Positions 1 through 64,000 of a stretch of DNA of 64,000 nt are shown piece by piece. The position numbers and the translations under genes were made by a program. Below the pieces are notes generated by a model, which saw only the letters and a list, made by a program, of their open reading frames with translations, was not told the DNA's origin and ran no database searches. Origin of the DNA: a virus. The stretch lies in the IMG/VR virus record IMGVR_UViG_3300005253_000070; one strand, 5' to 3'. Every line of letters begins with the position of its first letter. Positions within the stretch are counted from its first letter, which is position 1.

Positions 1-2
1 AG

Positions 3-476
3 TTGCTGTCAGTCTGGCGCGAGTGGCACATGAACGACATGCGTCCCGGATGCAGACACCAAACTCGCAGCGCATCGTGGGATACCACTCGTAAGCTAAC
101 CCTGCACAAGTACACGTGGACACCCCGATACCGCCATATGAGGGAGAACGCAGCCAACGGCATCCTGTCCGATGCACAGTACCATCGCCACAGTGAACGT
201 GTGAAACTTGTTGCCACAGCCTGCAAGAGCAACATCCCTCACAACCACCACGTAGTGCATGCACTTGCTGACAAGCTGATTCGAGAGAGCGGAACCAAGA
301 CAGAGGCCGCAGGATGGGTGCACCCTGAGGAGCATCCCGATGGATTGCTGATGAAGCCCTGCCCAGAATGCGGCTACAAATACGGCTCCGAATGGAAAAG
401 CGAACCTGTGCCCAAGCCCGTGCTTGACTGGCTACGAGCATTGCCCGAGACTGACCGCGTATACCCCTGGGCCTAA
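3..476 (+). CDS. hypothetical protein, possibly 5'-truncated at window edge; C-terminal CxxC (CPECGYKYG)
   Basis: 157-aa ORF from track beginning at the window edge (TTG). Co-oriented with the early arm. Only the CPECG motif is seen and no family is recognised. Confidence 0.45.
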   Translation: MLSVWREWHMNDMRPGCRHQTRSASWDTTRKLTLHKYTWTPRYRHMRENAANGILSDAQYHRHSERVKLVATACKSNIPHNHHVVHALADKLIRESGTKTEAAGWVHPEEHPDGLLMKPCPECGYKYGSEWKSEPVPKPVLDWLRALPETDRVYPWA

Positions 477-508
477 CAGAGTCTCAGCAGCTACAAGGAG
501 AGCACAGC

Positions 509-910
509 ATGACAGTCTTTAGAATCAGCGCAAACCCAACAGACTACGGACCTGACTGCACAGACGGGCCGGCCAGCGCTCGTTCCCTCAAGCGTGCAAT
601 CGAGAACTACATCAAGGGTGCAAGACTCGAATGCGAAGTAGAGATCGTACCGGACTCGGAATCCTTCACCTACAAGTCCACAGGCGACCAAGACGTAATC
701 GACGAGATATGTGACTGGCTTGAGCCTCGATGGCAGAGCCTTCTATCTGACGAGAAGGAGCCTTCGATGCACCTATCAGCCATCAAGCTGCTCTGGGAGA
801 TATGGGCAGGCTTAACGGATGACGATGCCGAAACGATCGTGTCTTGCATAGACATGCTATGCGCGTACCTAACAGAGGAAGAGAAGGCCAGCATGAAGGA
901 GCCCAAGTGA
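509..910 (+). CDS. hypothetical small acidic protein
   Basis: 133-aa ORF with AAGGAG about 8 nt upstream of the ATG. The stop overlaps the next GTG start (GTGA). No motif recognised. Confidence 0.55.
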   Translation: MTVFRISANPTDYGPDCTDGPASARSLKRAIENYIKGARLECEVEIVPDSESFTYKSTGDQDVIDEICDWLEPRWQSLLSDEKEPSMHLSAIKLLWEIWAGLTDDDAETIVSCIDMLCAYLTEEEKASMKEPK

Positions 911-1131
911 ACCCCAATGGCAAGCCTGACACAGAGTTTGTGTCCCATCAGACGTGGGACTCATACGCACGTCGCATAGAGCGCGAGAATCTGAACGCTA
1001 CGGGGACTTCATTAACAGCCGCGAGCATATCCAGAAGAGCCAAACACCTCATCTTGGACGTGCAGACAGACCAAGGTGGGATGATAGTCACCAAAGGATG
1101 GCGAAAGACAATGCGAAGGGAGCCCAAGTGA
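907..1131 (+). CDS. hypothetical protein (74 aa, GTG start)
   Basis: In-frame GTG at 907 inside track ORF 844..1131, preceded by GGAG and overlapping the upstream stop. Ends ...REPK, like the upstream protein (...KEPK). Confidence 0.4.
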   Translation: MNPNGKPDTEFVSHQTWDSYARRIERENLNATGTSLTAASISRRAKHLILDVQTDQGGMIVTKGWRKTMRREPK

Positions 1132-1132
1132 C

Positions 1133-1588
1133 ATGATCACCTACCAGCAAGGCAACATCTTCGACTCGCAGATGGAGTGCCTTGTCAATCCAGTCAACAC
1201 AGTGGGTGTCATGGGCAAAGGCTTGGCCTTGGAGTTCAAGCGTAGGTACCCAGCTATGTTCAGCTCATATGTCCGGCTGTGTAACAGCAAGCAACTGGTC
1301 GTTGGCAATCCACACCTGTGGACCGGCCCGTTTGGGTTCAAGGTGCTGCTCTTCCCAACGAAGAAGCACTGGCGACAGCCATCGAAGGAGCTGTACATCA
1401 AAGGCGGTCTGCGTGTCGTGGCTCAGGCTGTAAGCGCAGGTCTCATAGACAGCATAGCCTTCCCAGCTATAGGCTGCGGGCTTGGTGGTCTCGACTTCGA
1501 GACACAGGTTCGGCCACTGCTAGACAAGTATCTAGCAGACCTCCCAATCGATGTGGAGGTATACATGCCCAAGGAGAGAAAGCGATGA
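1133..1588 (+). CDS. macrodomain protein (ADP-ribose binding/hydrolase, TARG1/DarG-like layout)
   Basis: 151 aa. Has N-terminal GNIF, a glycine loop NPVNTVGVMGKGLALEF and PAIGCGLGGL near the C-terminus, which is the typical macrodomain motif order. Confidence 0.8.
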   Translation: MITYQQGNIFDSQMECLVNPVNTVGVMGKGLALEFKRRYPAMFSSYVRLCNSKQLVVGNPHLWTGPFGFKVLLFPTKKHWRQPSKELYIKGGLRVVAQAVSAGLIDSIAFPAIGCGLGGLDFETQVRPLLDKYLADLPIDVEVYMPKERKR

Positions 1589-2028
1589 GACAGTGCACAA
1601 AGACTGAGTCCATTGACTGCCAAAGGCTGGCCGAGGCAGATTATCAGATAGCCGAGCTGGAAAACGAGATCGCCTTGCTCAAGCTTGAGAAGGGGGGTAT
1701 CAGTGATGGATACTCACGTGTGAAGGCAGAGCTTGACCTGCGCAAGGGACTCAAGCCTGGCCACGTCATCGTGAAGGACAAGCCAGACATGGACATAGAC
1801 ATGCCGGACATGAACATGTATTCGCACTTGGATGTGTTTGCTGTCTACTTGCCCGTTCCTACTGGCGCAAAGGAGTTGCGTGAGAAAGAAGACGCTTATG
1901 ACGCGCTTGATAAGCTCATAGACCAACATATGGAAGCGCTCCAAGAGGACATGGGAGATCTTCCCATTAGGCTAAGCGCCTCCGTAGCCAACGCCAGGTC
2001 CCTTAGGCAGCACAGTATGAAATTCTAA
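1585..2028 (+). CDS. hypothetical coiled-coil protein
   Basis: ATG at 1585 overlaps the macrodomain stop (ATGA). The longer track ORF 1318..2028 overlaps the macro gene out of frame. Heptad-like segment AELENEIALLKLEK. Confidence 0.55.
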   Translation: MRQCTKTESIDCQRLAEADYQIAELENEIALLKLEKGGISDGYSRVKAELDLRKGLKPGHVIVKDKPDMDIDMPDMNMYSHLDVFAVYLPVPTGAKELREKEDAYDALDKLIDQHMEALQEDMGDLPIRLSASVANARSLRQHSMKF

Positions 2029-2038
2029 GGAGTAAGCA

Positions 2039-2284
2039 ATGAACGTCATTGTCGCTGCATCGAATCAGACAGAGTCACAGCCTATCCCTGTGGTCACGTC
2101 GATTACAGGAATGGACATCTGCCCCTTGTGTGGGTCGGATGAGACAAAGGGTGAGTCGTTCAACACCGAGGGGGACGATCGCATCTCACAAGAGATGTCG
2201 TGCCTCGTGTGTGAGTCGGAGTGGATGGCCTACTACACCCCTACCCGAAAAGTTGTAACCTTTGTGGGAAAGAAAGGAGCATAG
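2039..2284 (+). CDS. small zinc-ribbon protein, paralog family member 1
   Basis: 81 aa with CPLCG-x24-CLVCESEW-x3-Y. Same motif skeleton as 7355, 7600, 10782 and 14712. AAGGAG upstream. Confidence 0.65.
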   Translation: MNVIVAASNQTESQPIPVVTSITGMDICPLCGSDETKGESFNTEGDDRISQEMSCLVCESEWMAYYTPTRKVVTFVGKKGA

Positions 2285-2736
2285 TGTACGAGGTTCTTGT
2301 AGCGGGTCCTGATGGTGAGCTTTGGGAGGAAGGCAAGGAGGCTCTGGCTGCACCTGCACAGATTTTCGAGGTGACGGTCACTGAGCACATCCGCCCAGTG
2401 AGTGGGTCTGTCAAGTCGTTCCTCTCCGACGCTCACAACGTCGGGTGGCTGTTCGATGAGGGAGACGAGCACGGGTGCAACGACGCGGAGCTATTCAGGA
2501 TATGGCACAGGAGGCTATGGCTCTACGTCATATCCGACTTTCCCATTCTGACTCGCCTCGTTGATCGGTCTGGCGGTGTGAGGATCACAATCATGAGAGC
2601 TGGGGACTTGTTCCTCCTCCCTAATAGGGGCTACTTCTCATACAGCTACAGAAGCAGCCCGATAACGCATGCCATCATGGTACTGGATACGATGGATACG
2701 CTGCTCGAACGCATCACAAAGAAGGAGAAACCATGA
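2284..2736 (+). CDS. hypothetical protein
   Basis: GTG at 2284 follows AAGGAG with 5-nt spacing and overlaps the upstream stop by 1 nt. It is in frame with track ORF 2221..2736. No motif recognised. Confidence 0.5.
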   Translation: MYEVLVAGPDGELWEEGKEALAAPAQIFEVTVTEHIRPVSGSVKSFLSDAHNVGWLFDEGDEHGCNDAELFRIWHRRLWLYVISDFPILTRLVDRSGGVRITIMRAGDLFLLPNRGYFSYSYRSSPITHAIMVLDTMDTLLERITKKEKP

Positions 2737-3938
2737 CATCCAACCTCTATAGGATGTACGATTTTGAGCTACGGACCTTGGTACAAAAGCTCCAAGAGGA
2801 AGCAAGACAGGGAAACCTCACGAGAGCGGCCTCCTCCCATAGTCTCAACAAAATCCTTGGGGAGCTGCGCCAAGCAGAGGAGTGCGCCAACAGGCTGAGG
2901 ACACAAAGAGACAAGGCAGTCGAAGAGTACGAGGACACGCACAAGGACCTGCTTATTGTAGAATCTCAAGTCACTGCATACAGGACAAGAGTTGATGAAG
3001 GCGAGGCACAGTACGCCATTCTATCAAAGCAGTGGAGCTCCCTACTCAGTCATAAGAACTATGTAGAACGACAGGTTGGCAAGTTGCGGGTGGAGGTCAA
3101 AGAGCTGAAGTCCGAAGCCGTATCGAACCGAGCCCATATCTCATTCCAGATGGGCAGAGCTGAGGGTGGCAGCCTGTGTGTCAAGCAGCTTAAGACGCAA
3201 GTGGAGGAACTCATAGAGGAGTGGAACAAAGCAGAAGCCAAGGTTGGCAATCTCTCTACCATCAAGGCTGATCAGGCTATGCGCATCGTGAGAGACGAGA
3301 GAGATGACCTCAGGGCACGACTGAATGCATCTATCGAACAGGTGAATAGGATCGGCTATCAGAGTAGCCTCGACGAGGCTTGCTTGGCTGCCTCTCGTCA
3401 GTCCGTTCGGGAGCTTGGGGGTGCTCTCGCTTGCAAGGAGAGACGCATAGTCGAACTCCAAGAGGGCCACGAACAAGCGTGTCAAAGTCGAGACTACTCC
3501 CAGGTCCGTTGGGAGAAGTTCTCTAAGAAGAACACCGAGCTGGAAGCGCAGCTAGCGAATACACACCGAGACTTGCTCACCGTAGAGAGCCGTGTCGCTT
3601 CGCTCATAGAGAGATTCGAGACTCTACAAGCTGAGCAGAACGATCAAGGCAAGGTATCCCGACTTGAGCAGCAGCTTAAAACTGTAACAGAGGCATACAA
3701 CGCCCTTCACCTGGAGACTCAAGCTATCATCAACGTCGTGCCCACCGCCATCAAGGTTAGGGACAACCATGAAAATGGTCCCTTGTACTGCATCTACTGC
3801 CACAGGGAGTTTGAGTCGTTCGTAGATGCCAGGGACAAAGAGCAGCACGAGATGGACTGCCATTGGGTAGAGTTGGAAGAAGTATCTCTGTGGACAGAGC
3901 AAGACGTGCTTAGAGCAGTTCAAGGAGAGACAGGATGA
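2733..3938 (+). CDS. long coiled-coil protein with C-terminal C-x-Y-C...H-x4-C-H zinc-finger-like module
   Basis: 401 aa, E/Q/R/L-rich heptad sequence throughout. C-terminus is CIYCHREFESFVDARDKEQHEMDCHW. ATGA overlap with the upstream gene. Confidence 0.65.
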   Translation: MTSNLYRMYDFELRTLVQKLQEEARQGNLTRAASSHSLNKILGELRQAEECANRLRTQRDKAVEEYEDTHKDLLIVESQVTAYRTRVDEGEAQYAILSKQWSSLLSHKNYVERQVGKLRVEVKELKSEAVSNRAHISFQMGRAEGGSLCVKQLKTQVEELIEEWNKAEAKVGNLSTIKADQAMRIVRDERDDLRARLNASIEQVNRIGYQSSLDEACLAASRQSVRELGGALACKERRIVELQEGHEQACQSRDYSQVRWEKFSKKNTELEAQLANTHRDLLTVESRVASLIERFETLQAEQNDQGKVSRLEQQLKTVTEAYNALHLETQAIINVVPTAIKVRDNHENGPLYCIYCHREFESFVDARDKEQHEMDCHWVELEEVSLWTEQDVLRAVQGETG

Positions 3939-4342
3939 ATCAGCGAACGATCAATACGATACTAGCAGCCCTCAGAAGCTGGCAACGGCACCTCCCTGGG
4001 GGAGACTCGGATTTCGGTCCAACAGACGAGAACACGGACATAGCTACAGATGGGGGGACACTACCCCTCTCTTTCGTAGAGATAGACACCCTCTGTGAAC
4101 AGATTAACGAGAACGGCCTTCGACTCACGACAGACGACAGGGACATCGCTCAGCCCCTCTTCAGTTTGGTCGATCAGGGGTTCTCAGTTCGCTTTGCTCC
4201 ACACGGCCCAACGAAAGAGCTAGAGATCGTGATAGAGGAAGAGAAGGGCCTAACGCACATGGAAGTGTACACGAGGAAGCACAGGGCCGACGCAGTACTA
4301 GCCCTTCTGAACAGAGCCATGCACATGCGAAGGACTACCTGA
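3935..4342 (+). CDS. hypothetical protein
   Basis: 135-aa ORF with start overlapping the upstream stop (ATGA). No motif recognised. Confidence 0.55.
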   Translation: MNQRTINTILAALRSWQRHLPGGDSDFGPTDENTDIATDGGTLPLSFVEIDTLCEQINENGLRLTTDDRDIAQPLFSLVDQGFSVRFAPHGPTKELEIVIEEEKGLTHMEVYTRKHRADAVLALLNRAMHMRRTT

Positions 4343-4845
4343 TGGAGTTTCTGCTCGGAAGAGATTACCCACATCTATGTGACACATGCAGAGCAGCCAT
4401 TGACACGGCTGCTCTGCTGCTTGGGGAGGAGGGTCCCGATACAGACAACATCGAGGCACCGATCGACTTCGTCTATGACCACAGCCTCTACTGTGGTGGT
4501 CGCCAGACAGCATGCTACCATCCCACGAGGGACTACATCCAGTGGTACTTCATCCGCGTAGGTGACGACGATGTAGAGGGTCACGGGGACATAGCCAAAG
4601 CCATCGAACGAGCTGAATACTACAGAGACAGGTCGCACATTGGAAACCTGGACCTTCGCTTGATTGACGATGTTACAGGGGAGGTACTCTACTCCCTGTT
4701 CACCTACGGAAAGCATCAGCTTCGTGAGGAGAGACACGGAAGCATCAAGGATCTTAGAGAGAGGTTGGGTGTGCCCGACCCATCCGAATCCACTGAGCTG
4801 GTAGAGTTGTGCAAGAGTCTAGGTCTGAGCAAGGAGAAATCATAG
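4342..4845 (+). CDS. hypothetical protein
   Basis: 167-aa ORF. Its start overlaps the upstream stop by 1 nt (TGATG). No motif recognised. Confidence 0.55.
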   Translation: MEFLLGRDYPHLCDTCRAAIDTAALLLGEEGPDTDNIEAPIDFVYDHSLYCGGRQTACYHPTRDYIQWYFIRVGDDDVEGHGDIAKAIERAEYYRDRSHIGNLDLRLIDDVTGEVLYSLFTYGKHQLREERHGSIKDLRERLGVPDPSESTELVELCKSLGLSKEKS

Positions 4846-5660
4846 TGAAAGTGAATCTGAAATCGTTCAGCATCAAGCGTCGTGTACAACAGGATGGGAG
4901 GGTGTCCCTTGCCTTTCGGGTGTCGTTTACTGACAGTGACCACGACATCTCCCCGATGCTTCACTGCACACAGCACATCGATGAGTTTTGCATGAGGCTT
5001 CGAGGAATTATGGGATTCTGGGCTGCCCATGCATTTGAGGATGGGTTGTACTACCTTCTGCCATCCCCTACAGGCATCAGGTTCCTCGTGTCCGCTGGAT
5101 CCTTGTTCAAGCGTGTTAAGTCGCCTGTGGAACCAGGTGAGTCGGACGACCCCTTCGATATTCTACGAGGGTACAGGTATGTCGACGAGCAGGTACTTAG
5201 AGGATTTGAGACGGTCCAACTGACCTTCCCAGGTGATGAGCTCGCTGACTTGATAGACAAGACAAGGCTTAGCTACAAGGTCAGGGACTTAGCCAAGGGA
5301 GTCAGCGCCGAGATCGATGAGGTGGCTGCGGCTCGTCTCCGGTACAAATACCGAGAGGTAGCCAAGATCATCTTTCGTAACGATGAAACGAAGGAGCGCT
5401 TCATCAAGGCCCTGCATGGTCCGCATGCTGAGTCATTCAGGGACTGTGTTCAGGCCACCTACCGTGGAACTAGAAACATGAGCATGGGAAACGTAATGCA
5501 CCTTGAGGTGCATTCGGATGGTGCAAGTTCCTTCATGTTCATTCGACGAAACATGGAGAAGCTGGATGAGTACGGTCGGGGAGCCTACTGCGGCAACGGG
5601 GGTTGGATAAACCACCATAATGCTGATGGCTCCTCCGCTGGGTTCAGCACGCACACATAG
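4845..5660 (+). CDS. hypothetical protein
   Basis: GTG at 4845 follows AAGGAGAA and overlaps the upstream stop by 1 nt. In frame with track ORF 4809..5660. Confidence 0.55.
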   Translation: MKVNLKSFSIKRRVQQDGRVSLAFRVSFTDSDHDISPMLHCTQHIDEFCMRLRGIMGFWAAHAFEDGLYYLLPSPTGIRFLVSAGSLFKRVKSPVEPGESDDPFDILRGYRYVDEQVLRGFETVQLTFPGDELADLIDKTRLSYKVRDLAKGVSAEIDEVAAARLRYKYREVAKIIFRNDETKERFIKALHGPHAESFRDCVQATYRGTRNMSMGNVMHLEVHSDGASSFMFIRRNMEKLDEYGRGAYCGNGGWINHHNADGSSAGFSTHT

Positions 5661-5671
5661 AAAGGAGAGAC

Positions 5672-5914
5672 ATGACAAATCCAACGATAGACGCTTTGAC
5701 TATGGCTGTCGTCGATGTCAATGGGACAACACCAACGTACCATGAAGGCTTGGGCTTTTCATTCTCAAGTCTCCAATCTGAAGCCAACTTCTGCTATGGT
5801 CTTGTGTGTCGCGCGGTGCCCTCCTGTTGTTGGCTACAGCCAGAGAACTCAGCCAGTGACAAGAGTGGCTGCAAAAACTGCACGACAGACTGCTCTGGTG
5901 CAGGGAAGGGGTAA
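5672..5914 (+). CDS. small Cys-rich hypothetical protein
   Basis: 80 aa with AAAGGAGAGAC before the ATG. Eight Cys in the C-terminal 45 aa (CYGLVCRAVPSCCW...CKNCTTDC). Confidence 0.45.
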   Translation: MTNPTIDALTMAVVDVNGTTPTYHEGLGFSFSSLQSEANFCYGLVCRAVPSCCWLQPENSASDKSGCKNCTTDCSGAGKG

Positions 5915-5915
5915 C

Positions 5916-6323
5916 ATGCTAGCAAAGGGAACGATCGTCATTTACATAGAGAAAGGAAGCTTTCAAGAAGCGTACTGTGTAGGAGAGCGCCGTCCATTCA
6001 TCATCTACGACTTTGACGATGACGCCGAAGACATCAAGCACATCAGGGAGGCAACGACTGCACCTACTGTGCCTGAAGACATACTGGAGGACATAGAGGA
6101 AGAGCGAAAGAAAAAGGCGGCCAATGAGATTGACATACTGAAGACACACCTGCGCCGGCTCACATCCCTACCTATGACTACCGTCCACCTAGCAGCCTGG
6201 GTGTGTAACTACTGCAACATTCGCATAAGCCTAGCCAAGGGATCTCCTAAGGACATCGAGAACCATATGGATGACTGCATCTGGGCTCTAGCCAAGAAGG
6301 CGTTGGAGAACGACGACGGATGA
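5916..6323 (+). CDS. hypothetical protein with C-terminal C-x-Y-C...H-x3-C-x-W module
   Basis: ATG at 5916 lies directly after the 5914 stop with GGAAGGGG upstream. In frame with track ORF 5715..6323. C-terminus is CNYCNIRISLAKGSPKDIENHMDDCIW. Confidence 0.5.
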   Translation: MLAKGTIVIYIEKGSFQEAYCVGERRPFIIYDFDDDAEDIKHIREATTAPTVPEDILEDIEEERKKKAANEIDILKTHLRRLTSLPMTTVHLAAWVCNYCNIRISLAKGSPKDIENHMDDCIWALAKKALENDDG

Positions 6324-6421
6324 AAATGTGGGAGTTCATCGCCCTCGTCATCCTTGGTATAGTCTTCCTCATCCCTGAGACCTTTGCTGACTTTGTCTTC
6401 AAGCTGCTGGGGGTAGAATGA
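6320..6421 (+). CDS. possible 33-aa hydrophobic (single-TM) peptide
   Basis: Below the ORF-track cutoff. ATG overlaps the upstream stop (ATGA) and its own stop overlaps the next ATG (ATGA). Sequence is MKMWEFIALVILGIVFLIPETFADFVFKLLGVE. Confidence 0.35.
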   Translation: MKMWEFIALVILGIVFLIPETFADFVFKLLGVE

Positions 6422-6639
6422 GCAGACTAACATGTCCCATCTGTGACAAGTCTCTATTCTATGAGCAAACAGTCAGCGAGTCTGGATTTCTTGAGGTCCA
6501 GGGACCCTCTATCTCGCTGGAGTGGCATGACACAGAGTCCCGTGGTGGACTCATTATCTCTTGCGCGACGAAGGATTGCGAGTTTGAGCTGGAAAACTTT
6601 CCCAAGCTCAATCGCAGGATCACATTGAACTTAGGGTAG
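6418..6639 (+). CDS. small CxxC protein (possible distant zinc-ribbon family member)
   Basis: 73 aa with N-terminal CPIC and a later C-x4-C (CATKDC). Lacks the W/Y tail of the main family. Confidence 0.5.
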   Translation: MSRLTCPICDKSLFYEQTVSESGFLEVQGPSISLEWHDTESRGGLIISCATKDCEFELENFPKLNRRITLNLG

Positions 6640-6650
6640 GGAGAAGAGCA

Positions 6651-6926
6651 ATGACTGAAGAGTTCGTATCTTACGCTTGTTACTTTCGCCTGACTAGGAA
6701 GCACAAGTGGCGTCGTCAAATGACCGGCCATGGTCCAGATGTGAACGAGCTGGAAGAGCAGTGTCGGCGACTCCTACCTGCCTATCATGCCGAAGGAAAG
6801 ACAGCGTCTTACGCTATCGTCATAGCAGACAGGCCGATGACATTGCCAAACACGCTGTGGAACGATCAGCTAATGGACATACTCGAGACACAGAGGAGAA
6901 TCATTCATGTACCCGATACAGCATGA
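6651..6926 (+). CDS. hypothetical protein
   Basis: 91-aa ORF, GGGAGAAGAGCA before the ATG. Confidence 0.5.
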   Translation: MTEEFVSYACYFRLTRKHKWRRQMTGHGPDVNELEEQCRRLLPAYHAEGKTASYAIVIADRPMTLPNTLWNDQLMDILETQRRIIHVPDTA

Positions 6927-7377
6927 GGGAAAGGTGTACCTAGAAGATGGGCTGACTTCCCCCGGTCCAGACACATTCGTGTGTCACAGGTGTGGAAAGA
7001 CTGTCGTTGTTAACAAGACAGACCTCTGTCCTAACTATGCTATCTTGAGGACTGGAGACGGCGAGGATGTCAGACTGTGCATCTGGTGCGCCTCTGATCT
7101 GGAGAGGGAGTGGATGCTCTCCAATGGCAGGACCTGCCTTTACCTGCAAGAGGCAGATGGAATACCCAAAGAGGTCACTGACTGGCGTGGTATATTGCGC
7201 TTCAAGGTTATGGAGTACCGATTCGGTAGGCACAACATCGCAGGCAGTCGGACAGACGTGTGGTTCTGGGGTCCGGACAGGCACCTCTGGTGGGGTGTCC
7301 TGTATGGGCAAAACACTCAGCTGATTCACTGTAAGAGGACAAAGGAGAAGAAAGATGACCGAGTCCACAGGGAGTAA
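6907..7377 (+). CDS. hypothetical Cys-cluster protein
   Basis: 156 aa with GAGGAG RBS. Contains CHRCGKTVVVNKTDLCPNY...LCIWC, four Cys pairs consistent with Zn binding. Confidence 0.55.
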   Translation: MYPIQHEGKVYLEDGLTSPGPDTFVCHRCGKTVVVNKTDLCPNYAILRTGDGEDVRLCIWCASDLEREWMLSNGRTCLYLQEADGIPKEVTDWRGILRFKVMEYRFGRHNIAGSRTDVWFWGPDRHLWWGVLYGQNTQLIHCKRTKEKKDDRVHRE

Positions 7378-7600
7378 CAAGAGTGTAAAGCTGACACAGC
7401 AGCAGAAGGATGACTACCTGGAGTTCGACGCTTCCTGTTGCCCAATCTGCAACGATGACCGGCTGTCTTTGGGAAAGCTGAAGCACCCATCGAACATCTT
7501 GATCATACAAAGGAGCACGTGCAGGGCCTGCGGAGCCGAGTGGCTAGAGCAATATGCTATGAACGATATCATTCTAACGAAGGAAGGATCGGATCTCTAA
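7355..7600 (+). CDS. small zinc-ribbon protein, paralog family member 2
   Basis: 81 aa with LTQQQKDDYL...CCPICN-x23-CRACGAEW-x3-Y. AAGGAGAAG RBS. Confidence 0.65.
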   Translation: MTESTGSNKSVKLTQQQKDDYLEFDASCCPICNDDRLSLGKLKHPSNILIIQRSTCRACGAEWLEQYAMNDIILTKEGSDL

Positions 7601-7839
7601 TGGGAACAGAGCTGACTGAAGAACAAAAGATACACTACCTAACCGTAGCCCTCGGGGATAGGTGTCCATTCTGTGGCTGCACAGACATTGAATCGATCTA
7701 CGATGGGCCAATTACCACGCAGGACTGGGAGGTCATCATGGACATTCGCTGCCCCGACTGCAAAGCCAAGTGGCGAGACATCTATACCTTGTCGGATGTG
7801 GAAGACATAGAAGAGGAAGATTCGCATGACAACGCGTGA
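7600..7839 (+). CDS. small zinc-ribbon protein, paralog family member 3
   Basis: ATG at 7600 overlaps the upstream stop (TAATG) and is in frame with track ORF 7519..7839. Motifs LTEEQKIHYL...CPFCG-x24-CPDCKAKW-x3-Y. Confidence 0.65.
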   Translation: MGTELTEEQKIHYLTVALGDRCPFCGCTDIESIYDGPITTQDWEVIMDIRCPDCKAKWRDIYTLSDVEDIEEEDSHDNA

Positions 7840-9307
7840 GACTAGAGAACTGACTGCTACGGAAACCAAACTGATTGAGCTGCTGACAACAAGCACAGGC
7901 TCAGCGATGATGGACTCGGGAGGAATTCCTCAGTATGATGCAGATGGAAAATACACTGGCTCCATCCATGGATATGGGCGTGCACACGAGCGAAACCAAG
8001 GCAGGACGTTTGTCGATAAGCCCGAGACATCCCTGCATTTCTCTTCTTGGTATACGAACAGGGAGGGAAAGGATGGATGGAAGACTGAGCACAGTGGGGA
8101 CATGGAGTTCTCTGTCAGTGTCTTCCACTATCTGAACCGATACCTCGACTACGACAAATCCCTCGATGGGTTCTATGGCTGGTACCTCGATGAGATCAAG
8201 AAGGATAAAGACGATCCACACACCACCGACGTAGAAGACTTTATCCAGTGGATGCGAGACAGTGACTTCGAGATTGGTGGGCTATATGGGGATAACGAGG
8301 CTGCCTGGTCTGGCAATACGTACAACGGGGAGTGCAATCTGACACAGACCCTCCAGTATTGGCTCCTCTCTGTCAACGAGGTGCCAGAGGAGTACGAGGA
8401 GCGGCTTCCTTGCCCCAGCTTCTACATGCTCATTTTGCAGATCCATCAAGGGGCTGACGTTCGAGGTGGATACACAGCCCCCACAGTGTTCACAGCCAAC
8501 CAGTACGACATAGATAGCTTCTTCGGATTCTCCGATGGAGAGATCTACTGCAACGGATGTGAAGCTCACTGGAGCACAGATGACGGGTACTACTGGTACG
8601 AGGACGGCTCTTCAGGTGGATACAAAGTCTTGGATCTGCCTGCACACACGAAAGCATTGGCTGCTCTCAAAGATGTTCGGCAGAAACAGATCAAGATTCA
8701 TGCGGAACTTTGGCCAAGACTACAGTCTCAGGGGATGGCTGCATGGATGAGAAGCAACCGCTCGTATGCGCTGGAGTATCGTTCCCTCTTCGACGAGCTA
8801 GAAGCAGTCAGACGAGGTGATCCAGAACTAGGAGAAGTCATCCTAAAACTGTCCAATATAGCTCCCATCTTCCTACAGGTGGACACTGCGAGTAACATCC
8901 TTAAACGACTCATCGAGAGTGCAGCACAGGCTCTGGCTACTCCTATCTGTAGGAAGCTTGTGTCGAGTGAGCGAGAAGAAGCCCAGAACATGATGGATGC
9001 TGTCGCCAAGCGTCCCCATGTGCAGCTGGACAAGTGCACCTTCGTCGAGCTTCATGACATTGAGGAGCACGATGACCTCAAGCAGTCGCTAAATGAGTAT
9101 ATGAATAACCCAATCGTTCCTGAGCCTGTTTCAGATGAGCAGACGACCTATCTCGAGGACGATTCGGACATCCGAGACAGCAGAAACCACCCAAGAAACA
9201 AGCAAGACATCAAGGGCTGGGCTGTTACTCACGGCTACGTACTGATCGATGAGGACCACAACGGCCACTGCCCATTCTGTGGTGACAAACTGAAAGGGGG
9301 ATTCTGA
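7826..9307 (+). CDS. large hypothetical protein (493 aa), C-terminal CPFCG
   Basis: Long ORF with GAGGAAG RBS. Internal CNGCEAHW and terminal HCPFCGDKLKGGF. No family recognised by eye. Confidence 0.65.
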   Translation: MTTRETRELTATETKLIELLTTSTGSAMMDSGGIPQYDADGKYTGSIHGYGRAHERNQGRTFVDKPETSLHFSSWYTNREGKDGWKTEHSGDMEFSVSVFHYLNRYLDYDKSLDGFYGWYLDEIKKDKDDPHTTDVEDFIQWMRDSDFEIGGLYGDNEAAWSGNTYNGECNLTQTLQYWLLSVNEVPEEYEERLPCPSFYMLILQIHQGADVRGGYTAPTVFTANQYDIDSFFGFSDGEIYCNGCEAHWSTDDGYYWYEDGSSGGYKVLDLPAHTKALAALKDVRQKQIKIHAELWPRLQSQGMAAWMRSNRSYALEYRSLFDELEAVRRGDPELGEVILKLSNIAPIFLQVDTASNILKRLIESAAQALATPICRKLVSSEREEAQNMMDAVAKRPHVQLDKCTFVELHDIEEHDDLKQSLNEYMNNPIVPEPVSDEQTTYLEDDSDIRDSRNHPRNKQDIKGWAVTHGYVLIDEDHNGHCPFCGDKLKGGF

Positions 9308-9858
9308 TGCCACGAGGGGGTCAAATGCTACTGCTCCCACTCATAGGGGAGGCCAGGTATGTCAAGTGCGTAGCCATTCCTGTGGGGGTGCGGCACATCG
9401 CTCGACTAAGCCAATACATAGCACATGCGAAGGGCATGGGTCGCTACGATTCGACCCTCCATTCTGTACAGTTCTATGATAGCAACGTGTATTGGCTAGC
9501 ATCTTGGCCAGAGGGGTTCCCACTAGACGAGGAGTGGCGGCTTAATCACACAGTAGAGGGAGAGAAGCCGTGGAATGAAGAAGTCGTTGGCTTCATTGAG
9601 CGGTGTCTGTGGCAACCGAAGATGCTGGAAGACAGCCGCTATCCACACGTAGTCTTCCACACATGGAACGCAGATGAAGTCCGTGTCGTGGTCACAGGAG
9701 GCGGCGTTCACTGGGTAGCGCTGGGTCCTTGTCCGGCCTACGGGCAGTGTCGGGAGCAACAAGTGATGGAAATGGAAGTAGCCACCCACTGCATCGCCGA
9801 GGAGTACCTGCGCTACATTCCACACGCTGCTGGGGAGCTTGATCAATACCCGAGGTGA
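9307..9858 (+). CDS. hypothetical protein
   Basis: 183-aa ORF. Its start overlaps the upstream stop by 1 nt (TGATG). No motif recognised. Confidence 0.5.
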   Translation: MPRGGQMLLLPLIGEARYVKCVAIPVGVRHIARLSQYIAHAKGMGRYDSTLHSVQFYDSNVYWLASWPEGFPLDEEWRLNHTVEGEKPWNEEVVGFIERCLWQPKMLEDSRYPHVVFHTWNADEVRVVVTGGGVHWVALGPCPAYGQCREQQVMEMEVATHCIAEEYLRYIPHAAGELDQYPR

Positions 9859-9861
9859 CAC

Positions 9862-10077
9862 ATGCGCTGGATGATCAGAAGACTGTGCGACGAGGAGGGT
9901 GTGCTTCCTGTGTTTTTCGGCGGAGACCTTCGAGACAGCCTCATGGGAGTGCAGGAGGAAGCCGATTTTTGGTACGACTTCATTTGCAAGCTGATTCCAG
10001 CGGATCATTGGATCCAACCTGGAAGATCCGCAAGGAAGCCCAATGTCACGTACTTGCGAAGGAGAGTGAAAAGATGA
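9862..10077 (+). CDS. hypothetical small protein
   Basis: 71 aa, GAGGTG 4 nt before the ATG. Confidence 0.4.
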   Translation: MRWMIRRLCDEEGVLPVFFGGDLRDSLMGVQEEADFWYDFICKLIPADHWIQPGRSARKPNVTYLRRRVKR

Positions 10078-10421
10078 TAGGCGTTAGATTCTACCTCGAC
10101 TACGTGTCAGCACAGAGAAAAAGGAAGGGCCAACATGCCGGTAATGTGATCGCTGCCCATGTCATCACGAGTGGACGGAGCTGGTCACATGTAGGCACTG
10201 TGAGCAAGGGAGAAACAGGGAAGATCCTCTTTTCTGTGGAGTGCATAGCCGCCGTATATGCCTCTCCGAATTCGCCTGTCTGCTCTTCATCAGTCTCACG
10301 AACTTACCTACAAGAGTCGTGCAAGTTCATCTCGGAGGGCAAGGCTCGCGAGATCCATCCAGCTCTGTTCGAGCGCCTGGACGCGGCAAACGAGGAGAAG
10401 GGTGTACCTCAGCAAGGCTGA
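10074..10421 (+). CDS. hypothetical protein
   Basis: ATG at 10074 overlaps the upstream stop (ATGA) and follows GGAGAG. In frame with track ORF 9855..10421. Confidence 0.45.
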   Translation: MIGVRFYLDYVSAQRKRKGQHAGNVIAAHVITSGRSWSHVGTVSKGETGKILFSVECIAAVYASPNSPVCSSSVSRTYLQESCKFISEGKAREIHPALFERLDAANEEKGVPQQG

Positions 10422-10689
10422 CCGAAGGAAGCTTGCTGAGATCATCGAGGTCTTTGCCGGCGAAATGGTAACCCTCATGGCCTACCGTGTTAAATTGATC
10501 ACACCAACTAGAGAGGAGGTTGCTTCGAGGATGGCCCGTTGTCATAGAAAAACGAACGAGTGGCTATGGGAGATGTCCTGCATTCTGATGATACCCATCA
10601 AGCAGGTAGGAGACAAGGAGACACATGTTGACTCACGAGCAACACCGGAAGAAGCATCAGAGGAAGATGACGAGGCTACTGGTTCTTGA
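10402..10689 (+). CDS. hypothetical protein with acidic tail
   Basis: GTG at 10402 follows GAGGAGAAGG and is in frame with track ORF 10258..10689. The start is uncertain. Confidence 0.4.
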   Translation: MYLSKADRRKLAEIIEVFAGEMVTLMAYRVKLITPTREEVASRMARCHRKTNEWLWEMSCILMIPIKQVGDKETHVDSRATPEEASEEDDEATGS

Positions 10690-10781
10690 GGTTGTTCTCT
10701 TGATGAGTGTCGGGTTTGTACTGAGCTTGTTCCTCCAATCTATTAGCATAGATACGTATGGCCTGATAGAGAGGGCATTCA

Positions 10782-11063
10782 GTGGGTAACACGATTGACC
10801 TCAAGCCAAGTGACCTGGAAGGAGACGAGAGCCTAACTGAAGAGCGAAAGCTCAGATACGTGAATGTGGATGGTGGAAAGAGGTGCCCCTTCTGCGGCAG
10901 TTCAGTAGTAATGTGCTCATATGAGAAGGGACAGTTTGTCGGAGACCAGGGCAGGTTGCATTTAGAGATCCCAAGTGATTGCCTAACATGCAAGAAAGAA
11001 TGGATAGATTTCTTCACACTAACAGACGTTAGAGAAGCGCCAGATCACATAGAAGGAGACTAG
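10782..11063 (+). CDS. small zinc-ribbon protein, paralog family member 4
   Basis: 93 aa with LTEERKLRYV...CPFCG-x28-CLTCKKEW-x3-F. Confidence 0.6.
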   Translation: MGNTIDLKPSDLEGDESLTEERKLRYVNVDGGKRCPFCGSSVVMCSYEKGQFVGDQGRLHLEIPSDCLTCKKEWIDFFTLTDVREAPDHIEGD

Positions 11064-11121
11064 GATGCCGAAGCCGATCTGCTGTGAGTACTCGTTGGAG
11101 ATGCATAAATAAGGAGACGCA

Positions 11122-11607
11122 ATGAAAGAGATTCTGCTCACTCAAGGATATGTTGCTCTCGTCGACGATGAAGACTACGAGTGGTTATCACAGTGGAAAT
11201 GGTATTCACACCGGGGGAGTAGTAGTGGTCCTTGGGCAGAACGAAATTCTCCGCCGGATGACAACGGGAAGAGAAGTCCTGTGCTTATGCACAGACAAAT
11301 AATGGACGCTCCTTCAGATAGAGACGTGGATCATCACGATCATTGTATGCTGAATAATCAAAGGGCAAACCTGCGCGTGTGTACAACGGCGCAAAACATG
11401 GCAAATAGGCGCAAGTCGAGGGGATGCTCCAGTAGATTTAAGGGAGTGTGCTGGGACAAAGAGCACAAAAAATGGAGAGTGCGGATTGGAGTCAATGGCT
11501 GTTCAAGGCATCTTGGATACTGTGACGACGAAATGAAGGCTGCTCTTGTCTACAACAAAGAGGCAATAAAGGAGTGGGGAGAGTTCTCCCTCCCAAATAA
11601 TGTATGA
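11122..11607 (+). CDS. HNH homing endonuclease with C-terminal AP2 DNA-binding domain (copy 1)
   Basis: 161 aa. N-terminal LTQGYVALVDDEDYEW, HNH core VDHHDHCMLNNQRANLRVCTTAQN and AP2-like SSRFKGVCWDKEHKKWRVRI...YNKEAIKEWGEF. Confidence 0.85.
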   Translation: MKEILLTQGYVALVDDEDYEWLSQWKWYSHRGSSSGPWAERNSPPDDNGKRSPVLMHRQIMDAPSDRDVDHHDHCMLNNQRANLRVCTTAQNMANRRKSRGCSSRFKGVCWDKEHKKWRVRIGVNGCSRHLGYCDDEMKAALVYNKEAIKEWGEFSLPNNV

Positions 11608-11629
11608 AGAAGAAGGAGTGTAGACCAAC

Positions 11630-11902
11630 ATGAGGATCATTCGAGACGACGACGACAGCTCCTTTGAAATGCTAGCCGTGCTCATCGACTGGGGCATACG
11701 ACGATGCAACGTGAAGGGATGCACGACTGTCCCCAACACGATCATCGTTAGTGCTCCAGGAGCACAGGCAACCATTGGCCTCTGTGAGGAGCATTTCCAG
11801 AAGGCCAATCAGCCCACTGGCCCCGTCACATACTCGTTTGTGTGGGACACATTCGACGCATTCGCATATCAGGATACTCACAAGGACCCGAAAGAAGAAT
11901 GA
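11630..11902 (+). CDS. hypothetical protein
   Basis: 90-aa ORF, AAGGAG upstream. Confidence 0.5.
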   Translation: MRIIRDDDDSSFEMLAVLIDWGIRRCNVKGCTTVPNTIIVSAPGAQATIGLCEEHFQKANQPTGPVTYSFVWDTFDAFAYQDTHKDPKEE

Positions 11903-12162
11903 GCAGCGCACTAGAGTTCTCGCCAGGATTTCAAACACACCACTTCAAAACTACCAACGTGCCGGGTACCCTTGTTACCGTCGTCCCCATTGCCTCGATG
12001 CCCAAGCCAGACGGAGAGGATCTCGAGGAATGGACACAGGATTTCCTAGCCCTGGTAGCCAAAGACATGGGTGGTACCTATGAGCTAAGTGAATCGTTCA
12101 GAGTCGGTTCATACGGGGGAACAAACGTAGTGATCCACGTGAAGAAGGTATCAGATGAGTAG
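11899..12162 (+). CDS. hypothetical protein
   Basis: ATG at 11899 overlaps the upstream stop (ATGA). In frame with track ORF 11842..12162. Confidence 0.5.
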   Translation: MSSALEFSPGFQTHHFKTTNVPGTLVTVVPIASMPKPDGEDLEEWTQDFLALVAKDMGGTYELSESFRVGSYGGTNVVIHVKKVSDE

Positions 12163-12721
12163 CCCCTGGTCATTGGAGAGGCGACTTGGTTGGGACAGGA
12201 GGAAAGCCCCACATATGGAGAATCCATCTCACCCAACGATGAAGGAACTGAAAGGTTTGCTCAACGAGCAGGCTGACCTCATGCATCACAACGCTAGTCT
12301 GTCGAGCATGCTACCCACCATGAACTACTATGGAGAGGAGATCGACAATCGGTTTGATGGGCGGCTAGCCAACTACGTGGAGCACATCCTACTTGTCGAC
12401 CTGTCATACAGAATGAAGGGAAAGTTTGGCATCGACCTCACTTTCAGGCAATATGGAAGGGGCGGAGCAACTATCGCTCCTACAGAGTGGGTCGTCGAGG
12501 GATATGGAATTATGACCGAGTATTCTGGACTCGACGGAGACACAGCGATCGAAGAGTTGCTGCCGTTCTACTGTGAAGACCAGACCAACCTCAGTAGATA
12601 CCATGCCATGCGCAAGCTGCTGCTCATCCTGGAGTACATCAATGACTACTGGACAGAGCAGGTGAAGCACTGTTCAGAGTGGTGGGACCAAGAAGTCGAA
12701 TGCATGCAGGAAACTGCCTAG
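12155..12721 (+). CDS. hypothetical protein
   Basis: 188-aa ORF overlapping the upstream stop by 8 nt. No motif recognised. Confidence 0.55.
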   Translation: MSSPWSLERRLGWDRRKAPHMENPSHPTMKELKGLLNEQADLMHHNASLSSMLPTMNYYGEEIDNRFDGRLANYVEHILLVDLSYRMKGKFGIDLTFRQYGRGGATIAPTEWVVEGYGIMTEYSGLDGDTAIEELLPFYCEDQTNLSRYHAMRKLLLILEYINDYWTEQVKHCSEWWDQEVECMQETA

Positions 12722-12723
12722 TG

Positions 12724-12752
12724 TTGACACGACAGCCAAAAAGCGATACAAT
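12724..12752 (+). promoter_or_regulatory. sigma70-like promoter TTGACA-N17-TACAAT
   Basis: TTGACA at 12724-12729, a 17-nt spacer and TACAAT at 12747-12752, in the 46-nt gap after the stop at 12721. Only one mismatch to consensus. Confidence 0.5.
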
Positions 12753-12767
12753 GGGGGTACTCATTCA

Positions 12768-13010
12768 GTGTTACTTTTGGACATCGTAGAAAGCCTCACT
12801 AACCGGGTGGCAACCCAGCCAGATGAGCGCACAGGAATAGCGAAGTGTATCTATTGCGGTGCACTCATCCTTGACGTATCTGGTCGGACTGCCCACGAAC
12901 ACAAAGCGTTTTGTGCCTGGCGTTTGGGTAAGGAGCTCGTACAAAAGAAGGCAAGTCGATGTGAAAGAGATCCCATTGACACAGGGCTACGTGGCTCTGG
13001 TAGACGATGA
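12768..13010 (+). CDS. small protein with C-x-Y-C...H-x-H-x3-C-x-W module; 3' end overlapped by HNH gene
   Basis: 80 aa with GTG start. Contains CIYCGALILDVSGRTAHEHKAFCAW, matching the C-terminal modules of 2733..3938 and 5916..6323. The last ~50 nt overlap the HNH ORF and there is almost no leader after the promoter. Confidence 0.4.
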   Translation: MLLLDIVESLTNRVATQPDERTGIAKCIYCGALILDVSGRTAHEHKAFCAWRLGKELVQKKASRCERDPIDTGLRGSGRR

Positions 13011-13443
13011 TGACTATGAGGAGCTATCTAAGTACAAATGGCACGTGGACCTCCAGCGTAGTGGGCCTAAAGCGAAGCGAAATTCTCTCGTAAGTGAGGG
13101 GGAAGGGCAGAAGGCCATCTACATGCACCGCCAGATCATGTATGCTCCAGCAGGAACGTATGTAGATTATAAGGATCACGACACGCTGAACAATCAGAGA
13201 GTGAACCTGCGTCCCTGCACGAGATCGCAGAACGCAGCCAATCAGCGCCCACAGGAGGGCTGCTCGTCCAGGTTCAAGGGAGTGTACTGGCACAAGGCAG
13301 CTAGAAAATGGCACGCCGCTATTCTCGTGGAGGGGAAGCGGAAGTATCTTGGCCTCTTTGTTGATGAAGTGAGAGCGGCCCAGGAGTACAACAAGGCCGC
13401 TCTCCAGCATTTCAAGGAGTTTGCCTTGCTGAATGTCATATGA
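12961..13443 (+). CDS. HNH homing endonuclease with AP2 domain (copy 2)
   Basis: GTG at 12961 was chosen by alignment with copies 1 and 3 (VKEIPLTQGYVALVDDDDYEELSKYKWH). HNH core is KDHDTLNNQRVNLRPCTRSQN and the AP2-like part is SSRFKGVYWHKAARKWHAAI. In frame with track ORF 12859..13443. Confidence 0.85.
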   Translation: MKEIPLTQGYVALVDDDDYEELSKYKWHVDLQRSGPKAKRNSLVSEGEGQKAIYMHRQIMYAPAGTYVDYKDHDTLNNQRVNLRPCTRSQNAANQRPQEGCSSRFKGVYWHKAARKWHAAILVEGKRKYLGLFVDEVRAAQEYNKAALQHFKEFALLNVI

Positions 13444-13523
13444 GAAAAAGGAGCTAAGGGACAGAATGAGTAGATAACAGAGCTCAGTGACGTATCCTTT
13501 TTCGTGACCACAGGAGGGTCCAC

Positions 13524-14234
13524 ATGTTTATCGAGACCGAGTTCCAGGTACATCTGACGACGTTGACAACTATGTTCGGGTCCTGCCCAAACGATCCCGG
13601 CATCTACGCGGAGCACTTGCAAGACGAGATAGACTCCAGTACACCTGAAGCTCGTGCAGAGATTGCTGCTCTGCCATACGACGAGGAAGAGGGTGACAAG
13701 ACAGACCGCACCACTGTGTTCCTACGTGTTGGGGATCTGCCTGGTATCCACAGCCACGTTATGAAAGGTTTCTTCAAGAGTGCTTGCGGAGCCTTGTGGG
13801 TAGTGGGTGGCACATTCTCGTCCAAAGTGCGAGCATACAAGAAACGCATCGACACTCTCATCTTCATCGAACCCCAGATCATCCCTCTCCATCCAGCAGA
13901 CAACGAAATCAAGAACCTGACTACGTACATAGATAAGACAACAGGACAGGTGGTTTGCGTTCGTCCACTGAGAGCAGAAACGGCTAAGGGACCCCGCGTG
14001 GCCTTGGCTAGATCCGAAGTGCTTCCACCAGGGACAGAACTGACATTCAAGATGATCATCGTGGGCAAGGTACCCAAGCTTTGGCGTGAGACAACCAAGA
14101 AGACACCCCTCCACGAGGAACTGCTGCACGAATGGCTGAGCTATGGTAGGAGACATGGATTAGGTTCTTGGAGAAATGCTGGGTGGGGCCAGTTCACGTA
14201 TGAGATGAAGAGGCTCACTCCAGAACCCAGCTAG
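13524..14234 (+). CDS. hypothetical protein with RAMP-like motifs (Cas7/Cas6-superfamily-like, unverified)
   Basis: 236 aa with GGAGGG RBS. Contains LPGIHSHVMKGFFKSA, SEVLPPGTELTFKMII and the C-terminal glycine loop GLGSWRNAGWGQF. Confidence 0.6.
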   Translation: MFIETEFQVHLTTLTTMFGSCPNDPGIYAEHLQDEIDSSTPEARAEIAALPYDEEEGDKTDRTTVFLRVGDLPGIHSHVMKGFFKSACGALWVVGGTFSSKVRAYKKRIDTLIFIEPQIIPLHPADNEIKNLTTYIDKTTGQVVCVRPLRAETAKGPRVALARSEVLPPGTELTFKMIIVGKVPKLWRETTKKTPLHEELLHEWLSYGRRHGLGSWRNAGWGQFTYEMKRLTPEPS

Positions 14235-14299
14235 GGCATTGGTCGACCAGAGGCGCTAGGAAAGGCAAAAGCCTCGATCGTAGCTCGCTGCGGCGGCCA

Positions 14300-14600
14300 T
14301 GTCAAGTTCAGCTGCGGCATAGATAGCGTGGCTTTGGCATTGATAGCCTTGATGTGCTTTGGCGAGGGTAGCAGAGGGATGCATGGCAACGGCAGAAGAG
14401 GTGCTAGGAGCAGCAAAGGCGTATTGAGGTGACGAGTGTGCAGCAAAGGCGTCTCCAGGTGCGGTAGGGAACGCAACAGCGTCTCAAGGCGAGGACGGTG
14501 TTGCATCGGCTCATCAAGGTGGAGCATCGTCGGGGCAAAGGCGGGGCAGGGATGGCACGAAATGCGGAGGATCAAGCAGCCTGCATAGGCACGATAGGGT
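14300..14600. repeat. degenerate tandem repeats (24-33 nt units) in a purine-rich non-coding region
   Basis: GCAGCAAAGGCGT-N4-AGGTG occurs at 14410 and 14440 (30-nt period). It is flanked by weaker units: GCAACAGCGTCTCAAGGCG at 14473, GCATCGGCTCATCAAGGTG at 14503, and units starting GCGGCATAG, GCATTGATAG, GCGAGGGTAG and GCAACGGCAG at 14314-14410. No + strand ORF is present. Confidence 0.6.
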
Positions 14601-14711
14601 ATCGTTCGCGCAGGCTGAGCTGAGCACGATCTTGTGAGGATACGCACTGGTGAAGGAAGGCACAGCAAAGCATATACACGCCTGAATGTCCAGTGAAAAA
14701 AGGAGAATCGC

Positions 14712-15083
14712 ATGGCTATCAAGTGGGGAATTCTAAGAAAAGAGATTGCAGCGGTCAGAGCTGGGATGTACGTGTTGAATCTGGTGTTGGAGGCGTCGAA
14801 GGTAGGAGGAGAGGTCGACGTGCCACTCCTGGGCAGAGAAGCACATAGGATGATGACACATAACCATGAGCATGGCTCACTCTCTTCCACAGAACTGGAA
14901 AAGATCAAGATGATATGCGCCGACGACGGGCGATTCCTTTGTCCATACTGTGGCTGTCCACACACAGGAGGAGATGACCCACAGATACTGGAAGACGGCA
15001 TCCTACAAAACATGCAGTGCACTCGATGTGAGGAGACATGGGACAATCACTACATCTTGATAGAAAGATTCAAAGGATTCTGA
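14712..15083 (+). CDS. zinc-ribbon protein, paralog family member 5 (with N-terminal extension)
   Basis: 123 aa with AAAAAGGAGAA RBS. Motifs LSSTELEKIKM...CPYCG-x21-CTRCEETW-x3-Y. Confidence 0.6.
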   Translation: MAIKWGILRKEIAAVRAGMYVLNLVLEASKVGGEVDVPLLGREAHRMMTHNHEHGSLSSTELEKIKMICADDGRFLCPYCGCPHTGGDDPQILEDGILQNMQCTRCEETWDNHYILIERFKGF

Positions 15084-15111
15084 CTGACGCGGGAGCAAAC
15101 CATTAAGCCGC

Positions 15112-15140
15112 TTGACAGCGCGGTTGAAGTATGATACTAT
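15112..15140 (+). promoter_or_regulatory. sigma70-like promoter TTGACA-N17-TACTAT
   Basis: TTGACA at 15112-15117, a 17-nt spacer and TACTAT at 15135-15140, in the gap after the stop at 15083. Confidence 0.5.
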
Positions 15141-15583
15141 CAAGAAAGCGACAGGCGGAGGTGACATTGGGATACGACATGCCCGACATACAAATCTTCT
15201 GGAAAAGGTCTCGTGGTGGATTGGAGTTTGGTGCGCCTATCACCTGCGTAACGTCTCACGTACTGGTTGATGGGGAGGTGGTTGAGTTTCCAAGGGCAGT
15301 AGCTCAGCTATTTCCTGGTGGATCAGCACAGGTATGCATCAGTCAGTCCAAAGAAATCAGCTGGATACTAGCAGGACCAAACAGAAGGTTCGTTCAAATG
15401 ACAGCCACTCTGTGGCTGTTCTATCTGGCATCCCTTAACGATGCTGCAATGGACAGCCTTACCTTGGACCTAGAAGATAAGGGGGAAGATGACACGGAAG
15501 AAGTGATGACAACACTCGACAGCATTCAGGCGTTCCTAAAATCAGAAGATAAGAAGAAAGGTACAACAGATGAAGCTGAGTGA
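15131..15583 (+). CDS. hypothetical protein (true start probably downstream: TTG 15167 or ATG 15179)
   Basis: 150-aa track ORF whose first ATG lies inside the predicted -10 box. GGAG at 15157-15160 favours an in-frame start at 15167 or 15179. Confidence 0.5.
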   Translation: MILSRKRQAEVTLGYDMPDIQIFWKRSRGGLEFGAPITCVTSHVLVDGEVVEFPRAVAQLFPGGSAQVCISQSKEISWILAGPNRRFVQMTATLWLFYLASLNDAAMDSLTLDLEDKGEDDTEEVMTTLDSIQAFLKSEDKKKGTTDEAE

Positions 15584-15905
15584 GTTTCAGGCAGGACACA
15601 AGGCGCTCGCCACCGAGATAGCCAAGATCATAAGAGCGGATATTTTCGAGACTACGTCCAAGCAACGAACATACACCCTCAACCGGCTGGAAAAGATGTC
15701 AGCATCGATCAGACAGGCAGACAAGATCTGCGCCCTGCTTGACACAGAGCCCAATTCTCCAGGGGAGGTCGCTCCTGTTTTTGGGGCGGCCATCGAGGAT
15801 GCTGTGCCGGTCACGAATGTGGTCAACATATCCGCCCCAAGCAAGGAAGACGAGTCTCCGACAGAAGAGAAACCTACTACCAAAGCAGGTCGACGCAGTA
15901 AGTAG
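15570..15905 (+). CDS. hypothetical protein
   Basis: 111-aa ORF overlapping the upstream stop. No motif recognised. Confidence 0.5.
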   Translation: MKLSEFQAGHKALATEIAKIIRADIFETTSKQRTYTLNRLEKMSASIRQADKICALLDTEPNSPGEVAPVFGAAIEDAVPVTNVVNISAPSKEDESPTEEKPTTKAGRRSK

Positions 15906-15962
15906 CCCGATCGAGGAAGGTGAGACTCTCTTGAGTGGCAGGCATCTTGGGAGTTTGGAGAA

Positions 15963-15999
15963 GTTGCATCCGCCTCTGCGGGTGGATGGGGATTGAAAC
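15963..15999 (+). repeat. solitary CRISPR-repeat-like unit A (37 nt)
   Basis: GTTGCATCCGCCTCTGCGGGTGGATGGGGATTGAAAC. Has an 8-bp stem (positions 5-12 paired with 19-26, one G-U), a 6-nt loop and a 3' ATTGAAAC. Lies between the stop at 15905 and the ATG at 16009, with no adjacent second repeat. Confidence 0.7.
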
Positions 16000-16008
16000 A
16001 AACAAACG

Positions 16009-16455
16009 ATGTATAGAGTAGGCATCTTGGAAGTGTGGCAAAGAAACATTCTTGTCGAAGCCGAAACGAAAGCAGCGGCTGTTGAGGCTGTGCTATCTTC
16101 CAAGGTGCCTGCTATGCAAGAAAGTCTGACCTACTTACGTATCTTAGATCCAAAGGAGTGGATGGTAGAGTCCACAGAGCCAGAGGAAATTCTAGCAGAA
16201 GCACTCGGTCTTGTTGGAGCACTATGCTCCATTATACAGATGAGTGGAGGAGACAAACGTGAGGTACTAGAGAGAGCAAAAGCGTGGGAAAACAGGTTCC
16301 TCGCATTTGCACAGGATGCTCAAGAGGCAGATGAACAACCAAGCAGAGTACAAGGCAACGAAGACGGAACAGATGAGCCTGACTTCAGTGGAGATGCTCT
16401 TCTCGGGGATAGTAAAATCCCTAAGCAAGCTGGGATATGGGACGTCAGTGGATGA
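16009..16455 (+). CDS. hypothetical small acidic protein
   Basis: 148-aa ORF starting 9 nt after repeat unit A. Codons 5-12 are duplicated upstream of the repeat. Confidence 0.55.
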   Translation: MYRVGILEVWQRNILVEAETKAAAVEAVLSSKVPAMQESLTYLRILDPKEWMVESTEPEEILAEALGLVGALCSIIQMSGGDKREVLERAKAWENRFLAFAQDAQEADEQPSRVQGNEDGTDEPDFSGDALLGDSKIPKQAGIWDVSG

Positions 16456-16810
16456 CCCGAGAATCCCAGATTACGCGGAGGCAAGGTTACTTCGCAGCGA
16501 TTTCCTAGTGGCAGTGAGACGAAGAGATACTTCCGACATGTGCTACTCGCTTGCTCATGAGCTTGGACACATCATCTCCAATCCGCGAAACGATCTGGTA
16601 TCGGCATCGGAGATCAAAGCGGATCTGTTTGCCTGCTCTCTCCTCCTCATGTTTGGGATTGACAAGTCAAAAGAGTCAGCAGAGTACGTTCTCGGGTGGT
16701 TGAGGTATGGCCCAATGAGAGATACCTTCTGGATCGCCCAAAGGGAGCAAGAGATGAGACAGAGAGCCACAGATGAAGCACACAGAATCTGGAGGTACAT
16801 TAAAGAGTGA
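16373..16810 (+). CDS. ImmA/IrrE-like HEXXH metallopeptidase
   Basis: Contains SLAHELGHII followed by ADLFACSLL, a layout typical of ImmA/IrrE peptidases. Start is uncertain (ATG 16373 or 16394, in frame with track ORF 16307..16810) and overlaps the upstream gene. Confidence 0.65.
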   Translation: MSLTSVEMLFSGIVKSLSKLGYGTSVDDPRIPDYAEARLLRSDFLVAVRRRDTSDMCYSLAHELGHIISNPRNDLVSASEIKADLFACSLLLMFGIDKSKESAEYVLGWLRYGPMRDTFWIAQREQEMRQRATDEAHRIWRYIKE

Positions 16811-17070
16811 CAGTCGTTGACAAAGTCTACATAGCTGTCATGGTGAAGTCAGGAGGAACCCTGCTTAAGCGATCCGGCATTGTAAAAGCCATATGCAAAG
16901 AGCCTCGAGATGCAGTAACAGCGCTGAACCCGTCCCTCAAAAAGGTGTCAGTCAGGGTACCGGAGAGGGATAAGAGTGGAGTCACGATCTTCAGGACAGC
17001 ATCGAGGAGTGATGTCATGGTGATAGATCTGGACTCGCTTTATCAGGCACAATGTCAGACCCTCGACTGA
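16807..17070 (+). CDS. hypothetical protein
   Basis: 87 aa, GTG start overlapping the upstream stop (GTGA). Confidence 0.45.
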   Translation: MTVVDKVYIAVMVKSGGTLLKRSGIVKAICKEPRDAVTALNPSLKKVSVRVPERDKSGVTIFRTASRSDVMVIDLDSLYQAQCQTLD

Positions 17071-17921
17071 CCTCAGAAGAGTATGGTATTCTTCTGAGTA
17101 TGGAGGTCTCGTCCGAATACCAAGATGGATACAGGGACACCACAAGAATGGCAAGAGTAATTGTAGAAAGAGCCCCCCTGCACCGGCTAAAGAAGCTGTG
17201 TCAGGAGCTTGGTATTAGGCACACCAGCGTTGCTTCGCTGCTGATCCATCGTCATAACCACTCAATCAACGAGCAGTCTGCGGATTGGCTACATAGACTG
17301 GATCTCATACCCATCTCCCATCTTGCTACCCTGTCAATCAGCCATATTGCATCTCAGACAGCCTCTAATATCAGTCGGATTCTGAGATGTAAGAAGGGAT
17401 CTGTAGCCACAGCCGTTCTACTAGACTGTCTACCTGTGTTGGCGACGATGCCTGAGACAATCCCAGGGATCAAGAGCCTGATCAGATACCCCTCCAGAAG
17501 TAGGAGGTCAATTGGCCTGTACAAGACGACTAGAGACAAGGTTAGCGCTAGATGTAGGCTATTGGCTGACGAGACAGATGAGAGACTGTCTGTTTCTGAC
17601 TACGTCCGGACAGCTCTCAGCACTGTGCCAACAGCCGAGATAGAATCGATACTTCGAAGCGAAGACTTTGCTGTTGCCCTAAGCAACACAGCGGAAAAGA
17701 GCAAAGTTTCCTGCATCGAGGTGGATACAGGACTGTATGAGTATCTCAAGGATCTAAGTAAGTATCTCGGATGCTCAGTCACTCGTATAGTGTCATTCTT
17801 CATCGATGAAGAGTTGCACGCTACAGAGCAGGGGTTCAAATATGAGGAAGAGGTCATCTCATTGAACCCAGTGAGTCGGTGGAAGACAATCCTCAATCAC
17901 TACATTCGATCCGGGAACTGA
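17052..17921 (+). CDS. hypothetical protein
   Basis: 289-aa ORF. No motif recognised. Confidence 0.55.
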   Translation: MSDPRLTSEEYGILLSMEVSSEYQDGYRDTTRMARVIVERAPLHRLKKLCQELGIRHTSVASLLIHRHNHSINEQSADWLHRLDLIPISHLATLSISHIASQTASNISRILRCKKGSVATAVLLDCLPVLATMPETIPGIKSLIRYPSRSRRSIGLYKTTRDKVSARCRLLADETDERLSVSDYVRTALSTVPTAEIESILRSEDFAVALSNTAEKSKVSCIEVDTGLYEYLKDLSKYLGCSVTRIVSFFIDEELHATEQGFKYEEEVISLNPVSRWKTILNHYIRSGN

Positions 17922-17924
17922 GAA

Positions 17925-18203
17925 ATGATGTGCGCAGCCGCATTTGTGGGCGCCATCTTTGGACTGGCTCTGCTTTCTCTTTGGCTCAAGATGGTACTCA
18001 ACGAACCAAGGCCCCCACCGCCTATGCCCATTGCTACGACAAAGGAGATCATGGATCTGATCCTTGGAGAGGAAAGCGAGGAGAGTGAGGAAGAAGAAGA
18101 AAACGGCACCACATACGTGTACACGGAGGGCGGAGTGGCCAAAGAAGCCAAGCCAGGTACTGAGATGCATCGTCTGATCGAACAAGTCGTAAGGAGGCGA
18201 TAG
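17925..18203 (+). CDS. membrane-anchored protein with acidic stretch
   Basis: 92 aa. N-terminal hydrophobic helix AAAFVGAIFGLALLSLWL, a PPPP segment and EESEESEEEEE. Confidence 0.5.
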   Translation: MMCAAAFVGAIFGLALLSLWLKMVLNEPRPPPPMPIATTKEIMDLILGEESEESEEEEENGTTYVYTEGGVAKEAKPGTEMHRLIEQVVRRR

Positions 18204-19004
18204 ATGCTCGATAGCAACCAAACTAGAGATATGAAGCTGCTGCGCTTGATGGGACAGGAGCGGCGATTCCAAGTTCTCCTGCTCCTGTGTAAGAGACAGA
18301 TGTCACACGAGGAGATCTGCCTTGCCCTCGGAAAGCCGATGGGTGTGTACAAGCACCTGAAGGGTATGGTTGAGGCCGGGCTACTGATTCGCACGGATAT
18401 CACATCGAGGGACGTTGTGTACAGGGCTAACCCAAAGGTTCTGGAAGAGGTAGGCATGTGCCTACAAGACATGGCCACCGATGCTCACGAGATCTCGTTT
18501 CGGATAGCACATGGCATACCAGACGAAGAAATGGACGAGAAGCCGGCCCATGCAGATAGGCGGTTTGAGGAGGTAGAAGCTGTGAGAGACACCCATCGGG
18601 AGGAGCAGCGACGAGCAAGAGATGCAGAAACAGGCAGGTGCTACGACTTGTGTATCGCCGAAGATGATGAATGGGGCCGCCTAAATGCCAAGGGCCTGGA
18701 GGAGGAGCAGGATGAAAGGGCACAGAGAAGGGCACAGATAAAGACCACACCAGACGAGGACTCAGGAGACCCAGAGAGAAAGGCGGCACGCAAGGTAACT
18801 GCTGAACAACTGTTTGAGAAGCTGGCCGACATGGGCAAGGTATACGGACGTAAGCCGGAGGACATCATGCCAGACGTAGACGACGCAACCCGTAGAGAGA
18901 TGATGGCTATCCTCGGCGATGAGATAAAACCAGCAGAGTTGTCACAGGAAGAGATCGACAATGCTGCTGCGTTGTACGAAGAGACGAAGCTGGACGATGA
19001 ATAG
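18204..19004 (+). CDS. ArsR-like winged-helix transcriptional regulator with long charged C-terminal region
   Basis: N-terminus RFQVLLLLCKRQMSHEEICLALGKPMGVYKHLKGMVEAGLL fits the ArsR/SmtB wHTH pattern. The C-terminal ~170 aa are D/E/R-rich. Confidence 0.6.
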   Translation: MLDSNQTRDMKLLRLMGQERRFQVLLLLCKRQMSHEEICLALGKPMGVYKHLKGMVEAGLLIRTDITSRDVVYRANPKVLEEVGMCLQDMATDAHEISFRIAHGIPDEEMDEKPAHADRRFEEVEAVRDTHREEQRRARDAETGRCYDLCIAEDDEWGRLNAKGLEEEQDERAQRRAQIKTTPDEDSGDPERKAARKVTAEQLFEKLADMGKVYGRKPEDIMPDVDDATRREMMAILGDEIKPAELSQEEIDNAAALYEETKLDDE

Positions 19005-20022
19005 AACAGTCATCTCCGTCTCCGACATCAGAACATTCCTCTCCTGCCGGCAGAAGTGGCAGTGGCAATCGAGGAACGGTGAGCACCTACGATCACGGCA
19101 CCCAAGCAAGCACCTGTTCCTTGGATCAGTGATGCACGAGGCGCTGGCTGCGTACTACGGTCCGCAAGCTGCCCCTGAAACAACCGATATGCTATCCAGC
19201 GCCAAGTCTGCTCTTCTCGACGCCATTATCGATCGAGCGAAGACTATCAAGGAGGATCTATACGGAGACTTCCCCCAGCCGATCCAAGACTATGCTATCC
19301 TAGCCATGCGAATGATCGAGCAGTACGAACGTTGGGCACCTTCAGTTGACAAGTTCGAGGTGATCGATGTAGAGTATGAGTTAGCTGTTGACTACACCTA
19401 CTGGCTCTTCATCGGGTTCATCGACGCCATCGTACAGATGCCCGATGGAACCTGCTGGATTCTGGAACATAAGACACTGACCAGGGAGCCAGACTTCTAC
19501 GAGCTCTTCTTCTCTCTCCAGGCTTCCGGGTACATGTGGGCTGCTCAACGTGACCCTGTGCTCAGTCAGCTTGACATCAAGGGTGTGATCTTCAATCTCC
19601 TGCTCAAGACTGAAGTGAAGCCGCCCAAGGTACTCAAGTCCAGGAAGCTGTCAAAGGACAAGCGGCAGGCCACATCGATCGAGATGTACCGGCAGGCGAT
19701 CGCTGACAACGGGTTGAACCCGGCTGACTACGAGCAGTTCATCCTCGGGATCGACCCGAATCGGTACAACAAGCGCAAGAAGATCGTACCCACACCGGCT
19801 ATGATCGACTGGTTTGATGACACCATCCGCACTGTAGGCATGGAGATGTGCAGCAACCCTGTCATTTACCCAGCGCAGGCGCGCGACTGCACGTGGTGCG
19901 ACTTCAAGTTGCTTTGCACTTGGGTACGAAACGGCCTAGATTGGCGCAGCATTGTGAGTGCCAAGTTCGTCGAGCGTGGTAGCATAGACATCAAAGCGAT
20001 GGAGGAGCTTTCAGATGCCTAG
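18997..20022 (+). CDS. PD-(D/E)XK (RecB/Cas4-like) exonuclease with Cys cluster
   Basis: ATG at 18997 is in frame with track ORF 18961..20022. Motifs GFIDAIV...WILEHKT, an N-terminal Cys (FLSCRQKW) and C-terminal CTWCDFKLLC, the four-Cys pattern of Cas4-type nucleases. Confidence 0.8.
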   Translation: MNRTVISVSDIRTFLSCRQKWQWQSRNGEHLRSRHPSKHLFLGSVMHEALAAYYGPQAAPETTDMLSSAKSALLDAIIDRAKTIKEDLYGDFPQPIQDYAILAMRMIEQYERWAPSVDKFEVIDVEYELAVDYTYWLFIGFIDAIVQMPDGTCWILEHKTLTREPDFYELFFSLQASGYMWAAQRDPVLSQLDIKGVIFNLLLKTEVKPPKVLKSRKLSKDKRQATSIEMYRQAIADNGLNPADYEQFILGIDPNRYNKRKKIVPTPAMIDWFDDTIRTVGMEMCSNPVIYPAQARDCTWCDFKLLCTWVRNGLDWRSIVSAKFVERGSIDIKAMEELSDA

Positions 20023-20785
20023 ATTGACTCTCAAAGACCTAGAATCTGGTAAGATGCGGTGCCTGTTCTATGGACCAGTTGGGACAGGGAAGACCACACT
20101 CTGTGCATCTGCTCTCCTCGTCCCCGAAATGTGTCCTATTCTGTACATGGATGTGGAAGGAGGCATCAGCTCTGTCAAGAAAGAGTTCAAGGCTCACTGG
20201 GACAAGATTCAGGTGTGGTCAATGGAGGATGAGAGAGATGTAGAGGCGATGGAAGCTGGAATCTTCTCAGAAAAGACGCCGTTCAAGACGGTTGTCCTAG
20301 ACAGCCTGACGGAGTTCCACGCAGTGCTGATGGAGATCACCCTAGCAGAAGCAACTAAGCCGCACTCGCTTCCACAGATCCAAGACTACGGTGATGTATC
20401 GATCAAGATGCTTAAATTCTTTAGGAGGTTACGAAAACACGCTCAAGTACATTTCCTTGCGACTGCCAGCGAGTCGTTCACAGTGGACGAGATGGCTAGA
20501 ACTCTCCACACAGAGCCGGATATTGTAGGTCAGCTGACCAGGCGCATACCCAGGTTCTTCCATCTCCTGGGTCACCTGACTGCACGAATCACGCCAGGAA
20601 CTGGTGGAGTGGTCAAAAAAGATGAGAGGAGAATGCAAGTACAACCCTTTGGTCGCATCAGAGCCAAGGATAGATCACCAAAAGGGAGACTGGGGGCTGT
20701 GGTTACAGATCCAACGATGCAGAAACTGTGGGACGCTATGTACGTAGAAGATCAAAGAAAGAAAGAGGAGAAAGAAAGTGGCTAA
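20015..20785 (+). CDS. Sak4-like/AAA_24 RecA-fold ATPase
   Basis: Walker A FYGPVGTGKTTL and Walker B VVLDSLTE. Sits between the nuclease and SSB-like genes, as in phage recombination modules. Confidence 0.75.
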   Translation: MPRLTLKDLESGKMRCLFYGPVGTGKTTLCASALLVPEMCPILYMDVEGGISSVKKEFKAHWDKIQVWSMEDERDVEAMEAGIFSEKTPFKTVVLDSLTEFHAVLMEITLAEATKPHSLPQIQDYGDVSIKMLKFFRRLRKHAQVHFLATASESFTVDEMARTLHTEPDIVGQLTRRIPRFFHLLGHLTARITPGTGGVVKKDERRMQVQPFGRIRAKDRSPKGRLGAVVTDPTMQKLWDAMYVEDQRKKEEKESG

Positions 20786-21266
20786 GATCTCGGTCGATAT
20801 GCGCGGCGTGAAGAGCGGATTCGAAACCTTGCCGATCGGTTCGTATGCAGCGACTGTCGAGAAGGTGGAGCAGCTTCAGTCCAAGAAGGGCAACCCGATG
20901 CTCAAGATCACGTTTGACATTACTCATGAGGGGTTTGAGGGCAGGAAAGCCTTCTCCTATTCAAGTCTTCTTCCAACTGCCTTGTTTAACCTCCACGGAT
21001 TCATGCTGGCTACGGGAATCTACGATGAGGAAGAGCTGGATGCAGAGCTGGAGTTCGATGACCAAGACTTCATCGGTATGCAAGTAGCCGTAGTCATGGT
21101 CCCATACGAGAGGGACAACGGTGAGATGGCAACATCCTGTGACGCACTCATCACAGTGGAGCAGGCAACCGGGCCGTCAGGCCAACCACTTCCTGAATCA
21201 CAGACAAGTCCAGACAGCAACCCGAAAGACGTAGATGAGATCTTTGGAGGAATGCAGACCAACTAG
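20778..21266 (+). CDS. DUF669-like putative ssDNA-binding protein
   Basis: 162 aa with GTG start after GAGGAG. N-terminal pattern LPIGSYAATVEKVE...SKKGNPMLKITFDI with an acidic tail. Position downstream of the Sak4-like ATPase supports the call. Confidence 0.55.
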   Translation: MAKISVDMRGVKSGFETLPIGSYAATVEKVEQLQSKKGNPMLKITFDITHEGFEGRKAFSYSSLLPTALFNLHGFMLATGIYDEEELDAELEFDDQDFIGMQVAVVMVPYERDNGEMATSCDALITVEQATGPSGQPLPESQTSPDSNPKDVDEIFGGMQTN

Positions 21267-21291
21267 ACCGTAGCTCTCACAGCGGCACACC

Positions 21292-21326
21292 GGAGCAGGC
21301 GTCTGTAGTTAAGGGACGCCTGCTCC
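21292..21326 (+). promoter_or_regulatory. perfect 12-bp stem-loop between SSB-like and primase genes
   Basis: GGAGCAGGCGTC, an 11-nt loop, then GACGCCTGCTCC. No T-run follows and the primase RBS lies 6 nt downstream. Confidence 0.4.
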
Positions 21327-21342
21327 TGCATCAGGAGGCAGT

Positions 21343-23853
21343 ATGTTGTTGGAAGCTATCTTCCGCACTCTGCGTCCGGATGAACAGGTCTACGTATGGA
21401 GAAAGGAGCCCCATGAGAGGTCGCTCTTCGATACAGTAGACGAGGTCATTGCCTACGCGAATAGCAACCCTGAGTCTGACTTGTACTTCGGTGTCTCTCC
21501 TCGAGTAAGGGGGGACTACGACACCATTAGCAGAACATGTGTTGCTTGGGCTGACGTGGATCTGAAAGACTTCAAAGACAATCCGGACAAAGCTGCGCGA
21601 GCTATAGCAACGTTCCCCCTAAATCCATCGTTCATCATCAACTCCGGGCATGGCTTCCATGTCTATTGGTTGCTGGAAGGAGAGGTAACAGGAGCAGAAG
21701 CCCAAGAGATATGCCGTGGAATAATGCGGATCGTTGGGTCGGATCCTACTCACAACGCTCTGCAGATTCTGCGCATACCGGGAACGACGAACTGGAAAGA
21801 TCCCAACGAGCCTGCTTTAGTCGTTGTGATGGTATCCAACCCAGGTACCAGATACGACGCCGGCGACCTCTTGAAACTCACCAACCTTGGCGAAATCACG
21901 ATAAACGTGATTGCCACAGGGTCGACAAAGGGATTTCCGTCTCGGAGCGAGCGTGACTGGCATGTGATTCGTGAGCTTACGGCTGCGGGAGTGTCGGAAG
22001 AAACCATTTACACCATCGCAGACCAGAAGCCAGTGGGTGAGCGATGGAGAGAAAATGACTATCGTCTCTTAAAGCACGACCTCCAGAAAACTGAAAGCTC
22101 CTATGGCGATGCAGTAGAAAAGTTCATAGAGCTGCAGGACTGCCTCTTCTATAAAGGAGCAAGGGGCCTTACCCAGGTATCCACATTCACTATACACCCA
22201 AAGAAGCTTCTCCACGACGCCGAGGGAATCAGGGAGGATCAGCTTATATGCATCGTGTCAGCCGCAGGAAAAGTGTGGAACGATGTCTTGTTTCCCAGAA
22301 GCGCCTTCTCCTCCCAATCAAGTTTGCACAGAAACCTCCCGTCTATGTTCTGGCAATGGATGGGAAATGACTACCAGACTAAGCAGCTGCTTGTATACCT
22401 TCTTAGCCGGCTAGAGGAAGCTGGCCTTCCGGAGGCGAAGCTAACGCAAGTCATTGGCAGGCACAGCAACATATGGGTAGCTAAGGACATCGTCATGTCC
22501 AGCACCACGGTGTACAATGCGGATGACGCGGAGTACCTATATCGATCCCGATCATGGAGTGGACATCATGCACGTATCATAGACATTGCCCCGAACACAC
22601 AGTATTCCTTCCCAGAGGATGAGGACTACAGAGCGCTGTGTAAAACGATCAGTAGGCTTCTCCCACGCATTAACGTGCCAGAGAATTCCATCCCCATCAT
22701 TGGGTGGTTTTTTGCTGCGCCGTTGAAGCAGCTATTCAACGACGTACAAATTCGTTTTCCCCACCTAAACATCTTTGGCACTATGGGCAGTGGAAAGACT
22801 GCAGCTCTGCAAGATATTTTCATGCCGCTCATGGGTGTACACAGGCCTACCACTCAGACAGCAACGACCACGAACTTTGTTCTTCGTGCGATCATGGCAT
22901 CAACGAACGGTGTGCCGATCATCTTTGGTGAGTTTCGTGAGTCTGGAGCCAGCGAAAGAAGCGACTTTCAGTCTCTCCTTAGACGAGCCTACAACTCAGG
23001 GATGGATTCGAGGGGTAGAGCAGACCTCAGGACAGAAACATTGCTCCTCCTTGCCCCTGTGATAGTGGATGGAGAGGATTCTTTCTCCGATCCAGCACTG
23101 AAGCAGCGATGTATTACTATCAATCTGCATCCAGAGGACATCCGTCCAGGAACTGAGCATAACAGTGCATTCAAGCGGCTTCGTGAGTTCCCCCTGCAGA
23201 CATTTGCTGCCCGATACATACAGAGAACCCTAAAAGAAACTGGTGCTAGCCTACTGAAAAGGTACGCAGACGCTGCCAAACGGATAGAAAAGCTACTGCC
23301 TAAATCGCTCCCTGACCGCGTTAAAAACAGCTGCGTCATAGTGCAGATTGGATTGGATCTCTATAATGAGCACATGACCAAGTGGGGGACGAAGGGGGTT
23401 GAGTGGGACGAGAGCATGATCAAGGCCAACCTCAGCAACTCTCTACTGCAGTTGTCTCGGGGCATATCCAGAACGTATGTAGATGACTTTACTGAGGCCA
23501 TCGTTGGCGAGTTAGCGAAGGAAGTGATCCAACGGGCCTCCCCGTTCGTGTACCTATACGACATTAGGCTTAACATCCTCTGGGTTCATCTGACAACAGC
23601 CGTACATTGGTGGGAGAAGACCCAGCGATACCGTGGAAAATCTTCTGTTGCCATGGTAGCTTTGAGAGCACAGCTCCAGGAACGCTGTGATCCTGTTGAT
23701 GGATATGTGATTCCCGAGACGCCAATGACGAGCTCATCAGGAGCGACGACGAGATGCTTTGGACTGAGGCTAACTGCCTGTGTTGACGCCGGGCTCAATG
23801 TTCCGGATAGACTTAATGGAAAGGTACAAAAGATCATGGATAGAGTGATATGA
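21343..23853 (+). CDS. bifunctional AEP primase-polymerase / P-loop helicase
   Basis: 836 aa. AEP motifs WADVDLKD, SGHGFHVYWLL and LRIPGTTNWK, followed by Walker A FGTMGSGKTA in the C-terminal half. Confidence 0.85.
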   Translation: MLLEAIFRTLRPDEQVYVWRKEPHERSLFDTVDEVIAYANSNPESDLYFGVSPRVRGDYDTISRTCVAWADVDLKDFKDNPDKAARAIATFPLNPSFIINSGHGFHVYWLLEGEVTGAEAQEICRGIMRIVGSDPTHNALQILRIPGTTNWKDPNEPALVVVMVSNPGTRYDAGDLLKLTNLGEITINVIATGSTKGFPSRSERDWHVIRELTAAGVSEETIYTIADQKPVGERWRENDYRLLKHDLQKTESSYGDAVEKFIELQDCLFYKGARGLTQVSTFTIHPKKLLHDAEGIREDQLICIVSAAGKVWNDVLFPRSAFSSQSSLHRNLPSMFWQWMGNDYQTKQLLVYLLSRLEEAGLPEAKLTQVIGRHSNIWVAKDIVMSSTTVYNADDAEYLYRSRSWSGHHARIIDIAPNTQYSFPEDEDYRALCKTISRLLPRINVPENSIPIIGWFFAAPLKQLFNDVQIRFPHLNIFGTMGSGKTAALQDIFMPLMGVHRPTTQTATTTNFVLRAIMASTNGVPIIFGEFRESGASERSDFQSLLRRAYNSGMDSRGRADLRTETLLLLAPVIVDGEDSFSDPALKQRCITINLHPEDIRPGTEHNSAFKRLREFPLQTFAARYIQRTLKETGASLLKRYADAAKRIEKLLPKSLPDRVKNSCVIVQIGLDLYNEHMTKWGTKGVEWDESMIKANLSNSLLQLSRGISRTYVDDFTEAIVGELAKEVIQRASPFVYLYDIRLNILWVHLTTAVHWWEKTQRYRGKSSVAMVALRAQLQERCDPVDGYVIPETPMTSSSGATTRCFGLRLTACVDAGLNVPDRLNGKVQKIMDRVI

Positions 23854-26225
23854 AAGACGACCACCACGAGAGCAAGTTTCCTGCAGCGCACAACTGTCAC
23901 GACTGTCCACTTCGAGATACCCCCGGTATGGTGGGTCGCGGCGTAATCGATGAGACGACGGGGCGTGTCAACGTCCTCATCATCGGTGAGGGTCCTGGGC
24001 GTGAGGAGGTTAGAAAGAAGCAAGTATTCATCGGACCAAGTGGAGCTCTTCTGTACAAGACGATGCGAAGCATCAATCTTGGATCCTCCTTCTGGCTCAC
24101 AAACTCAGCCCTGTGTGCAAGCAAGGACGCAAAAGAGAAGCGAGCAGCATCCCTCTGTTGTGAGGATAGGCTTAGACATACAATAGCAGAACTCAGACCA
24201 CGCATCATCATGACTCTCGGCAACATTCCAACTGACATCTTGCTTGGGAAGGGTGAGGGGATAACGGCTAGGCGTGGTTCCGTAAACAAGGTACAGATCA
24301 CGAAGGAGTTCTCAACCATTGTCGTACCAACAGTGCATCCTGCTGCTGTCCTAAGAAACAACAACTGGCTAACTGACTTCGAAAGCGACTTCATACGTGT
24401 GTCACGAATACTGTTTGGGAAGTACAAGGTAAGCCTAGAAAGTAAAGAGGTAGAGTACACAGTTACGGCAGACTATCCAATGGTGCTTGCTGAAGCAGAA
24501 AGAAGCGTCTTCGCTGTGCTTGACTTGGAAACCACAGGGTTAGATATGACTCGCGATCGTCTGCTGTGCGCCGTAGTAGCCACAGACTGGCATGTTTACA
24601 TCATCGAAAAGAGAGTGATGTACTCACCCTGGTTCGCAAATGCCCTGGAGCATTGCACAGCCAGGTGGAGCGGTCACAATGCCAAGTTCGATCGAAACTT
24701 TTTGATAAAGCAGATCGGCTGCTACGTAGATTTCGCATACGACTCCATGTTGGCTCACTACCTATTTGATGAGAGACAGGGAAATCAAGGACTCAAGAAC
24801 ATTTGCCGTAGACTGTGGAGTGCTCCCGACTGGGAGGCCCCTGTTCGTAGCATGCTAAAGAGAAGAGAGATCAAGGACTACGGCGATCTTCCGCTCGACC
24901 TGCTGTACAAGTATGCAGCCCACGATGGCTACTGGCAGAGAAGATTAACCATTTACACAGGCAAGTTGCTTCTCAAGGACAGCAAAAAGAAGTGGGTATT
25001 TGATACTCTGCTCATGCCTGGAAGCCGTGCCCTTTCGCAGGCAGAGGTTAGGGGTGTAAAGGTCGATCAGGAAGCGCTTGAGCCACTGAAGGAGAGATAC
25101 GAGGAGGTGCGAAAAGCCAAGGAGATGGAGCTCATTTGCATAGCAGGGAGAGACTTCAATGCCCGATCCCCACAGCAAGTAGCCGAGATCATGTTTGATG
25201 AGCTAAACCTTCCGAAGCTCAATGGACGGTCGACAGCGGCTAAAACCGTGTTGCTTAGGTATCCCTTTCCCAGACACCCATTCGTAGAAACGCTGCTTGA
25301 CTATCGGGAGGTGGACACGCTCTTGACCAGATACATCAACGGCTTGATTAAGAACATCTCCCCAGATGGCTACGTCCATTCCTCCTTTAGCCTAAGTGGC
25401 ACAGTCACAGGGCGGCTGTCCTCCAGCAAACCTAATTTGCAGAATCAGCCCAGTCGTGTGCCCTCTGCGAAGAAGGACATTCGCGATCTGTTCATTGCCG
25501 AGCCTGGCGACGTTTGGTGCGATTGTGACTTCAGTCAGCTCGAGTACCGAATGATTGCAGTCTTGTCACAAGACCCGTATCTACTGCAGTGCTACAAGGA
25601 GGGCAAGGATTTCCACGCTGAAATGGCAGAGATGATCTGGGGTCCCGACTGGACAAAGGCTAATAGAACGGATGCGAAAGGAATCAACTTCGGCCTTGCT
25701 TACGGACGATCGGTTAAGGGCATCATGTCAGATGGCACACTGGACATCGACTACAACACAGCCCTTCGGGTGGCAAGCACGTTCTTCAAGCGCATGCCAG
25801 GCGTAGTGCGCTTTAATGCAGAGACAAGAGGTTTCGTCAAGACACACAGGTATGTGGAGACCCCACTAGGCCGTGTGCGTAGATTTCCTGAAGTTGCTCT
25901 GGCCAAGAATGAGTGGCAAATGGGTCGCATCTACCGAGAAGCAATCAACATGCTACCCCAGAGCACAGCGAGTGATGCAACACTGTATGCGTTCATCAAC
26001 CTACACAAGCGCGGCTTTGATGTGAGAATCACTGTTCACGATTCGATCGTTGTCTCCGCGCCGGCTGACCAGGTAGAGCACGCCGCCAGGAATCAGATGA
26101 GCATCATGTCTAAGAGTGCTGCTGAGCTGTTCGGTGACCAAATCCCATTCCCCACAGATGCACAGATCGGAAAGCGATGGGGATCCTTGAAAGAATTGAA
26201 AATGACACAAGGAGGAGAAACGTGA
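23850..26225 (+). CDS. family-4 UDG-like domain fused to family A DNA polymerase (3'-5' exo + pol)
   Basis: N-terminus: CHDCPL, IIGEGPGREE, FIGPSG and VHPAAVL (UDG4 motifs). Exonuclease: VLDLETTGL, HNAKFD, YAAHDG. Polymerase: DFSQLEYRM, RTDAKGINFGLAYG, VHDSIV. Confidence 0.9.
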   Translation: MKDDHHESKFPAAHNCHDCPLRDTPGMVGRGVIDETTGRVNVLIIGEGPGREEVRKKQVFIGPSGALLYKTMRSINLGSSFWLTNSALCASKDAKEKRAASLCCEDRLRHTIAELRPRIIMTLGNIPTDILLGKGEGITARRGSVNKVQITKEFSTIVVPTVHPAAVLRNNNWLTDFESDFIRVSRILFGKYKVSLESKEVEYTVTADYPMVLAEAERSVFAVLDLETTGLDMTRDRLLCAVVATDWHVYIIEKRVMYSPWFANALEHCTARWSGHNAKFDRNFLIKQIGCYVDFAYDSMLAHYLFDERQGNQGLKNICRRLWSAPDWEAPVRSMLKRREIKDYGDLPLDLLYKYAAHDGYWQRRLTIYTGKLLLKDSKKKWVFDTLLMPGSRALSQAEVRGVKVDQEALEPLKERYEEVRKAKEMELICIAGRDFNARSPQQVAEIMFDELNLPKLNGRSTAAKTVLLRYPFPRHPFVETLLDYREVDTLLTRYINGLIKNISPDGYVHSSFSLSGTVTGRLSSSKPNLQNQPSRVPSAKKDIRDLFIAEPGDVWCDCDFSQLEYRMIAVLSQDPYLLQCYKEGKDFHAEMAEMIWGPDWTKANRTDAKGINFGLAYGRSVKGIMSDGTLDIDYNTALRVASTFFKRMPGVVRFNAETRGFVKTHRYVETPLGRVRRFPEVALAKNEWQMGRIYREAINMLPQSTASDATLYAFINLHKRGFDVRITVHDSIVVSAPADQVEHAARNQMSIMSKSAAELFGDQIPFPTDAQIGKRWGSLKELKMTQGGET

Positions 26226-26527
26226 GCGAATTACAACTACTTGAACTTCAGAATCTTCCGATACTGACAAAGGTGGAACGGCTGTGTATTCGATCTGATG
26301 TCAGATATCTGTTGATTCATGGTGATTGTCGCTATGCCCGAGCGAAAGACAACGAGCATCTCTGGCGCTTCGAGGCCACCCTATGCAAACTCGAAGCCGA
26401 TCTCGCTAAGATGACAAAGGATCGAGACGCATGCGAGAAAGAGGTTGCCAGCTTGAAGGAGTGCGTAGCCAAGTTCATCTATGAGGAGAATGGAAATGAA
26501 CATCGGACACGGGAAAATGTGGGATGA
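26222..26527 (+). CDS. hypothetical coiled-coil protein
   Basis: GTG at 26222 follows AAGGAGGAG and overlaps the polymerase stop. In frame with track ORF 26177..26527. Confidence 0.5.
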   Translation: MSELQLLELQNLPILTKVERLCIRSDVRYLLIHGDCRYARAKDNEHLWRFEATLCKLEADLAKMTKDRDACEKEVASLKECVAKFIYEENGNEHRTRENVG

Positions 26528-26937
26528 TCGTCCTATCCATCGATCCGGGGGAAACAACTGGGTATGCCATATGCGACTCTAGTCAGATGAGTCAGGAGAG
26601 AATGCCAGCCCTGATAGAGACGGGAATTCTATCAAGGTGGAGAGGACTTAGATCTCGCATAGAGGAGCACACTCCTGATGTCATCGTCGCCGAGAAGTTT
26701 GTCCTGTATGCTGGACGAGCGAAGATGCTCAACCATAGCACCCTCGTCGTCGTGCGTGTTCTTGGTGTCATTCAGTATCTAGCAGAAGAGATGGGCATAC
26801 GACTCGTGGAGCAGTTGGCATCGGTTGGTAAGAGCGCCCATCTTCCAGCAGAGATCCTAAAAGAATGCCGAGAGGAGCACATAAGAGATGCTCTGCGACA
26901 CACGCTGGCGTATCTCAGATCGATTGGAGAATCATGA
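26524..26937 (+). CDS. RuvC-like Holliday junction resolvase
   Basis: 137 aa with IVLSIDPGETTGYAI, VIVAEKFVLY and HIRDALRH, which is the RuvC-fold acidic motif order. Confidence 0.7.
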   Translation: MIVLSIDPGETTGYAICDSSQMSQERMPALIETGILSRWRGLRSRIEEHTPDVIVAEKFVLYAGRAKMLNHSTLVVVRVLGVIQYLAEEMGIRLVEQLASVGKSAHLPAEILKECREEHIRDALRHTLAYLRSIGES

Positions 26938-28556
26938 TAGACCTTCTTCCTCGTCTTGGACGGCGCACAGCCAAGCTGGTCATCCGCTCTGGTGGCCTTC
27001 CCACGTTCAAAGCGCTTGAAGACATCACAGGGGTGGCGTACAACAACAAGTCAAGTGTAGCCTTCTTTCCCCGTGAAACACGGATGTTAGAGCTGATGCT
27101 CAAGGCCGCACCCCTGCCCCTGTCTGAATCCGTACAGCTTTGGTATGACTTTGAGATTGGTATGGAGAAGGAGTCTGCTGCCCTCCTTCTACAGGAAGAT
27201 GTGGAGCTCGCACACGAGAAGGCGTCCATCCTCAGGAAGTACCAGAGGATCGGAGTCGACTTCATGGTGCATGGCTGTCGCACTCTCATGTGCGACGAGA
27301 TGGGGCTAGGTAAGACCGCCCAGACTATCGTAGCCGTGGAGACAACAAGGTTTCACCGCAGCATGATGGTCGTCTGCCCAAACTCTGTCAAGTATCAGTG
27401 GCAGGAAGAGATCTTGAAATGGACACAGTGTGATCAGCCCATCACTGTGATTGAGTGGAAGAATCGAGTAGAGCAGCTCGAGTCCTATGCGGGAGGCTGG
27501 TTGATTCTCAACTACCACAACTTCCGATCGGACACGGCCTTCCAATCCATGGGCTACTGGGATTGGGTCATCTTCGATGAAGCACACAAGCTCAAGAACA
27601 GGAAGTCGCAAACATTTTCTGCTGCCAAAGCAATGAAATCCAAGCGCATGGCCCTCCTGACTGGGACACCAACCGGAAACGATGTCTCCGAGGTATGGGC
27701 TCTCCTGCATCTACTCAATCCAATGAGGTATACGTCCTTCTGGCGATTCTTCGAGATGTACGTGGGCTACTATCAAGACTATTTCGGAGCCAGAAAAATC
27801 TTTGGGGTTCGGAATCCGGAGCTGCTCAGAAGAGAACTGTCGACGAGGATGGTTCAACGAAAGAAGAAGGATGTGCTGCCAGAGCTACCTGCAAAGATCC
27901 ACCAAACTGTCCCTGTGCAGATGACCAAGACACAGAAGAGGACTTACGATCGCATGGCTAAGGAAGCAGCCATCCTCATGACGAGCGGAGAACTCCTGAC
28001 AGCGGTGAATCAGATGGCTGTGCTAATGAGGCTGCGGCAAATCCTTAGCACCACAGCAAACTTCGATCTCCCTGACCACTCTGGAAAACTTGATGCTGCT
28101 GTCGAGCTCATTCAGAACGCGGGCAAGAAGGTGATCGTTTTCACCGTCTTCCGCAAAACAGTCATGGCCGTGCTTCGTCGCCTAGACGTTGCTGGAATCA
28201 AGAGTGTTCGTATCATGGGAGGTGTGTCTGCAGAGGATAGACAGCTAGCCAAGCAGGCCATCAATACAAGCGACACACAGGTCCTCGTGTGCACGATCAA
28301 AAGCGGAGGCCTTGGACTCAATCTCCAGGGAGCCTCCGTAGGCATATTCGTCGAAAAGGAATGGAATCCGATAGACCAGGCCCAAGCAGAGGACAGGATG
28401 CATCGAATAGGACAAACAGAGACAGTGCACATCATCAGTCTCATCTGCCAGGGAACAGTCGATGAGTCTGTTGAGCGCTTGCTTGCAAAGAAGCAGAGAA
28501 TGACCGACGAAATACTGAAAGAAACCTTGTTTGCAGAGCTTAGAAAGTATACCTAG
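26934..28556 (+). CDS. SNF2-family helicase
   Basis: ATG at 26934 overlaps the upstream stop (ATGA). Motifs DEMGLGKTAQTI, FDEAHKLKN, LTGTP and QAEDRMHRIGQ. Confidence 0.9.
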   Translation: MIDLLPRLGRRTAKLVIRSGGLPTFKALEDITGVAYNNKSSVAFFPRETRMLELMLKAAPLPLSESVQLWYDFEIGMEKESAALLLQEDVELAHEKASILRKYQRIGVDFMVHGCRTLMCDEMGLGKTAQTIVAVETTRFHRSMMVVCPNSVKYQWQEEILKWTQCDQPITVIEWKNRVEQLESYAGGWLILNYHNFRSDTAFQSMGYWDWVIFDEAHKLKNRKSQTFSAAKAMKSKRMALLTGTPTGNDVSEVWALLHLLNPMRYTSFWRFFEMYVGYYQDYFGARKIFGVRNPELLRRELSTRMVQRKKKDVLPELPAKIHQTVPVQMTKTQKRTYDRMAKEAAILMTSGELLTAVNQMAVLMRLRQILSTTANFDLPDHSGKLDAAVELIQNAGKKVIVFTVFRKTVMAVLRRLDVAGIKSVRIMGGVSAEDRQLAKQAINTSDTQVLVCTIKSGGLGLNLQGASVGIFVEKEWNPIDQAQAEDRMHRIGQTETVHIISLICQGTVDESVERLLAKKQRMTDEILKETLFAELRKYT

Positions 28557-28562
28557 AGACCC

Positions 28563-28829
28563 TCACGGCCTTAACCATGCACCGATTCCAATCAGCGCAG
28601 CGGCAAGCATCTCTATGGTTGCCTCTCTCCTCCTAACCTTGTCTAGGTCTCTTGTCTTCCTTCCAAGCCTATCAATGTCTTTTTGGTTATGCTCAACCTG
28701 CACTTGCATGCGAATCAGAATGTCATGATCGGCTACTATGGAATCTAGCTTCCTGTCTATTTCTTTGAGCTGACTACCGAGGACAGCAACGGTCACCCGA
28801 CCGTTGTTTGCCTTTTGTCCATCCGTCAT
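28563..28829 (-). CDS. small coiled-coil protein with C-terminal TM helix (XhlA/holin-like, tentative)
   Basis: ATG at 28829 follows GAGGT, 9 nt after the upstream stop, and is in frame with track ORF 28563..28955. Has a charged coiled-coil segment and then IEMLAAALIGIGAWL. Confidence 0.5.
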   Translation of the reverse strand: MTDGQKANNGRVTVAVLGSQLKEIDRKLDSIVADHDILIRMQVQVEHNQKDIDRLGRKTRDLDKVRRREATIEMLAAALIGIGAWLRP

Positions 28830-28837
28830 TGATACCT

Positions 28838-29209
28838 CTATTTCGGTTTCTCTTCCATCTCCACCTCTGGTGCATTCAAAATCCTGCCGATCATCACCAA
28901 GTCCACCTCGCCAAAGCCTTTCAGTTTGCCAATGATCCGCTTCAGCATGTCCCACTCGACCGTCTCCAGTAGCAGGCTGGTGTCCCCTGCTGCACTTGCA
29001 GCGTAGAACTTTTTAACGAGCTCAGACGCAGCCATCAGCTCTGTAGGTGAATGACCAGCGGCATTTGCATAGAGGTGCTGCTTTAGCCACAGACATCCTT
29101 CTACGGTTCGACGAGCGGTGAATTTCTCAAACTGCCCCGAGACTTGGTGAACTCGAGTTGACTCGAGTGTAACATCGTAGTCCGCGAACTCAATCTTTCG
29201 TGCCTGCAT
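28838..29209 (-). CDS. hypothetical protein
   Basis: 123 aa, AGGAGG 6 nt before the ATG. Confidence 0.5.
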   Translation of the reverse strand: MQARKIEFADYDVTLESTRVHQVSGQFEKFTARRTVEGCLWLKQHLYANAAGHSPTELMAASELVKKFYAASAAGDTSLLLETVEWDMLKRIIGKLKGFGEVDLVMIGRILNAPEVEMEEKPK

Positions 29210-29380
29210 GTTAGCCCTCCTGAGGTTTCTGTGTGGAATCCTATATTCATAGAGCTTAGTTCGATTGGCTAGATGCTTAAACCTCCTTGCTTAGCCAGCA
29301 TTTCATGGGTAACTTTAAGATTTTCTCGAGAAATCTCGAGCTTTTTATGGCCAGGTGGCCATGTTAGTCTCCTTGATACT

Positions 29381-29602
29381 TTACCAGGTGCCCATCTCTG
29401 CGTCGACGATTACGGCCCCCGCGTCGTGCTGCGTGTTCGCCAGGTCCGTTCTGACGATGCCCTTCCACCAGCCGAATGTCACCTGCTTCGCGAACTGGGC
29501 CTTGGTCAGTTCTCCTGCCGGGTCCCAGCCATACTGATTGGCAATCGCGTCCAGTAGCAACGCGAGCTTTGCATCCGGTATCGTGATCGTGATGTCTGTC
29601 AA
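29381..29602 (-). CDS. hypothetical protein (TTG start)
   Basis: TTG at 29602 follows GGAGG, 10 nt after the fibre-gene stop. In frame with track ORF 29381..29647. Confidence 0.45.
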   Translation of the reverse strand: MTDITITIPDAKLALLLDAIANQYGWDPAGELTKAQFAKQVTFGWWKGIVRTDLANTQHDAGAVIVDAEMGTW

Positions 29603-29612
29603 GTGTCCTCCC

Positions 29613-32069
29613 TTATGCGTTCGCGTAGAGAGCCAAACGATAGACAACGCCGTTGAGCTCTACACGCACACTCTGTGTCGAGTTCGTCGCGCCAGTGATA
29701 ACGCCGCGAGCTGAGGCGATAAAATTGATCGCGCCCTCAGAGATGTCTGCCTGGTCAAGAGCCAGCACTGGAATGGCAGCGGAACTGTTAGATTGGTCAA
29801 TGTGAAGATGGGCCAGAGGAGCGTTAACGTTCATACCAATCCACCCGTTGGTGGGCTGAACTACCACCCATGTATCGGCGCCTTCACTAATTCTAAACTT
29901 ATCACCGTCTATGCCCCGAACCTGAAGCTTCCACTCTACTGCGTCATTAGCAATTTCGATGGCCGGATTCGAGTTTACATCTGTAGCGGTGAGCTGAATA
30001 GTTCCAGTTGCGGCATAGACATCTAACAGGTTGACTGGTGCCCTACCGATGCCTACTTTACCTGCTGTATCTAGAATAATGCCTTCATTGAAAGCTACTT
30101 CTGCACCTTGAGCTATGCCACTATCGTACTTGACGTGAAATAGATCGCCAGATTTCTGAACCACAAAGTTTGATCCGATATCACTACTTTTCCAGGCCCC
30201 GTCCCAGTAAGCGTCAAAACCTATATGAACGGAATCATGTGCGTAGTTTAGTATCTGCATAAGAGGATAACTATTAGGTGATGTAGTGAACTGTAAGTGT
30301 GGTCCATCTACATGGCTATCTCTACCCTCAATGGCAAACCTCGCTGCCCCGATGCCTCCTTTAGGAATTGTTGATAGGTTAATGCCAACACGTCCATCGG
30401 TTAAGAGTGCAAGGACTGGATCGTAAATACCGGCAATAAAACCGTCACCCATTGACGAAAACTTGAGCAAGCCCGATTGGGTATTTAACCTCCAATTACG
30501 CAAGCCCGATGCGGCTCCCGTTACAGCAAAGTCTATGTTAGTTCCCGAAGTGGCTTCAAGGAGCTGGCGAACACTTGTTGCGCCCTTTACATGGAAGTAG
30601 GCGCTAGGATACGTTCCAAAGCCGACCGAGCCTGCTGTAGTGATATACACTACAGGGTTAGCAGCAAGGTTTGCCCCAGCAGCTATAACAAAAGCATTAG
30701 AGACATCGTTGTCGATGCCTGTTGACCAGCTTTGCCCTCCTGTGAGCAAATAGCGAATGGCTGCATCGCCGACGCCATCTTGTTCTATGCGTATAGCCGG
30801 AACTATGTCAGCATTGTTCTCATATAGATGATAGTTAGTCAGAGGAATGTCAATACCACTCCCTATCAGCCCTACACTGTCTATCATTAACCGATTGGCT
30901 AGAACACCGTTATTCCGTGTCTGAAATCTAATAGCTCCAGACGCGGCCCCAGCGATGCTAGTAAGCTCTCCAAATATCTTAGCAAGAGAAGCATCTACAA
31001 GAATGCCAGAGGCAAAGCGCATACCTGCTTGTGTGCCTACAGTAGTCCCGGTGTTTTGAAGCGCAAGCAAAATCAGGTCAGCGCCATCATTTAGACCAGC
31101 GATATGGAGGGGATCAGCGGGGTCAGCAATGCCTATGCCCACTTGGTCGGTTAGGGTAGTCGGGTAGAGTTCTCCGTTTGCTACGTCTCTAGTCCAGTGG
31201 GACCCTATTACGGGCAGGTCTGCAGCAACAAGAGCCCTGAATGTAGGTGCCAGTGGCCCGCCGCCATCAGGGCCAGCAAAGACCAAGTTATCGGCCTGTG
31301 TATCTAAGGAGAGGGCTTGACCAACGATACCAAGTAGGTTAGCTGCCAAGTCAGCATCGATGGTCACGACGGGCTGATGGTCTGCAGCGCCCACACCGCC
31401 GAGCTGGGCATGCTGCACCTGTGCCCAATCAGCGTCTGTGCCATCAGACCCGAAGTAGGTATCGACTACACCGACTAGGACCTCTCCCCATGCAGGGGTA
31501 GCGTTCCCAACCATGACGCTGCCCTGCGTGACAGCGGAAGCCGCAGAGTCCGTATGCGTGGCACTCAGGATGTGATGAGTCGTCCCGACAACAGGAGGTA
31601 TAAGAGCACCACTGCCAGCAGCAGGAATCCCCAAGATCATGACGGCTAGGGTTCCTGTGCCTGCCTCCATAGCTACACCGAGGATTGATTCCGGCTCCTC
31701 CCCTCCTACCAGGGGCTTCCCTAGCTTGTTCGTAGCAGAGGTCACAATCAGATTCCCTGTGACCACAGCGGGGCCATCACAGGTGATGAGCTCTACTCCA
31801 GCACCTGGGTGGTAGCACTTGATGACTTCTCCGTCTGCCCCTCCAATCTGAATGACCAGGGGATTAGCATCTCCTGCCTTGGTAGCAAAGATGACAGAGC
31901 GATCGGAAGTAGGATCTACAACGACAACATCACCAGTCACCACGTCTGCACCAGTGGCATTGGTCATGTTTATCGAGGGGGATTCATAGGGTTCGCGTGA
32001 GTGCCTACGATGTCGTTCTCTAACGATCTCCCTGCTGATGAGCGCATCTCTCTTCCTGCGTGGAGGCAT
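29613..32069 (-). CDS. tail fibre / receptor-binding protein candidate
   Basis: 818 aa, G/A/T/V-rich beta-type sequence. It is the last large gene of the tail module and shares a TAATG overlap with the upstream gene. Confidence 0.6.
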   Translation of the reverse strand: MPPRRKRDALISREIVRERHRRHSREPYESPSINMTNATGADVVTGDVVVVDPTSDRSVIFATKAGDANPLVIQIGGADGEVIKCYHPGAGVELITCDGPAVVTGNLIVTSATNKLGKPLVGGEEPESILGVAMEAGTGTLAVMILGIPAAGSGALIPPVVGTTHHILSATHTDSAASAVTQGSVMVGNATPAWGEVLVGVVDTYFGSDGTDADWAQVQHAQLGGVGAADHQPVVTIDADLAANLLGIVGQALSLDTQADNLVFAGPDGGGPLAPTFRALVAADLPVIGSHWTRDVANGELYPTTLTDQVGIGIADPADPLHIAGLNDGADLILLALQNTGTTVGTQAGMRFASGILVDASLAKIFGELTSIAGAASGAIRFQTRNNGVLANRLMIDSVGLIGSGIDIPLTNYHLYENNADIVPAIRIEQDGVGDAAIRYLLTGGQSWSTGIDNDVSNAFVIAAGANLAANPVVYITTAGSVGFGTYPSAYFHVKGATSVRQLLEATSGTNIDFAVTGAASGLRNWRLNTQSGLLKFSSMGDGFIAGIYDPVLALLTDGRVGINLSTIPKGGIGAARFAIEGRDSHVDGPHLQFTTSPNSYPLMQILNYAHDSVHIGFDAYWDGAWKSSDIGSNFVVQKSGDLFHVKYDSGIAQGAEVAFNEGIILDTAGKVGIGRAPVNLLDVYAATGTIQLTATDVNSNPAIEIANDAVEWKLQVRGIDGDKFRISEGADTWVVVQPTNGWIGMNVNAPLAHLHIDQSNSSAAIPVLALDQADISEGAINFIASARGVITGATNSTQSVRVELNGVVYRLALYANA

Positions 32070-33712
32070 TAGTAGTCTTCCAGTCTAGGATAGATGAAGA
32101 ACACAGGTTCCACTGTGATTCCAGTTTCTCGGTTCAGCTTCTCTCGAACAGCCACGATCCTCATGTCGAATACACCACCGTGAGTGTACTCACCTGTGCA
32201 GATGTCACCCAAGTTCCACTTACTCCCGTAGCTCAGGACCTCTTTCGGTGCCGATCGCAGCTCAAATAGGCGAACAAGTCCATGCTCCACGTTATAGGCG
32301 TCACCAAGAGCTGCAAGTGATGCTAGAGATGTCTCTTTGGATGCTTCGATGAAGGTTTCTATCCTGTTCCAAGGAGAGTCCTCATCTCTGCTGGCGATGT
32401 TTGTGCGCACAAGTATCTCTCGATCAGCTCCTATCCCCTCTCCGCCCACATAGGTCACTGTTATTTCGTCGACGCGGTCTTCCTCGTATGCTGGCTCGAC
32501 GAGAGTAGCGCGGTCGATCGACCATACCATCTCTGGCCAACCCTGTACTCCATTCCTTCGTCTGTCTTTGCCCTTGAAGGGATAGAAAACGTCGAAGTCG
32601 ATGTAAGCCCCGTTTTGATTTATGTCCCAATCCGCCCCCTCTCCTACTTGTGCCAAGTTTTCGAGCTCCTCATGCACAGGCGTGTACCGAAAATGGAGAT
32701 TCAGAGGAACGCCAAGATGGTCGAAGGACTGAACTCGTAGCCTGGCCATCGCTCGGTCGACACCGGCAAATGAGGTTGCGTTCAACGAGATAAGATGCCG
32801 CATGGTATCTGTGAATGGACCTGAGATTGAAAAGAATGCTCTATCCGCTGGGAATGGAATGACGATTCTCCTCTTGGCCAGATGCTTTAGATCTGGTCCA
32901 GAGGACATGAACATCTGAACTCCCTTACCTGGTGGATTCCATACCTTTGTGAATCTGTGGAACCCCTCGAAGACTACCACAGGGCCTGTGCTAGATAATC
33001 TGCGGACCTGGATGATCCTATCTAGCGTGAAATCATCTACAGGCAGGAGAGAAGCTGCCCCAGTCAATCTGAACCAGCCATACCCACTGTGCCACTGCCC
33101 GTTGACAGCTCGAACGAACTCTACCTCCGTATACTGATCAATGACATGCAGTAGATTGCCATCATGATCCAAGAGGCGAATCTCATAAGGCCCGTCGAAG
33201 TCGTCGTAGTAGACGGTTACCAGGGGAGTCGGTAGGCGGATCTTGGCCATCAGGTCGAATTCTTTGACAGCCTCTATCTGCGCACGAAGGGAGAAATCGA
33301 GTTGCTGTGTGAAGGGGGCCTGAATTCTGGCTCGGAGGAATAGATGATCTTGCGTAGTTGCAGGAGCAACCTTGGTAGCAGCCAGGTAGAAGCTATCGGC
33401 ATAGAGCCACGCCAACATGTCAGAGACATCAACCTCAAGCATGACTTGTGAATGCCTCGTTGCAGCATTCGTCAAGTCAACTTCGAGCATCGCTTGAGTT
33501 GCTATACCCAAACCGTAGATGGACTCAGAAGAGATGTCCACCTCGATCATGACCTGAGTAGCCTGAGGACCAGGAATAAGCTCAACTTCAATGACCTGCT
33601 GAGTTATCTTGCGAGGAGCCTCAAGTTCTACCTCGATGACAAGCTGAGTTATCCTGCGAGGAGCCTCAAGTTCTACCTCGATGACAAGCTGAGTGATCCT
33701 CGGATCGGCCAC
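32069..33712 (-). CDS. tail/baseplate structural protein with N-terminal 15-aa repeats
   Basis: 547 aa with six units of the type ITQLVIEVELEAPRR at the N-terminus. Located between the ConA-like paralogs and the fibre gene. Confidence 0.6.
   Translation of the reverse strand: MADPRITQLVIEVELEAPRRITQLVIEVELEAPRKITQQVIEVELIPGPQATQVMIEVDISSESIYGLGIATQAMLEVDLTNAATRHSQVMLEVDVSDMLAWLYADSFYLAATKVAPATTQDHLFLRARIQAPFTQQLDFSLRAQIEAVKEFDLMAKIRLPTPLVTVYYDDFDGPYEIRLLDHDGNLLHVIDQYTEVEFVRAVNGQWHSGYGWFRLTGAASLLPVDDFTLDRIIQVRRLSSTGPVVVFEGFHRFTKVWNPPGKGVQMFMSSGPDLKHLAKRRIVIPFPADRAFFSISGPFTDTMRHLISLNATSFAGVDRAMARLRVQSFDHLGVPLNLHFRYTPVHEELENLAQVGEGADWDINQNGAYIDFDVFYPFKGKDRRRNGVQGWPEMVWSIDRATLVEPAYEEDRVDEITVTYVGGEGIGADREILVRTNIASRDEDSPWNRIETFIEASKETSLASLAALGDAYNVEHGLVRLFELRSAPKEVLSYGSKWNLGDICTGEYTHGGVFDMRIVAVREKLNRETGITVEPVFFIYPRLEDY
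33611..33700 (-). repeat. 2 x 45-bp near-perfect tandem repeat inside the 547-aa gene
   Basis: 33611-33655 and 33656-33700 differ at one base. They encode ITQLVIEVELEAPR(R/K). Confidence 0.9.
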
Positions 33713-34729
33713 TTAGGTCGCCTTATAGCCAAACTGTGTGTTGTCGAAATCGTCTCTGAGCCATTCGTTTCCATCGGGATCTGTCAGCAGCATATCGTAA
33801 ATGTACCCGTAGAAGGCCCCAGGAGCCCTAGAATTTCCCTCCAAAGGTACTCCGTCCTTTACCATGTACGAGGAGATTTCTCCAGAACCGCCTCCTACGA
33901 GCTTAGCATCTACTGACCACTGGACACAGCCGGGTCTGATGTTGAAAGAACCAGCAGGGATATTCTCTGTGCCATGAGCATCTCGCTGTCCCAAAGTTCC
34001 TGACTGAACATAGGTCGAGTCGTCATCGGGAACGCCATCATCAACGTCTTCCCAATTCTCCTCACCTGTGTCAGGAAACTTATCCCATGCCCGGAAAGGA
34101 CCTTGAATGTTTGCTCGAAAACCATATATCTTTCCTGCGCCTGGCCAGATGTCGTTACCTCGGCCATCGTCTACGGTGTCGTTGTATGCAATATCATCAA
34201 TGTAAATGCGACTGCTTGAGCTGACCGCTCGCCAAGCTAATTCGACTACGTCTGTCGTCGCTGCCGGTTGAGTATCTCCACTGTAAGTGAAGACTTCCAC
34301 ATCGTCTATTCTAATCGTTACTACTCCACCAGAATTAGCGCATTTGATATAGAACTCCCACCTTTTGAAGCCTGGCGAGGTGGCCCCTATATTTCCCTCC
34401 AAACCGCCAATGATATCTATATCCCCAGATTCTAGGTCCATTGAAACGATATTGTTAGCACTTTCAGCTCGTATTTGTAACAGATCCCCCAAGTGGTTAG
34501 AATTCATATCGATCATCTGTCTAATGTACACTTCGTCAGACCAGGCATGTGCTGGAATGGTAATTTCTGCCAAAGCTTCACCAGAAGAACTTGCACCAAC
34601 AAGCTGAAGCCCGTAGCCTATTCCAAGATACGCTGCGGCATTTGTGATTGCTATAGTGCCTGTTCCTGCACTGCGGGAAAGGAGATCAAGTCCCCTAGCC
34701 TCAAATCCTTGCTGGTATTTCCTTGCCAT
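33713..34729 (-). CDS. tail-associated ConA/LamG-like protein (paralog of 34738..35796)
   Basis: 338 aa with AGGAGG RBS. Shares the blocks DDI.YND, G..Y.R, P..GEEN.EDVD..PDDD.TYV and W...DN.QFG.K with the neighbouring gene. Confidence 0.6.
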   Translation of the reverse strand: MARKYQQGFEARGLDLLSRSAGTGTIAITNAAAYLGIGYGLQLVGASSSGEALAEITIPAHAWSDEVYIRQMIDMNSNHLGDLLQIRAESANNIVSMDLESGDIDIIGGLEGNIGATSPGFKRWEFYIKCANSGGVVTIRIDDVEVFTYSGDTQPAATTDVVELAWRAVSSSSRIYIDDIAYNDTVDDGRGNDIWPGAGKIYGFRANIQGPFRAWDKFPDTGEENWEDVDDGVPDDDSTYVQSGTLGQRDAHGTENIPAGSFNIRPGCVQWSVDAKLVGGGSGEISSYMVKDGVPLEGNSRAPGAFYGYIYDMLLTDPDGNEWLRDDFDNTQFGYKAT

Positions 34730-34737
34730 CGATCCTC

Positions 34738-35796
34738 CTACACAGGCTGCTTTATCCCAAATTGGGAGTTGTCAATCGAGTCGGCAAGCCAGGTGCCACC
34801 GATGACAGGGTCCTCGTCCTCGATGTGCGACAGGTATACGTAGTCTGTACTAGAGACCTCCATCGCTGAACCTTGATAGTCGAAAGTATTTCCATATCTG
34901 TACATGGCTGAGATATTGGCTGATCCAGCGATGGGAACCTTGGCTCGAATCTGCCAGGTGACAGCAGCTATCAAAGACAAGGCAGAGATGCCCAGGTCAG
35001 CTAGATCCTCAAACTCATAGGTGTCAATCTGTCCATATCCTGTCGAGAAGACGTAGGAAGTGTCGTCATCAGGTGGGACCTCGTCAACATCCTCGTAGTT
35101 GTCCTCTCCCGAATTGGGAAATGGGGTGAACTGTGAGTAGTTGCCTACATCATCTGGCCTGAGTCCATACACAGCACCGATGCCAAGCCAGGCATCATTC
35201 ACACCGTTGAACACATCGTTGATTCCCAAGTCGTCGTAGAAAATGTGATTGGCAGAAGTGGCACCGTCTTGATTGCCAAAGACTGCTACTGCCATGGTAA
35301 AATCCGTTCCGAAGTTGCCACCGTTGTTGTTCACGTTGGACAGGTTGAGCACAGTTACACCGTCGATCTTGACAACGACCACACCGTCAAGGTAGATCTG
35401 CGACGTAGTAATTGCTTGACGAATCTCGAATCGGTACCAGGTGTCGTCGGCAGCAAAACCACCAAAGTCGCCCAAGTTGTCCCATGCAGCGCCATCCCAT
35501 CGATCAACTTCTCCTGTTGCCAGCACTCGTATCTGTGGGTTTCCTACGTCATCCTCGAATGAGAGTATGGAAGCTGCTTGTGTCCGGTCATCGAACTTGA
35601 TGTAAAACCTGGTGTACGTCTCTGCAACAGGGACCTCAAACTCATGGTTAGAGTGGTTGTTGCCGGCGCAATTGATGTCTAGGGCGTAGCCCCCTGTGCG
35701 TACATCGGCTCCGGTAGATGTGACTGCTCCGCCATCGTTGACGCTGAAGACCCCAATGTGACCGGGCTCTACCCCTGTATTGAGAATCCTGGACAT
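34738..35796 (-). CDS. tail-associated ConA/LamG-like protein (paralog of 33713..34729)
   Basis: 352 aa with GGAGG RBS. Collinear similarity to the downstream gene. Confidence 0.6.
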   Translation of the reverse strand: MSRILNTGVEPGHIGVFSVNDGGAVTSTGADVRTGGYALDINCAGNNHSNHEFEVPVAETYTRFYIKFDDRTQAASILSFEDDVGNPQIRVLATGEVDRWDGAAWDNLGDFGGFAADDTWYRFEIRQAITTSQIYLDGVVVVKIDGVTVLNLSNVNNNGGNFGTDFTMAVAVFGNQDGATSANHIFYDDLGINDVFNGVNDAWLGIGAVYGLRPDDVGNYSQFTPFPNSGEDNYEDVDEVPPDDDTSYVFSTGYGQIDTYEFEDLADLGISALSLIAAVTWQIRAKVPIAGSANISAMYRYGNTFDYQGSAMEVSSTDYVYLSHIEDEDPVIGGTWLADSIDNSQFGIKQPV

Positions 35797-36294
35797 CTAG
35801 GCCTCCAAATACTCGTAGAAGACAGTCTCAGCTGTCCAATCTCCTGAGGTTGCTGCCGCAGCAACGAAGAGTTGAAAGACGAGATAGTCAGTCCAAGGAC
35901 TGATTCCCAGATCAGCCACTGTGCGTACAGTCAGATCCCATACCTGCTTGGATCCAACGACAGCAATGGTAAAGTCGTTGACGGCCACTACGGAAGGGGT
36001 AAGCACAGGGTCAGCGGCGACTGCAGTGGGACCGAACCTTAACGTCGTATTCGTTTGAATGGTGCCATCACCCCAAATCTTTAGATAGCCGATCCAGGTG
36101 TCTGGCATAGCAGTCACTTTGAGGCGGAGCCACTTCTCGAAAGAGTACGATCCCGAGATGAGAGGATTTGCTATCCTGTTTGCGGCGCTGAAGACGCAGT
36201 TGTCATCGCTGCACAGATCTGCACCACCGGCAATGGCACCTCCATCCGAGAGGGGGCTACCCGAAAAGCAATGAATCTCAACGGACGCTGCCAT
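35797..36294 (-). CDS. hypothetical tail/baseplate protein
   Basis: 165 aa with GGAG RBS, located in the tail module. Confidence 0.5.
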   Translation of the reverse strand: MAASVEIHCFSGSPLSDGGAIAGGADLCSDDNCVFSAANRIANPLISGSYSFEKWLRLKVTAMPDTWIGYLKIWGDGTIQTNTTLRFGPTAVAADPVLTPSVVAVNDFTIAVVGSKQVWDLTVRTVADLGISPWTDYLVFQLFVAAAATSGDWTAETVFYEYLEA

Positions 36295-36679
36295 CTCTTT
36301 GGCTCCTATCCAGTGTAATACCAGTCTGCATCATGACCATCCCGTCTGGGTAAACTGTGATGACTTCGCTGTGATCTCCCCTGGTCCAGCCGATGTTATA
36401 GGTAGCCAGCTCATGCCGCACACGGGATCCCTTGGCACCCATGATTACACCCTGGGTCTTTAGATAGTAAACCCATCTCTTCTCTCCTGGAAGGAGGACA
36501 ACTACCTTTGGCATATGCTGAGCATGTTTCCGTGGCACAAGCTCAATCAGAGTAGCCTGTTCGAGTGCCTCTGCCCACTTCTCTCCCCAACCCTGCGCCT
36601 CTTCTGTCCCCAGCTTTATCGTAACATCTGTTCCCGGAGAGAGGAAATGGAAATCATACAAGTCCTTTCGTGATGCCAT
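36278..36679 (-). CDS. hypothetical tail/baseplate protein
   Basis: 133 aa, AGGAGG RBS. Confidence 0.5.
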   Translation of the reverse strand: MASRKDLYDFHFLSPGTDVTIKLGTEEAQGWGEKWAEALEQATLIELVPRKHAQHMPKVVVLLPGEKRWVYYLKTQGVIMGAKGSRVRHELATYNIGWTRGDHSEVITVYPDGMVMMQTGITLDRSQRDGSVR

Positions 36680-36694
36680 GAGACCCTCCTGTGG

Positions 36695-37645
36695 TCATAC
36701 GCCTATCCAGCGATCGTTGTATGCGACTGTCATTGTCGAGGCAGCGGTGCACCCTCCTGGAGAAAGTATTCTGATGTAGTTGTTGTAGTGCGTCTCGTCT
36801 GGTGGATTGTAGAGATTTCTGATTGGGGGAAAAGCCAGCCTAAACAGAGCAAATGTCGTAGAATCAGACAGAGTTACATTGTCTCCACTCGAATCCACAG
36901 CCTGCCTGTTTCCAAACTCCGTCGTGATCGTAACAGTTTCTCCTGCCACTATATTGCCAGCTAGCTCTATCGTAGCCAAGATGGAGAAGGCAGCAGCGTC
37001 GGCATTCCAGCTCTCGAGGGTGACCCTTGGCGTGGTCATCGGCCCTGTGAGAGCTATGGTACAGTCAGCAAACCAGGTTCCAAAGTTCTGCGCGGGTTCT
37101 TGGTAATCCCATATGGGGATGCCAACATCGTTATCATTCAGGGCGTCTATCGTCCATGTCCTAGCAATTCCCCACCAGGTTGGATTGAGTGCGCGAAATC
37201 TAAGCGCCACTTGCTGCGCTCGGGGACCCTGACCAACACCTACGCCATCGGCATCAAAGCCAGCGTCTAAGATGACCTTCTTCAGCGTGTAAATGTCACC
37301 ATTGTGCAGTGCCATCTCAAACGAGAAAGGGGCAAGGGCAGGATTAAGAACATCGAAAAGCTCCCCACGCCTACCTTGACGCCTCTGTTGGGCATTGGCA
37401 ATCATGGGACCCCACATATCCCTGATCTTTAGGAGAATTTGCACAGCACGTGGATTCAATACCGACTCGATATAGGTCGCCCCATCTTGATTTGGGGAGC
37501 TCACATATCTGTGATCCGTCGGTGGTGTGCCTATGCCCCTGACATGAACGAACTGCAGTGGCCATTCAAGGATGGCTTCTGTTGCGTAGTCAGAGTAGAT
37601 TCTGAATGTCTCCGGATAAATTGGATCTCTCACCGTTATAGGCAT
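36695..37645 (-). CDS. distal tail protein candidate (by position)
   Basis: 316-aa gene immediately downstream of the tape measure gene, GAGGT RBS. No motif confirmed. Confidence 0.45.
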   Translation of the reverse strand: MPITVRDPIYPETFRIYSDYATEAILEWPLQFVHVRGIGTPPTDHRYVSSPNQDGATYIESVLNPRAVQILLKIRDMWGPMIANAQQRRQGRRGELFDVLNPALAPFSFEMALHNGDIYTLKKVILDAGFDADGVGVGQGPRAQQVALRFRALNPTWWGIARTWTIDALNDNDVGIPIWDYQEPAQNFGTWFADCTIALTGPMTTPRVTLESWNADAAAFSILATIELAGNIVAGETVTITTEFGNRQAVDSSGDNVTLSDSTTFALFRLAFPPIRNLYNPPDETHYNNYIRILSPGGCTAASTMTVAYNDRWIGV

Positions 37646-37652
37646 GGGTACC

Positions 37653-40600
37653 TCACGATAGATCCATCATAAGCTCGACATCTTCTCTGATACCAGCGAT
37701 CGATTGCCTGTTGGCATAATGCGCAGTCAAATTCAAAGTAGGACCTGGGGTGGAAAAGTAGTTGTTGTTGACAATCGATGTCGTTCCCGCGCCCATGCCA
37801 ATGCCACCGCTGACAAGGGCAGGACCGCCCCTCCCAGACATAGCTAGTTCGTTTATTCCGATGTTCGCTGTCCACGCAGCCTGGTCAGCCATCACCTGTC
37901 TTGCCTGAGCAAAGATCGTGGGTATCCGCGCGGCCATCCGCTTAGAGCCGATTTCCAGCCCCATGATGATACCGTCCATGATGCTCTCTCCCACAGGGAC
38001 CATCTTGGCTGCTGGTGATTTTACTCCAAAGAACTTATCGATCGACTGCATCATCTTGTCCCATGTGGAGTCGCTTGTGTGGTCAAATCCAGAAGTGATT
38101 CCTAAGTAGATGCTCTTTACGATGGCCTGCCCTAATGTAAAAGCTCCTACTACCATACGAGCGACGAAAGGAGATGCAGGACCGAATACAAAGGCGAGGG
38201 ATCCTGCCATCACGGGGACCAGGGCCTCCATTTGACCAGGAAACTTGTCTGCAGCCCAGTCCTCCAGTGTCTTTATGATTCCTTTGTGTATCTTCTCTGC
38301 TATTCTCCGACCCAGTTTAAGTCCTGGAAATGCTCCTTCTGGAAGTTCATCGATGAGCCCAAGATCGGAAGCAAGCGCCGAAAGCCCATCGAAGAAGGCC
38401 TTGGCGGTTTCTTCAAGTGTGTCAAACTTCCCAGTCGCTTTATCTAATATGTCAAGTAGACCCTCAAACGTCTCGAGATCTGGCTCGGGTAGTTCGAGCC
38501 CTTCTTGAAGCAGCTCGATCTGCGCTTCCAGATTTTCCACCATCTTTTCTCTTCGATCAAGCTGCTTTTTGAGGATCGTTTCTTCTCTCCGTAGAAGTGT
38601 GAAGCGTCTATCTAGGAAGAACCTCTCCTCACTCCTGTCCCTTCTCGCCTGTTTTTGGGCTAGCCGTTGCTCCGCCTGTGCCAACTGTGCCAGTTCAAGA
38701 TCCTCTTGGCGGATCTTCAGAAGCTCCTCGTGGACAGCCAGGTTATTCTCCACACCCTGTAATTGCTTTTCTGCTGCCTCTAGCATCTTTTCGGCTATGC
38801 TCTCAAGGCTGGCTAATCTATCTTTTTCGTCCTTGAACTTCTTCTTCAAAGCATCAAGCTCTTTCCTAAGTCTAGCTACGTTATCCCTCTCGACAGCTGC
38901 CTCTCCCCTCAGTTCAAGCAGCCGACCGGAAATGCTTTTCTTTAGGATCTTGTTGCGCAGTTCCTCCATAAAGATCTCGTGAGTCGTTGCTTCTAGGACC
39001 TCTGCGGCTAGAGTAACTTTCTCCTTCATGGCGTCGACTTCTTTTTGGAGTGCCTTGAGGATGTCCTTGCTGTTCTTTTTCTCCTCCTCTGCTCCCTGCC
39101 TAAGAAGGTCTATCACACGCTGTAAAGCCCTTTCTTGGCGCTGTATTGGAATGATCGTCTGTCTAGTCGCCGCCTCGAACAAGAACAGTGTGTCTTCTAG
39201 TGGATGAAGAACCTTATCCAATCCTAGTTTGGTGACATCCAGCTCGAACATGGCATCTGCAATGCTCTCCATCTCCTTCGTCATATCCGCACGGTTGGCT
39301 TCGAGTGTCTTGACACCCCTTTCCAGCTCTCTGATGGCTACCTTCATCATGTCGACTTCCATCTCTAATAGCTGGCGTTCTTCCATCAAAGCTGTGCCAA
39401 GAAAGTCTGTATAGCCCTCCACAACGTCTGCTGACTCTTCTATCGATTCTGTTACATCTTCTACTTGGTTTTTAACCCTTAGCCATAATCCTGCCAGGCC
39501 AGCAGCTATGCCGGAGATTGCCAACACACCCTTCACAGCAGCAATGCCACCCAAGACCTTAAACGACGCTGCCAAAAGAGCAACGAGAGGAACGAGTGTT
39601 GCAACCGTGCCAGCTACGACGGCGAACACAGTTGCCACGATCAGCATTTCAGCTATCGTCTTTTTCGTTTCAGTCGAGAGAGAGTTTATCGTAGCCAGTA
39701 GCCTGTTTATCGTTTTCAGCGACTTGATGTAGATAGGTAGGAGATGCCGTCCTATGCCGTTCTCTAGCCTTTCAACATTCTTCGTGACCAATCGCGTCTG
39801 GAAGGCAACAGTTTCTTGTGCTTTACTGAATGCGCCGGCGAACTTTGCACTCTCTTGGTACAAGAAGGCTAGAACAGCTTGGCTTCTTTCCTGCTGGGTA
39901 AGCTCCCTCCCAACTATTCCTGCCGCCCTGGCGTAGTCCTCAAGCACTCTAGCTGTCTTTCTGTAGATGTTCAAGGAGCGAAGAATAGTGACTGTACCAA
40001 CAGACACAGCACGGTTGAGTAGTTCATAAACTTGCACAGCCTTCAGACCACGGGCAGCAGCCACATCGTTTGCCAAAGCAGCGAGGAAGGCTGCGTGGCG
40101 ATAGTCTAGGTTAGCTGTGACCAACGTTCCAATGCTTGCAGCTGCTTGTTTGGCCGTGAACAACTGCCCCTCAATAGATCTTTGGACACGCTTAGCACCC
40201 TCATTAGCCAGACCGGAAGCGGCTGCTAGGTGCTCCAACGCAAAAGTGGCTGCTTCCGTCTCTGAAGCAACACGAATGAGCTCCCCAGTGACGCCATTGA
40301 GTACAGCAGCGAAAGAAACGGCCACGGAAGCCACAACGGAAAGTGCAAGAGCTAGTTGCTGCTGCTCTATCGCACTTTGTCTCGTAGCAAGCATCTCCTT
40401 CTGTACAAAGGTATCCAGTTTCTTGTATGCGTCAGACTCCTCTGCCATCACGCGAATCTTCTGCAGTCGAAAATTCATCAGACTGCGGATAATGTCCTGC
40501 TCTTTTTGGCCGGCATTCACAAATCGCGCAGTTGCCATTTCTGTTCTGTCGGCTGCTCGCTGCTCCTGAACTGACCGCTCTGCGAAAGCAAACTGTTGAA

Positions 40601-40787
40601 AGCTGGCGGCCATACGAAATGCTGAGGACCGTCTTTCCGTTGCTATAGCAGCTTTGATTGTGCTTTGTTTCAGTAAGTTTAGGCCAGTGGTAAACCGCCG
40701 AAGCTGGCTAATGGCAGCGGCAGCACGAATGACGACGAGCTCTATACCCGCCTGTGCAAAACCCGAGCTGCCTATGCCGAATGCCAT
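37653..40787 (-). CDS. tail tape measure protein
   Basis: 1044 aa with extensive coiled-coil E/K/L/R sequence. Has a central hydrophobic block (IVATVFAVVAGTVATLVPLVALLAASF...GIAAGLAGLWL) and follows the chaperone pair. Confidence 0.85.
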   Translation of the reverse strand: MAFGIGSSGFAQAGIELVVIRAAAAISQLRRFTTGLNLLKQSTIKAAIATERRSSAFRMAASFQQFAFAERSVQEQRAADRTEMATARFVNAGQKEQDIIRSLMNFRLQKIRVMAEESDAYKKLDTFVQKEMLATRQSAIEQQQLALALSVVASVAVSFAAVLNGVTGELIRVASETEAATFALEHLAAASGLANEGAKRVQRSIEGQLFTAKQAAASIGTLVTANLDYRHAAFLAALANDVAAARGLKAVQVYELLNRAVSVGTVTILRSLNIYRKTARVLEDYARAAGIVGRELTQQERSQAVLAFLYQESAKFAGAFSKAQETVAFQTRLVTKNVERLENGIGRHLLPIYIKSLKTINRLLATINSLSTETKKTIAEMLIVATVFAVVAGTVATLVPLVALLAASFKVLGGIAAVKGVLAISGIAAGLAGLWLRVKNQVEDVTESIEESADVVEGYTDFLGTALMEERQLLEMEVDMMKVAIRELERGVKTLEANRADMTKEMESIADAMFELDVTKLGLDKVLHPLEDTLFLFEAATRQTIIPIQRQERALQRVIDLLRQGAEEEKKNSKDILKALQKEVDAMKEKVTLAAEVLEATTHEIFMEELRNKILKKSISGRLLELRGEAAVERDNVARLRKELDALKKKFKDEKDRLASLESIAEKMLEAAEKQLQGVENNLAVHEELLKIRQEDLELAQLAQAEQRLAQKQARRDRSEERFFLDRRFTLLRREETILKKQLDRREKMVENLEAQIELLQEGLELPEPDLETFEGLLDILDKATGKFDTLEETAKAFFDGLSALASDLGLIDELPEGAFPGLKLGRRIAEKIHKGIIKTLEDWAADKFPGQMEALVPVMAGSLAFVFGPASPFVARMVVGAFTLGQAIVKSIYLGITSGFDHTSDSTWDKMMQSIDKFFGVKSPAAKMVPVGESIMDGIIMGLEIGSKRMAARIPTIFAQARQVMADQAAWTANIGINELAMSGRGGPALVSGGIGMGAGTTSIVNNNYFSTPGPTLNLTAHYANRQSIAGIREDVELMMDLS

Positions 40788-41050
40788 TATTTCGGTGTCC
40801 TCTTAGCCTTTATCTGACTCTTCTTTTGTTCTACCCAAGCCAGACTACTCTTAGACCTATGAAAGGCCACTATTCTAGCACGATCGTAGTATGGCAACGC
40901 TATGAAGTCAACCCACGAAATGCCAGTTGCATCTGCTGCCAGCCGGCACATGAAACCTGGTGAGTATTGGTACTCGGGGCCAGTGAAGGACGAGAATGGA
41001 TCCCTTTCGTCATGCTCCGCTATCCACTCCTGAATCGGCATCCCGTCCAC
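40787..41050 (-). CDS. tail assembly chaperone-position small ORF
   Basis: 87 aa. Overlaps the upstream ORF by 41 nt and the TMP start by 1 nt (TAATG). No clear RBS of its own. Confidence 0.4.
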   Translation of the reverse strand: MDGMPIQEWIAEHDERDPFSSFTGPEYQYSPGFMCRLAADATGISWVDFIALPYYDRARIVAFHRSKSSLAWVEQKKSQIKAKRTPK

Positions 41051-41657
41051 TTGGAGGGAGAAACGTGGCCATAGCGGCCTCTACGTCCTCCTCTTTGATG
41101 CCCTCAAGACGGTTGCCTGCTTTCCTCAAACCTTCCATGTCCATTGCCGATGGCAGGATTCGATAGCGCAGCCACTCGAGGTACCTGGCGGTCTTCTGTT
41201 CCTTGCCGGGAACGTCTAGTCCAATGGCTTCATACTCCTCAATCCATTCTGTATCATCTTCGTACTTCGGCTGGTCTTTGGGGAGCTCCAGAATGACCAT
41301 TCCCCTGAACATGTTTACCTTCAGCACCGCTTCGCCAAGCAGGACCATCCTGCGTCGACGCTTTCTTACATAGTCTGGATCGTTTGCATTTGGTTCTTTC
41401 CACGTTTTGGAACCTTGTGTGATAGTAACGATGGGAGGATCACGCTCAGGAAACTGGGCTAGGACCCTCTGCATGATGTTGTCTGGCGGCTCTATTGCTT
41501 CAATCACAGCCCCCGTGGATGTCACAAAGGTAAAATCGTCTGGAAGCTGCTCCATACTCTCACTTGCCTTATCCAGAGCAGCTGACAGCTCCTTATCCTC
41601 TTCCAGTGACAATGGCTTGTCTGTCGTTTCTTCCAGTGATTGCGGTTTGTCGGTCAC
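41010..41657 (-). CDS. tail assembly chaperone candidate (by position), acidic
   Basis: 215 aa, GTG start 7 nt after AGGAGG. Has an N-terminal duplicated DKPQSLEETT/DKPLSLEEDK. Confidence 0.5.
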   Translation of the reverse strand: MTDKPQSLEETTDKPLSLEEDKELSAALDKASESMEQLPDDFTFVTSTGAVIEAIEPPDNIMQRVLAQFPERDPPIVTITQGSKTWKEPNANDPDYVRKRRRRMVLLGEAVLKVNMFRGMVILELPKDQPKYEDDTEWIEEYEAIGLDVPGKEQKTARYLEWLRYRILPSAMDMEGLRKAGNRLEGIKEEDVEAAMATFLPPSGRDADSGVDSGA

Positions 41658-41689
41658 GAATAACCCTCCTAGTTAGGTTGACCCTCCTG

Positions 41690-41757
41690 GTTCAAAAGCA
41701 GAGCAACGGGGGCGGCAGGTGTCAGGAGGGTCCGAAAACCCGCCCACCACCCCCGTC
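41690..41757 (-). terminator. GC-rich stem-loop followed by a T-rich tract after the tail-tube candidate
   Basis: On the - strand, ACGGGGGTGGTGG pairs with CCGCCCCCGT (with G-U pairs). This is followed by TGCTCTGCTTTTG, but the T-run is not directly adjacent to the stem. Confidence 0.35.
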
Positions 41758-41762
41758 ACTCA

Positions 41763-43238
41763 CTAGGATCCAATCATCAGGATGCCGTCTGTTCCTGCAC
41801 GAAGACCGCCAGCGACGCAGAAGTTGCCACTTATTCCGGCGTCAATTGCATTCAAGTGAATGTTCGCAGGAGTGGCAGCTGCAGTGTCTGGCAGCTGATA
41901 CCAGGTACTTCCACCATCCAAAGACCGGAAGACGTATCCCATTGCACCGTCAGTTGCCGTCATGAACCCAAAAGGAGAATCCGGGTGATGTGAAAAGGCG
42001 ATTCCATGGACCTCTCCTTGCCCACTCAATCCGAATACTTTCTCCGTCCAAGTCACACCGCCATCTGTGGTGAAATACATGCGCCCACCAGCATCACCAA
42101 TCATCCAATAGAACCGAGTCCGCATCCAGATGGTATTGATGATCTGCACAGTCGGGCTCGTGATGGCCGCCCAGGTGGCACCACCATTGGACGAGAACAG
42201 AATCACACCGGCTGCGCCTACTGCAACGATGTTTCGACTATCTGACCCATGGACCGCAATCAGGTTCTGCGCCGTCAGGACCGCGTTGTGGATGACGGTG
42301 ACGCCGTCTGCTGGGTTGGCCATTGAGTAGATGATCCCACTATTACCAACAAGCCAGGACTGCGTTGAGCTGTGCGAGTGAATGTCATTCGGGCCACCAC
42401 CGGCAATGAAGCCAGCAGCCACTTCTTGCCACGTATCCAGATCATCAAGATCCACATAGTGGAGAGAGAGTGAATCAGCAGATGGAACAACGACATTGAC
42501 ACCACCGACAAGGGCCACTGCAGACGGGTCCTCATCAGCTGCCAACGTGTCGATGTCATACTGCTCACAGGTTAGTCCACCATCGAGAGACACGATCAGC
42601 TCGGCGGGCAAACCAGGAGATCCCGTAGTATACCCAACTGTCACGGCAAAGATGCGGTTCTCTCCTTCGCTTTCGTAGCCACATTCGCCGCAGGAGATGT
42701 AGTCATCAATGGTGACATCGACGACTTCCTTGTCGATCTGCGCTGCACACGTCTCAGCGAGGGCCATCTGGTCGATCTCCCACAGCATTCGAGCTGTGAT
42801 GTCGCCGGTCAAGAGGATTGTGGCCCTCCCGGCCTCGTCCAGTGCCGTTTGCTCATCACCCGATCGGTTGGTGAACCTTGCTTTCTCATAAGCAAGGATT
42901 TTTTCCCATCCCCCATTCTGGTCTTGGGGGTTTCCACACTTTCCATAATGCGCTTGGATGTGCATCGGGCAAACTGCAGAGAGGATGGGGTTGGTGAGGC
43001 CAAAGCGAGCAATCATGCTAGTCGTTGGCAACGAGCTCTCGCCGCTGACCACATCAATATCCTCAAATCGATCGTAGGCAAGTCGAGAGGGAATCTGCAC
43101 GCGGGACACTTCTCCCTCAGCCTTGGCAAACGAGCCAAGACGTGCCATTCCCTGGTAGACCATCGAGCTATTGGGGTTAGCCCCGCTAACTTGAAGGAAA
43201 ACCCGACCATGCCCCGTTTGGAATACTCTTTCAGACAT
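41763..43238 (-). CDS. major tail (tube) protein candidate with C-terminal BNR/Asp-box beta-propeller
   Basis: 491 aa with GGAGG RBS, in the position directly before the chaperones and TMP. Asp-boxes SSNGGATW, TTDGGVTW and SLDGGSTW, plus a degenerate SLDGGLTC. Confidence 0.55.
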   Translation of the reverse strand: MSERVFQTGHGRVFLQVSGANPNSSMVYQGMARLGSFAKAEGEVSRVQIPSRLAYDRFEDIDVVSGESSLPTTSMIARFGLTNPILSAVCPMHIQAHYGKCGNPQDQNGGWEKILAYEKARFTNRSGDEQTALDEAGRATILLTGDITARMLWEIDQMALAETCAAQIDKEVVDVTIDDYISCGECGYESEGENRIFAVTVGYTTGSPGLPAELIVSLDGGLTCEQYDIDTLAADEDPSAVALVGGVNVVVPSADSLSLHYVDLDDLDTWQEVAAGFIAGGGPNDIHSHSSTQSWLVGNSGIIYSMANPADGVTVIHNAVLTAQNLIAVHGSDSRNIVAVGAAGVILFSSNGGATWAAITSPTVQIINTIWMRTRFYWMIGDAGGRMYFTTDGGVTWTEKVFGLSGQGEVHGIAFSHHPDSPFGFMTATDGAMGYVFRSLDGGSTWYQLPDTAAATPANIHLNAIDAGISGNFCVAGGLRAGTDGILMIGS

Positions 43239-43267
43239 TTCTGATACCTCCAGGGGCTTTCCAAAGC

Positions 43268-44458
43268 CTAGACTGTAATCCCCTCAAGTGATGCATAGAA
43301 GTTCGAGACAGTTTTCCATGCTTCCCAAGCGCCTCGTTGTGGTCCGAATGGGTTGGATGCCTGCTGAAACGTCATGCTGTCATCTTGCGGGATCTCTTGC
43401 CAGTACGAAAATATCTTGTTTATCGACTCTCCTCCTCCAGAAACTGGTCCCGTCAGCAAGGCCGTGGCAAAAGCCGCGACTGTTCGAGCGAAGGGAGACG
43501 ACATCCGCCCAAACTTATCTGAAGGCCACCCGGATAGGTAATAGAGTCGTACAAGTTGCGGTATCCGTGTCCAACTTTGTAGGAGATTCCATTCACTGTC
43601 CGTGTCATCCCACTTTGCTGGAACCAGCGATGCTATTCCTTTCTCTGGAAGCCATGGCTGTAGAAGGCCATATTGCTCACCAAAAGCAAGAGGTGCTAGC
43701 GCACTGTCTTGCCACCCGAAGACGATGGGAGCGAATTCGTTCGTATCGCTTCTTGAGTATACTCTGTAGACATCGACGTTGGCAAGGAAAGAAGCTGGAT
43801 CATTGCCATCTATAAACTTGCCCATCCCGTCCCACAGAGTGGGCTTGACAAACCACACCGATTGTCCCTCTATCGTAATGGTCGTTCCAGAAATCCACAC
43901 CTCTAGATTTCGGATACTCTCTTCGACGGTCGTGTCTGTCTCCCCTGCTGGATACACAGCAATCTCAGCAGGCAGCCACGACGAAGCATCGGCATGAATG
44001 ATCTCGAAGCGCATGATCTCGTTAAAGCCATCTCCGTCACGATCGATACTCGATCCGGAGATGTCCACGCCTGCTTCAATCAGGCTTACGAATCTTCGTC
44101 CACCCCCTATAAAGCGCGTGTGCTTCAGGTTCACAGTCTTCCTGTGTCGGGGATAGTTCATCTCCGGTGCGATTCTAGGCTGTGGATATATTTGGCGCTC
44201 ATCTGCCACATACTTTGGAGCTAGCCAGAATCCAGTATGCATAGACATCAGGTCTTCTGCCTTGGCTATAGCATCAGCTACCTGCTGCCTGCTTGCTTTG
44301 CCTGACTGCTGCCACCCATGCTGATACCACAAATCGTGAGTCCCTCGTTCCTCCGGGATCTGTGTTGTGATCACTTGATTGAAAAGTCGTGGATCGAATT
44401 GCATCTCCTCTGCCCACTGGTCCAAGCTGAGGAGTGTCGGAGTAGTCGCCTTTGCCAT
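43268..44458 (-). CDS. virion structural protein (head-tail joining region), function unknown
   Basis: 396 aa with AGGAGG RBS, between the glycan cassette and the tail gene. Confidence 0.5.
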   Translation of the reverse strand: MAKATTPTLLSLDQWAEEMQFDPRLFNQVITTQIPEERGTHDLWYQHGWQQSGKASRQQVADAIAKAEDLMSMHTGFWLAPKYVADERQIYPQPRIAPEMNYPRHRKTVNLKHTRFIGGGRRFVSLIEAGVDISGSSIDRDGDGFNEIMRFEIIHADASSWLPAEIAVYPAGETDTTVEESIRNLEVWISGTTITIEGQSVWFVKPTLWDGMGKFIDGNDPASFLANVDVYRVYSRSDTNEFAPIVFGWQDSALAPLAFGEQYGLLQPWLPEKGIASLVPAKWDDTDSEWNLLQSWTRIPQLVRLYYLSGWPSDKFGRMSSPFARTVAAFATALLTGPVSGGGESINKIFSYWQEIPQDDSMTFQQASNPFGPQRGAWEAWKTVSNFYASLEGITV

Positions 44459-44466
44459 ATCTCCTC

Positions 44467-44739
44467 CTATGAAAGGATCTTGAATGTCGTCTTTCCAAAA
44501 CGGCGTACCAGCTCATCCGCATCCTGTCTAGGCATGCGAACTCTCTTCCTGGCTCCTGCATCAAACCTGTACTTTCGTCTCGACGGCAGAGGGAATGACC
44601 GAGCGCCCATGATGTCTAAGAGGAACTCCACCTGAACTTGTTCGAATCTTTTCTTCTGCTCTCTCTTCACCACTGCAGAGGACGTCTTGGGAGCATCCAG
44701 ACGGATCGAACCAGGCCGCATTCTTGATCGCGCTCGCAC
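44467..44739 (-). CDS. hypothetical very basic small protein
   Basis: 90 aa, R/K-rich. Weak RBS and uncertain start. Confidence 0.35.
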   Translation of the reverse strand: MRARSRMRPGSIRLDAPKTSSAVVKREQKKRFEQVQVEFLLDIMGARSFPLPSRRKYRFDAGARKRVRMPRQDADELVRRFGKTTFKILS

Positions 44740-44766
44740 GGAGCGCGTGCGTGTCCTACGATTCCC

Positions 44767-47151
44767 TCAACCACGCCTCGCGGCTGGAGTCATATCAGAG
44801 TACCTCCCTCTTATCTCTAGGAGGAGAGCGTCTTTGTTTCTTAAACTCTCCTCTCTGCGTACTCCGGTATCGTATCGATATGCGAAGAGCGGAAGCGGAA
44901 CCCTTGCGCCTCCATAGCCGTTCATACCCAACTTGATTTCGTAGTCCCAGTCCTCCCACAGTGCCAGATTTTCGTCGAACCCACCGATGTCGAAGAACGC
45001 CTTTCTCGGGTGGAGAAAGGTGATTGCAAACAGGGCGTGCAACTTCAAACGGTCCAGATTCCATGGCTCAGCTCTATGGGCTTTCCCTTCTGGCAATGCA
45101 TACCAGTCGGAATAGAAAAACATGGCATCATCTGGGCATTCCTCAGCAGCCAAGAGGGTTTCGTGAACATATCCCCGCATCAAGTAGTCATCCGCGTCCA
45201 CGAAAGTGAGATACCTTCCTCGAGTATGCATCACGCCGATATTTCTTGCTGCAGAAACGTTTCCGATCTTTTGATTTCGTACCCACCGCACCCACGGGTA
45301 AGCATCTCTGTACGGAACAGAGCCGTAGTCCTCCAGGTCTCCTTCCTTCGTATCGTCCACAACGATGACTTCCCATCGATCATCGATCTGACCGGCAATG
45401 GACTCCAGGGCGTCTTGCAAGAGAGTCTTGTGTCCATCCCAAACAGGGATAACAAAACTGACTTCCGGCCTGTCGTAGTTGGGAACAGGGTGGGAAACTT
45501 TGTTATCTGGAGCTATTCGAGCAGCGAATGGAATTGGCCCACCGTTGGCAACGGGAAGCCATGCCAACCAGCGAGGTTCTTCCTTTTCTGCCCTTCTGAT
45601 TTGCGCCGTGGAGCTCATCTTATGAACACGATACTGATAGACAGCTTCCTCTGTGCAGCGTTCGACATCGTAGCCGATCAAAGGAATCCTCGTCCACAAT
45701 TCAGCATCTTCTGCAGGAGCAGCGTGCTGTCTAAACCCTCCTGCTCGCATAAATGCCCGTCTTCGCATCATATTGCACGATGGGACCTGGCATCTATTTT
45801 TCAGTTGTTGATCCATTCTAAACTTAGGGGGCCAGTCAGACTTTCTTCTGCTGACCTCTCCGGCCTCATTTATCGTAGCAAGTTTTCCATAAACCAAACC
45901 GAGAGTCGCCTTCTGAGTGATGCCCGTGAGAAGATCAACCAAGAAGTTTGGCAGCATCCTATCGTCTGCGTCAAGGAAAGAGAGGAACTCACCAGAGGAT
46001 GCCATGGCGCCGCTATTTCTAGCAGCAGCCACACCCTGATTCGGTTGGTCAATCACGGTGAATCTGCTATCTCCTCTAACAGCAGCACGAATCACCTGCA
46101 AGGAGTCATCCTTGGATCCATCGTTCACAACGATGCACTCCCAATTGTCATACGTTTGCGCCTTGACTGATTCAATGGCCTCCACCACGAAGGAGCTATA
46201 GTTGTAGCAAGGAATGATGACAGAGATATGACCTTCCCTATCTCTGGCGATATTCCTCAGGGCCAAATCATAGACGGAGCGATACCTGCCCATCGATTTC
46301 GCCCACGTATACTCCAACGCACGCTTCCTAGCTGCTCGGCTTAGTTCTTGGTGATTGTCCTGGATGTACTGAAGGCCTCTCAGTGTGTCTTCCATATTTC
46401 CAGGCTCAGCAACGTACCCCTCTTTCTTGTGCCGCACAAGAAATGGAAGATGCCCCCATCGCCAACCAAGTACAGGAAGACCAGCAGCCATTGCTTCTAG
46501 TATACCAATTCCAAACGTCTCCTTTGTTGGAGCAAAGTAGATGTTTGAGGAGTAGACGACCTTCTTCATTTCTTGGTAAGTCATAGAGCCAATGACGGAC
46601 ACATTTGTGGCACGCTCGCCGAATGTCGTGATGAACTGCGTACCCAATGCCGCTTGGGCTAGCTCGTCTAGGGACTCAGGGGAGCAAACACCAAAGGTCC
46701 TATTCTTGTTCCAAAGAACTACCGGTGAATCAAATGAGTATGGCTTTTCTGGCCATTCATCAAAGCCCAATCCGTGTGGCACCACCTCTGGCCAGAACCC
46801 CATATCTCTTGCAAATAGCTCAGCCACCCACGGACTTGGCACAGTGACGACTGATGCCTCCCGCGCCGAATCAATGACCAACTGGTTGATTCTCCACATC
46901 CAATTTTCCATCTCAGCAGGCTCGGCTGTTGGGTACAACCCATGGCAGTGAAGAACATCTATCTTGCGAGTTCGCATGTTATGTGAATGTATATGTCCCG
47001 CAAACAAGTCCGCGTTTTTCTCGCTTCCTACAAAAGAGATCCCATAGTCTGGGAGCATGTTGTGCATTCGTCGAATCACAATGTCAACACCGCTACGAAG
47101 TTTCTCCTCAGGCTTCGGGGGTGGAATAAGGTGTAGCTTTATTTCCTTCAT
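44767..47151 (-). CDS. three-domain glycosyltransferase (GT4-like GT-B + two GT2-like GT-A domains)
   Basis: 794 aa. The N-terminus has ETFGIGILEAMAAGLPVL (GT4 E-x7-E region). Then VIIPCYNYSSF...VVNDGSKDD...FLDADD, followed by FVIPVWDGHKT...VVDDTKEGD...FVDADD. Confidence 0.85.
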   Translation of the reverse strand: MKEIKLHLIPPPKPEEKLRSGVDIVIRRMHNMLPDYGISFVGSEKNADLFAGHIHSHNMRTRKIDVLHCHGLYPTAEPAEMENWMWRINQLVIDSAREASVVTVPSPWVAELFARDMGFWPEVVPHGLGFDEWPEKPYSFDSPVVLWNKNRTFGVCSPESLDELAQAALGTQFITTFGERATNVSVIGSMTYQEMKKVVYSSNIYFAPTKETFGIGILEAMAAGLPVLGWRWGHLPFLVRHKKEGYVAEPGNMEDTLRGLQYIQDNHQELSRAARKRALEYTWAKSMGRYRSVYDLALRNIARDREGHISVIIPCYNYSSFVVEAIESVKAQTYDNWECIVVNDGSKDDSLQVIRAAVRGDSRFTVIDQPNQGVAAARNSGAMASSGEFLSFLDADDRMLPNFLVDLLTGITQKATLGLVYGKLATINEAGEVSRRKSDWPPKFRMDQQLKNRCQVPSCNMMRRRAFMRAGGFRQHAAPAEDAELWTRIPLIGYDVERCTEEAVYQYRVHKMSSTAQIRRAEKEEPRWLAWLPVANGGPIPFAARIAPDNKVSHPVPNYDRPEVSFVIPVWDGHKTLLQDALESIAGQIDDRWEVIVVDDTKEGDLEDYGSVPYRDAYPWVRWVRNQKIGNVSAARNIGVMHTRGRYLTFVDADDYLMRGYVHETLLAAEECPDDAMFFYSDWYALPEGKAHRAEPWNLDRLKLHALFAITFLHPRKAFFDIGGFDENLALWEDWDYEIKLGMNGYGGARVPLPLFAYRYDTGVRREESLRNKDALLLEIRGRYSDMTPAARRG

Positions 47152-47660
47152 GCTTGCACACCCCCAACGTGAGGAGAAGGAACATCATTCAACAAGGCAA
47201 ATTCACCCCATGCCTCAAGAGCAGCAACGTTGTAGGCACAGCCGGCATCTGCTTCATTCACAAAGCGCCCAAGATTCCTGTAATGTCCCGATACAAGTAT
47301 TTGAGCACGCCATTTCTTCTTCGGTTTGTCCCAGTAGACACCCTTAAATCTGGAACTTCCCCTAGTCTTCTTTCGATTCGCGGCGTTTTGAGATCTCGTG
47401 CACACGCGAAGGTTCGCAATCCTACGATTATCGAGTGTGTCATGGTTTACATGGTCAACGAGCACCCCCTTGGGCGCTTTCATGATCTGCCTATGCATAT
47501 AGATTGTCCCTGGTCTCTCTCCTTTGACTCTGGGGACATTGCGCACCGCTTTTGGACCACCTTGCATTGTACACACATGCCACCTGTACTTCGATAGCTC
47601 CTCGTAGTCTTCGTCATCCACTTTTGTCGCATAGCCCCTAGTGAGCTTGATTATTCTCAT
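47148..47660 (-). CDS. HNH homing endonuclease with AP2 domain (copy 3)
   Basis: ATG at 47660 lies 1 nt after the upstream stop and is in frame with track ORF 47148..47699. Motifs MRIIKLTRGYATKVDDEDYEELSKYRWH, VDHVNHDTLDNRRIANLRVCTRSQN and SSRFKGVYWDKPKKKWRAQI. The stop overlaps the GT start. Confidence 0.85.
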   Translation of the reverse strand: MRIIKLTRGYATKVDDEDYEELSKYRWHVCTMQGGPKAVRNVPRVKGERPGTIYMHRQIMKAPKGVLVDHVNHDTLDNRRIANLRVCTRSQNAANRKKTRGSSRFKGVYWDKPKKKWRAQILVSGHYRNLGRFVNEADAGCAYNVAALEAWGEFALLNDVPSPHVGGVQA

Positions 47661-47661
47661 G

Positions 47662-48444
47662 CTACAGCTTCTTGATCTCTGCCAGAATGCGAGCAGCAAC
47701 CTGTGCAGGAGTCCATATTCCTGGGGTGTTAAGGATCGTCATGCAGCGTTCTCTTCCTTGAGGAGATTCGTATGGATAACCCTCCCTCGGAGATAGGTTT
47801 CGATCGAGATAGATCCACCAAGGACGGGTGGGAGCCATTGCATCCTCAACGGAATTTCTGATAGACTCCGTAGGGGCTATTACAGACACAACAACGTTTC
47901 TGTATTTAACTAATTGCTTGGCCAGCCGTGCCACTCGAATGTTATGGGCAAGTCTCTCTTCGATCGAGAAACCAGCTCCTAGAGAGATCGAAGCTCTCAT
48001 CTCATCCCCATCCAGGTTCACAGCATTCAAGGGACCCAGGAGCTCGTTTGCTATCGTGGTCTTCCCAGCACCGGAGTTTCCCGTTATCCAATAAATGCGA
48101 TGTCCCCCGTCTTCTCGTATCGCCGTTCCGCTCACGTTGGACGCTCTTGGCGCGCTCACTTTTCGAACTTCCCATCCTGGAGTCCTTCCGTAGACGACCT
48201 CAACGATGTTTGGCACATTGATGATTATCATGCGCCCTTCTGCAATCTCCTCCTTGTAGAAGGCCTCGAAGGCTACCGTTCTTTGCGCTTGAGTGAAGGG
48301 GTTGCTGTCTGTTCCATCCTCTTTTCTTAGGGCGATGACAACGCGCCGTCCCTCACTGAGAACCTTGTCTATCAACGCGAAGTGCCCCCTGTGTGGCATC
48401 GGCACCTGAAAGCGTCCCAGAATCAAGCTATACTCTTTGGACAT
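47662..48444 (-). CDS. NMNAT/cytidylyltransferase-like nucleotidyltransferase fused to adenylylsulfate (APS) kinase
   Basis: ATG at 48444 follows AGGAGG. N-terminal domain has GRFQVPMPHRGH and VSGTAIR. C-terminal domain has WITGNSGAGKTTIA, LDGDEMR, GFSIEERLAHNIRVARLA and VSVIAPT, collinear with CysC. Confidence 0.75.
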   Translation of the reverse strand: MSKEYSLILGRFQVPMPHRGHFALIDKVLSEGRRVVIALRKEDGTDSNPFTQAQRTVAFEAFYKEEIAEGRMIIINVPNIVEVVYGRTPGWEVRKVSAPRASNVSGTAIREDGGHRIYWITGNSGAGKTTIANELLGPLNAVNLDGDEMRASISLGAGFSIEERLAHNIRVARLAKQLVKYRNVVVSVIAPTESIRNSVEDAMAPTRPWWIYLDRNLSPREGYPYESPQGRERCMTILNTPGIWTPAQVAARILAEIKKL

Positions 48445-48495
48445 ATTGACCCTCCTGAAGGTCCACCAGTTGCTTTGAATCCATTCCGTCATCCT

Positions 48496-49065
48496 CTAAA
48501 GCCCAGTCGCTCCTGGCACAGAAAAAATGATTGGGCGCAAAAGCTGTTCGTACTGTGGCGGATACGCTACGATTGCATCGCGGACCAACATAACGATGCT
48601 ATCCTCTAACCTACAACCGATCTCCTCCAGTGTTGGCCACCCCTCAAGCCCCTGTCGGCCAAATAGACGGGCGTCATCGATGAAGATGACATGGTTATAC
48701 GGATGCTGTGCGATAGCATCTAGCTCTTCTCTGATCGGAGGCCTGTGCTTACCATCGTGAGCGTCGAGCCAGAAGAGGATAGGCCCTTCTTTTACAAGAC
48801 TTAGAAGATCTGGAAGGAGAGAACCGGAGTCTCCCCAAAGGGCAACGAGGTTCTCCACCCCCGCCTCCTCTGCTACATGCTGCATCGCCAGGTATCCCTT
48901 CATGCTCTTCTCAATCGTATAAACATCCCTGAAGCGGGATGCAGCCCACATAGCTGTATCACCTCGATGCGTACCAGTTTCGATGAACACGTCAATGGAC
49001 AATGCTTCAGCAATTTCTTCGACCAGTTTTTGGAGATCCTCGTTTGCCGATAGCGATCCACCCAC
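48496..49065 (-). CDS. putative class I SAM-dependent methyltransferase-like protein
   Basis: 189 aa, GTG start after AAGGAG. Contains VFIETGTHRGDT...YTIE...GDS...LFWLDAH...VIFIDD, a pattern seen in polysaccharide-cluster methyltransferase-like proteins. Confidence 0.45.
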   Translation of the reverse strand: MGGSLSANEDLQKLVEEIAEALSIDVFIETGTHRGDTAMWAASRFRDVYTIEKSMKGYLAMQHVAEEAGVENLVALWGDSGSLLPDLLSLVKEGPILFWLDAHDGKHRPPIREELDAIAQHPYNHVIFIDDARLFGRQGLEGWPTLEEIGCRLEDSIVMLVRDAIVAYPPQYEQLLRPIIFSVPGATGL

Positions 49066-49080
49066 CTGCAGGTCTCCTTG

Positions 49081-50046
49081 CTACAAACTTTCCTGAAGTA
49101 CGTTATCCTCAATCCACCTATAGGTAACTGAGAGTCCTGCCTCTAAGGGAATGCTAGGAGCCCACTTTAGGATTTCGTTGATTCTATCGTTGTTCGAATT
49201 TCGACCACGAACACCCTGTGGACCATCGATATGCTTCTTTTGTATCCTCACACCTGCAATCTCTGCGATGATGTCGGCAAGCTCATTGATAGAGACTAGC
49301 CTGTCACTGCCCAAATTGAGAGGATACGGGTAGTCCGAGCGCATAAGCCTAAGAATCCCCTCGATGCAATCATCTACCAGCATAAATGATCGCGTTTGCT
49401 CTCCATCACCCCAGATCTCTATCCTCGGTTCCCAGGAGGTTCTTTTTCCTTCAGCAATCTTTCTGCAAAGAGCAGCAGGAACCTTCTCTGCATTATCATT
49501 CCAAGATCCCTTCGGCCCATAGACATTATGAAACCGAGCAATCCGCGTAGTCATCCCATAGTCTTCTGCATAGGAAAGGCAGAGTTGCTCCATACACAGC
49601 TTCTCTAGGCCATAGGTATCCTGAGGATCGGCAGGGTAAGCATCATCCTCTTTTAGTCCTAGAATGTCTGTCCGTTCCTGCTTGAAATTTGGGTAGACAC
49701 AGGCGGAGGAACTGTAGAAGAAGCGACCTACTCCGCCTGTCCTTGCAGCCTCAAGAATATGTGTGTCTATAAGTAGGTTGTCATGCAGAATGGATGCGCT
49801 GTGAGAGGAGATGAAGCCCATACCTCCCATAGAAGCCGCCAAGTGGTATACCTCATCTATTCCATCCACAGCGATATAGCACGTGGCTCTGTCTCGCAGA
49901 TCACCAAAGAAGAAATCGTCGCATGGAATAGGGCCATACCGTGGTTTAGCAATGTCTGCTCCACGTACCCAATACCCTTCTTCCTTCAACCGCTTTGCCA
50001 AATGTCCGCCGATGAACCCTGACACACCTGTTACAAGTGCCTTCAT
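49081..50046 (-). CDS. NAD-dependent nucleotide-sugar epimerase, GDP-mannose 3,5-epimerase-like
   Basis: 321 aa with VTGVSGFIGGHL, SSSACVYP and YGLEKL (Y-x3-K). Long blocks (ASMGGMGFI, RFHNVYGP, WGDGEQTRSF) resemble GME as I remember it. Confidence 0.8.
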   Translation of the reverse strand: MKALVTGVSGFIGGHLAKRLKEEGYWVRGADIAKPRYGPIPCDDFFFGDLRDRATCYIAVDGIDEVYHLAASMGGMGFISSHSASILHDNLLIDTHILEAARTGGVGRFFYSSSACVYPNFKQERTDILGLKEDDAYPADPQDTYGLEKLCMEQLCLSYAEDYGMTTRIARFHNVYGPKGSWNDNAEKVPAALCRKIAEGKRTSWEPRIEIWGDGEQTRSFMLVDDCIEGILRLMRSDYPYPLNLGSDRLVSINELADIIAEIAGVRIQKKHIDGPQGVRGRNSNNDRINEILKWAPSIPLEAGLSVTYRWIEDNVLQESL

Positions 50047-51365
50047 CTTTGCTCCGATACACCAATGTAGCGCATCTTGATCTTCTTGGAGTTCTGTATT
50101 TTGCCCCTGAGAATTCTCCAGCAGTCAACAACTGTTCCCTGCTTCTGCCTCTGCTCGAAATCAGACTGAGAAATCTGGGCAAACTGCTCTGTGCGATTTG
50201 CGATGATTATGACGTCTGCCTTTTTCAAACAAGCCCCTAGAGACCAAGGCTCAATGAATTCTGGAAGAGACATCTGCCTCATCCTCTCGTCATATCCTAC
50301 AACTCTTACATCCTTAGCTGCCATCCTTCTAGCTAGTTCTATGGAAGGCGATCCAATCATACATGGAGTTCCCGATTTGTATGACAACCCTAGAATGGCA
50401 ACAGTACCTTTTTCACTGAGACATCCGGTAGCAATATCAACAAGTCTTCTCCACCTAGCCTTATTGGATCTGCTTACAGCCCATGGAAAGTTGCCTGGGA
50501 TACAAAGATCTTCTACAATCTCTTCAAAGGCCCTCACATCTCGAGGAAAGCAGGTTCCCCCATACGGCATTCCCGCTATGAAGTATTTCTTTCCGACCCT
50601 AGAGTCAGATCCAACAGCAGCGGAGACCAAGTCGATATCACCACCAGGGAAGCGCTCACAAATGTCCCCAAGAAGATTTGCGAATGCTATCTTCGAAGAA
50701 ACAAACATGTTGATCCCCATCTTGACAATCTCTGCATTAGTGAGTGACATCTGGTGAATCTGATGTGGTTCTACCAGCATTGTTGAGAGTATAAAGCCGA
50801 CCAAACCAACTCCAGCCTGCTGACCAGACTGTCCCACGATAACAAGGTTCGGGTTCAGGTAGTCTTCTATGACACTGCCTATGGCAACAAGCTCAGGATT
50901 GTATGCAAGTTCCCAGCTGTCACCACAGGCGTATCCCGACGCCTGTTCGATCGCCGGCTTGATCACTTCCTCCATCGTTCCTGGCATGAGCGTACTCATC
51001 ACGGAGATGATTCTACTGTCTCCATATGGCACTGTACCTCGGATGGCCTTTCCGATCCGCTTGCACACATCCAGCACATATTCATGAGAAAACTTCCCAT
51101 TTTTCAGGCTGGGTGTTGGTACCAGTACACCAATGACATCTGCACCATGCACACCTTGCTTCAGGTCAGTGGACGCGGAAAAGCTCCCCTTTACAGCGGA
51201 CATCATTTGCTTCATGTGGGGCTCATCCACAGGAGAAATCCCTGCGTTAATCTTATCCACAACCTTTCTGTTTTTGTCTATTCCAATGACATCATGGCCT
51301 CTACTGGCGATGGCAGCCGCTATCGGTGCCCCCAACTTTCCCAGCCCAACTATTGTGATGTTCAC
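50043..51365 (-). CDS. nucleotide-sugar 6-dehydrogenase (UDP-glucose/GDP-mannose dehydrogenase family)
   Basis: 440 aa. Has N-terminal IVGLGKLGAPIA and the catalytic-Cys motif GGTCFPRDV. Confidence 0.85.
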   Translation of the reverse strand: MNITIVGLGKLGAPIAAAIASRGHDVIGIDKNRKVVDKINAGISPVDEPHMKQMMSAVKGSFSASTDLKQGVHGADVIGVLVPTPSLKNGKFSHEYVLDVCKRIGKAIRGTVPYGDSRIISVMSTLMPGTMEEVIKPAIEQASGYACGDSWELAYNPELVAIGSVIEDYLNPNLVIVGQSGQQAGVGLVGFILSTMLVEPHQIHQMSLTNAEIVKMGINMFVSSKIAFANLLGDICERFPGGDIDLVSAAVGSDSRVGKKYFIAGMPYGGTCFPRDVRAFEEIVEDLCIPGNFPWAVSRSNKARWRRLVDIATGCLSEKGTVAILGLSYKSGTPCMIGSPSIELARRMAAKDVRVVGYDERMRQMSLPEFIEPWSLGACLKKADVIIIANRTEQFAQISQSDFEQRQKQGTVVDCWRILRGKIQNSKKIKMRYIGVSEQR

Positions 51366-51988
51366 CAGTTTTCCCTAATCCATATTGTCGTTTTCTTATC
51401 CCTCTTCCCATGCGTGAACCAGTTTCTTTGCACGAGAATCGGCTTGGTTGCTCCAAGAAACTTGCCTTTCACGCTTTTTGCTCTTTCTGCGCCTATTCGC
51501 TCCGCTGTCCATGGAGTAGCATGTCTTCGTAGCAACCGACGAAACACACCTGTTTGCCAAATGGTTCCCTTTTGTGAAAACAAAAACGGATTATCTTTGG
51601 CCATCCTAACGAAAAGAGCATCGCGTTTGTACGGCGTCCCCTTCGTTGTGAATCTCTTCGACAGCCTAACCATGCAGACTGAGGAATCTTCAGTTAGGGC
51701 AGCTAGCGCCCGAGCAATCCTTCGCGGATAAATCTCTACGGGGATGAGATCATCTAGGCAGAGCATCATTAGCTCGTCATGCATGTGATGGCGAAGGAAC
51801 AAATGCAGATTGTCCGCAAAGCCAAGATCTTTTCCCAGCTTGATGACCGTTGCATCAACGTCTATGTTCTCTTCGTTTGTGATGACAATCACGTCGTAGG
51901 GACACTGTGGCCAAAGTTTCCGAAGAAAATGAATGTGTGCCGGGATAGTATGGGCATACTTGTCACAAGTGGGAATGACAATCTTCAC
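51362..51988 (-). CDS. hypothetical protein, tandem paralog A (possible GT-A-like, CLDDL)
   Basis: 208 aa. Starts MKIVIPTCDKYAHTIPAHIHFLRKLWPQCPYDV, near-identical at the N-terminus to the upstream gene. Confidence 0.5.
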   Translation of the reverse strand: MKIVIPTCDKYAHTIPAHIHFLRKLWPQCPYDVIVITNEENIDVDATVIKLGKDLGFADNLHLFLRHHMHDELMMLCLDDLIPVEIYPRRIARALAALTEDSSVCMVRLSKRFTTKGTPYKRDALFVRMAKDNPFLFSQKGTIWQTGVFRRLLRRHATPWTAERIGAERAKSVKGKFLGATKPILVQRNWFTHGKRDKKTTIWIRENW

Positions 51989-52644
51989 CAGTGACGCTCA
52001 ATCCACCTGGTTACGAACTTGTCCTTTCGTCCCCGATGGGAGATCCAATTCATCTGCTCCAGGGTAGCGTGGGTAGCCCCAAGGTTCATCCCTCCTCTAC
52101 TTCTTAGCCTGGCAGTGCCATTTCCTTCTGTGCGTGTTGATGTCTCTCCTCCCTCAAGAATCGATTGATGAACTGACGATCTCCACAGGGTGGCCTTGTT
52201 TGAGTACGTATACCTATCTCTGCGCATATGCACGTAGATATTGTCAGGCCCATAGCGATCGTGTGGCTTTTCTAGTGGTCGCTTGACCCAACGCTCCGCC
52301 AGCCGAATCTGATTGACGACACGATCTGCAGAGACTACTGTTACTGCCTCCTCGATGAGAACGCCATCAATATGAAACGGGACCAAGTCATCCATGCACA
52401 AGATGAAAAATTGATCATCTTGAAGGAACCTTTTATGCGTCTCAAGAAAGTTGCTGGCCCACAGCCTATCTTGACCAAGGTGCTCTATCCTAGCATTGAT
52501 TTCCTTGGCATGAGGAACGGGAGCAGATCCTCCAACGACCACCAGCACCTCGTATGGGCAGGAAGGCCACAGCTTGTGGAGGAAGTGAACATGTGCGTGA
52601 ATCGTATGCACATACTTGTCGCAGGTGGGGATGACAATCTTCAT
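51985..52644 (-). CDS. hypothetical protein, tandem paralog B (CMDDL)
   Basis: 219 aa. Starts MKIVIPTCDKYVHTIHAHVHFLHKLWPSCPYEV. Confidence 0.5.
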   Translation of the reverse strand: MKIVIPTCDKYVHTIHAHVHFLHKLWPSCPYEVLVVVGGSAPVPHAKEINARIEHLGQDRLWASNFLETHKRFLQDDQFFILCMDDLVPFHIDGVLIEEAVTVVSADRVVNQIRLAERWVKRPLEKPHDRYGPDNIYVHMRRDRYTYSNKATLWRSSVHQSILEGGETSTRTEGNGTARLRSRGGMNLGATHATLEQMNWISHRGRKDKFVTRWIERHW

Positions 52645-53393
52645 TTGTACCCCCAGCGAGCCATGTATTTTTTGCAGCTTCTTTCAATCATCCTCACCTG
52701 AGTGTGATTCAGCCAGGTTTTCCAGTGGCCAGAAGTTCCGAACACGACAGCAGGAAGAGAAGGGAGCACCGGGTGCTCTCTGGGGGGATTCTCCCCTGCC
52801 TTCTCCAGCTTCCTTCTCTTTTTCCAGTACTCATCTTTTGCCTTCTGCTGATCTGGCAACCTGAATGGGTTGGTAAGTGTCCTTGCCTCTTTTAGGGAGA
52901 TGGCGATGCCCAAGAAAGTGGCGATCCGCAATGCCTCTGCAGATAGATCCTCAATCATCACCTCAAACTTTGAGACGTGGATCATGTTTCTTGGAATTTT
53001 ATCTACCCACATGTCAAACCAGCCAAGCCACATGGGAAGCTTTTCATTTATCACTGTCTTCCCAGAAAACTCACCGATCTTCCCAGAGCGTCTTGCTCGC
53101 TCCTGCATGGAGACGAAGATGTCTCTAGGATCTCGAACAGTTCCTACCACCCGAATGCGCCCCTCCTTTAAGAACCGCGCAGCTGTCTCTGACTCGTCTG
53201 GTAGATACCGAAAGACTTTGCAGATGACGAGCTCGTCTTCGTCCTTGTCGTGCTCCACCAGCCTACTCTCCTTGTGATAGCCTATCCCCCTTCCCCTGTT
53301 TGCGTGTTCAACTATGGCAGCCGCTATTCTATTCTGCGTTGTTGATCCTGTACGATACGTCCCTGTGACGAATACCCATATAGGTGCACTCAT
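52641..53393 (-). CDS. PAPS-dependent sulfotransferase
   Basis: 250 aa with AGGAGG RBS. Has a 5'-PSB-like TGTYRTGSTT, a 3'-PB-like VRDPRDIFVS and a C-terminal GTSGHWKTWL. Confidence 0.7.
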   Translation of the reverse strand: MSAPIWVFVTGTYRTGSTTQNRIAAAIVEHANRGRGIGYHKESRLVEHDKDEDELVICKVFRYLPDESETAARFLKEGRIRVVGTVRDPRDIFVSMQERARRSGKIGEFSGKTVINEKLPMWLGWFDMWVDKIPRNMIHVSKFEVMIEDLSAEALRIATFLGIAISLKEARTLTNPFRLPDQQKAKDEYWKKRRKLEKAGENPPREHPVLPSLPAVVFGTSGHWKTWLNHTQVRMIERSCKKYMARWGYK

Positions 53394-53417
53394 TCTGACC
53401 CTCCTGGAGTCGTATGT

Positions 53418-54329
53418 CTACCTGCTCCCAATTAGGATGTTGGAATCAAAGTCGATTCTCTTTACAGCCTGTTTTCCACCGAAGGATGTCACAGCGGCAA
53501 GGAGATCGTAGCTGTCTTCCAAGTTTCCCTCCTTTGGTGGTATAGGCTTTCCGCTCATTCGTATGAGCAGTCGCGTCGCTCCGAACCAGTCTCTGTCCTC
53601 GACCACAGTGCGAACGACCTCTGCCGGGCATTCATTCAACGCGTTTGTTGAAATAAACAACTCAGGATTTCCCAGTGCTTCGTTGCTCATTCTTAGGACG
53701 AGGGATGAGGGGATGATATTTATCTTCCCTTTCTCTGCTTCCTTCCCCTCCACAGTGATCAGGTTGACCGCATCCTCCCCAAAGAGGACGGATAGGTACA
53801 ACCACTGAAGCACACAAACCGGAGGAAAGTCAGCAATCGTATAGGTTAGCGAATCGTGTCCCATCCGCTTGTAGATCTTTGGTTGGCCACCATAGCCAGA
53901 GCCCCAGTCAAGGATTGATTTTGTCTGTCTTATTGGCACCCCCGTTTCCTTTGCAGCCACATACGCGTAGAACAAGAACTTGGTGACATCCCAGTTCACC
54001 GTCTTTCCTAGAAGGTTGGTTTGGGGAACGCCACCAAACTGATCTACAACCAGGGCAGCCTTGGTCAACCGCTGATCAAAGTTGTCCTCCAACCACGTCT
54101 TCACCAGATTGTACTTCGCAGGGTTGGTTCCCATTCTGCCCCGAAGACCAGGCTTTCCCATGAAATCAAAGTCAGGATGTGGTAGGAGAAGTTTTTCCGC
54201 CCTCCACGCACCACTCACCCAAAAATCCGACAGCTGCTCTTCTTTAGCAAACTGACGGATGTTCTCATACCTCTGTTGCACTTGCTCTCGTAGTCTCAAA
54301 TACCTATCGTGTTGCGTTTCCTCCAACAT
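53418..54329 (-). CDS. putative SAM-dependent (sugar O-) methyltransferase
   Basis: 303 aa with AGGAGGG RBS. Contains ILDWGSGYGG...YTIADFPPV, resembling a Rossmann SAM-binding motif. Confidence 0.45.
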   Translation of the reverse strand: MLEETQHDRYLRLREQVQQRYENIRQFAKEEQLSDFWVSGAWRAEKLLLPHPDFDFMGKPGLRGRMGTNPAKYNLVKTWLEDNFDQRLTKAALVVDQFGGVPQTNLLGKTVNWDVTKFLFYAYVAAKETGVPIRQTKSILDWGSGYGGQPKIYKRMGHDSLTYTIADFPPVCVLQWLYLSVLFGEDAVNLITVEGKEAEKGKINIIPSSLVLRMSNEALGNPELFISTNALNECPAEVVRTVVEDRDWFGATRLLIRMSGKPIPPKEGNLEDSYDLLAAVTSFGGKQAVKRIDFDSNILIGSR

Positions 54330-54346
54330 TGCTGGTTACCCTCCTG

Positions 54347-54370
54347 ATAAGGGAGGGCCGAAGCCCTCCC
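54347..54370 (-). terminator. intrinsic-terminator-like hairpin downstream of capsid gene
   Basis: On the - strand: GGGAGGGC-TTCG-GCCCTCCC followed by TTAT. Lies 84 nt after the capsid stop. Confidence 0.5.
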
Positions 54371-54395
54371 TGATGAATACGACACACAGAACCAC

Positions 54396-54432
54396 GTTTC
54401 AATCCCCATCCACCTCTGTGGGTGGATGCAAC
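54396..54432 (-). repeat. solitary CRISPR-repeat-like unit B (37 nt)
   Basis: The - strand reads GTTGCATCCACCCACAGAGGTGGATGGGGATTGAAAC, 30/37 identical to unit A with the same stem register. Lies in the 3' UTR of the capsid gene. Confidence 0.7.
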
Positions 54433-54453
54433 TAGCTCCTACAAACGAAGTGT

Positions 54454-55887
54454 TTACCACTCCTTGTAGTAGCTTGGCGGCGTCGGGTAGTACTCGTCTC
54501 CACCCTTCTCGAAGTACGGGCTGGATGGGAAGGGCTCACGCAGATGCTGGAGCGGCTCGTACATGATGTTCTCGAGACGACCGGCTAGTTGGGGAGTCCT
54601 GAGCACCACTCGGGGCTCAATTTTCCCCTGGAACTTGAAACAGTAATTCAAGTTCTGCATGCTCCACATGTATCGGCCCCCATCGGTAACCCAAAACTGT
54701 CCCTTGTTCCGTAGCACAGCCAGATCGCCCTGAGCCTGTGAGTAGTCCAGATACTCCCAGTACAACGTCCTCATCCCCTTCGCCCGAAGCGGAAGGATGT
54801 AGATGTCGCTGGCAAACTGACCAGGGATCAGGTTTGCATTGGTCGCGTTATTGTCTTCGAAAATACCGTCATCAGTGATGACCGGAACCTGGAGACCGTT
54901 GATCCAGAGGTACTTTCCCCTCCGCATTTCGTCTCTCATGTTCACATTCGTCGCATCATTCATGATCACGACATTCGTACCCGCAGAGTTTGCACATCGA
55001 TCGGTGAGATACTGGCAGGGCCATACGGCGCTCAGCTCGAAGAAAAGCTGCGGTCGCATAGCAATGACCCAGTCCACAGGATCGAGGCTCATGCGCTCGG
55101 CGTTGTGGGTCAGATACTGCATCATCATCGAGAGATACTGAACGATGCTAGGAGAGGCTCCATCGATGCTGTTGAATCCAAAGTCTTTGATGTCTGAATC
55201 CAAAGCAGGGCAAGGAGACTGGCTGAGTGCGTCAACCTTTCCAGTCGAGACCAGGATCTCAAGTCCAGGAAACTCCGCATATCCGCCGTTGGTGTTGTTC
55301 ACAGGGTTGCCCTGGAAAAGCATCCTCGTAAGCCACCGCTGAAACTCAATGCCGATGATGACGAGCTGCGACTGAACAACAGAGTTCAGCCATCCGCCCT
55401 TGGGAACACCTTCCTGAGTCAACAGCTGATGACCCTCACCAATGACATCACCTAGAAGGCGAAGATCTGTGGTGAGTTTGTTATTCAACACCTGCATTAG
55501 CGTGTTGACTTCCATCTCTTTCGAGCTTCGTGCCACACGGCCAAAGGCAGCAGTCTGATGACAGACCTCGAGAACACCACCAGGGGCGTCATCACAGGGG
55601 CCATCCGGCTCAGCCGATCCATCCCCCTCAAAGCCGGTGAGGAAGGGGTAGATTGGGTTCAGGTAGACTGTTGGGATTGCCGGAATCATACCCGACATGC
55701 CCCGAGGAGAAATAGACGCATTGATAACCGTGTCTTCAAGACCAAAGTTGCTGAAGAAGCCCTTTGGTCCGAAGACGAGCTGTGCATTAGGAACACCGGA
55801 GATCGCCTTTTGCTGGATTTGATTACCAGCGAGGAGGGCGAGAGTCTTGTTGATGCCCTCCAAAATTGCAACTGTTTGCCTATCCAC
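54454..55887 (-). CDS. major capsid protein candidate (by position and size)
   Basis: GTG at 55887 lies 7 nt after GGAGGG. The track ORF extends to 55902 without an RBS. About 477 aa, directly after the protease/scaffold gene. No motif verified. Confidence 0.55.
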   Translation of the reverse strand: MDRQTVAILEGINKTLALLAGNQIQQKAISGVPNAQLVFGPKGFFSNFGLEDTVINASISPRGMSGMIPAIPTVYLNPIYPFLTGFEGDGSAEPDGPCDDAPGGVLEVCHQTAAFGRVARSSKEMEVNTLMQVLNNKLTTDLRLLGDVIGEGHQLLTQEGVPKGGWLNSVVQSQLVIIGIEFQRWLTRMLFQGNPVNNTNGGYAEFPGLEILVSTGKVDALSQSPCPALDSDIKDFGFNSIDGASPSIVQYLSMMMQYLTHNAERMSLDPVDWVIAMRPQLFFELSAVWPCQYLTDRCANSAGTNVVIMNDATNVNMRDEMRRGKYLWINGLQVPVITDDGIFEDNNATNANLIPGQFASDIYILPLRAKGMRTLYWEYLDYSQAQGDLAVLRNKGQFWVTDGGRYMWSMQNLNYCFKFQGKIEPRVVLRTPQLAGRLENIMYEPLQHLREPFPSSPYFEKGGDEYYPTPPSYYKEW

Positions 55888-57895
55888 TTTTGTTCCCTCC
55901 ACCGAGGAATGTGTCCATTAGGGCATCGCCCATGTCCTGGACAACACCTGCCCCGACGCTTTCTTGGTCGGCCTTTTCCTTCGCCGCTACAGTAGCATTA
56001 GGATCAACGGTTTTTGGATCGGTCGACGGACGAGTAAGCGATGCGCGAGTCGATTGATTCCGTCGCAGCGCCTGTACCTCAAATGAGACGGAGGCGAGTT
56101 GGTCAGACATCTCTTTCACCAAGCCGGCTAGAGCTTCCTGCCCTTCGTCAGCAGTGAAATTCGGTGGATCGGAGGCGACTTCTTTGGCCTTTTTCTTGGC
56201 CTTGCCGTCCTTACCATCCTCGTCGTCTTCGTCTTCCTCTTCATCTTCCTGTTTCTTCTTCTTGGCCTTCTCAGCCAAGGAGAGGAAGGCTACCTTGAGT
56301 TCACAGTCTGGCAGGTCACCCATCGCCTTTATGAACAAGTCATTTGGGTCAGGTTCCTGGGTGTCTTCCTTCTCCTCCTGGTCGGGAATGTGTGACACGA
56401 AGACAGCAGCACTCTTGAGTATCTGCTTGTGATCTTCGTTTTCCTCCGCGTCGACCATCATCAAGAGCTCTTTCACCAGGTTATCTCGTGAGATCTCCTC
56501 GTCCTTGAAGATGGCATCCGGCTCGACTGACTTAGCATTGATTCCATCCGCCTGAGAGACTGCTTTCGTGGCCAGTTCATCGCCGAGCAGCTCTCGGAGA
56601 ATGGCAATCTTGTGTTGCAACATTTCTGGTTCTCCTTCAGTAGTGATCCGAGAGAAGACATTCGCAGACTGCTGGACAGGAAGTAATGATCTCTCTAGGA
56701 TCGCAATGCTGTGATAAACGTTATTGACTCTTTTTCCTCGCACATCGACGTTGCGTTCCTTATCTGTTGGGTCAGAAAGGAATGCAATGCTGATCGCCCA
56801 TCTTTCAGGGTGCCTCGATGTTTCTTTCCTGGCCTGCTGGCTAACTGCATCGTTGTACCACAGGCCGGATTCTATCAGACACAACCCATCGTGCATCGCA
56901 AAGTCGCAGTTGCCGAAGTCGACACCCCTCACGTGCCAAAAACGCAGTGGACCACGGTCTTTGACCACACTGTCTGCAGACCTCTCCAATGCCTTGGAGG
57001 ATACGATGTCAAACTCACGGTCCATGAAAGCAGTGGACGAAATCGATACCCAACGATATTGTCCATCATGCTGCTTTGTGGTGAAGAACACGTTCTGCCC
57101 CTTGGTGATCGCAGGCTCTGGTGCTAACTCCTTCGTCAGCATCTGCCCCAACGAGGACCACACCTGGGAGAACTTATCCTTCCAACTCTTCGGCTTTGCT
57201 CGCGTTCCCATGAGAGGTGCTCCACAATCGGGGCAGACCTTGTCTACACAAGCTGCACCCTTCGAGTGGTCTCCGGAGTAGCCGCACTCCTTGCAAACAC
57301 AGGTGCCTACTCCATCCTCTAGGACCGCTTTCTCTTGCCCTCCTGATTTTATATCCAACAGAGCAGGGGCTGGAAGAACACTGGTCCCGTCTGATTTCCG
57401 CGTCTCCTCGGTCACCGACGCTCCCTCTTCCTGCTCAGAAAGAACTTTGTCCACAGACAGGTTTACTTGCCTGTGCGAATGCTCCATGCCCCATCCCTTG
57501 TGTGTTTTCCCCGCAAGGTAGGTTGCAATCTTGTCCCACGTTTCCGGAGTTATCTCTGCTACCTCGTCAAGCCATACCAAAGGAGATCCTAAGGCATTCT
57601 CCTTTTTCACAGGCCATGACACCACACCAACTCGCGGAAGCTGCAGGTGATGCTGCACGGAACCGTCTTTGGGGATAGCACCCGTGTTCATCCCAAGTCG
57701 CCATGCGAGATCCGCGACCAGTTGAACAAGGAGGTCCTTCTGCCTACGCTCCTCAGAAGACTCAATCGCACCTATTTGCGCCACTGCGGCCTCCCTACTA
57801 TCGTGACATCCCATTGACTTCCCTGCGGCTGTTCCGTCTGGGGACTTCTTGAACACACAATGCTGTCCGCCTTGCATAACGATGGTGTATGGCAT
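55880..57895 (-). CDS. prohead protease / scaffold fusion candidate with internal zinc ribbon
   Basis: 671 aa. The central region (RFWHVRG...ISIAF...ILERSLLPVQQSAN) resembles HK97-type prohead proteases. Also has CKECG...CPDCG, the acidic run QEDEEEDEDDEDGKDGK and a helical C-terminus. Confidence 0.5.
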   Translation of the reverse strand: MPYTIVMQGGQHCVFKKSPDGTAAGKSMGCHDSREAAVAQIGAIESSEERRQKDLLVQLVADLAWRLGMNTGAIPKDGSVQHHLQLPRVGVVSWPVKKENALGSPLVWLDEVAEITPETWDKIATYLAGKTHKGWGMEHSHRQVNLSVDKVLSEQEEGASVTEETRKSDGTSVLPAPALLDIKSGGQEKAVLEDGVGTCVCKECGYSGDHSKGAACVDKVCPDCGAPLMGTRAKPKSWKDKFSQVWSSLGQMLTKELAPEPAITKGQNVFFTTKQHDGQYRWVSISSTAFMDREFDIVSSKALERSADSVVKDRGPLRFWHVRGVDFGNCDFAMHDGLCLIESGLWYNDAVSQQARKETSRHPERWAISIAFLSDPTDKERNVDVRGKRVNNVYHSIAILERSLLPVQQSANVFSRITTEGEPEMLQHKIAILRELLGDELATKAVSQADGINAKSVEPDAIFKDEEISRDNLVKELLMMVDAEENEDHKQILKSAAVFVSHIPDQEEKEDTQEPDPNDLFIKAMGDLPDCELKVAFLSLAEKAKKKKQEDEEEDEDDEDGKDGKAKKKAKEVASDPPNFTADEGQEALAGLVKEMSDQLASVSFEVQALRRNQSTRASLTRPSTDPKTVDPNATVAAKEKADQESVGAGVVQDMGDALMDTFLGGGNKSG

Positions 57896-58602
57896 TATGT
57901 CGTTACTATCGCAACGGTCGGCTTCGGTCCAGCTCCGCCTTTAGCGATCGCGGCCTGAAGAACAGGCCCGATTTCTCTTGCCATTTTCTTCTGCATTTCA
58001 AGAGCGATAGAGGCAGAGAATCCACGAGGCTCAACACCAGGATGCTTGACCCTCTCGTACTTCTTTACGTAGTTCCCTGTCCTGTCCCGCTTTCGTGTAT
58101 TCAATCCGGGGAAAGACATGAGGAAGCTAGGAGCCGTTTTCGGCGCATAGGGATTGGACCAGAAGAGAAATCCTCCCTCTTCCTTCGGGCCAATCCAGTG
58201 TTCCCCAGTGCCATAGTCGATCAGTGTGTATAAGGCAGCAAGATCCATTTCTTTCGAGCCACCAGGGCTGGGCTGAGTTGGACTTAGACCGGCCAAAACA
58301 AGCATGTCACCAGAAGCAAGAAAGCTTTGCTTGATGACCTTGAATCTTGGATGCCTTTTCCACGAAAGAACCGTCTGCCTATACAAATCGGATCCCGAGG
58401 ATCCCACTCTCCCTAGCCAGTTAAGAATTTCCAGGCGAACATCTTGAAGCGTCCACAAATCAGGAAAGACAGGGAGAAGACCATACAGCTCGCCACCGGG
58501 TGTTACTGAGCCAGCAGCAAATGCTGTTGATCGAAAATGCGGGTCTGCTCCGCGAACCGATCCTGTATCCTGGCTAGCCAAGGTGGTACCTCTGCATAAC
58601 AA
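57895..58602 (-). CDS. hypothetical head-module protein (start uncertain)
   Basis: 235-aa track ORF with a TTG start that overlaps the portal 3' end by 29 nt. No motif recognised. Confidence 0.45.
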   Translation of the reverse strand: MLCRGTTLASQDTGSVRGADPHFRSTAFAAGSVTPGGELYGLLPVFPDLWTLQDVRLEILNWLGRVGSSGSDLYRQTVLSWKRHPRFKVIKQSFLASGDMLVLAGLSPTQPSPGGSKEMDLAALYTLIDYGTGEHWIGPKEEGGFLFWSNPYAPKTAPSFLMSFPGLNTRKRDRTGNYVKKYERVKHPGVEPRGFSASIALEMQKKMAREIGPVLQAAIAKGGAGPKPTVAIVTT

Positions 58603-59923
58603 CCTGCATGGCTGATCTCATCTCTTGTAGAGATCGAACGATATGAGTGACCCTTTCCTCTTCTTCATCTCTTGGATCGGCTATCGTCGCCTGAGCCAAG
58701 AAGGACTCGGGAGCGTCGCCCTCAGTAACTGCAAGTTCTAATGCCTGTTGCGGCGTGATTTCTTGCGAAGTTACTCTCAGCGCACGCTCCCGTGCCCTGG
58801 CGTGGGAAAGCTCAACTCTCTCACGTTCTGCCGCAGGATCAGTCGAAGTAAACTGAAACTCAAGCGACTGCGGCAGAACAAAGTGGTTGAAGCCAAACTC
58901 AAACTGCTGAATAATAACGCCAGGTCCCTTTCCCCTCGCCTTCGCCGCCATCGTTTCAACTTGTGAAGCGGAACCCAGGTTTCCCCCCGGCAAAGGAGCG
59001 AACTCCGAGTAGTCTGTACCAAAGCCAAGCGCCAAAGTGGCGATGTACCACTTCAGAAGAATATCTTCGTTGAATCCATCAGGCAGGCCGGCTAGTTCAA
59101 TAAGCTTTGCGTCCAATGGAACACCGGGGTCAGGACCAGCCAAAATGACGGGACCCGTGTAGAGAGTCCTTCCCCGATGCTCTATCTCCGCCTCCATCGA
59201 CCGTGTGATCGCTTCCTCTACAGCACCCCGCCGAATTCCCTGAACAAAGAGGATGCCAGGAACACGCTTTCCAGATAGCTTCTGTCTTTTGTAAACGCTC
59301 AGTGCCTTCAGTGTCTGAGCCGCTCGCAGGATTCTCGATATGGCACAGAATCCGATACCGACATGTTTTTCCCGTGAGGAGGGCATGTCCACCATTGGAA
59401 TGACATCATACCACTGCAGCTTATGAACATTGTCACGCACATCATAGTAGTCGACAGGCTGCACAGGGTCCCCTGTACGAACGCATCTCTGTGAATCCAG
59501 CTGGGCAACGCCCTGGGCAGCTGTGTGCTTACCGGATCCGGGCTGTCTCAGCAGCTCAATGAATGCCCCATTGTCTTGCGTAAACAAATCCTGTGCAAGG
59601 GCGAAGACGAAATGTATCCAGCCATTCCCCAAATCTGCTGATTGGAGAATGGTATTCCACCGATTCACTGCCTTTCGCGGACCAGTGAGCTTGTAGTCCA
59701 AAGCCGCGATCTTGGCACACATGGAATACACCGCGCCGGCCACGATTGGCTCTTCTCTCCAGATCCTATCCAAGTACACATCTCTCTGTGGAGTAGGCCA
59801 CGTAGGGGTATCGTCGGCCAAAGCAGAAAGATAGAAGACCAAGGGAGAAAGAGCGCTTGCCTCTTGCTCAGCCCTGTTTTGAATGGACAGATCCACTTGG
59901 ACCTGTGGATCGACGATACCCAT
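58574..59923 (-). CDS. portal protein candidate
   Basis: 449 aa with AGGAG RBS, immediately downstream of the large terminase. Call is positional only. Confidence 0.6.
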   Translation of the reverse strand: MGIVDPQVQVDLSIQNRAEQEASALSPLVFYLSALADDTPTWPTPQRDVYLDRIWREEPIVAGAVYSMCAKIAALDYKLTGPRKAVNRWNTILQSADLGNGWIHFVFALAQDLFTQDNGAFIELLRQPGSGKHTAAQGVAQLDSQRCVRTGDPVQPVDYYDVRDNVHKLQWYDVIPMVDMPSSREKHVGIGFCAISRILRAAQTLKALSVYKRQKLSGKRVPGILFVQGIRRGAVEEAITRSMEAEIEHRGRTLYTGPVILAGPDPGVPLDAKLIELAGLPDGFNEDILLKWYIATLALGFGTDYSEFAPLPGGNLGSASQVETMAAKARGKGPGVIIQQFEFGFNHFVLPQSLEFQFTSTDPAAERERVELSHARARERALRVTSQEITPQQALELAVTEGDAPESFLAQATIADPRDEEEERVTHIVRSLQEMRSAMQVVMQRYHLG

Positions 59924-59932
59924 GAATGTCTC

Positions 59933-61306
59933 CTACATACCTGTCCAGATGCTGGCATAGTATTGCTGCAAGGAAGCTGGATGTGCAGCACGCTCGGCTG
60001 CTTCGTCCATCATTCTCTTGTCATGAGCTCTTTGAGCAAGAACAGCGTCAGGATCAGCTTCCTCTCCCCAAATATCTTCCCTGTCCTTAAACCAAAGACC
60101 GTATCTTAGAGCATCTGCTGCATTGTCGGACGCTTTGATCGGTTTCTTCGTGGCGGAGTCCCTCACATACCCAGGGATCTCTTTCAAGGAGAACTCACAG
60201 CGTGGATGCCAGCGAACGTGCGCAACACCTGCAGCGTTGCGGATCCACGAGGCCGTCCTCTTTATTCCTTCCTCCACACTGTGCGTCGCCTTGATAGTAT
60301 CAATGTTCTTGTTCCATAATCGCGATCGCAGCTCCGCTGCTGAGGAGTCCACGTAAGCTAAACCCGGAAGAGGCCATGGACGATCAAGTGCATTATCGAT
60401 GGAGATCTCTGGCAGCTCATACGTTGCTACATACTCGTCGAAAACATTGATAAAAGGAGGAATGATTTGCGCCATTAGGATGACTCTCGGGTGCCCTACG
60501 GTGAAGCCATCATCCACCCACCACTCAATAGGGACCCCAGAAAAGTAATCTGCTTTCTCTGTGACGTTTCTACCGGAAGGCTCGAAATCATCCCAAATGG
60601 CCCCATCCAAGGAAACAAACCCGCCAAGCAGCTCTTGCTCCCGCATCTTCCCTGTATACAGTCCCATGAGTGTCGCATAGTAGAAGGGATCGACATGCTG
60701 CTTGTTGTCTTCCGTAGTGACATGGAAATAGTCAACGACCTTCCCCTTGTATCCCAGCTCGTAAAGAATCTTTAGGACATCCTCATCAAAGATACCCTTA
60801 ACGAAGACATCGTATAGCCAATGAGCAATACCTGCGGGGGTTGTCGTGACCCACAGTTGGGGGTTAAGTCCAACGCGTATTCGAGCTGCAAGGATGTTGA
60901 AGGCTAAGCGAGTTCGCTTCCGTCCTCCCTCATCGAACCAAGCCCAATTAACATTTGGCCCTGCCCATCCCTTCTCTTTCTCAATTCCTCCGTAGTAGAC
61001 CAAGACCTCCTTTCCCCGAATGTTGAAAGTCATGATCTTCTTTTGGGTATGTGGGTGGTCCAGGTGTGCATTTGTACACAAAGACATTGGTGCCCACTTC
61101 AGAAACTCGGGAAAAGTGGACTTATACAGCTGGGGAAAATCGGGAGCAACGATGATCCCATCCTCCCCCTCACTGATCTTCTTGACCGCCTTCACAGCTC
61201 CAGCAGCAGTCTTACCACTCCCAACTCCTCCCATCAATCCTATGTATCTTGCTAGAGACAGTAGGAATTGCGATTGTGGAATTGAGGCGACAAATCGCTT
61301 AGGCAT
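59933..61306 (-). CDS. terL: terminase large subunit
   Basis: 457 aa. Walker A LMGGVGSGKTAAG, Walker B WAWFDEGG and a C-terminal nuclease-sized domain. Confidence 0.85.
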   Translation of the reverse strand: MPKRFVASIPQSQFLLSLARYIGLMGGVGSGKTAAGAVKAVKKISEGEDGIIVAPDFPQLYKSTFPEFLKWAPMSLCTNAHLDHPHTQKKIMTFNIRGKEVLVYYGGIEKEKGWAGPNVNWAWFDEGGRKRTRLAFNILAARIRVGLNPQLWVTTTPAGIAHWLYDVFVKGIFDEDVLKILYELGYKGKVVDYFHVTTEDNKQHVDPFYYATLMGLYTGKMREQELLGGFVSLDGAIWDDFEPSGRNVTEKADYFSGVPIEWWVDDGFTVGHPRVILMAQIIPPFINVFDEYVATYELPEISIDNALDRPWPLPGLAYVDSSAAELRSRLWNKNIDTIKATHSVEEGIKRTASWIRNAAGVAHVRWHPRCEFSLKEIPGYVRDSATKKPIKASDNAADALRYGLWFKDREDIWGEEADPDAVLAQRAHDKRMMDEAAERAAHPASLQQYYASIWTGM

Positions 61307-61318
61307 TGTCTACTTATG

Positions 61319-61645
61319 TTAAAGGTTCACGTTCTGCGGAAAGCCGCCGGGCAGCAACGCGAGCATCTGCGTGTTGGCATCATCAGCCTCATCAATGCCC
61401 CAGCCCTCAGCGATGCGCCGGAACTCGTCTACCAGAGCGGTCAACTTCTCGCCATCTGACCATGTGGGGTGCTCCGTGATGCTCAGCACCGTCCCGCCAT
61501 CCATCACCATCGTGCGATGTCCGTTAGGCACTAGCTCCCACACGGCGGGATCTTCCGAAACAAGCTTCTGAATCTGGCACATTAGGTGGATATTCCCATC
61601 CGCCGCTGCCTCGCTTTTTGTAATGTGTGCTCTATAGGTTGCCAT
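61319..61645 (-). CDS. hypothetical protein in small-terminase position
   Basis: ATG at 61645 lies 5 nt after AAGGAG and overlaps the upstream stop (TAATG). In frame with track ORF 61319..61798. 108 aa, acidic, with no DNA-binding motif seen. Confidence 0.45.
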   Translation of the reverse strand: MATYRAHITKSEAAADGNIHLMCQIQKLVSEDPAVWELVPNGHRTMVMDGGTVLSITEHPTWSDGEKLTALVDEFRRIAEGWGIDEADDANTQMLALLPGGFPQNVNL

Positions 61646-63987
61646 TACGGCTCCTTGATCACGGTGTCTATGTTCGTGCCGCCGCTGTTGAGCAGACCCC
61701 AGTAGAGGATCGTCGGCAGCACGGCAAAGTTCACTGGCTGATTGATCGTCGCTACTGGAATCCCAGCCACTGAGAGTTGCATGAAATGGCCGCGCCAATA
61801 CAGCTCCAAGAACAGTTCGTCATCTGCGGCCCATGCTCCAGCAGCAGCCCAGTTGACGGTTTGCGCGCCGCCGCCATCATCGAATCGCGTGTCTACTGTG
61901 TTGAGCACCGTCGCTCGTACCCGTGCATAGTTGGCTGCTGCGCCAAAGGCGTCTAGCAACGTGACCTCGGCGCCTTCCCAGAATGCCACCAGGTTGGCTG
62001 GCACATGTCTTAGTCTACCCCGCCACACGATATGCCCGCTTCGCGCTTTGAGCCGGTTAAGCACGGGCTGCGTCAAGGCGTCGTAGCCGTCTACCCGAAT
62101 GCCGCCTGATTCGAGGCTGTTTGCTTCGCTGGCGGGTGTCACCGTGAGGGCGACATCGTCTAGAGCGACCAAGTAGGCATCATCAGCATACCCAACTCCT
62201 GCGGTTTCCGCCTTGATAAGGGGACGCAGGTTATTGAACACGGATCGGAATATCGCACGCGTATCAGACCAAGCCGCAGCCGCTGTTGAAAGATAGGAAA
62301 ACAATGTTGTGGAATTCTGCAATAGCCCGCGGCTCGATGCCCAAGCCCCTATTCGTAACTGCCCAGACGAAGCATATGCCCATGTTCCCAGCATATAGAA
62401 TTGCCCACCAGCTACACCAGCATCAACATAAAGTCCCTCGCCTATCACGGCACCGCCAAGGAACTCTATACACTCACGTCCGCTATGAATGATTCCCGCA
62501 CCAGCGGTACTGGCTTGCGCATCACCGGGATCAAGTCCTTGATTTACCCACCCGTCTGGTATCCAAGGATTCCCCGCGCCCGTTTCGAGCGACGGGTTGT
62601 CGATCAGGTTCTCTTGGACCTCGCACTGATGAACATAAAGTGTACCTGCGTTGTTGGCCGACAGCACTTTAACGGAGATACTCACGCAGTCTGCGCCAAC
62701 ACCGTTGCGCGCTATCGTGGGTAGTTCGAAGCAGAACGTCTCCGCCCAGGGATGCCGAATCGCCAAATCCCATGTGATCGTAAACGTATCGCCGGTATCC
62801 CAATCATCATCCCCGCCGCCAGCGAGAGCAGCCGTGATTGTTAGCCCATCCCCACTGATAGCTGTGATTGTCCCGCTACTACCGTCCGCCGTATTATTGA
62901 TCGTCGCGCCCATCAAAGACTGTGGGAAATGACCCGTCGCATCTGTGAGCGTTGCGGAGCCATTTGCTCCTGTATGTGTGCCCGTATATGTTGGTCCATC
63001 GAATACAACAATGTCTGCGCCGTTGGTTTCGTCGTGTATCGTGATCCTCGGATGCACAGTGCCGTCAGAATGGACAACAGCACGCACGACGTAGTTCTCG
63101 CCAGCATCTAGGCCCGCAAGCGTCTGCGTGATCCCCTCATCCGCTGCGTCTACAGTGATTTGGTACCCGCCGGCCCCAAAGAGCTGATTAGCTGCGACAG
63201 CAATGTCAGCAGGGCCTGCGGAGGGTGTGCCCTCAGTCCCCCACGCACTCGCGCCGTAGGTCGTTTCCATCCAGGAATCGTCGAGCACCGCGCTTGAATG
63301 AGGATGCGACCACGCTTCGCCTGCGCCGGTGACGAGAGCGCCGGTGCTGCTGTCAGTGGGCATGGCGAACACCACGTCCCAGCTACCCGTCGTCAGCGTC
63401 GGGTCTGCGCCTGCGCCAGCGGCGTAGATGGCGGCAAGCTCATCTCCATTTCCGACGTCGGTGCCGTATGCGCCATCCCACAAGACACGGCGGTAGATCG
63501 TCAAGCCCTCGATGATTGCGTTGGCGGAATTGACCGGAATCTGAGTGGACCCAATGTAGGCCGGAGTGGCTGGCTGACCCAAAAAGGGCAGGTTTGCGTC
63601 CCGTCCGAAGCTATGGACATCATCAATAGAAATAGAAATTCTATTCGCGCCGTCTAGTGTGTTGGTCGCATCCCAACGGGCCACGATACAGTATGTGGTG
63701 CCAGCAGTCCATGCCGAAACGTCCACAGAATGTAGCGGCCCCGTGATATTGGCTATCCGTAGCCCCAGGAGCCCGGCGGCGGTCTTGTCCAGGCTCATCC
63801 AGTTGGTAGCCCACGGGCTTAACGCATGAACAAGGCCGTCGTCACCATCCCATTCGGGCGTAACCCAAAACACAATAGAGCCCTGCGTTTGGTCAAAGTT
63901 GGCGTACCACGTAGGGGCGACAACGCCAGCACCACGCGAGAACCTCGCGCTGTCCGGCGTCCCGCTCCCGTCCCATGCGCCCTGCAT
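61645..63987 (-). CDS. large ConA/LamG-like plus CBM-like carbohydrate-binding protein (start near window edge, unverified)
   Basis: 780 aa. The N-terminus (GSIVFWVTPEWDGDDG...ISISIDD...IEGLTIYRRVL) looks like a LamG jelly-roll. An internal segment NLIDNPSLETGAGNPWIPDGW is CBM4/9-like. G+C is visibly higher than in the rest of the window. Confidence 0.55.
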   Translation of the reverse strand: MQGAWDGSGTPDSARFSRGAGVVAPTWYANFDQTQGSIVFWVTPEWDGDDGLVHALSPWATNWMSLDKTAAGLLGLRIANITGPLHSVDVSAWTAGTTYCIVARWDATNTLDGANRISISIDDVHSFGRDANLPFLGQPATPAYIGSTQIPVNSANAIIEGLTIYRRVLWDGAYGTDVGNGDELAAIYAAGAGADPTLTTGSWDVVFAMPTDSSTGALVTGAGEAWSHPHSSAVLDDSWMETTYGASAWGTEGTPSAGPADIAVAANQLFGAGGYQITVDAADEGITQTLAGLDAGENYVVRAVVHSDGTVHPRITIHDETNGADIVVFDGPTYTGTHTGANGSATLTDATGHFPQSLMGATINNTADGSSGTITAISGDGLTITAALAGGGDDDWDTGDTFTITWDLAIRHPWAETFCFELPTIARNGVGADCVSISVKVLSANNAGTLYVHQCEVQENLIDNPSLETGAGNPWIPDGWVNQGLDPGDAQASTAGAGIIHSGRECIEFLGGAVIGEGLYVDAGVAGGQFYMLGTWAYASSGQLRIGAWASSRGLLQNSTTLFSYLSTAAAAWSDTRAIFRSVFNNLRPLIKAETAGVGYADDAYLVALDDVALTVTPASEANSLESGGIRVDGYDALTQPVLNRLKARSGHIVWRGRLRHVPANLVAFWEGAEVTLLDAFGAAANYARVRATVLNTVDTRFDDGGGAQTVNWAAAGAWAADDELFLELYWRGHFMQLSVAGIPVATINQPVNFAVLPTILYWGLLNSGGTNIDTVIKEP

Positions 63988-64000
63988 GATAGGCGCTGCC

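Follow-up and report, generated by a model that had tools for sequence, protein, structure and literature searches.

Introduction

RNA anti-CRISPRs (Racrs) have been known since 2023, and few of them have so far been put to the test. The one closest to the elements considered here is RacrIC1, from a Bifidobacterium pseudocatenulatum prophage (Camara-Wilpert et al. 2023, PMC10651486). This is a type I-C solitary repeat unit (SRU), i.e., a single phage-borne mimic of a type I-C repeat, and is sense-oriented. Only a few nucleotides separate it from the protein-coding gene upstream, with which it is co-transcribed without a dedicated promoter. It consists of a hairpin and a tail, is processed by Cas5, and inhibits type I-C interference (PMC10651486). 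In type I-C systems it is Cas5c, not Cas6, that processes the repeat (PMC8524198, PMC10651486). The Cas5c substrate is a hairpin whose 5' overhang is short and whose 3' overhang measures 11 nt; the enzyme recognizes the cut site and the 3' handle, not the loop, and its cut leaves the hairpin on the upstream product (PMC8524198). RacrIF1, which acts on a type I-F system, is bound by Cas6f at its hairpin, and together with Cas7 forms an aberrant sub-complex, competing with crRNAs in a dose-dependent manner (PMC10651486).

Viral SRUs as a class (Faure et al. 2019, as cited in PMC10651486) belong to known repeat families and are intergenic, with no partial repeat or cas gene nearby. The SRUFinder catalogue holds 2,103 of them and includes genomes with two; Racr candidates were selected there by a promoter within about 250 bp upstream (PMC10651486). 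A functional Racr is expected to resemble the repeat of its host's own system closely in sequence and structure; acr genes often lie nearby, which is supportive without being a requirement. In Rfam, type I-C repeats are represented by CRISPR-DR9 (RF01322); they are 37 nt long, and a hairpin separates their short 5' overhang from an 11-nt 3' tail that ends in GGAUUGAAAC.

The window analyzed here is a 64,000-nt stretch of viral DNA (IMG/VR record IMGVR_UViG_3300005253_000070) that carries two single repeats, which we call units A and B. They resemble RacrIC1 in being sense-oriented mimics of a single type I-C repeat within apparent operons, with the same hairpin-plus-tail anatomy. They differ from it in repeat sub-family and host phylum (a 37-nt Chloroflexota repeat), in having no recognizable acrIC partner gene, and in number, the genome having an early unit and another in the capsid 3' UTR, both of putative activity. 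From sequence comparison, we consider that A and B are probably type I-C SRUs acting as Racr candidates.

Results

The earlier note on this DNA had placed a 37-nt unit at 15963-15999 on the plus strand, and both sequence (GTTGCATCCGCCTCTGCGGGTGGATGGGGATTGAAAC) and position proved exact (Table 1). Unit A is intergenic, as had also been claimed, the stop codon of the preceding gene occupying 15903-15905 and the next ATG lying at 16009. Folding yielded the expected stable RNA hairpin (-14.9 kcal/mol, z = -2.9, with none of 200 shuffles equally stable). Its dimensions had been given as an 8-bp stem and a 6-nt loop, whereas the minimum-energy structure has 9 bp (pairs 5-13/18-26, including two G.U pairs) and a 4-nt loop, because one additional U.G pair lengthens the stem. 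Position 10 is G in the window and A in the closest array variants, whose stem and both ends are common to unit B and to the A-type units of two related phages, L026 and L074.

Table 1. Features around the two repeat units, by position in the window
Feature	Position	Strand	Remarks
Sigma-70-like motif TTGACA-17-TACTAT	15112..15140	+	10/12 matches, with TG; motif match only
Gene upstream of unit A	15570..15905	+	111 aa; conserved in L074 and L075
42-nt segment	15921..15962	+	Decayed upstream copy of gene 16009 codons ~3-12 (core 15940-15958)
Possible mini-ORF	15931..15996	+	TTG start after GAGGAAGGTGAG; runs through unit A; TGA within AUUGAAAC; mechanical ORF only
Solitary repeat unit A	15963..15999	+	GUUG 5' overhang, 9-bp stem, CUGC loop, 11-nt tail GGGAUUGAAAC
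(AAAC)2 extension	16000..16007	+	Extends the terminal AAAC of unit A
Gene downstream of unit A (gene 16009)	16009..16455	+	148 aa; 5' end duplicated
Downstream copy of duplicated segment	16020..16038	+	Functional copy, inside gene 16009
UUCG hairpin	54351..54370	-	GC-rich, GGGAGGGCUUCGGCCCUCCC; downstream of unit B; putative terminator or 3' stabilizer
Solitary repeat unit B	54396..54432	-	37 nt, reads GTTGCATCCACCCACAGAGGTGGATGGGGATTGAAAC; ends as unit A
Major capsid protein gene	54454..55902	-	HK97 fold; model pLDDT 76; top Foldseek PDB matches all phage capsids, probability 1.00

Unit B lies outside the region originally noted, 38 kb from unit A and on the opposite strand. It has a perfect 8-bp stem (CAUCCACC/GGUGGAUG) with the loop CACAGA, and sits 21 nt past the stop codon of the major capsid gene, in its 3' UTR. 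A covariance model built from array repeats only identified exactly two sites in the window, unit B (52.8 bits, E 6e-14) and unit A (49.1 bits, E 8e-13), with nothing else above 16 bits. Both were also matched over their full length by CRISPR-DR9 (30.7 bits for A, covering 1-37/37, and 30.1 bits for B). This family emerged only with a permissive threshold, Rfam giving no match at the gathering threshold; the units score below that threshold (45 bits), but so do the genuine repeats of array L004 (34 bits). Unit A is identical to the L004 repeat at 31/37 positions and unit B to one array repeat at 33/37, with the differences confined to the loop. Against array consensus repeats identity is 30-33/37, with mismatches only at position 3 and positions 10-18.

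No second repeat, even degenerate, was found within ±300 nt, the best match near unit A (17/37) being below the shuffle mean of 18. The units therefore belong to no array or mini-array, in agreement with the earlier note, and in this they differ from the CRISPR-DR9 repeats, standing outside any array, without spacers or adjacent cas genes. Among about 40 window ORFs scanned, there was no Cas family, the only match of that general kind being a generic PD-(D/E)XK nuclease in a recombination module. The genome is that of a phage, with a large terminase, HK97-fold capsid, DNA polymerase, primase, helicase and tail protein. Like the catalogued SRUs, A and B thus match a known repeat, are intergenic on a phage, and have no associated partial repeats or cas genes. 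Among those entries of the published SRU tables that were compared, neither this repeat sub-family nor contigs L008-L010 appeared, which does not show that they are missing from the full tables (PMC10651486).

Array repeats of the same family provide the context. The 19-mer common to A and B occurs in a 22-repeat array of an Anaerolineae genome, directly downstream of cas7(Csd2)-cas4-cas1c-cas2. A looser pattern retrieved 41 metagenome contigs with arrays of the same 37-nt family. The proposed resemblance to CRISPR repeats, which was to fall if no array carried a similar one, was thereby borne out. The other six of seven genome matches to the 19-mer lacked the hairpin and were discarded as chance. 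All family arrays with readable flanks adjoin type I-C genes (Cas8c, Cas7/Csd2, Cas4, Cas1c and Cas2). These include variants in L039, L056 and L068 with the CAUCCACC/GGUGGAUG stem, i.e., that of unit B and of the A-type units of L026 and L074, which lie next to Cas8c, Cas7, Cas4, Cas1c and Cas2. Named relatives of this Cas8c are all from Chloroflexota. The repeat sub-family is the Chloroflexota type I-C one, GTYGCATCC...GGATGGGGATTGAAAC; the 5' overhang is 4 nt in the units, versus 2 nt in 32-nt Firmicutes repeats. The assignment to type I/III, with Cas6 and an 8-nt handle, must accordingly be revised. The tail after the stem is 11 nt, and the units have the length, sequence and hairpin of type I-C repeats, with the two overhangs of a Cas5c substrate; given the type I-C cas genes beside the family arrays, Cas5c is expected to be the processing enzyme, with an 11-nt handle.

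Across 20 distinct array repeats the 9-bp helix was 97.8% paired, and all four variable pairs showed compensatory changes, a score reached in none of 500 shuffles; units A and B fit the same helix. Because the arrays were retrieved with a pattern derived from A and B, the invariance of positions 4-9 and 22-37 in this set is partly built in. The units could in principle be generic terminators or REP-type hairpins that resemble a CRISPR repeat by chance, and they are indeed stable and intergenic. However, each fits a 22-base specified pattern for which the chance expectation is about 4e-8 in 128 kb, and each matches CRISPR-DR9 and the array model from end to end; neither is followed by a T-run, and unit B lies beside a separate conserved hairpin that relatives without the unit retain. 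The array matches, the helix covariation and the array-only covariance model effectively refute this explanation, whose chance we put as negligible.

Units A and B differ from each other at seven positions, all within 10-18, i.e., the top of the stem and the loop (P = C(9,7)/C(27,7) = 4e-5, given that B was found via its last 10 nt). Variation confined to these parts is the pattern expected if Cas5c recognizes the RNA (PMC8524198). The A-type orthologues (in the window, L026 and L074) and a copy in L016 vary only at positions 10, 17 and 18, and both of the stem changes among them keep pairing. At least three further viral contigs also carry solitary units of this family; a strict scan pattern requiring the stem of the units gave no match among viral contigs, and the looser one was used instead. 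In the stretches of related phages scanned there were no other repeat families.

Related phages record how the units arrived, and unlike catalogued SRUs the units can be traced through empty and filled sites to their insertion. L075 and L076, relatives of 64% and 52% identity, have gene 16009 without unit A, and unit B is absent from its site in relatives of 97%, 90% and 64-67% identity. Because related phages have empty sites for both, each unit was evidently gained by insertion, and A and B represent two independent gains in one lineage. Unit A is present without a flanking duplication in L074 (89%), and with it in L026 (91%). The earlier note had described a 23-nt direct duplication, identical at 19/23 positions, and an insertion that duplicated the start of the gene. 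The former is the same feature as our core (15940-15958 versus 16020-16038, 17/19 identical), for which the local-alignment score of 28 exceeded the shuffle maximum of 20 (0/500 shuffles, and 0/200 in another run); the latter agrees with the series of empty, filled, and filled-plus-duplicated sites. The reading frames were also as given, GTG 15935 reading VAGILGVWR and ATG 16009 reading MYRVGILEVWQR. The 42-nt segment containing the decayed copy is present in the window and L026 and absent from L074, and aligns to the true gene starts at the empty sites of L075 and L076. Unit A landed within the first ~12 codons of gene 16009, and this gave rise to the duplication. Only a variant in which an intact gene start was regenerated downstream of the unit could presumably have survived, making the duplication an insertion by-product rather than a working part. 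Beyond the unit, the number of extra AAAC copies varies, with one in L074, two in the window and four in L026.

These observations bear on whether the units do anything. They may be functionless scars of recombination with, or copying of, a host array, tolerated in intergenic DNA. Neither is essential, since the 97% relative lacks B (which is hence dispensable) and the 52-64% relatives lack A, and the region of unit A is messy, with its decayed duplicate and AAAC slippage. However, neutral scars would scarcely explain why a single lineage twice independently acquired a unit of this family, each time sense-oriented, why all seven A/B differences avoid the parts recognized by Cas5c, why stem changes in the A-type units preserve pairing, or why solitary units of the family recur in other viral contigs. 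We consider this account fairly unlikely.

There was no sign that the neighboring small ORFs encode Acr proteins. The small ORFs 15570 and 16009 had been suggested as candidate protein Acrs. Neither they nor neighbor 15131 matched Pfam, PHROG or PDB, the product of gene 16009 giving a weak DpnD/PcfM N-terminal match below the Pfam cut-off, and no recognizable acr or aca gene was found near the units. As the flanking ORFs persist in relatives without unit A, nothing ties them to it, and the suggestion gained no support. No relatives of gene 16009 were found in viral contigs, and those compared were taken from the protein database; a nucleotide search of 14000-19000 against the phage collection gave no match. 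The promoter proposed upstream fared differently, in that its motif (TTGACA-N17-TACTAT) is present and is the nearest on the strand of unit A, about 825 nt away. By itself it is weak evidence for a promoter, because such motifs are no commoner in the region (four) than in shuffles (3.6). There was no promoter-like motif within 250 bp of unit A, the distance used in selecting Racr candidates, nor any near unit B.

The position of the units at cistron boundaries suggests another use. Host Cas5c might process phage mRNAs, leaving a protective 3' hairpin on the capsid mRNA and uncoupling gene 16009 from the upstream cistron with a short A-rich leader. Both units are sense-oriented and lie exactly at such boundaries, an (AAAC)n leader and an ATG without a Shine-Dalgarno sequence come after unit A, and the hairpin would stay on the upstream product (PMC8524198). 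However, these genes are also expressed in close relatives that lack the units, and the capsid gene already has a 3' hairpin of its own, conserved in relatives that lack unit B and missed by the terminator scan because it has no T-run. We know of no precedent for processing of phage mRNA by host Cas5c, and hold this to be improbable.

The sequence beyond each unit is that of the phage itself. Each unit might be a one-repeat guide gene whose crRNA-like RNA loads host Cascade against a host or rival-phage sequence, the guide comprising either the handle and downstream sequence, or upstream sequence and the hairpin. The units do carry a complete 5' handle, and a preprint reports crRNA-like regulatory RNAs from degenerate repeats in type I systems (bioRxiv 10.1101/2024.12.27.630466). 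However, among the cas loci compared, the 40-nt flanks of A and B matched only homologous phage sequence on both sides, what follows A is the start of the phage's own gene, and there is no second repeat to set a 3' end. A guide gene is thus very improbable. That the units serve as homology handles for recombination with, or integration into, the host array recalls an earlier suggestion of an array-recombination role for SRUs, cited in the introduction of the Racr paper (PMC10651486). Of the 37 nt in the units, 28 match array repeats exactly, and the phage encodes the PD-(D/E)XK nuclease and an AAA_24 recombination module. Yet about 40 ORFs tested included no integrase or recombinase, the genome, with its own DNA polymerase, primase and helicase, looks lytic, and if both units were used it would be broken up or inverted, as they lie 38 kb apart in opposite orientation. 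There is, in our judgment, hardly any chance that this is their role.

Discussion

The earlier note had made an RNA anti-CRISPR its leading hypothesis, and this is the best available reading, with RacrIC1 as a validated type I-C precedent. An RNA decoy against CRISPR immunity, which is most likely what the units represent, is an already known trick. Unit A would be transcribed as part of the early operon, and unit B would be carried on the major capsid mRNA. In each unit Cas5c would cut between G26 and G27 (15988|15989 on the plus strand for A, 54407|54406 on the minus strand for B). Cas5c, with Cas7 and Cas8c polymerizing on handle-bearing phage RNA, would then be locked into non-productive complexes, titrating the effector away from genuine anti-phage crRNAs. 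This proposed mode is that of RacrIF1, which has been characterized mechanistically, with the difference that the nuclease of type I-C systems, Cas5c, sits on the 5' handle, so that the trapped species would be the downstream, handle-bearing fragment. The pseudo-guide after each unit, being the phage's own sequence, should not direct self-cleavage because in DNA it is preceded by ...AAC rather than the TTC PAM. CRISPR arrays are protected from self-cleavage in the same way. Against the decoy reading count the lack of a promoter-like motif within 250 bp of unit A, the dispensability of unit B, the lack of a recognizable acr or aca gene nearby, family-array spacers that match the window no better than chance, and the lower GC content of the window compared with most array-bearing contigs. 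The sense placement of unit B in the capsid 3' UTR fits a dose-dependent decoy, and the layout of the two units, in an early operon and a capsid mRNA, suggests a supply of decoy RNA throughout infection. With the same handle and different loops, A and B form a natural variant pair for probing what Cas5c requires of a decoy.

We know of no established origin for SRUs, and the graded relatives, with empty, filled, and filled-plus-duplicated sites, are direct material on this question. Phages may capture host-array repeats as exact single-repeat cassettes, via spacer-protospacer homology or off-target Cas1-Cas2 integration, leaving duplications of the target no longer than a spacer or repeat. We think this unlikely to be correct, although several hints point to it. 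The insert of L008 consists of one 37-nt repeat and nothing else, with perfect 12-nt duplications on its two sides; the duplicated segment of the window and L026 (~27-35 nt) is near the 34-37-nt spacer length; and the L004 array has duplicated spacers flanking a repeat. At the empty sites of L075 and L076, TTC, the type I-C PAM, immediately precedes the duplicated segment; the functional copy in the window has ATA there, hinting at a loss such as that in an escape mutant. If capture did occur, the position of an SRU would be that of a former protospacer, and the anti-CRISPR would owe its origin to targeting itself. As a separate observation, the arrangement in L008 is analogous to that of the mini-ORF running through unit A.

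To our knowledge there is almost no phage biology in Chloroflexota, to which the decoy reading would add a type I-C Racr candidate. The units predict a host type I-C system with a GTTGCATCCACC...GGTGGATGGGGATTGAAAC repeat (CATCCACC/GGTGGATG repeat), and the host is likely to be a Chloroflexota bacterium with a type I-C array. The units are similar to real type I-C arrays, none of which is tied to the window by a spacer. The 549 family-array spacers (21 from L004 and 528 metagenomic) gave no match to the window beyond chance (at best 15 nt exact or 17/18), and thus no host link. The GC content of the window is 52%, versus 57-69% in most of the array-bearing contigs.

Unit A is intergenic and folds as a repeat hairpin

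Unit A, a solitary CRISPR-repeat-like unit described in an earlier note from the sequence alone, was confirmed in sequence, coordinates, hairpin, flanking duplication and reading frames, and the overall interpretation given to it was partly supported. It lies between an upstream stop codon (15903-15905) and an ATG at 16009, in a + strand operon of small genes of unknown function, with a sigma-70-like motif, a good match, about 825 nt upstream. The RNA hairpin (-14.9 kcal/mol, z = -2.9) has a GUUG 5' overhang, a 9-bp stem including two G.U pairs, and a 4-nt loop, followed by an 11-nt single-stranded tail, GGGAUUGAAAC. Within 300 nt on either side there was no second repeat, decayed ones included.

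Features of the phage genome discussed in the text
Feature	Position	Strand	Sequence or content
Unit A	15963-15999	+	37 nt, GTTGCATCCGCCTCTGCGGGTGGATGGGGATTGAAAC
Unit B	54396-54432	-	GTTGCATCCACCCACAGAGGTGGATGGGGATTGAAAC; found by search with the last 10 nt of unit A
Capsid gene	54454-55902		ends 21 nt before unit B; no family match
+ arm		+	primase, DNA polymerase, helicase, PD-(D/E)XK/AAA_24 recombination pair
arm		-	large terminase, siphovirus-type tail protein, glycosyltransferase cluster

The terminal AAAC of unit A runs on as a tetranucleotide repeat (15996-16007), with two extra copies in the window, one in L074 (2992-2999) and four in L026 (665-684), the latter two being relatives of the locus; L061 has a comparable AAGC/AAAC/CAAC run. 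The variable copy number looks like slippage that alters the spacing between unit A and the ATG, which is not preceded by a Shine-Dalgarno sequence. The database entry for the gene 16009 protein (P0001, 140 amino acids) is eight residues shorter than the ORF from this ATG, a length that a GTG at 16033 would yield. Because relatives of the gene keep the whole MxRVGILEVW N-terminus, the ATG at 16009 is the better start.

Units A and B belong to a type I-C repeat family

Units A and B are identical at 30 of 37 positions, and all seven differences fall within positions 10-18, i.e., the top of the stem and the loop. Since unit B was found via positions 28-37, only the other 27 positions enter the probability of this confinement, C(9,7)/C(27,7) = 4e-5. 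A 19-mer common to both units occurs in 22 copies, at a spacing of about 73 nt, in one Anaerolineae genome (L004), where the array repeat is 37 nt long (GTCGCATCCATCCGTGAGGGTGGATGGGGATTGAAAC) and Cas7/Csd2, Cas4, Cas1c (469 bits with a type I-C model) and Cas2 are encoded directly upstream. With a looser pattern, metagenome contigs yielded 41 arrays with 20 distinct consensus repeats, all of 37 nt. The commonest, GTTGCATCCACCAGCGATGGTGGATGGGGATTGAAAC, has exactly the ends and stem of unit B, the loop alone differing, and another variant matches unit B at 33/37 positions; unit A carries G, not A, at position 10 of this type of stem. Arrays of the closest variants adjoin Cas8c/Csd1, Cas7/Csd2, Cas4, Cas1c and Cas2, and the named relatives of this Cas8c are all from Chloroflexota.

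Positions 4-9 and 22-37 were set by the search pattern, so that their invariance in the array set is by construction, and compensatory changes were found at all four stem pairs free to vary; the helix is paired in 97.8% of cells, and none of 500 shuffles scored as high as the real set. A covariance model built from the arrays only recovered exactly units B and A (52.8 and 49.1 bits, respectively) from the 64 kb, and nothing else in the window exceeded 16 bits. As an independent check, Rfam CRISPR-DR9 matched each unit along its full length (37/37 positions) with about 30 bits, against 34 bits for the true L004 repeats. Unit A is therefore CRISPR-repeat-like, as proposed, its family forming the L004 array and the 41 metagenome arrays. 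In the L004 array (3818-4736) one spacer appears three times (3818, 4181, 4698) and two more are partly duplicated (4472, 4553), so identical spacers on either side of a repeat do occur in this family.

The proposed 8-nt handle left by Cas6 is wrong in detail, because type I-C systems lack Cas6 (PMC8524198; PMC10651486) and the tail of both units is exactly 11 nt; the 8-mer in question, AUUGAAAC, is nevertheless contained in the 11-nt handle. Cas5c recognises the cut site and the handle that follows it, and makes no use of the loop or the 5' overhang (PMC8524198; PMC10651486). In the units only the loop and the top of the stem vary, the parts that Cas5c ignores.

Units A and B are candidate RNA anti-CRISPRs

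Solitary repeat units (SRUs) acting as RNA anti-CRISPRs (Racrs) are already a known kind: a viral catalogue lists 2,103 SRUs, with two-SRU genomes among them (PMC10651486). We consider units A and B to be type I-C SRUs and Racr candidates, and action as RNA anti-CRISPRs, already hypothesized in the earlier note, is the best-supported reading, although not with Cas6 processing. RacrIC1, a type I-C SRU located 11 nt past acrIC5 and co-transcribed with that gene, by itself restores plaquing under type I-C targeting (PMC10651486). Units A and B would be transcribed, Cas5c would bind and cleave their RNA, and Cas5c, Cas7 and Cas8c would be sequestered by it. Each unit is followed by a pseudo-guide made of phage sequence. 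In the DNA this pseudo-guide is preceded by AAC and not by TTC, the type I-C PAM, and it should therefore do the phage no harm, just as guides in an array do none.

No feature singles out the small ORFs beside unit A as anti-CRISPR proteins: ORFs 15131, 15570 and 16009 had no match in Pfam, PHROG or PDB, and persist in relatives without the unit. No spacer from arrays of the repeat family targets the window beyond chance, so that the host is indicated by the repeat family only, and the unit flanks matched none of the cas loci compared. Of note are the presence of two units per genome, their early/late layout, and the Chloroflexota phage context.

Empty and filled sites trace the insertion of unit A

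Relatives of gene 16009 were found at 89%, 64% and 52% identity. The 64% (L075) and 52% (L076) relatives have no unit, and their gene starts 25-29 nt past the upstream stop, i.e., the sites are empty. The 89% relative (L074) has the unit but lacks the duplicate, with GAGGAAGGG immediately before the unit and AAACG-ATG immediately after it. In the window and L026, whose DNA is 91% identical, the unit is accompanied by a 42-nt segment; this segment includes a decayed version of codons ~3-12, and it aligns to the true starts of the gene in L075 and L076. This series bears out the view that an insertion duplicated the start of the gene; it is unusually clear, and bears on the origin of SRUs.

The flanking direct duplication is real (core 15940-15958 versus 16020-16038, 17/19 identical), its score being reached by none of 500 shuffles and, in a separate run, none of 200; the reading frames assigned to its copies were also correct. 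An unrelated viral contig (L008, 4450-4510; IMGVR_UViG_3300037067_002744) carries a single exact 37-nt unit flanked by perfect 12-nt duplications, CATGCCTAAGGT, at a site where two late genes originally overlapped, the first with its stop codon and the second with its start codon. Other units are flanked by duplications of 10 nt (L011/L028) or 9 nt (L015/L042); unit B and several others have none. A unit inserted into a gene start or gene overlap survives only with the junction duplicated, which explains the duplication without assigning it a function.

In L008 the upstream ATG copy and the unit form a 14-codon mini-ORF that ends with a TGA inside ATTGAAAC, 4 nt before the true ATG; its window analogue starts with TTG (15931-15996). 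At the empty sites (L075 1858-1870; L076 130-142) TTC stands immediately before GAGTrGGCATC, at the beginning of the duplicated segment. The codons there are ATG-TTT-CGA-GTA and ATG-ATT-CGA-GTG, and the functional copy in the window (16009-16020) reads ATG-TAT-AGA-GTA, with TTC lost. The site could once have been a protospacer, but the fuzzy start of the duplication leaves the coincidence only weakly significant.

Across the four A-type units (those of the window, L026, L074 and L016) only positions 10, 17 and 18 vary, and both stem changes preserve pairing (G.U to A-U, U.G to U-A). The L016 unit (197-233; SDBT01294619.1) is identical to that of L026, in a sequence with the GC content of the window (52%) and flanks unrelated to any window sequence. 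Either a related phage has a third insertion site here, or the unit was transferred from one phage to another.

Unit B is a recent gain behind the capsid gene

The genome in the window is that of a tailed phage and consists of two convergent arms, in which both units are sense-oriented for their arms; no integrase was found among the window ORFs scanned. An AlphaFold model of 54454-55902 (pLDDT 76) matched only HK97-fold capsid proteins and encapsulins (probability 1.00), which places unit B in the 3' UTR of the major capsid gene. Relatives of this gene at 97%, 90% and 64-67% identity lack unit B and keep the GC-rich UUCG hairpin downstream of it. Unit B is thus a recent, strain-specific gain, and two units of one family were acquired by a single lineage.

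The unit B hairpin (22 nt, 54407-54428), CATCCACC-CACAGA-GGTGGATG, is the exact reverse complement of that of the L074-type unit A (L074 2963-2984), CATCCACC-TCTGTG-GGTGGATG, so that on the + strand both units have the same hairpin with inverted flanks. A chance match of the 6-nt loop would occur about once in 4096 per variant. This suggests that hairpin inversion or template switching produced unit B from an A-type unit, or an A-type unit from unit B. In a 66% relative (L070, 4444-4470) the capsid stop codon is followed by TAGTTGAATCCCCCATTG, which is similar to the 5' end of unit B and the sequence around it (TAGTTGCATCCACCCACAG) but has no 3' half, and may be a unit remnant or a coincidence.

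A variable sugar-modification cassette (44767-53393, - strand) follows the capsid gene immediately; in the window it encodes UDP-glucose dehydrogenase and glycosyltransferases, with tandem paralogues at 51362-51988 and 51985-52644. The corresponding cassettes contain sulfotransferase and epimerase genes in L077 (4541-7437), and glycosyltransferase and methyltransferase genes in L079 (4537-7482). On the + strand, 11122-11607 and 12859-13443 are paralogous genes that are 74% identical over 80 nt of their 5' regions (MKEILLTQGYVALVDDEDYEW...); their L074 counterpart has an HNH_3 domain, and they are probably duplicated homing-type HNH endonucleases of the early region.

Follow-up and report, generated by a model that had tools for sequence, protein, structure and literature searches.

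A hypervariable island of glycan-modifying genes between the capsid and tail genes of a marine-sediment phage, with candidate sulfation and methylation functions

The ten genes located between the capsid gene and the tail module of the phage genome analysed here are one allele of an island that is hypervariable across the lineage; its different versions occupy the same spot in hundreds of related phages. We lean towards the interpretation that virion proteins are glycosylated in the cytoplasm late in infection with a strain-variable glycan which, in this phage, would be sulfated and methylated. This is the best-supported model; its support is indirect and comes from the synteny of a core glycosyltransferase, the predicted solubility of the enzymes, the genome context, and the co-variation of a C-terminal capsid tail with the island. 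The analysed stretch of 64,000 nucleotides (IMG/VR record IMGVR_UViG_3300005253_000070, referred to as the window) belongs to a genome that is complete and circular, measures ~83.5 kb, and comes from Loki's Castle marine sediment. The phage lineage is uncultured and siphovirus-like. Metagenome-bin labels disagree with one another.

All ten genes (c1 to c10, Table 1) are encoded on the minus strand, at the coordinates given in an earlier note on this DNA. That note had described a cassette between capsid and tail genes; the position is correct, and the presumed single cassette is one version among many. Neighbouring genes overlap by 4 nt at five junctions and the remaining gaps are 1, 15, 24, and 51 nt, while 124 nt separate the capsid gene from the first cassette gene. 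The core order TerL, 449-aa protein, 671-aa protein, capsid, island, triple glycosyltransferase (c10), 396-aa protein, 491-aa protein is found in dozens of loci. The stretch between the capsid and triple glycosyltransferase genes spans 0.8-9.3 kb in relatives and carries varying sugar-modifying genes. Across 32 loci, the 149 island ORFs encode, among others, DegT aminotransferases (13), epimerases (12), Methyltransf_24 proteins (12), GT2 proteins (10), and sulfotransferases (8), in addition to GNATs, FkbM proteins, and DNA methylases (5 of 149).

Table 1. Features in and around the island (coordinates refer to the window)
Feature	Position	Strand	Basis
Major capsid protein, 482 aa, HK97 fold	54454..55902	-	AlphaFold2 + Foldseek
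GC-rich hairpin GGGAGGGC-TTCG-GCCCTCCC 3' of capsid gene	54351..54370	-	read from sequence
c1, probable class I SAM-dependent (sugar O-) methyltransferase	53418..54329	-	sub-threshold profile + motifs
c2, PAPS-dependent sulfotransferase, 250 aa	52641..53393	-	PF00685
c3, GT-A fold glycosyltransferase, paralog 1, 219 aa	51985..52644	-	39% identity to c4
c4, GT-A fold glycosyltransferase, paralog 2, 208 aa	51362..51988	-	AlphaFold2 + Foldseek
c5, NDP-sugar 6-dehydrogenase, 440 aa	50043..51365	-	three UDPG_MGDP_dh domains
c6, GDP-mannose 3,5-epimerase homolog, 321 aa	49081..50046	-	2c59
c7, distant Methyltransf_24-like SAM methyltransferase, 189 aa	48496..49065	-	hhalign vs lineage family
c8, HIGH-motif nucleotidyltransferase (~110 aa) + APS kinase fusion	47662..48492	-	PF01583
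c9, HNH-AP2 homing endonuclease	47148..47699	-	HNH_3 + AP2
c10, GT4+GT2+GT2 glycosyltransferase, 794 aa	44767..47151	-	Pfam
Small conserved ORF, 90 aa, between c10 and next structural gene	44467..44739	-	ORF list
Conserved structural-module protein, 396 aa, first gene after island	43268..44458	-	synteny
491-aa protein, C-terminal BNR/Ycf48-like beta-propeller	41763..43238	-	PSII_BNR

The right end of the island is its conserved anchor, c10, for which Pfam detects a Glycos_transf_1 and two Glycos_transf_2 domains, exactly the architecture that had been proposed. Full-length homologs are found in the same position in 31-34 loci (29-55% identity), and the catalytic motifs of all three domains (EX7E, DxDD, ED) are at least 95% conserved among 32 homologs. 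A virion target would be supported by the fact that this glycosyltransferase is one of the core genes and keeps to the structural module across the lineage. The tandem paralogs c3 and c4, indeed 39% identical to each other, had been considered of unknown function. An AlphaFold2 model of c4 (pLDDT 83) retrieves mostly GT-A glycosyltransferases with Foldseek (6p61, KfiA, GnT-I, TarS, TarP, GpgS; probability 1.0), which provides an assignment for the pair. The c3 family has a conserved LCxDDL motif and is found in 28-33 related loci. As had been assumed, c5 is a nucleotide-sugar 6-dehydrogenase, matching all three UDPG_MGDP_dh domains and TIGR03026 (2e-89); its best structural relative is 1mfz (AlgD, GDP-mannose 6-dehydrogenase; 1.3e-51), with UDP-Glc dehydrogenases close behind. 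The epimerase assignment of c6 is corroborated by a full-length match to 2c59 (residues 2-319, E 7e-106) with the aligned motifs SSAC(V/I)YP, YGLEKL, and EK.PAA..CRK. Pfam and PHROG agree with the homing endonuclease call for c9 (HNH_3 9e-9, AP2 5e-4, phrog_99 9e-36), which probably starts at 47660; HNH genes also reside inside the islands of loci L030, L046, L068, L069, and L070.

The sulfotransferase and APS kinase calls, on which the earlier note had staked its model beforehand, both pass profile searches. c2 matches Sulfotransfer_1 (PF00685) at 4.5e-11 (43 bits, cut-off 22), and we read TGTYRTGSTT and RDPRDIFVS as its putative 5'-PSB and 3'-PB motifs. It is 100% identical to LCGC14_0275360 and has only 53 homologs, several of them on contigs of the same phage lineage. 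The 260-aa c8, with a probable start at 48444, scores 57.7 bits against APS_kinase (PF01583; cut-off 21.1) and aligns to 2gks across the P-loop, LDGD, and GFS..R motifs; its N-terminal half matches CTP_transf_like and NMNAT-like models. A homolog from L070 is 82% identical. Relatives combine nucleotidyltransferase and APS kinase in both domain orders, and APS kinase fusions to CysD-like and sulfotransferase domains also occur. We thus regard c8 as a candidate compact PAPS synthase. As to the proposal that the phage makes its own sulfate donor, the APS kinase is solid, and we infer that the fused small nucleotidyltransferase may activate sulfate. APS kinase and sulfotransferase occur together in the window and in L070; most islands bearing a sulfotransferase have no APS kinase.

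The two methyltransferase calls are supported at the profile level, with no match at a curated threshold. For c1, TIGR04371 is matched below its cut-off (9e-8), the best five PDB profile matches are all SAM methyltransferases (E ~0.01), and the motifs ExGGGYG, D.PE, and SLSE.P are kept across 9 homologs. Genes of the c1 type adjoin a sulfotransferase gene in five loci and are fused to it in L042 (co-occurrence, p = 6e-4), so that c1 is probably the partner of c2. Direct Pfam and PDB profile searches with c7 gave no match; its homolog from L069 (53% identical) is itself a weak PF13578 match, and hhalign relates c7 to the Methyltransf_24 family of the lineage (94.6%, E 7e-8).

The left boundary of the island is the hairpin 3' of the capsid gene. 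Locus L070 and the window share 91-93% nucleotide identity through the capsid gene; this ends at 54338, just past the hairpin, beyond which identity is 68-81% or genes are replaced. A similar hairpin is located 3' of the capsid gene in nearly all of 59 relatives (median -22.2 vs -15.3 for the control). The element had been called a terminator. It is a strong hairpin (dG -19.9), but its U-tract is weak, and we describe it as a terminator-like attenuator or RNA stabiliser. Attenuation at this point would result in catalytic amounts of the downstream enzymes. It could also be a complete terminator, in which case island expression would not depend on the late operon.

The 482-aa protein, previously a capsid candidate, has an HK97 fold. 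The best 50 PDB matches obtained by Foldseek with its AlphaFold2 model (pLDDT 70) are all phage capsids or encapsulins (probability 1.0); a search of a viral structure library also supports this identity, and more than 1000 homologs exist. All full-length capsid proteins of the lineage have a C-terminal tail of 13-29 residues (conserved at about residues 469-482 in the window), save those of L050 and L064. These are also the sole loci devoid of an island. They are unrelated to each other rather than sister lineages, and the correlation is based on two independent losses only. The co-variation might be a clue to the acceptor, and we consider the Ser/Thr/Tyr-containing tail a candidate for it. 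The tail sequence is conserved, not a variable Ser/Thr-rich stretch, and it could thus instead serve capsid assembly. The glycan might then be attached to other parts of the virion (tail tube, the 396-aa and 491-aa proteins, fibres) or be an oligosaccharide or glycolipid that is free or bound only loosely; we consider this rather improbable. The genes for the 396-aa and 491-aa proteins flank the island and are syntenic with the glycosyltransferase, tail-tube subunits of mycobacteriophages are also glycosylated (PMC12619734), and some of the GT-A matches, for instance glucosyl-3-phosphoglycerate synthase, are enzymes that act on small molecules. However, the C-termini of the 396-aa and 491-aa families have no obvious island-linked difference in L050 and L064, and the capsid protein alone showed a feature linked to the island.

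For the modification of virion proteins, we propose the following acceptor, timing, order of steps, and sugars. The capsid gene would be transcribed at a high level late in infection, with the 3' hairpin attenuating transcription past it. c10 and the GT-A proteins (two copies here) would assemble an oligosaccharide on a virion protein in the cytoplasm, most likely on the C-terminal tail of the major capsid protein, possibly also on tail proteins. Glycan composition would be decided by the variable island genes: c6 and c5 may turn host GDP-mannose or UDP-glucose into L-hexose and hexuronic-acid donors, c1 and c7 would O-methylate the glycan, and c2 would sulfate it with PAPS provided by the phage's own APS kinase. 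Island recombination, possibly promoted by the resident HNH endonucleases, might shuffle genes between near-identical phages and, if so, lead to serotype-like virion surfaces.

The same enzymes might instead act on the host envelope, modifying lipid-linked or polymer intermediates in the cytoplasm (precursors of a wall teichoic-acid-like polymer, S-layer glycan, LPS, or CPS), and the altered cell surface could block superinfection or the adsorption of progeny to debris. We consider this unlikely, even though several observations point to it. The GT-A model of c4 resembles TarS and TarP, the latter a soluble prophage enzyme; both add sugars to wall teichoic acid in the cytoplasm. Because such enzymes act on wall polymers, the absence of membrane proteins is compatible with a host target. 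PHROG matches of the GT2 domains have GtrB-like O-antigen-conversion annotations. The gene content is like that of bacterial O-antigen and capsule loci, where mosaics of glycosyltransferases, epimerases, aminotransferases, and methyl- or acetyltransferases are located between conserved flanks, and cassette shuffling is expected of surface-antigen loci. Unlike these, the island has no Wzx, Wzy, ABC transporter, or priming phosphoglycosyltransferase, and no membrane segment is predicted in any cassette protein. Neither integrase and lysogeny genes nor a flippase or polymerase are among the Pfam matches of the genome (window ORFs and called genes in ~17 kb of the remaining ~19.5 kb). Furthermore, the triple glycosyltransferase is a core gene within the head-tail module in dozens of genomes, not a genome-end moron, and the capsid tail co-varies with the island.

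DNA as the target, with a complex and possibly sulfated or methylated glycan placed on hydroxymethylated bases for evasion of restriction, is in our view very improbable. Hypermodification of DNA by virus-encoded glycosyltransferases, with a diversity of glycans, is documented (bioRxiv 10.1101/2023.12.21.572611, also cited in PMC12619734), and the relatives' islands include the above-mentioned DNA methylase genes. Yet Pfam, at the same scope, reveals no thymidylate-synthase-like hydroxymethylase, TET/JBP dioxygenase, or cytosine methyltransferase. The island is in the structural module, apart from the replication genes, which occupy the other arm, and the co-variation of the capsid tail would be left unexplained.

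The earlier note knew of no such modification of phage particles, which is too strong a claim to novelty in view of two precedents. Cluster J mycobacteriophages have variable glycosyltransferase and methyltransferase cassettes at exactly the same position (2013, PMC3706429); that paper leaves open whether the target is viral or host. Their cassettes encode several glycosyltransferases, one with two domains, and SAM methyltransferases, content varies among relatives, homing endonucleases are frequent in the genomes, and their capsid protein is close in size to the one studied here (Omega gp15, 477 aa). In contrast, there is no detectable sequence homology for the capsid protein or the full triple glycosyltransferase, the hosts are actinobacterial, nucleotide-sugar synthesis, sulfotransferase, and APS kinase are not reported there, and their Ser/Thr kinase and metallopeptidase are absent here. 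The second precedent is the glycosylation clusters of Megavirinae (Notaro et al. 2022, PMC10117803), as in Cotonvirus and in Moumouvirus australiensis with its SAT/APS kinase Ma457 and sulfotransferase Ma461. These also join nucleotide-sugar pathways, multi-domain glycosyltransferases, sugar methyltransferases, an APS-kinase enzyme, and a sulfotransferase, and they vary by clade; sulfation of the fibril glycans is a proposal only. They belong to eukaryotic giant viruses with fibril targets rather than to a phage with an HK97 capsid, and Ma457 is a canonical bifunctional enzyme of 642 aa, whereas c8 has its small nucleotidyltransferase domain before the kinase.

Virions of mycobacteriophages Che8, Corndog, and Myrna are glycosylated (Freeman et al. 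2023, Cell Host Microbe 31:1216, as related in PMC12363180 and PMC12619734). According to these sources, phage-encoded glycosyltransferases place the glycans at the C-termini of capsid and tail-tube subunits, which is reminiscent of the capsid C-terminal tail co-varying with the island. Glycosylation was shown experimentally there and is inferred here. c10 has no detectable homology to the mycobacteriophage glycosyltransferases, and donor-sugar synthesis, methylation, and sulfation genes are additions in the present phage, as is island hypervariability across a large lineage.

Downstream of the island, the 396-aa protein is syntenic in at least 23 loci and has no match in Pfam, PHROG, or PDB searches. 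The 491-aa protein had been described as a tail-tube candidate with a BNR propeller. The propeller stands (PSII_BNR 2.8e-7; profile matches of residues ~340-455 to Ycf48 and xyloglucanase propellers), while it is solely by gene order that the protein is a tail-tube candidate: its gene is upstream of a 215-aa ORF, an 87-aa ORF, and the gene for a 1044-aa protein with a hydrophobic segment, taken to be the tape measure. The Pfam search gave no support for lectin-like tail proteins. Family searches with the 90-aa ORF gave no match; at its place, L070 carries an 84-aa gene.

The ten genes which the earlier note had placed between the capsid and tail genes are all present, all on the minus strand and tightly packed. 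Five junctions are overlaps of 4 nt, the remaining gaps are 1-51 nt, and a spacer of 124 nt separates the capsid gene from the cassette. Comparison with homologs places the likely starts of the nucleotidyltransferase-APS kinase gene (c8) and the HNH-AP2 gene (c9) at 48444 and 47660, respectively. The 482-aa protein encoded upstream of the cassette has no match in Pfam or PHROG. For its AlphaFold2 model (pLDDT 70), all top 50 PDB structure matches are HK97-fold capsids or encapsulins, and the top BFVD matches are mostly annotated as major capsid proteins. From this predicted fold we assign it as the major capsid protein, which agrees with the claim that a capsid gene adjoins the cassette.

On the other side, the island is followed by a 90-aa ORF, a 396-aa protein and a 491-aa protein, and further on by two small ORFs, a 1044-aa protein and a Sipho_Gp37-like protein. 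The 491-aa protein is a candidate tail tube from gene order only. Its C-terminal half is the BNR/Ycf48-like propeller (300 residues) that had been anticipated there as sialidase-like, with invariant Cys residues in its N-terminal part. The 1044-aa protein, which has a strongly hydrophobic segment, is taken to be the tape measure. Comparison of the structural genes with PHROGs and Pfam gave nothing beyond TerL, BNR and Sipho_Gp37. The proposed lectin-like tail proteins found no support in the Pfam search; the profile of the 396-aa family had no significant match among PDB sequences.

More than 1000 unnamed homologs of the capsid protein lie on metagenomic contigs, the longest of the listed ones being ~76 kb. 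Against 50,697 phage genomes, neither tblastn of the capsid protein (E 1e-3) nor megablast of the region gave a match, and no cultured relative was found. Across 55 IMG/VR loci and 13 GTDB contigs, the genes keep the order TerL, 449-aa, (235-aa), 671-aa, capsid, X, triple glycosyltransferase, 396-aa and 491-aa, where X is a variable segment of 0.8-9.3 kb (median 4 kb). The triple glycosyltransferase is full length in 31-34 loci at 29-55% identity, and its EX7E, DxDD and ED motifs are at least 95% conserved in all three domains. Distant homologs of 860-1074 aa (L012, L037, L063 and others) carry 100-280 extra residues without a Pfam match. The family of the tandem paralogs c3 and c4 occurs in 28-33 loci.

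Pfam annotation of 32 bounded islands (149 ORFs) returned DegT aminotransferases (13), NAD epimerases/dehydratases (12), Methyltransf_24 (12), extra GT2 (10), sulfotransferases (8) and Polysacc_synt_2 (7), and also other methyltransferases, GNAT acetyltransferases, FkbM, GHMP kinases and cytidylyltransferases. O-antigen or glycan-tailoring loci have such a gene content. The window cassette is one allele of a hypervariable island anchored by the core triple glycosyltransferase. The earlier interpretation, a single cassette for a sulfated and methylated virion glycan, is supported in part but was too narrow, and we widen it to a lineage-wide hypervariable island.

Sulfotransferase genes are present in 10 distinct loci. 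They form a two-gene module with the c1-type methyltransferase (named after the first gene of the cassette): the two co-occur (p = 6e-4), are adjacent in the window and in L069, L016, L034 and L037, and in L042 are joined in one 507-aa polypeptide with an N-terminal Sulfotransfer_1 domain and a c1-type methyltransferase-like domain. In L042, a second sulfotransferase gene follows the fusion gene.

The closest relative, L070, is 91-93% identical to the window at the nucleotide level across the packaging and capsid genes. This identity ends just beyond a GC-rich hairpin. Within the island of L070, c1 is absent, and identity to the window is 68% for the sulfotransferase and for c4, 75% for the APS-kinase and HNH genes and 81% for the triple glycosyltransferase; the epimerase is of a different type, and two Methyltransf_24 genes are extra. 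The L070 island also carries a gene of the TOD1/MUCI70 family, a plant-type family of putative glycosyltransferases. L069, which is more distant (its capsid protein is 65% identical to that of the window), has the same gene order without the APS kinase. Nearly all relatives (L001-L070) have a strong hairpin at most 130 nt past the capsid stop codon, many with U-tracts (median dG -22.2 vs -15.3 in control segments). The island occupies a recombination hot spot. Genes for HNH (AP2) homing endonucleases are found in the island of several loci at differing positions and may drive cassette exchange. A scan of 33 other window ORFs gave two more HNH_3 proteins, and in L025 a TnpB/IS605 OrfB (Cas12f-like) gene lies directly 3' of the capsid gene, in the same hot spot. 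A foreign-DNA signature was set aside, since the difference in GC content between the island (49.9%) and the rest of the late arm (52.4%) is too small.

Coordinates of the cassette, its boundary and further features in the window and in related loci (L numbers)
Feature	Location	Strand
Cassette of ten genes	window 44767-54329	-
End of high identity to L070	window 54338	
GC-rich hairpin	window 54351-54370	
Island HNH gene	window 47148-47699	-
Island HNH gene	L030:11471-12394	-
Island HNH gene	L046:11632-12150	
Island HNH gene	L068:11433-11903	-
Island HNH gene	L069:14461-14784	
Island HNH gene	L070:13124-13633	
TOD1/MUCI70-family gene	L070:7311-8012	
TnpB/IS605 OrfB gene	L025:11529-12977	
Sulfotransferase-methyltransferase fusion	L042:14408-15931	
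Capsid tail (C-terminus)	window 54454-54500	
Tail-less capsid	L050:9968-11410	
Tail-less capsid	L064:9932-11353	
491-aa protein with propeller	window 41763-43238	
Family A DNA polymerase	window 23850-26225	+
Macro-domain protein	window 1133-1588 (L072:10625-11080)	

Most of the enzymes proposed from the sequence were recovered with specific profiles. The sulfotransferase (c2) matches PF00685 (Sulfotransfer_1) at 43.1 bits (threshold 22) over residues 7-248 of 250; like the APS kinase, it is above the curated Pfam threshold. It contains TGTYRTGSTT and RDPRDIFVS, which we take to be the 5'-PSB and 3'-PB PAPS-binding motifs. The nucleotide-sugar 6-dehydrogenase (c5) is complete (TIGR03026, 2e-89). 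Its best PDB match is the GDP-mannose 6-dehydrogenase AlgD (1mfz, 1.3e-51) with UDP-Glc dehydrogenases close (5e-49 to 1e-43), and it scores far under the cut-offs of the NCBIfam equivalogs AglM and TuaD. The epimerase (c6) is a full-length homolog of the plant GDP-mannose 3,5-epimerase (GME) 2c59 (E 7e-106, residues 2-319), as expected for the SDR of this type that had been proposed. The alignment extends across SSAC.YP, YGLEKL and EK.PAA.CRK, presumably the catalytic Cys, Tyr and Lys motifs of GME. Both HNH_3 and AP2 were matched in c9, and one GT4-type and two GT2 domains were found in the 794-aa protein (c10), as predicted.

The two tandem paralogs c3 and c4, previously considered to be without known function, are 39% identical and share a conserved LCxDDL motif. 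Because a search of PDB sequences with their profile gave no significant match, the fold of c4 was taken from AlphaFold2 (pLDDT 83). Foldseek matches of the model are mostly GT-A fold glycosyltransferases, and we consider both proteins to be predicted members of this group. This gives the cassette five glycosyltransferase domains (GT4+GT2+GT2 plus two GT-A). For the two proposed methyltransferases (c1 and c7), searches of the PDB with the sequences gave nothing significant. Class I SAM motifs (ExGGGYG, D.PE) are conserved in the c1 family. In profile searches of solved structures it matches SAM methyltransferases best, albeit weakly; the match of c1 to TIGR04371 (putative sugar O-methyltransferase) is under the threshold. 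While c7 has no direct Pfam or PDB match, it matches the Methyltransf_24 family of the lineage in a profile-profile comparison (94.6%, E 7e-8), and its homolog in L069 (53% identical) has a weak PF13578 match. The claim of two methyltransferases holds for both c1 and c7 by profile comparison, not by direct above-threshold matches.

The claim that the phage makes its own sulfate donor is solid for the APS kinase. The kinase half of c8 scores 57.7 bits against APS_kinase (PF01583, threshold 21.1) and aligns residue by residue to 2gks and 2yvu with the P-loop, LDGD and GFS..R..NIRR motifs. Against NCBIfam TIGR00455 it scores 57 bits, under the cut-off of 138.7, with ~100 of 184 profile positions matched. 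It is a genuine APS kinase by sequence, though divergent and shortened. A NadR-like role in NAD salvage (NMNAT + P-loop kinase) is out in view of the APS-kinase-specific motifs and the score over the APS_kinase threshold. The sulfate-activating part of the claim fared less well, as the N-terminal domain (~110 residues) is not a recognisable ATP sulfurylase. It belongs to the HIGH-motif nucleotidyltransferases, with archaeal NMN adenylyltransferases as its closest relatives; it matches only CTP_transf_like and NMNAT-like models, with no ATP-sulfurylase (PF01747) or CysD/CysN domain detected. The phage demonstrably supplies the APS-to-PAPS step only.

An exhaustive search returned 2188 relatives, among them ~30 full-length proteins with both domains fused as in c8 and others with the order reversed (metagenomic proteins, P0185-P0333). 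Among relatives of the kinase domain, further fusion partners are a PAPS_reduct/CysD-like domain (P0215) and a sulfotransferase (P0217). Both fusion orders and the sulfur-pathway fusion partners make a sulfate-activating role of the small domain a reasonable hypothesis, which we regard as quite possible while leaning slightly against it. The nucleotidyltransferase-APS-kinase fusions may represent a minimal PAPS synthase with a new sulfate-activating domain; found in both orders, they are a directly testable candidate for one. APS kinase genes of phages ('cysC') are commonly regarded as auxiliary metabolic genes of sulfur assimilation; the genomic context found here argues instead for PAPS supply to the sulfotransferase.

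For the target of the glycan, the capsid protein gives the strongest hint. In 187 capsid sequences, a conserved GG motif is followed by a tail of 13-29 residues, the exceptions being L050, L064 and one 352-aa fragment. The tail includes Ser/Thr/Tyr and has ..Y.(V/E)W at its end; the model shows it as a low-confidence coil. L050 and L064 are also the only loci in which the 396-aa gene follows the capsid gene directly, the glycan genes being absent. They are not sisters, and their nearest relatives (49% and 41% identity) keep both tail and island. This joint loss in two independent cases suggests the capsid tail as a candidate glycan acceptor, in agreement with the C-terminal glycans of the experimentally studied mycobacteriophages. 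We cautiously favour the reading that virion proteins are glycosylated in a strain-variable way, with the capsid C-terminal tail as the likeliest acceptor and with a glycan that in the window phage would be methylated and sulfated. Attachment to another part of the virion or to a non-protein acceptor seems rather improbable. That the cassette enzymes remodel wall polymers of the host is unlikely, if less so; the encoded proteins are all predicted to be soluble, and no flippase, polymerase or priming transferase was found in the cassette by Pfam. DNA hypermodification is very improbable, as the enabling genes (hydroxymethylase, TET, cytosine methyltransferase) are absent from the Pfam matches of the genome.

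A bolder version of virion glycosylation is held here only tentatively and is doubtful as a whole. The lineage, which is large, uncultured and found worldwide, would coat its HK97 capsid, via the C-terminal tail, with a self-made oligosaccharide whose composition is varied among almost identical phages by cassette exchange, resulting in phage 'serotypes'. The version in the window would be anionic, O-methylated and sulfated, with a uronic acid or L-hexose, and its PAPS would come from a minimal PAPS synthase not recognised before (the ~110-aa nucleotidyltransferase as ATP sulfurylase plus the APS kinase). If true, no earlier sulfated glycan would be known from phage particles, and the types of sulfate-activating enzyme would rise to three.

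A comparable arrangement has been described for Cluster J mycobacteriophages, where a variable block of glycosyltransferase and SAM methyltransferase genes, its target left open, lies between the capsid and head-tail genes (2013; PMC3706429). In the window, too, several genes intervene between the major capsid gene and the head-tail genes that follow; the block includes several glycosyltransferases and SAM methyltransferases and varies among relatives. There is no backbone homology to Cluster J phages, the capsid protein being without a tblastn match in the phage collection (E 1e-3). Glycosylation of virions by phage glycosyltransferases is experimentally established for Che8, Corndog and Myrna, and in mycobacteriophages both the capsid and the tail-tube subunits carry their glycans C-terminally (Freeman 2023, as cited in PMC12619734 and PMC12363180). 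The window phage also encodes glycosyltransferases. When the 794-aa protein was compared by tblastn with 50,697 phage records for homology to Che8 gp110 or Corndog gp38, no match covered at least 80% of the query, and Mycobacterium was absent from the ten organism groups listed (107 of 108 records). Compared to the actinophage systems, that of the window is without detectable sequence homology and adds donor-sugar synthesis and sulfation. Gene clusters of Megavirinae combine sugar pathways, multi-domain glycosyltransferases, methyltransferases and SAT/APS kinase with a sulfotransferase, and sulfation of their fibril glycans has been proposed without validation (PMC10117803). A literature search on sulfated phage virion glycans and on phage sulfotransferase with cysC returned no relevant report, which is absence of evidence only.

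If the virions are glycosylated, self-encoded virion glycosylation would extend beyond actinophages and be a core trait, one that diversifies, in an abundant group of environmental phages. Sulfation would be a new phage-surface chemistry with a bearing on particle charge, aggregation, adsorption to sediment minerals, decay, grazing and host recognition. A recombination boundary this sharp, together with the serotype-like turnover of genes, would indicate that the virion surface is under selection in nature, with antibodies excluded as the driver.

The window maps onto the 83,595-bp ENA contig SRR1555748 k127_15383, running across the contig ends. Two window-to-contig coordinate mappings are 127 nt apart, which equals the assembly k-mer size; this implies a 127-nt terminal overlap and thus a complete circular genome of ~83.47 kb (about 83.5 kb). 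Outside the window, ~17 kb of ~19.5 kb consist of small genes almost without Pfam matches. No integrase or ATP sulfurylase is among the Pfam matches of the genome, and the phage looks virulent. A sequence from the Loki's Castle marine-sediment metagenome (LCGC14_0275360) is 100% identical to the window sulfotransferase.

Hosts indicated by metagenome bins were set aside, since the labels of the 13 phage-sized GTDB contigs are scattered (Chloroflexota 5, CPR 3, and Methanothrix, Altiarchaeales, Desulfuromonadales, a proteobacterium and Gemmatimonadetes) and mis-binning is likely for contigs of this size. The best match of TerL is to a haloarchaeal virus (26%). An archaeal (halophilic) virus was rejected, as pI values are not uniformly acidic and the replication set (PolA, SNF2, AAA_24, PD-(D/E)XK) is phage-typical. 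The window consists of two divergent arms. The late arm, on the minus strand, begins with the large terminase (phrog_2, 2e-31), and the replication arm, on the plus strand, encodes PolA, an SNF2 helicase, a PD-(D/E)XK nuclease and AAA_24. PolA is a family A DNA polymerase of 791 aa which combines an N-terminal domain of the uracil-DNA-glycosylase (UDG) superfamily with a 3'-5' exonuclease domain. The early arm also encodes a Macro-domain protein (ADP-ribose binding or hydrolase).

Follow-up and report, generated by a model that had tools for sequence, protein, structure and literature searches.

The gene analysed here lies on the minus strand of a stretch of viral DNA of 64,000 nt (referred to below, at its full length, as the window). 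It extends over positions 47662–48444 with the stop codon at 47662–47664, and encodes a protein of 260 aa according to both the open reading frame list and the public gene call. The program-made open reading frame is longer and reaches up to 48492 (276 aa). The start codon can be assigned to the ATG at 48442–48444, because a Shine-Dalgarno motif, AGGAGG (48451–48456, minus strand), is found 6 nt upstream, the homologues have the same start, and the public call also comprises 260 aa. A chance open reading frame or a wrong start is ruled out by this motif and by the homologues, 97 of which were aligned over the full length. All peptides quoted in the initial annotation, which lacked the strand, are found in the translation of the minus-strand frame, namely GRFQVPMPHRGH (residues 10–21), VSGTAIR (104–110), WITGNSGAGKTTIA (119–132), LDGDEMR (144–150), GFSIEERLAHNIRVARLA (158–175) and VSVIAPT (186–192). 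The two domains proposed there, an NMNAT-like HxGH nucleotidyltransferase fused to a domain of the APS kinase family, were correctly assigned, as indicated by matches to Pfam and to a nucleotidyltransferase (NT) profile, which far exceed the chance level. The phage database contained no close relative of the fusion protein and yielded two matches to the kinase only (about 32% identity), and neither the fusion nor an NMNAT-like sulfurylase is described in the publications searched.

The fusion gene is part of a late sugar-sulfation operon of the phage, the genes of which are all located on the minus strand. A protein of 303 aa with weak similarity to NanM-like sugar O-methyltransferases is encoded at 53418–54329 (NCBIfam TIGR04371, E = 9e-8, below the cut-off). 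Next to it, at 52641–53393, is the gene for a sulfotransferase of 250 aa, which matches Pfam Sulfotransfer_1 (E = 4.5e-11, 43.1 bits versus a cut-off of 22), a match also found in the public precomputed annotation, and contains both PAPS-binding motifs, the TGTYRTGSTT loop and RDPRD..VS. This enzyme is presumed to be the consumer of PAPS. Its gene is located 4 kb upstream of the fusion gene, and the genes in between are sugar-nucleotide/glycosyltransferase genes, including those for a UDP-glucose/GDP-mannose dehydrogenase (50043–51365; N-terminal, central and C-terminal UDPG_MGDP_dh domains of Pfam) and an NAD-dependent sugar epimerase/dehydratase (49081–50046; Pfam Epimerase, E = 1.8e-49). 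On the other side of the fusion gene, a triple glycosyltransferase of 794 aa with one GT1 and two GT2 domains (Pfam) is encoded at 44767–47151. Inserted between these two genes is an HNH-AP2 homing-endonuclease-like gene (47148–47660; Pfam HNH_3 and AP2; 170 aa in the public call), which is found at the same place in an 82%-identical relative (L089) and is not part of the pathway. Two related phage loci, L089 and L090, show the operon arrangement of the window as well. Neither a match to the CysD/CysN HMMs nor the Sat motif Q[TS]RNPxHxxH was found in the open reading frames of the 64-kb window, ruling out a canonical sulfurylase hidden elsewhere in it.

The N-terminal NT domain (residues 5–113; 48106–48432, minus strand) was recognized by profile comparison with the PDB, by an NT HMM (E = 7e-34) and in an AF2 model, in which it forms a Rossmann-like core with pLDDT values of 80–87. 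The NT family profile matches archaeal NMNAT (1f9a) with E = 1.3e-14. As a single sequence, the domain is only weakly NMNAT-like (NCBIfam PRK01153, E = 2.5e-7, below the cut-off; 1f9a, E = 0.0015), and it misses the score thresholds of PRK01153 (30.5 versus 127), TIGR01527 (18.9 versus 181.2) and PF01467 (18.2 versus 21). A single-sequence search of 5.8 billion proteins with the N-terminal domain alone retrieved one protein, the word filter being too coarse for this domain. The structure prediction agrees with the original domain call, with a fold search of the isolated domain returning PPAT, NadM and NadR as weak matches (E ≥ 3.6e-3) that cannot discriminate between substrates.

The HxGH and ISxT signatures of the archaeal NMNAT kind, which had been pointed out previously, are indeed present in the NT domain. 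The former is H18-R-G-H21 (48382–48393, minus strand), with H18, G20 and H21 invariant in the 97 as well as in 29 sequences; it is preceded by G10-R11-F-Q13 and then by an insert of two residues (VPMP) that is specific to the phage subclade of the window. The latter is S105-G-T-A-I-R110 (ISxT or SGTxIR; 48115–48132, minus strand), which aligns to SGTEIR of MJ0541, with S105 and R110 invariant and T107 conserved in at least 90%. R11 and R55 are likewise invariant in the family alignments. The invariance of the catalytic HxGH and SGTxIR residues favours a catalytic over a regulatory function of the NT domain. Two further arginines are specific to the family, Arg40 (48325–48327, minus strand), which is invariant in all three alignments (A1, A2 and A3) and is replaced by GSAQ in NMNAT, and Arg87 of a Y/I-G-R motif (48184–48186, minus strand), in which G86 and R87 are invariant and where NMNAT has YSGN. 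Judging from this conservation, Arg40 is a candidate for binding an anionic acceptor, and Arg87 may participate with it in holding the acceptor.

Archaeal NMNATs (MJ0541/1f9a, Methanothermobacter thermautotrophicus 1ej2, NadM) thus share with the NT domain the motifs GRxQPFHxGH, NPFTxxER and SGTxIR and the same Rossmann-like core. They differ from it, apart from the two arginines and the scores far below the NMNAT thresholds, in that the NT domain has lost about 25 residues (MJ0541 76–108; profile positions 73–82 span MJ0541 75–109) as well as the entire C-terminal helical subdomain, the kinase beginning 6 residues after SGTAIR. The deleted middle segment is presumably the one that holds the nicotinamide-stacking Trp of NMNAT. 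These two losses speak against NMN being the substrate and favour a small acceptor. Taken together, the results suggest that the NT domain is a derivative of archaeal-type NMNAT, and we propose that it is a sulfate adenylyltransferase. To ATP sulfurylase itself, which had been placed in the same superfamily in the initial annotation, the domain has no detectable sequence similarity: the PDB matches obtained with the NT profile included no Sat or other ATP sulfurylase at E ≤ 1, and the sulfate-binding motif QxRN (Sat QxRNPxHxxH) is absent from the NT domain.

The C-terminal domain (residues 116–260; 47665–48099, minus strand) belongs to the APS kinase family and represents a short-lid subtype, based on Pfam, on PDB APS kinases and on Foldseek. 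The match to Pfam APS_kinase (PF01583; E = 1.6e-15, 57.9 bits versus a cut-off of 21.1) covers residues 117–215 and profile positions 4–109 of 152. The top PDB sequence match is the bifunctional SAT/APS kinase of Aquifex (2gks, E = 9e-12), and the same ATP sulfurylase-APS kinase fusion also ranks first when the whole AF2 model is searched with Foldseek. The whole-model matches to 2gks, 1m8p and 1i2d have TM values of about 0.48, which fits a superposition mainly of the kinase domain. The Walker A P-loop G122-NSGAGKT-T130 (48055–48081, minus strand) has G122, G127 and K128 invariant among the 97 homologues, and L144-DGDEMR150 (47995–48015, minus strand) is invariant among them as well. GNSGAGKTT, LDGDEMR, GFS (G158-F159-S), EER (R164) and HNIR (N168) align residue by residue with 2gks, 2yvu and 7yq0 and do not vary among the 97 homologues; LDGDEMR together with G158-F159-S, R164 and N168 corresponds to the APS/Mg-binding motifs of the published APS kinase structures.

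The phage kinase agrees with canonical CysC (PF01583/TIGR00455) in its fold and in the P-loop, LDGD and GFSxxxRxxN motifs, but the lid segment CxxRDxKGLY...FTG is deleted, and its score of 57.2 bits is below the NCBIfam apsK (TIGR00455) equivalog cut-off of 138.7. The mobile lid of APS kinases covers APS. Of the canonical lid (RDxKGLY...FTG...PYExP), the PYExP end alone has been kept, and about 25 residues are missing in comparison with the canonical kinases P0167 and P0172. Therefore, the collinearity with CysC that had been claimed for the C-terminal 150 aa or so applies to residues 117–215, but not to the last third, which contains the shortened lid. Phosphorylation of APS to PAPS is a predicted activity of this kinase type, suggested indirectly by the 54–63% identity between NT-linked kinases and kinases fused to CysN.

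The search for the same fusion in public genomes, envisaged in the initial annotation, revealed the two domains together in CPR bacteria and DPANN archaea, in marine metagenomes and in phages, as NT-kinase fusions, as kinase-NT fusions and as split adjacent genes. For an estimate that is blind to the kinase, metagenome contigs were anchored on the NT motif only, using a degenerate DNA pattern for GRWQPFHxGH. In this sample, 90 of the 96 informative NT loci (94%) had an open reading frame of the APS kinase family that was either fused to the NT domain or located within 1 kb. Full-length canonical APS kinases likewise occur as fusion partners of the NT domain, one of which (P0167) passes the apsK cut-off (145.8 versus 138.7), and occasionally methyltransferases or a DHH/DHHA1 domain take the place of the kinase. 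Conversely, a kinase gene without NT is found beside a sulfotransferase gene in some loci and phages (L042, L047 and L087). At many CPR loci the neighbours of the module are housekeeping genes, and a sulfotransferase gene is missing up to a distance of 10 kb. Cultured phages of Xanthomonadaceae, for example Xylella phage Sano, encode a divergent module, which in Sano- and DLP_6-type phages is placed in the early region; in 50 of the 56 kb of Sano, no sulfotransferase was detectable. Proteins of this kind (group M) from culturable phages are gp35 of Sano (YP_009639091.1) and AAY80_227 of Stenotrophomonas phage DLP_6.

Altogether, sulfotransferase genes are strongly concentrated around the module, with 2.79 genes per 10 kb within 500 bp and 0.05 at a distance of 5–10 kb, that is, an enrichment of about 50-fold. 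They were found within 10 kb in 28 of 72 NT loci and within 500 bp in 17 of the 72, counted with HMMs that were in part built by us (8 of 10 matches checked were confirmed by Pfam). The NT loci with a nearby sulfotransferase belong to Saccharibacteria, Peribacteria, Paceibacterota, DPANN archaea and phages. Among the sequences with the module is a Saccharibacteria contig of 1.21 Mb (CAYYWQ010000001.1). A second pattern concerns the canonical sulfurylase. Kinases with 54–63% identity to the NT-linked kinases form fusions with CysN or are encoded behind CysD-CysN, and these pass the curated NCBIfam cut-offs. CysD/CysN was present at 5 of 14 loci lacking NT, but at none of 75 NT loci, so that no locus has both, and the NT-bearing flanks that were fetched, including 24 IMG/VR contigs, contained no CysD/CysN HMM match, while the Sat motif was absent from every locus fetched. 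This mutual exclusion beside near-orthologous kinases is the pattern predicted by functional replacement and not by an accessory role of NT.

We therefore favour, with a probability of roughly 0.6, the interpretation that the fusion protein is a PAPS synthase that is both compact and self-sufficient, the NT domain adenylylating sulfate and the kinase converting APS to PAPS, which feeds the phage sulfotransferase. A self-contained PAPS synthase had already been surmised initially; the operon sulfotransferase, the recurrent pairing, the enrichment of sulfotransferases and the exchange of CysD/CysN for NT beside near-orthologous kinases speak for it, whereas the shortened lid of the kinase and the divergent module of Xanthomonadaceae phages, with no detectable phage sulfotransferase, speak against it. 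In the proposed first step, the 110-aa NT domain would bind ATP and use sulfate as the acceptor, yielding APS and PPi. The gene context points to this activity, and the domain retains the adenylyl-transfer motifs GRxQ, HxGH, NPFTxxxR and SGTxIR although the segment characteristic of NMNAT is gone; the small anion could be held by R40 and R87. In the second step, the fused short-lid kinase would phosphorylate the 3'-OH of APS and thereby draw the unfavourable first reaction forward, a coupling that fusion or tight gene pairing would serve. In the third step, as the operon implies, the sulfotransferase would use PAPS for the sulfation of a glycan built by the UDP-glucose dehydrogenase, the epimerase, the methyltransferase-like proteins and the 794-aa glycosyltransferase in late phage expression.

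Such an enzyme would resemble the Sat-CysC proteins (2gks of Aquifex aeolicus; PAPSS1/2 of animals), which also combine a domain of the nucleotidyltransferase superfamily and one of the APS kinase family in one polypeptide, occur in nature fused in both orders, provide the top sequence and fold match (2gks) and have genes tied to sulfotransferases. However, the sulfurylase part would comprise about 110 aa in the phage protein versus about 350–400 aa, and the total length is 260 aa versus 550–620 aa; the phage NT domain comes from the NMNAT branch, without detectable similarity to Sat and without QxRNPxHxxH, and the lid of its kinase is about 25 aa shorter. The likeness to the CysD/CysN plus CysC systems (CysNC, NodPQ) is one of position. 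In Peribacteria and other CPR bacteria, CysD/CysN is found where NT otherwise stands, either preceding near-orthologous short-lid kinases or fused to them, and shares with the NT loci a context of sulfotransferases and CysQ-like phosphatases. CysD belongs to the PP-loop ATP pyrophosphatases and is powered by CysN, a GTPase; NT is unrelated to it and has no GTPase partner.

Alternatively, only the kinase half might act in sulfate activation, converting APS made by the host to PAPS, with the NT domain being regulatory or nucleotide-binding or transferring AMP or CMP to another acceptor in glycan decoration. The kinase assignment is indeed much firmer than any assignment of NT, the host could supply APS, and both the kinases found without NT beside a sulfotransferase and the NT domains fused to methyltransferases or DHH/DHHA1 are compatible with separate roles; a regulatory NT domain would be comparable to the APS-kinase-like domain of fungal ATP sulfurylase, which is allosteric. 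We consider this explanation rather unlikely, given the invariant catalytic residues of NT, the presence of an APS kinase family gene beside 94% of the NT genes, and the mutual exclusion with CysD/CysN.

Even less probable is that the pair produces another 3'-phosphorylated nucleotide conjugate, NT joining AMP or CMP to a phospho-acceptor and the kinase phosphorylating the 3'-OH. Analogous routes are those of PPAT and dephospho-CoA kinase (CoA synthase) and of Cj1416/Cj1415 of Campylobacter, which leads to 3'-phospho-CDP-amidate. For the isolated NT model, the matches to PPAT and to NMNAT are of about equal quality, the shortened lid could open the pocket of the kinase to a larger group, and the housekeeping contexts in CPR would suit cofactor salvage. 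Like NadR, the eukaryotic CoA synthase (PPAT plus DPCK) joins an HxGH adenylyltransferase and a P-loop kinase that catalyse consecutive steps, and both gave weak fold matches, but the phage kinase belongs to the APS kinase family and not to RNK or CoaE. It retains the R/F/R/N motif lining the phosphosulfate pocket, and its relatives with 54–63% identity accompany bona fide CysD/CysN. The enriched neighbours are sulfotransferases and not CoA or phosphoramidate genes. Likewise, Pfam scans of the operon proteins of the window found no glutamine-kinase-type or amidotransferase domain and no gamma-glutamyl-CDP-amidate hydrolase domain, in contrast to the MeOPN pathway of Campylobacter (Cj1415-Cj1418); instead, there is a sulfotransferase with both PAPS-binding motifs. 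A miniature NadR-like enzyme of NAD salvage (ribosylnicotinamide kinase plus NMN adenylyltransferase), a common auxiliary function of phages, would accord with the proximity of NT to archaeal NMNAT (NadM), with NadR and viral NadR-like proteins among the structural matches and with the location in the early region of Sano- and DLP_6-type phages, which resembles that of nucleotide-metabolism modules, but is very improbable in view of a kinase that matches APS kinases and has no NadR among its PDB matches at E ≤ 1 over residues 116–260, the missing NMNAT segment 76–108 and C-terminal subdomain, the score of 30.5 versus the curated NMNAT cut-off of 127, and a neighbourhood of sulfation and glycan synthesis genes; NadR itself matches only the first 50–70 residues or so of the NT profile.

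Beyond the window, we lean towards the view that NT, as a derivative of NMNAT, makes up a third class of ATP sulfurylase with an independent evolutionary origin. Together with the mini APS kinase it would form the smallest known PAPS-synthesizing module, which is found widely among CPR bacteria, DPANN archaea and marine microbes as well as their phages and would be used for sulfating surface or virion glycans. To our knowledge, textbooks list only two types of ATP sulfurylase, Sat and CysDN, and lineages such as CPR and DPANN are commonly regarded as devoid of sulfate activation. If the proposal is correct, a 110-residue analogue of the NMNAT lineage would have taken over, by non-orthologous displacement, the step at which all sulfation and sulfate assimilation begin, and ultra-small CPR and DPANN cells as well as phages would make sulfated glycans. 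A single-chain PAPS generator of 260 aa would then also be of use in enzymatic sulfation, and the annotation of sulfur metabolism would change. Currently, the module proteins are named 'adenylyl-sulfate kinase', 'cytidyltransferase-like protein' or 'kinase', and genomes carrying them are therefore scored as unable to activate sulfate.

The protein-coding gene at 47662–48444 on the minus strand, as defined by its ORF, its homologues and the public gene call, encodes a fusion of a mini nucleotidyltransferase domain (NT) and an APS-kinase-family domain (KIN). The mechanical ORF reaches 48492 and would specify 276 aa; the ATG at 48442–48444 lies 6 nt downstream of an AGGAGG and coincides with the N-termini of the homologues, and the product of the publicly called gene has 260 aa. 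All peptides quoted in the initial annotation are present in the minus-strand translation of this gene. Pfam APS_kinase covers residues 117–215 (E = 1.6e-15, 57.9 bits versus a cut-off of 21.1), CTP_transf_like matches residues 9–62 weakly, and the PHROGs labels are 'kinase' and 'cytidyltransferase'. The NCBIfam apsK and archaeal NMNAT models match the protein, all with scores under their curated cut-offs. It belongs to neither the Sat nor the CysD/CysN family of ATP sulfurylases. A description of the fusion protein was not found in the literature searched.

Among PDB sequences, the protein is most similar to the Aquifex bifunctional SAT/APS kinase (2gks) and to stand-alone APS kinases. The C-terminal ~150 aa had been described as collinear with CysC. 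This applies to the P-loop, LDGDxxR and GFSxxxRxxHNxR, which align residue by residue with 2gks and the stand-alone enzymes, but not to the lid segment CxxRDxKGLY...FTG of canonical family members, which is absent from KIN of the window. Full-length canonical APS kinases also occur as NT fusion partners in some relatives, and one of these fusions (P0167) scores above the equivalog cut-off of the NCBIfam apsK model.

The proposed NMNAT-like character of the N-terminal domain was borne out by a search of the PDB with the NT family profile, which matched two archaeal NMNATs, MJ0541 (1f9a; E = 1.3e-14) and that of M. thermautotrophicus (E about 1e-12). PPAT, TagD and NadR were marginal matches, and no ATP sulfurylase was among the matches at E ≤ 1. 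The profile aligns with MJ0541 residues 3–75 and 109–132, and thus about 25 NMNAT residues are missing; because the kinase starts six residues past SGTAIR, the C-terminal helical subdomain of NMNAT is missing as well. The deleted segment presumably carries the nicotinamide contacts. NT retains GRxQ, HxGH, NPFTxxER and SGTxIR of archaeal NMNAT, which we take to supply the Arg and His residues for ATP binding and catalysis. In an alignment of 97 full-length homologues and in separate N-domain alignments, G10, R11, H18, G20, H21, R40, P49, R55, G86, R87, G90, S105 and R110 are invariant, and Q13, N48 and T107 are nearly so. Two of these invariant, positively charged sites are new compared with NMNAT, namely R40 (GSAQ in NMNAT) and G86-R87 (YSGN in NMNAT). 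The subclade of the window has a two-residue insert ahead of HxGH (GRFQ-VPMP-HRGH versus the usual GRWQPFHxGH). The AlphaFold models are confident (pLDDT 87.5, whole protein; 80, NT); in fold searches, the whole model matched 2gks, 1m8p and 3cr8 best, followed by APS kinases, and the isolated NT model gave weak matches to PPAT, NadM and NadR.

A search of public genomes for the same fusion, suggested along with the initial annotation, revealed the two domains fused in many relatives. The full-length query retrieved 822 proteins; among the 120 matches listed, nearly all have 241–274 aa, most contain both PF01467 and PF01583, 18 have the reverse domain order, and source names include 'adenylyl-sulfate kinase' and 'cytidyltransferase-like protein'. 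Across GTDB species genomes, the module of NT and KIN, fused or neighbouring, is nearly confined to Patescibacteria and DPANN archaea; the few exceptions are other MAGs. A set of 89 loci fetched with kinase-derived patterns contained 39 fusions in the order NT-KIN, 3 in the order KIN-NT and 14 kinases lacking NT, as well as 34 stand-alone NT ORFs, nearly all in split, overlapping NT and KIN gene pairs and mostly from Peribacteria. As these loci had been collected with kinase-derived patterns, a kinase-blind control was taken by sampling metagenome contigs with a DNA pattern for GRWQPFHxGH. An NT-family ORF was present in 112 of the 120 loci obtained: 17 were fused to an APS-kinase-family ORF, 73 had one within 1 kb, 6 had no kinase, and 16 lay at contig ends and were uninformative. 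Thus, the kinase was fused or within 1 kb in 90 of the 96 informative loci. The NT profile, used in an exhaustive HMMER search, matched 880 cluster representatives at E ≤ 1e-10. Among the best 145 of these, 61 are stand-alone and about 57 have an APS-kinase-family domain fused to one end or the other; the remainder, as far as Pfam-scanned, are fused to methyltransferases or, by a weak match, to a DHH/DHHA1 domain. Examples with a DHH/DHHA1 phosphoesterase-like region or class I methyltransferases are P0127 (432 aa), P0142 (295 aa) and P0161 (329 aa). The DHH/DHHA1 region presumably belongs to the family of NrnA-type pAp phosphatases, and these fusions hint that NT is wired more widely into sulfation and glycan-decoration pathways.

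Among the kinase-only loci, one (L040) has the order CysD-CysN-KIN-sulfotransferase, and four others (L053, L069, L088, L080) contain a CysN-KIN fusion, preceded by CysD in the first three and cut at the contig end in L080. All four proteins of L040 and L053 pass a curated NCBIfam cut-off. The CysDN-linked kinases are most closely related to NT-linked ones (54–63% identity). In two further kinase-only loci, a CysQ/HisN-like phosphatase is followed by KIN, with a sulfotransferase adjoining or near the kinase. CysD/CysN is present in 5 of the 14 loci without NT and absent from all 75 NT loci; the 24 IMG/VR loci, 20 of which have NT and KIN, lack it as well. Such a distribution would be expected if NT carried out the step of CysDN.

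Sulfotransferase ORFs, identified by iterated HMMs (Pfam agreed for 8 of 10 checked), become rarer with distance from the module: their density per 10 kb falls from 2.79 within 0.5 kb to 0.30 at 0.5–2.5 kb, 0.15 at 2.5–5 kb and 0.05 at 5–10 kb. A sulfotransferase lies within 10 kb in 28 of 72 NT loci and within 500 bp in 17; overlapping stop and start codons between sulfotransferase and module genes are frequent. A Sulfotransfer_2 group is present in the Peribacteria loci, and several CPR loci have the module amid housekeeping genes with no sulfotransferase nearby. GT2, GT1/GT4, epimerases and ABC transporters also recur among the neighbours. On one CPR contig (L005, 7391–9984), the genes immediately ahead of NT-KIN are two pyridoxal-dependent decarboxylase fragments and an Aminotran_1_2 (AONS-like) gene, a single case that might hint at a pathway of the sulfonolipid or taurine type.

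The window is phage DNA. Its replication module, with a primase (21343–23853) and a family-A DNA polymerase, PolA (23850–26225), is on the plus strand, a minor tail protein and the terminase large subunit are on the minus strand, and no tRNA genes were found in the window. The strand switch, with genes on the plus strand from 1 to 28.5 kb and on the minus strand from 29.6 kb onward, coincides with a GC-skew inflection at about 28500–29600. NT-KIN is a member of a minus-strand late operon with the order 303-aa NanM-like protein (weak match), sulfotransferase, two paralogous proteins, UDP-glucose dehydrogenase, NAD-dependent epimerase, a 189-aa unknown protein, NT-KIN, HNH-AP2 endonuclease and a 794-aa GT1+GT2+GT2 glycosyltransferase. 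In the sulfotransferase (Sulfotransfer_1, E = 4.5e-11), a TGTYRTGSTT loop and an RDPRD..VS motif are read from the sequence as the putative 5'-phosphosulfate- and 3'-phosphate-binding motifs of PAPS-dependent enzymes. CysD, CysN or a Sat-type sulfurylase is not encoded within the 64 kb. Similar operons, each with a sulfotransferase, occur in two related loci (L089, 82% identical, and L090, 48% identical).

The most economical mechanism, to which we assign a probability of about 0.6, comprises three steps. NT would adenylylate sulfate to APS; the fused short-lid kinase, a family member nearly orthologous to CysC domains, would convert APS to PAPS; and the operon sulfotransferase would spend PAPS on a phage-specified glycan. 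The NT-KIN protein would then work like a bifunctional PAPS synthase. Because the operon sits within the late structural module (29613–64000, minus strand), virion proteins are a possible target of glycosylation and sulfation. Most large proteins of this module (e.g., 43268–44458, 54454–55902, 55880–57895, 58574–59923 and 61645–63987) have no Pfam or PHROG match; the terminase large subunit and one minor tail protein are the only ones identified.

Several further genes surround NT-KIN on the minus strand. The HNH-AP2 homing-endonuclease-like gene (47148–47660), between NT-KIN and the glycosyltransferase gene, begins 1–2 nt past the NT-KIN stop codon; as L089 has an HNH gene at the equivalent place, the insertion is a conserved trait of this phage lineage. 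The tandem paralogues of 208 and 219 aa (51362–51988 and 51985–52644), between the sulfotransferase and UDP-glucose dehydrogenase genes, both open with MKIVIPTCDKY.HTI.AH.HFL.KLWP and have no Pfam match; at the counterpart position in L089, one of two genes (233 aa) matches TOD1_MUCI70, a glycosyltransferase-like family. Just downstream of the operon, a 491-aa BNR/Asp-box (sialidase-like beta-propeller) repeat protein (41763–43238), kept in L089 and in locus L091, could be a receptor-binding protein that binds or cleaves glycans.

A divergent subgroup, with a 135-aa kinase and the motif LNADEVR..DWDFS.EGR (DWDFSEEGR in the marine form), is abundant in marine metagenomes and also occurs in cultured phages, namely Xylella phages Sano, Salvo and Bacata, Stenotrophomonas phages DLP_6, Bhz60 and Suzuki, Xanthomonas phages Seregon and AhaSv, and Clavibacter phage 33. 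These Xanthomonadaceae and Clavibacter phages carry a divergent KIN-NT fusion annotated as 'kinase', 'hypothetical protein' or 'Adenylylsulfate kinase', located in early or nucleotide-metabolism regions, and offer ready experimental handles; examples are AAY80_227 of DLP_6 (L238) and the gene of Sano (NC_042344.1, 15406–16143; L237/L239). The latter lies in the early region beside MazG, 'cysteine dioxygenase' and topoisomerase, and no sulfotransferase was detected in 50 of Sano's 56 kb. Metagenomic loci of the subgroup can have a sulfotransferase-KIN-NT operon, as in L167. The smallest form of the pair is the very abundant marine variant on metagenome contigs (L118–L236; e.g., L236 3203–3984 and L167 5806–7341), in which an NT gene of 124–135 aa accompanies a mini kinase of 135 aa; some of its contigs are 190–530 kb long.
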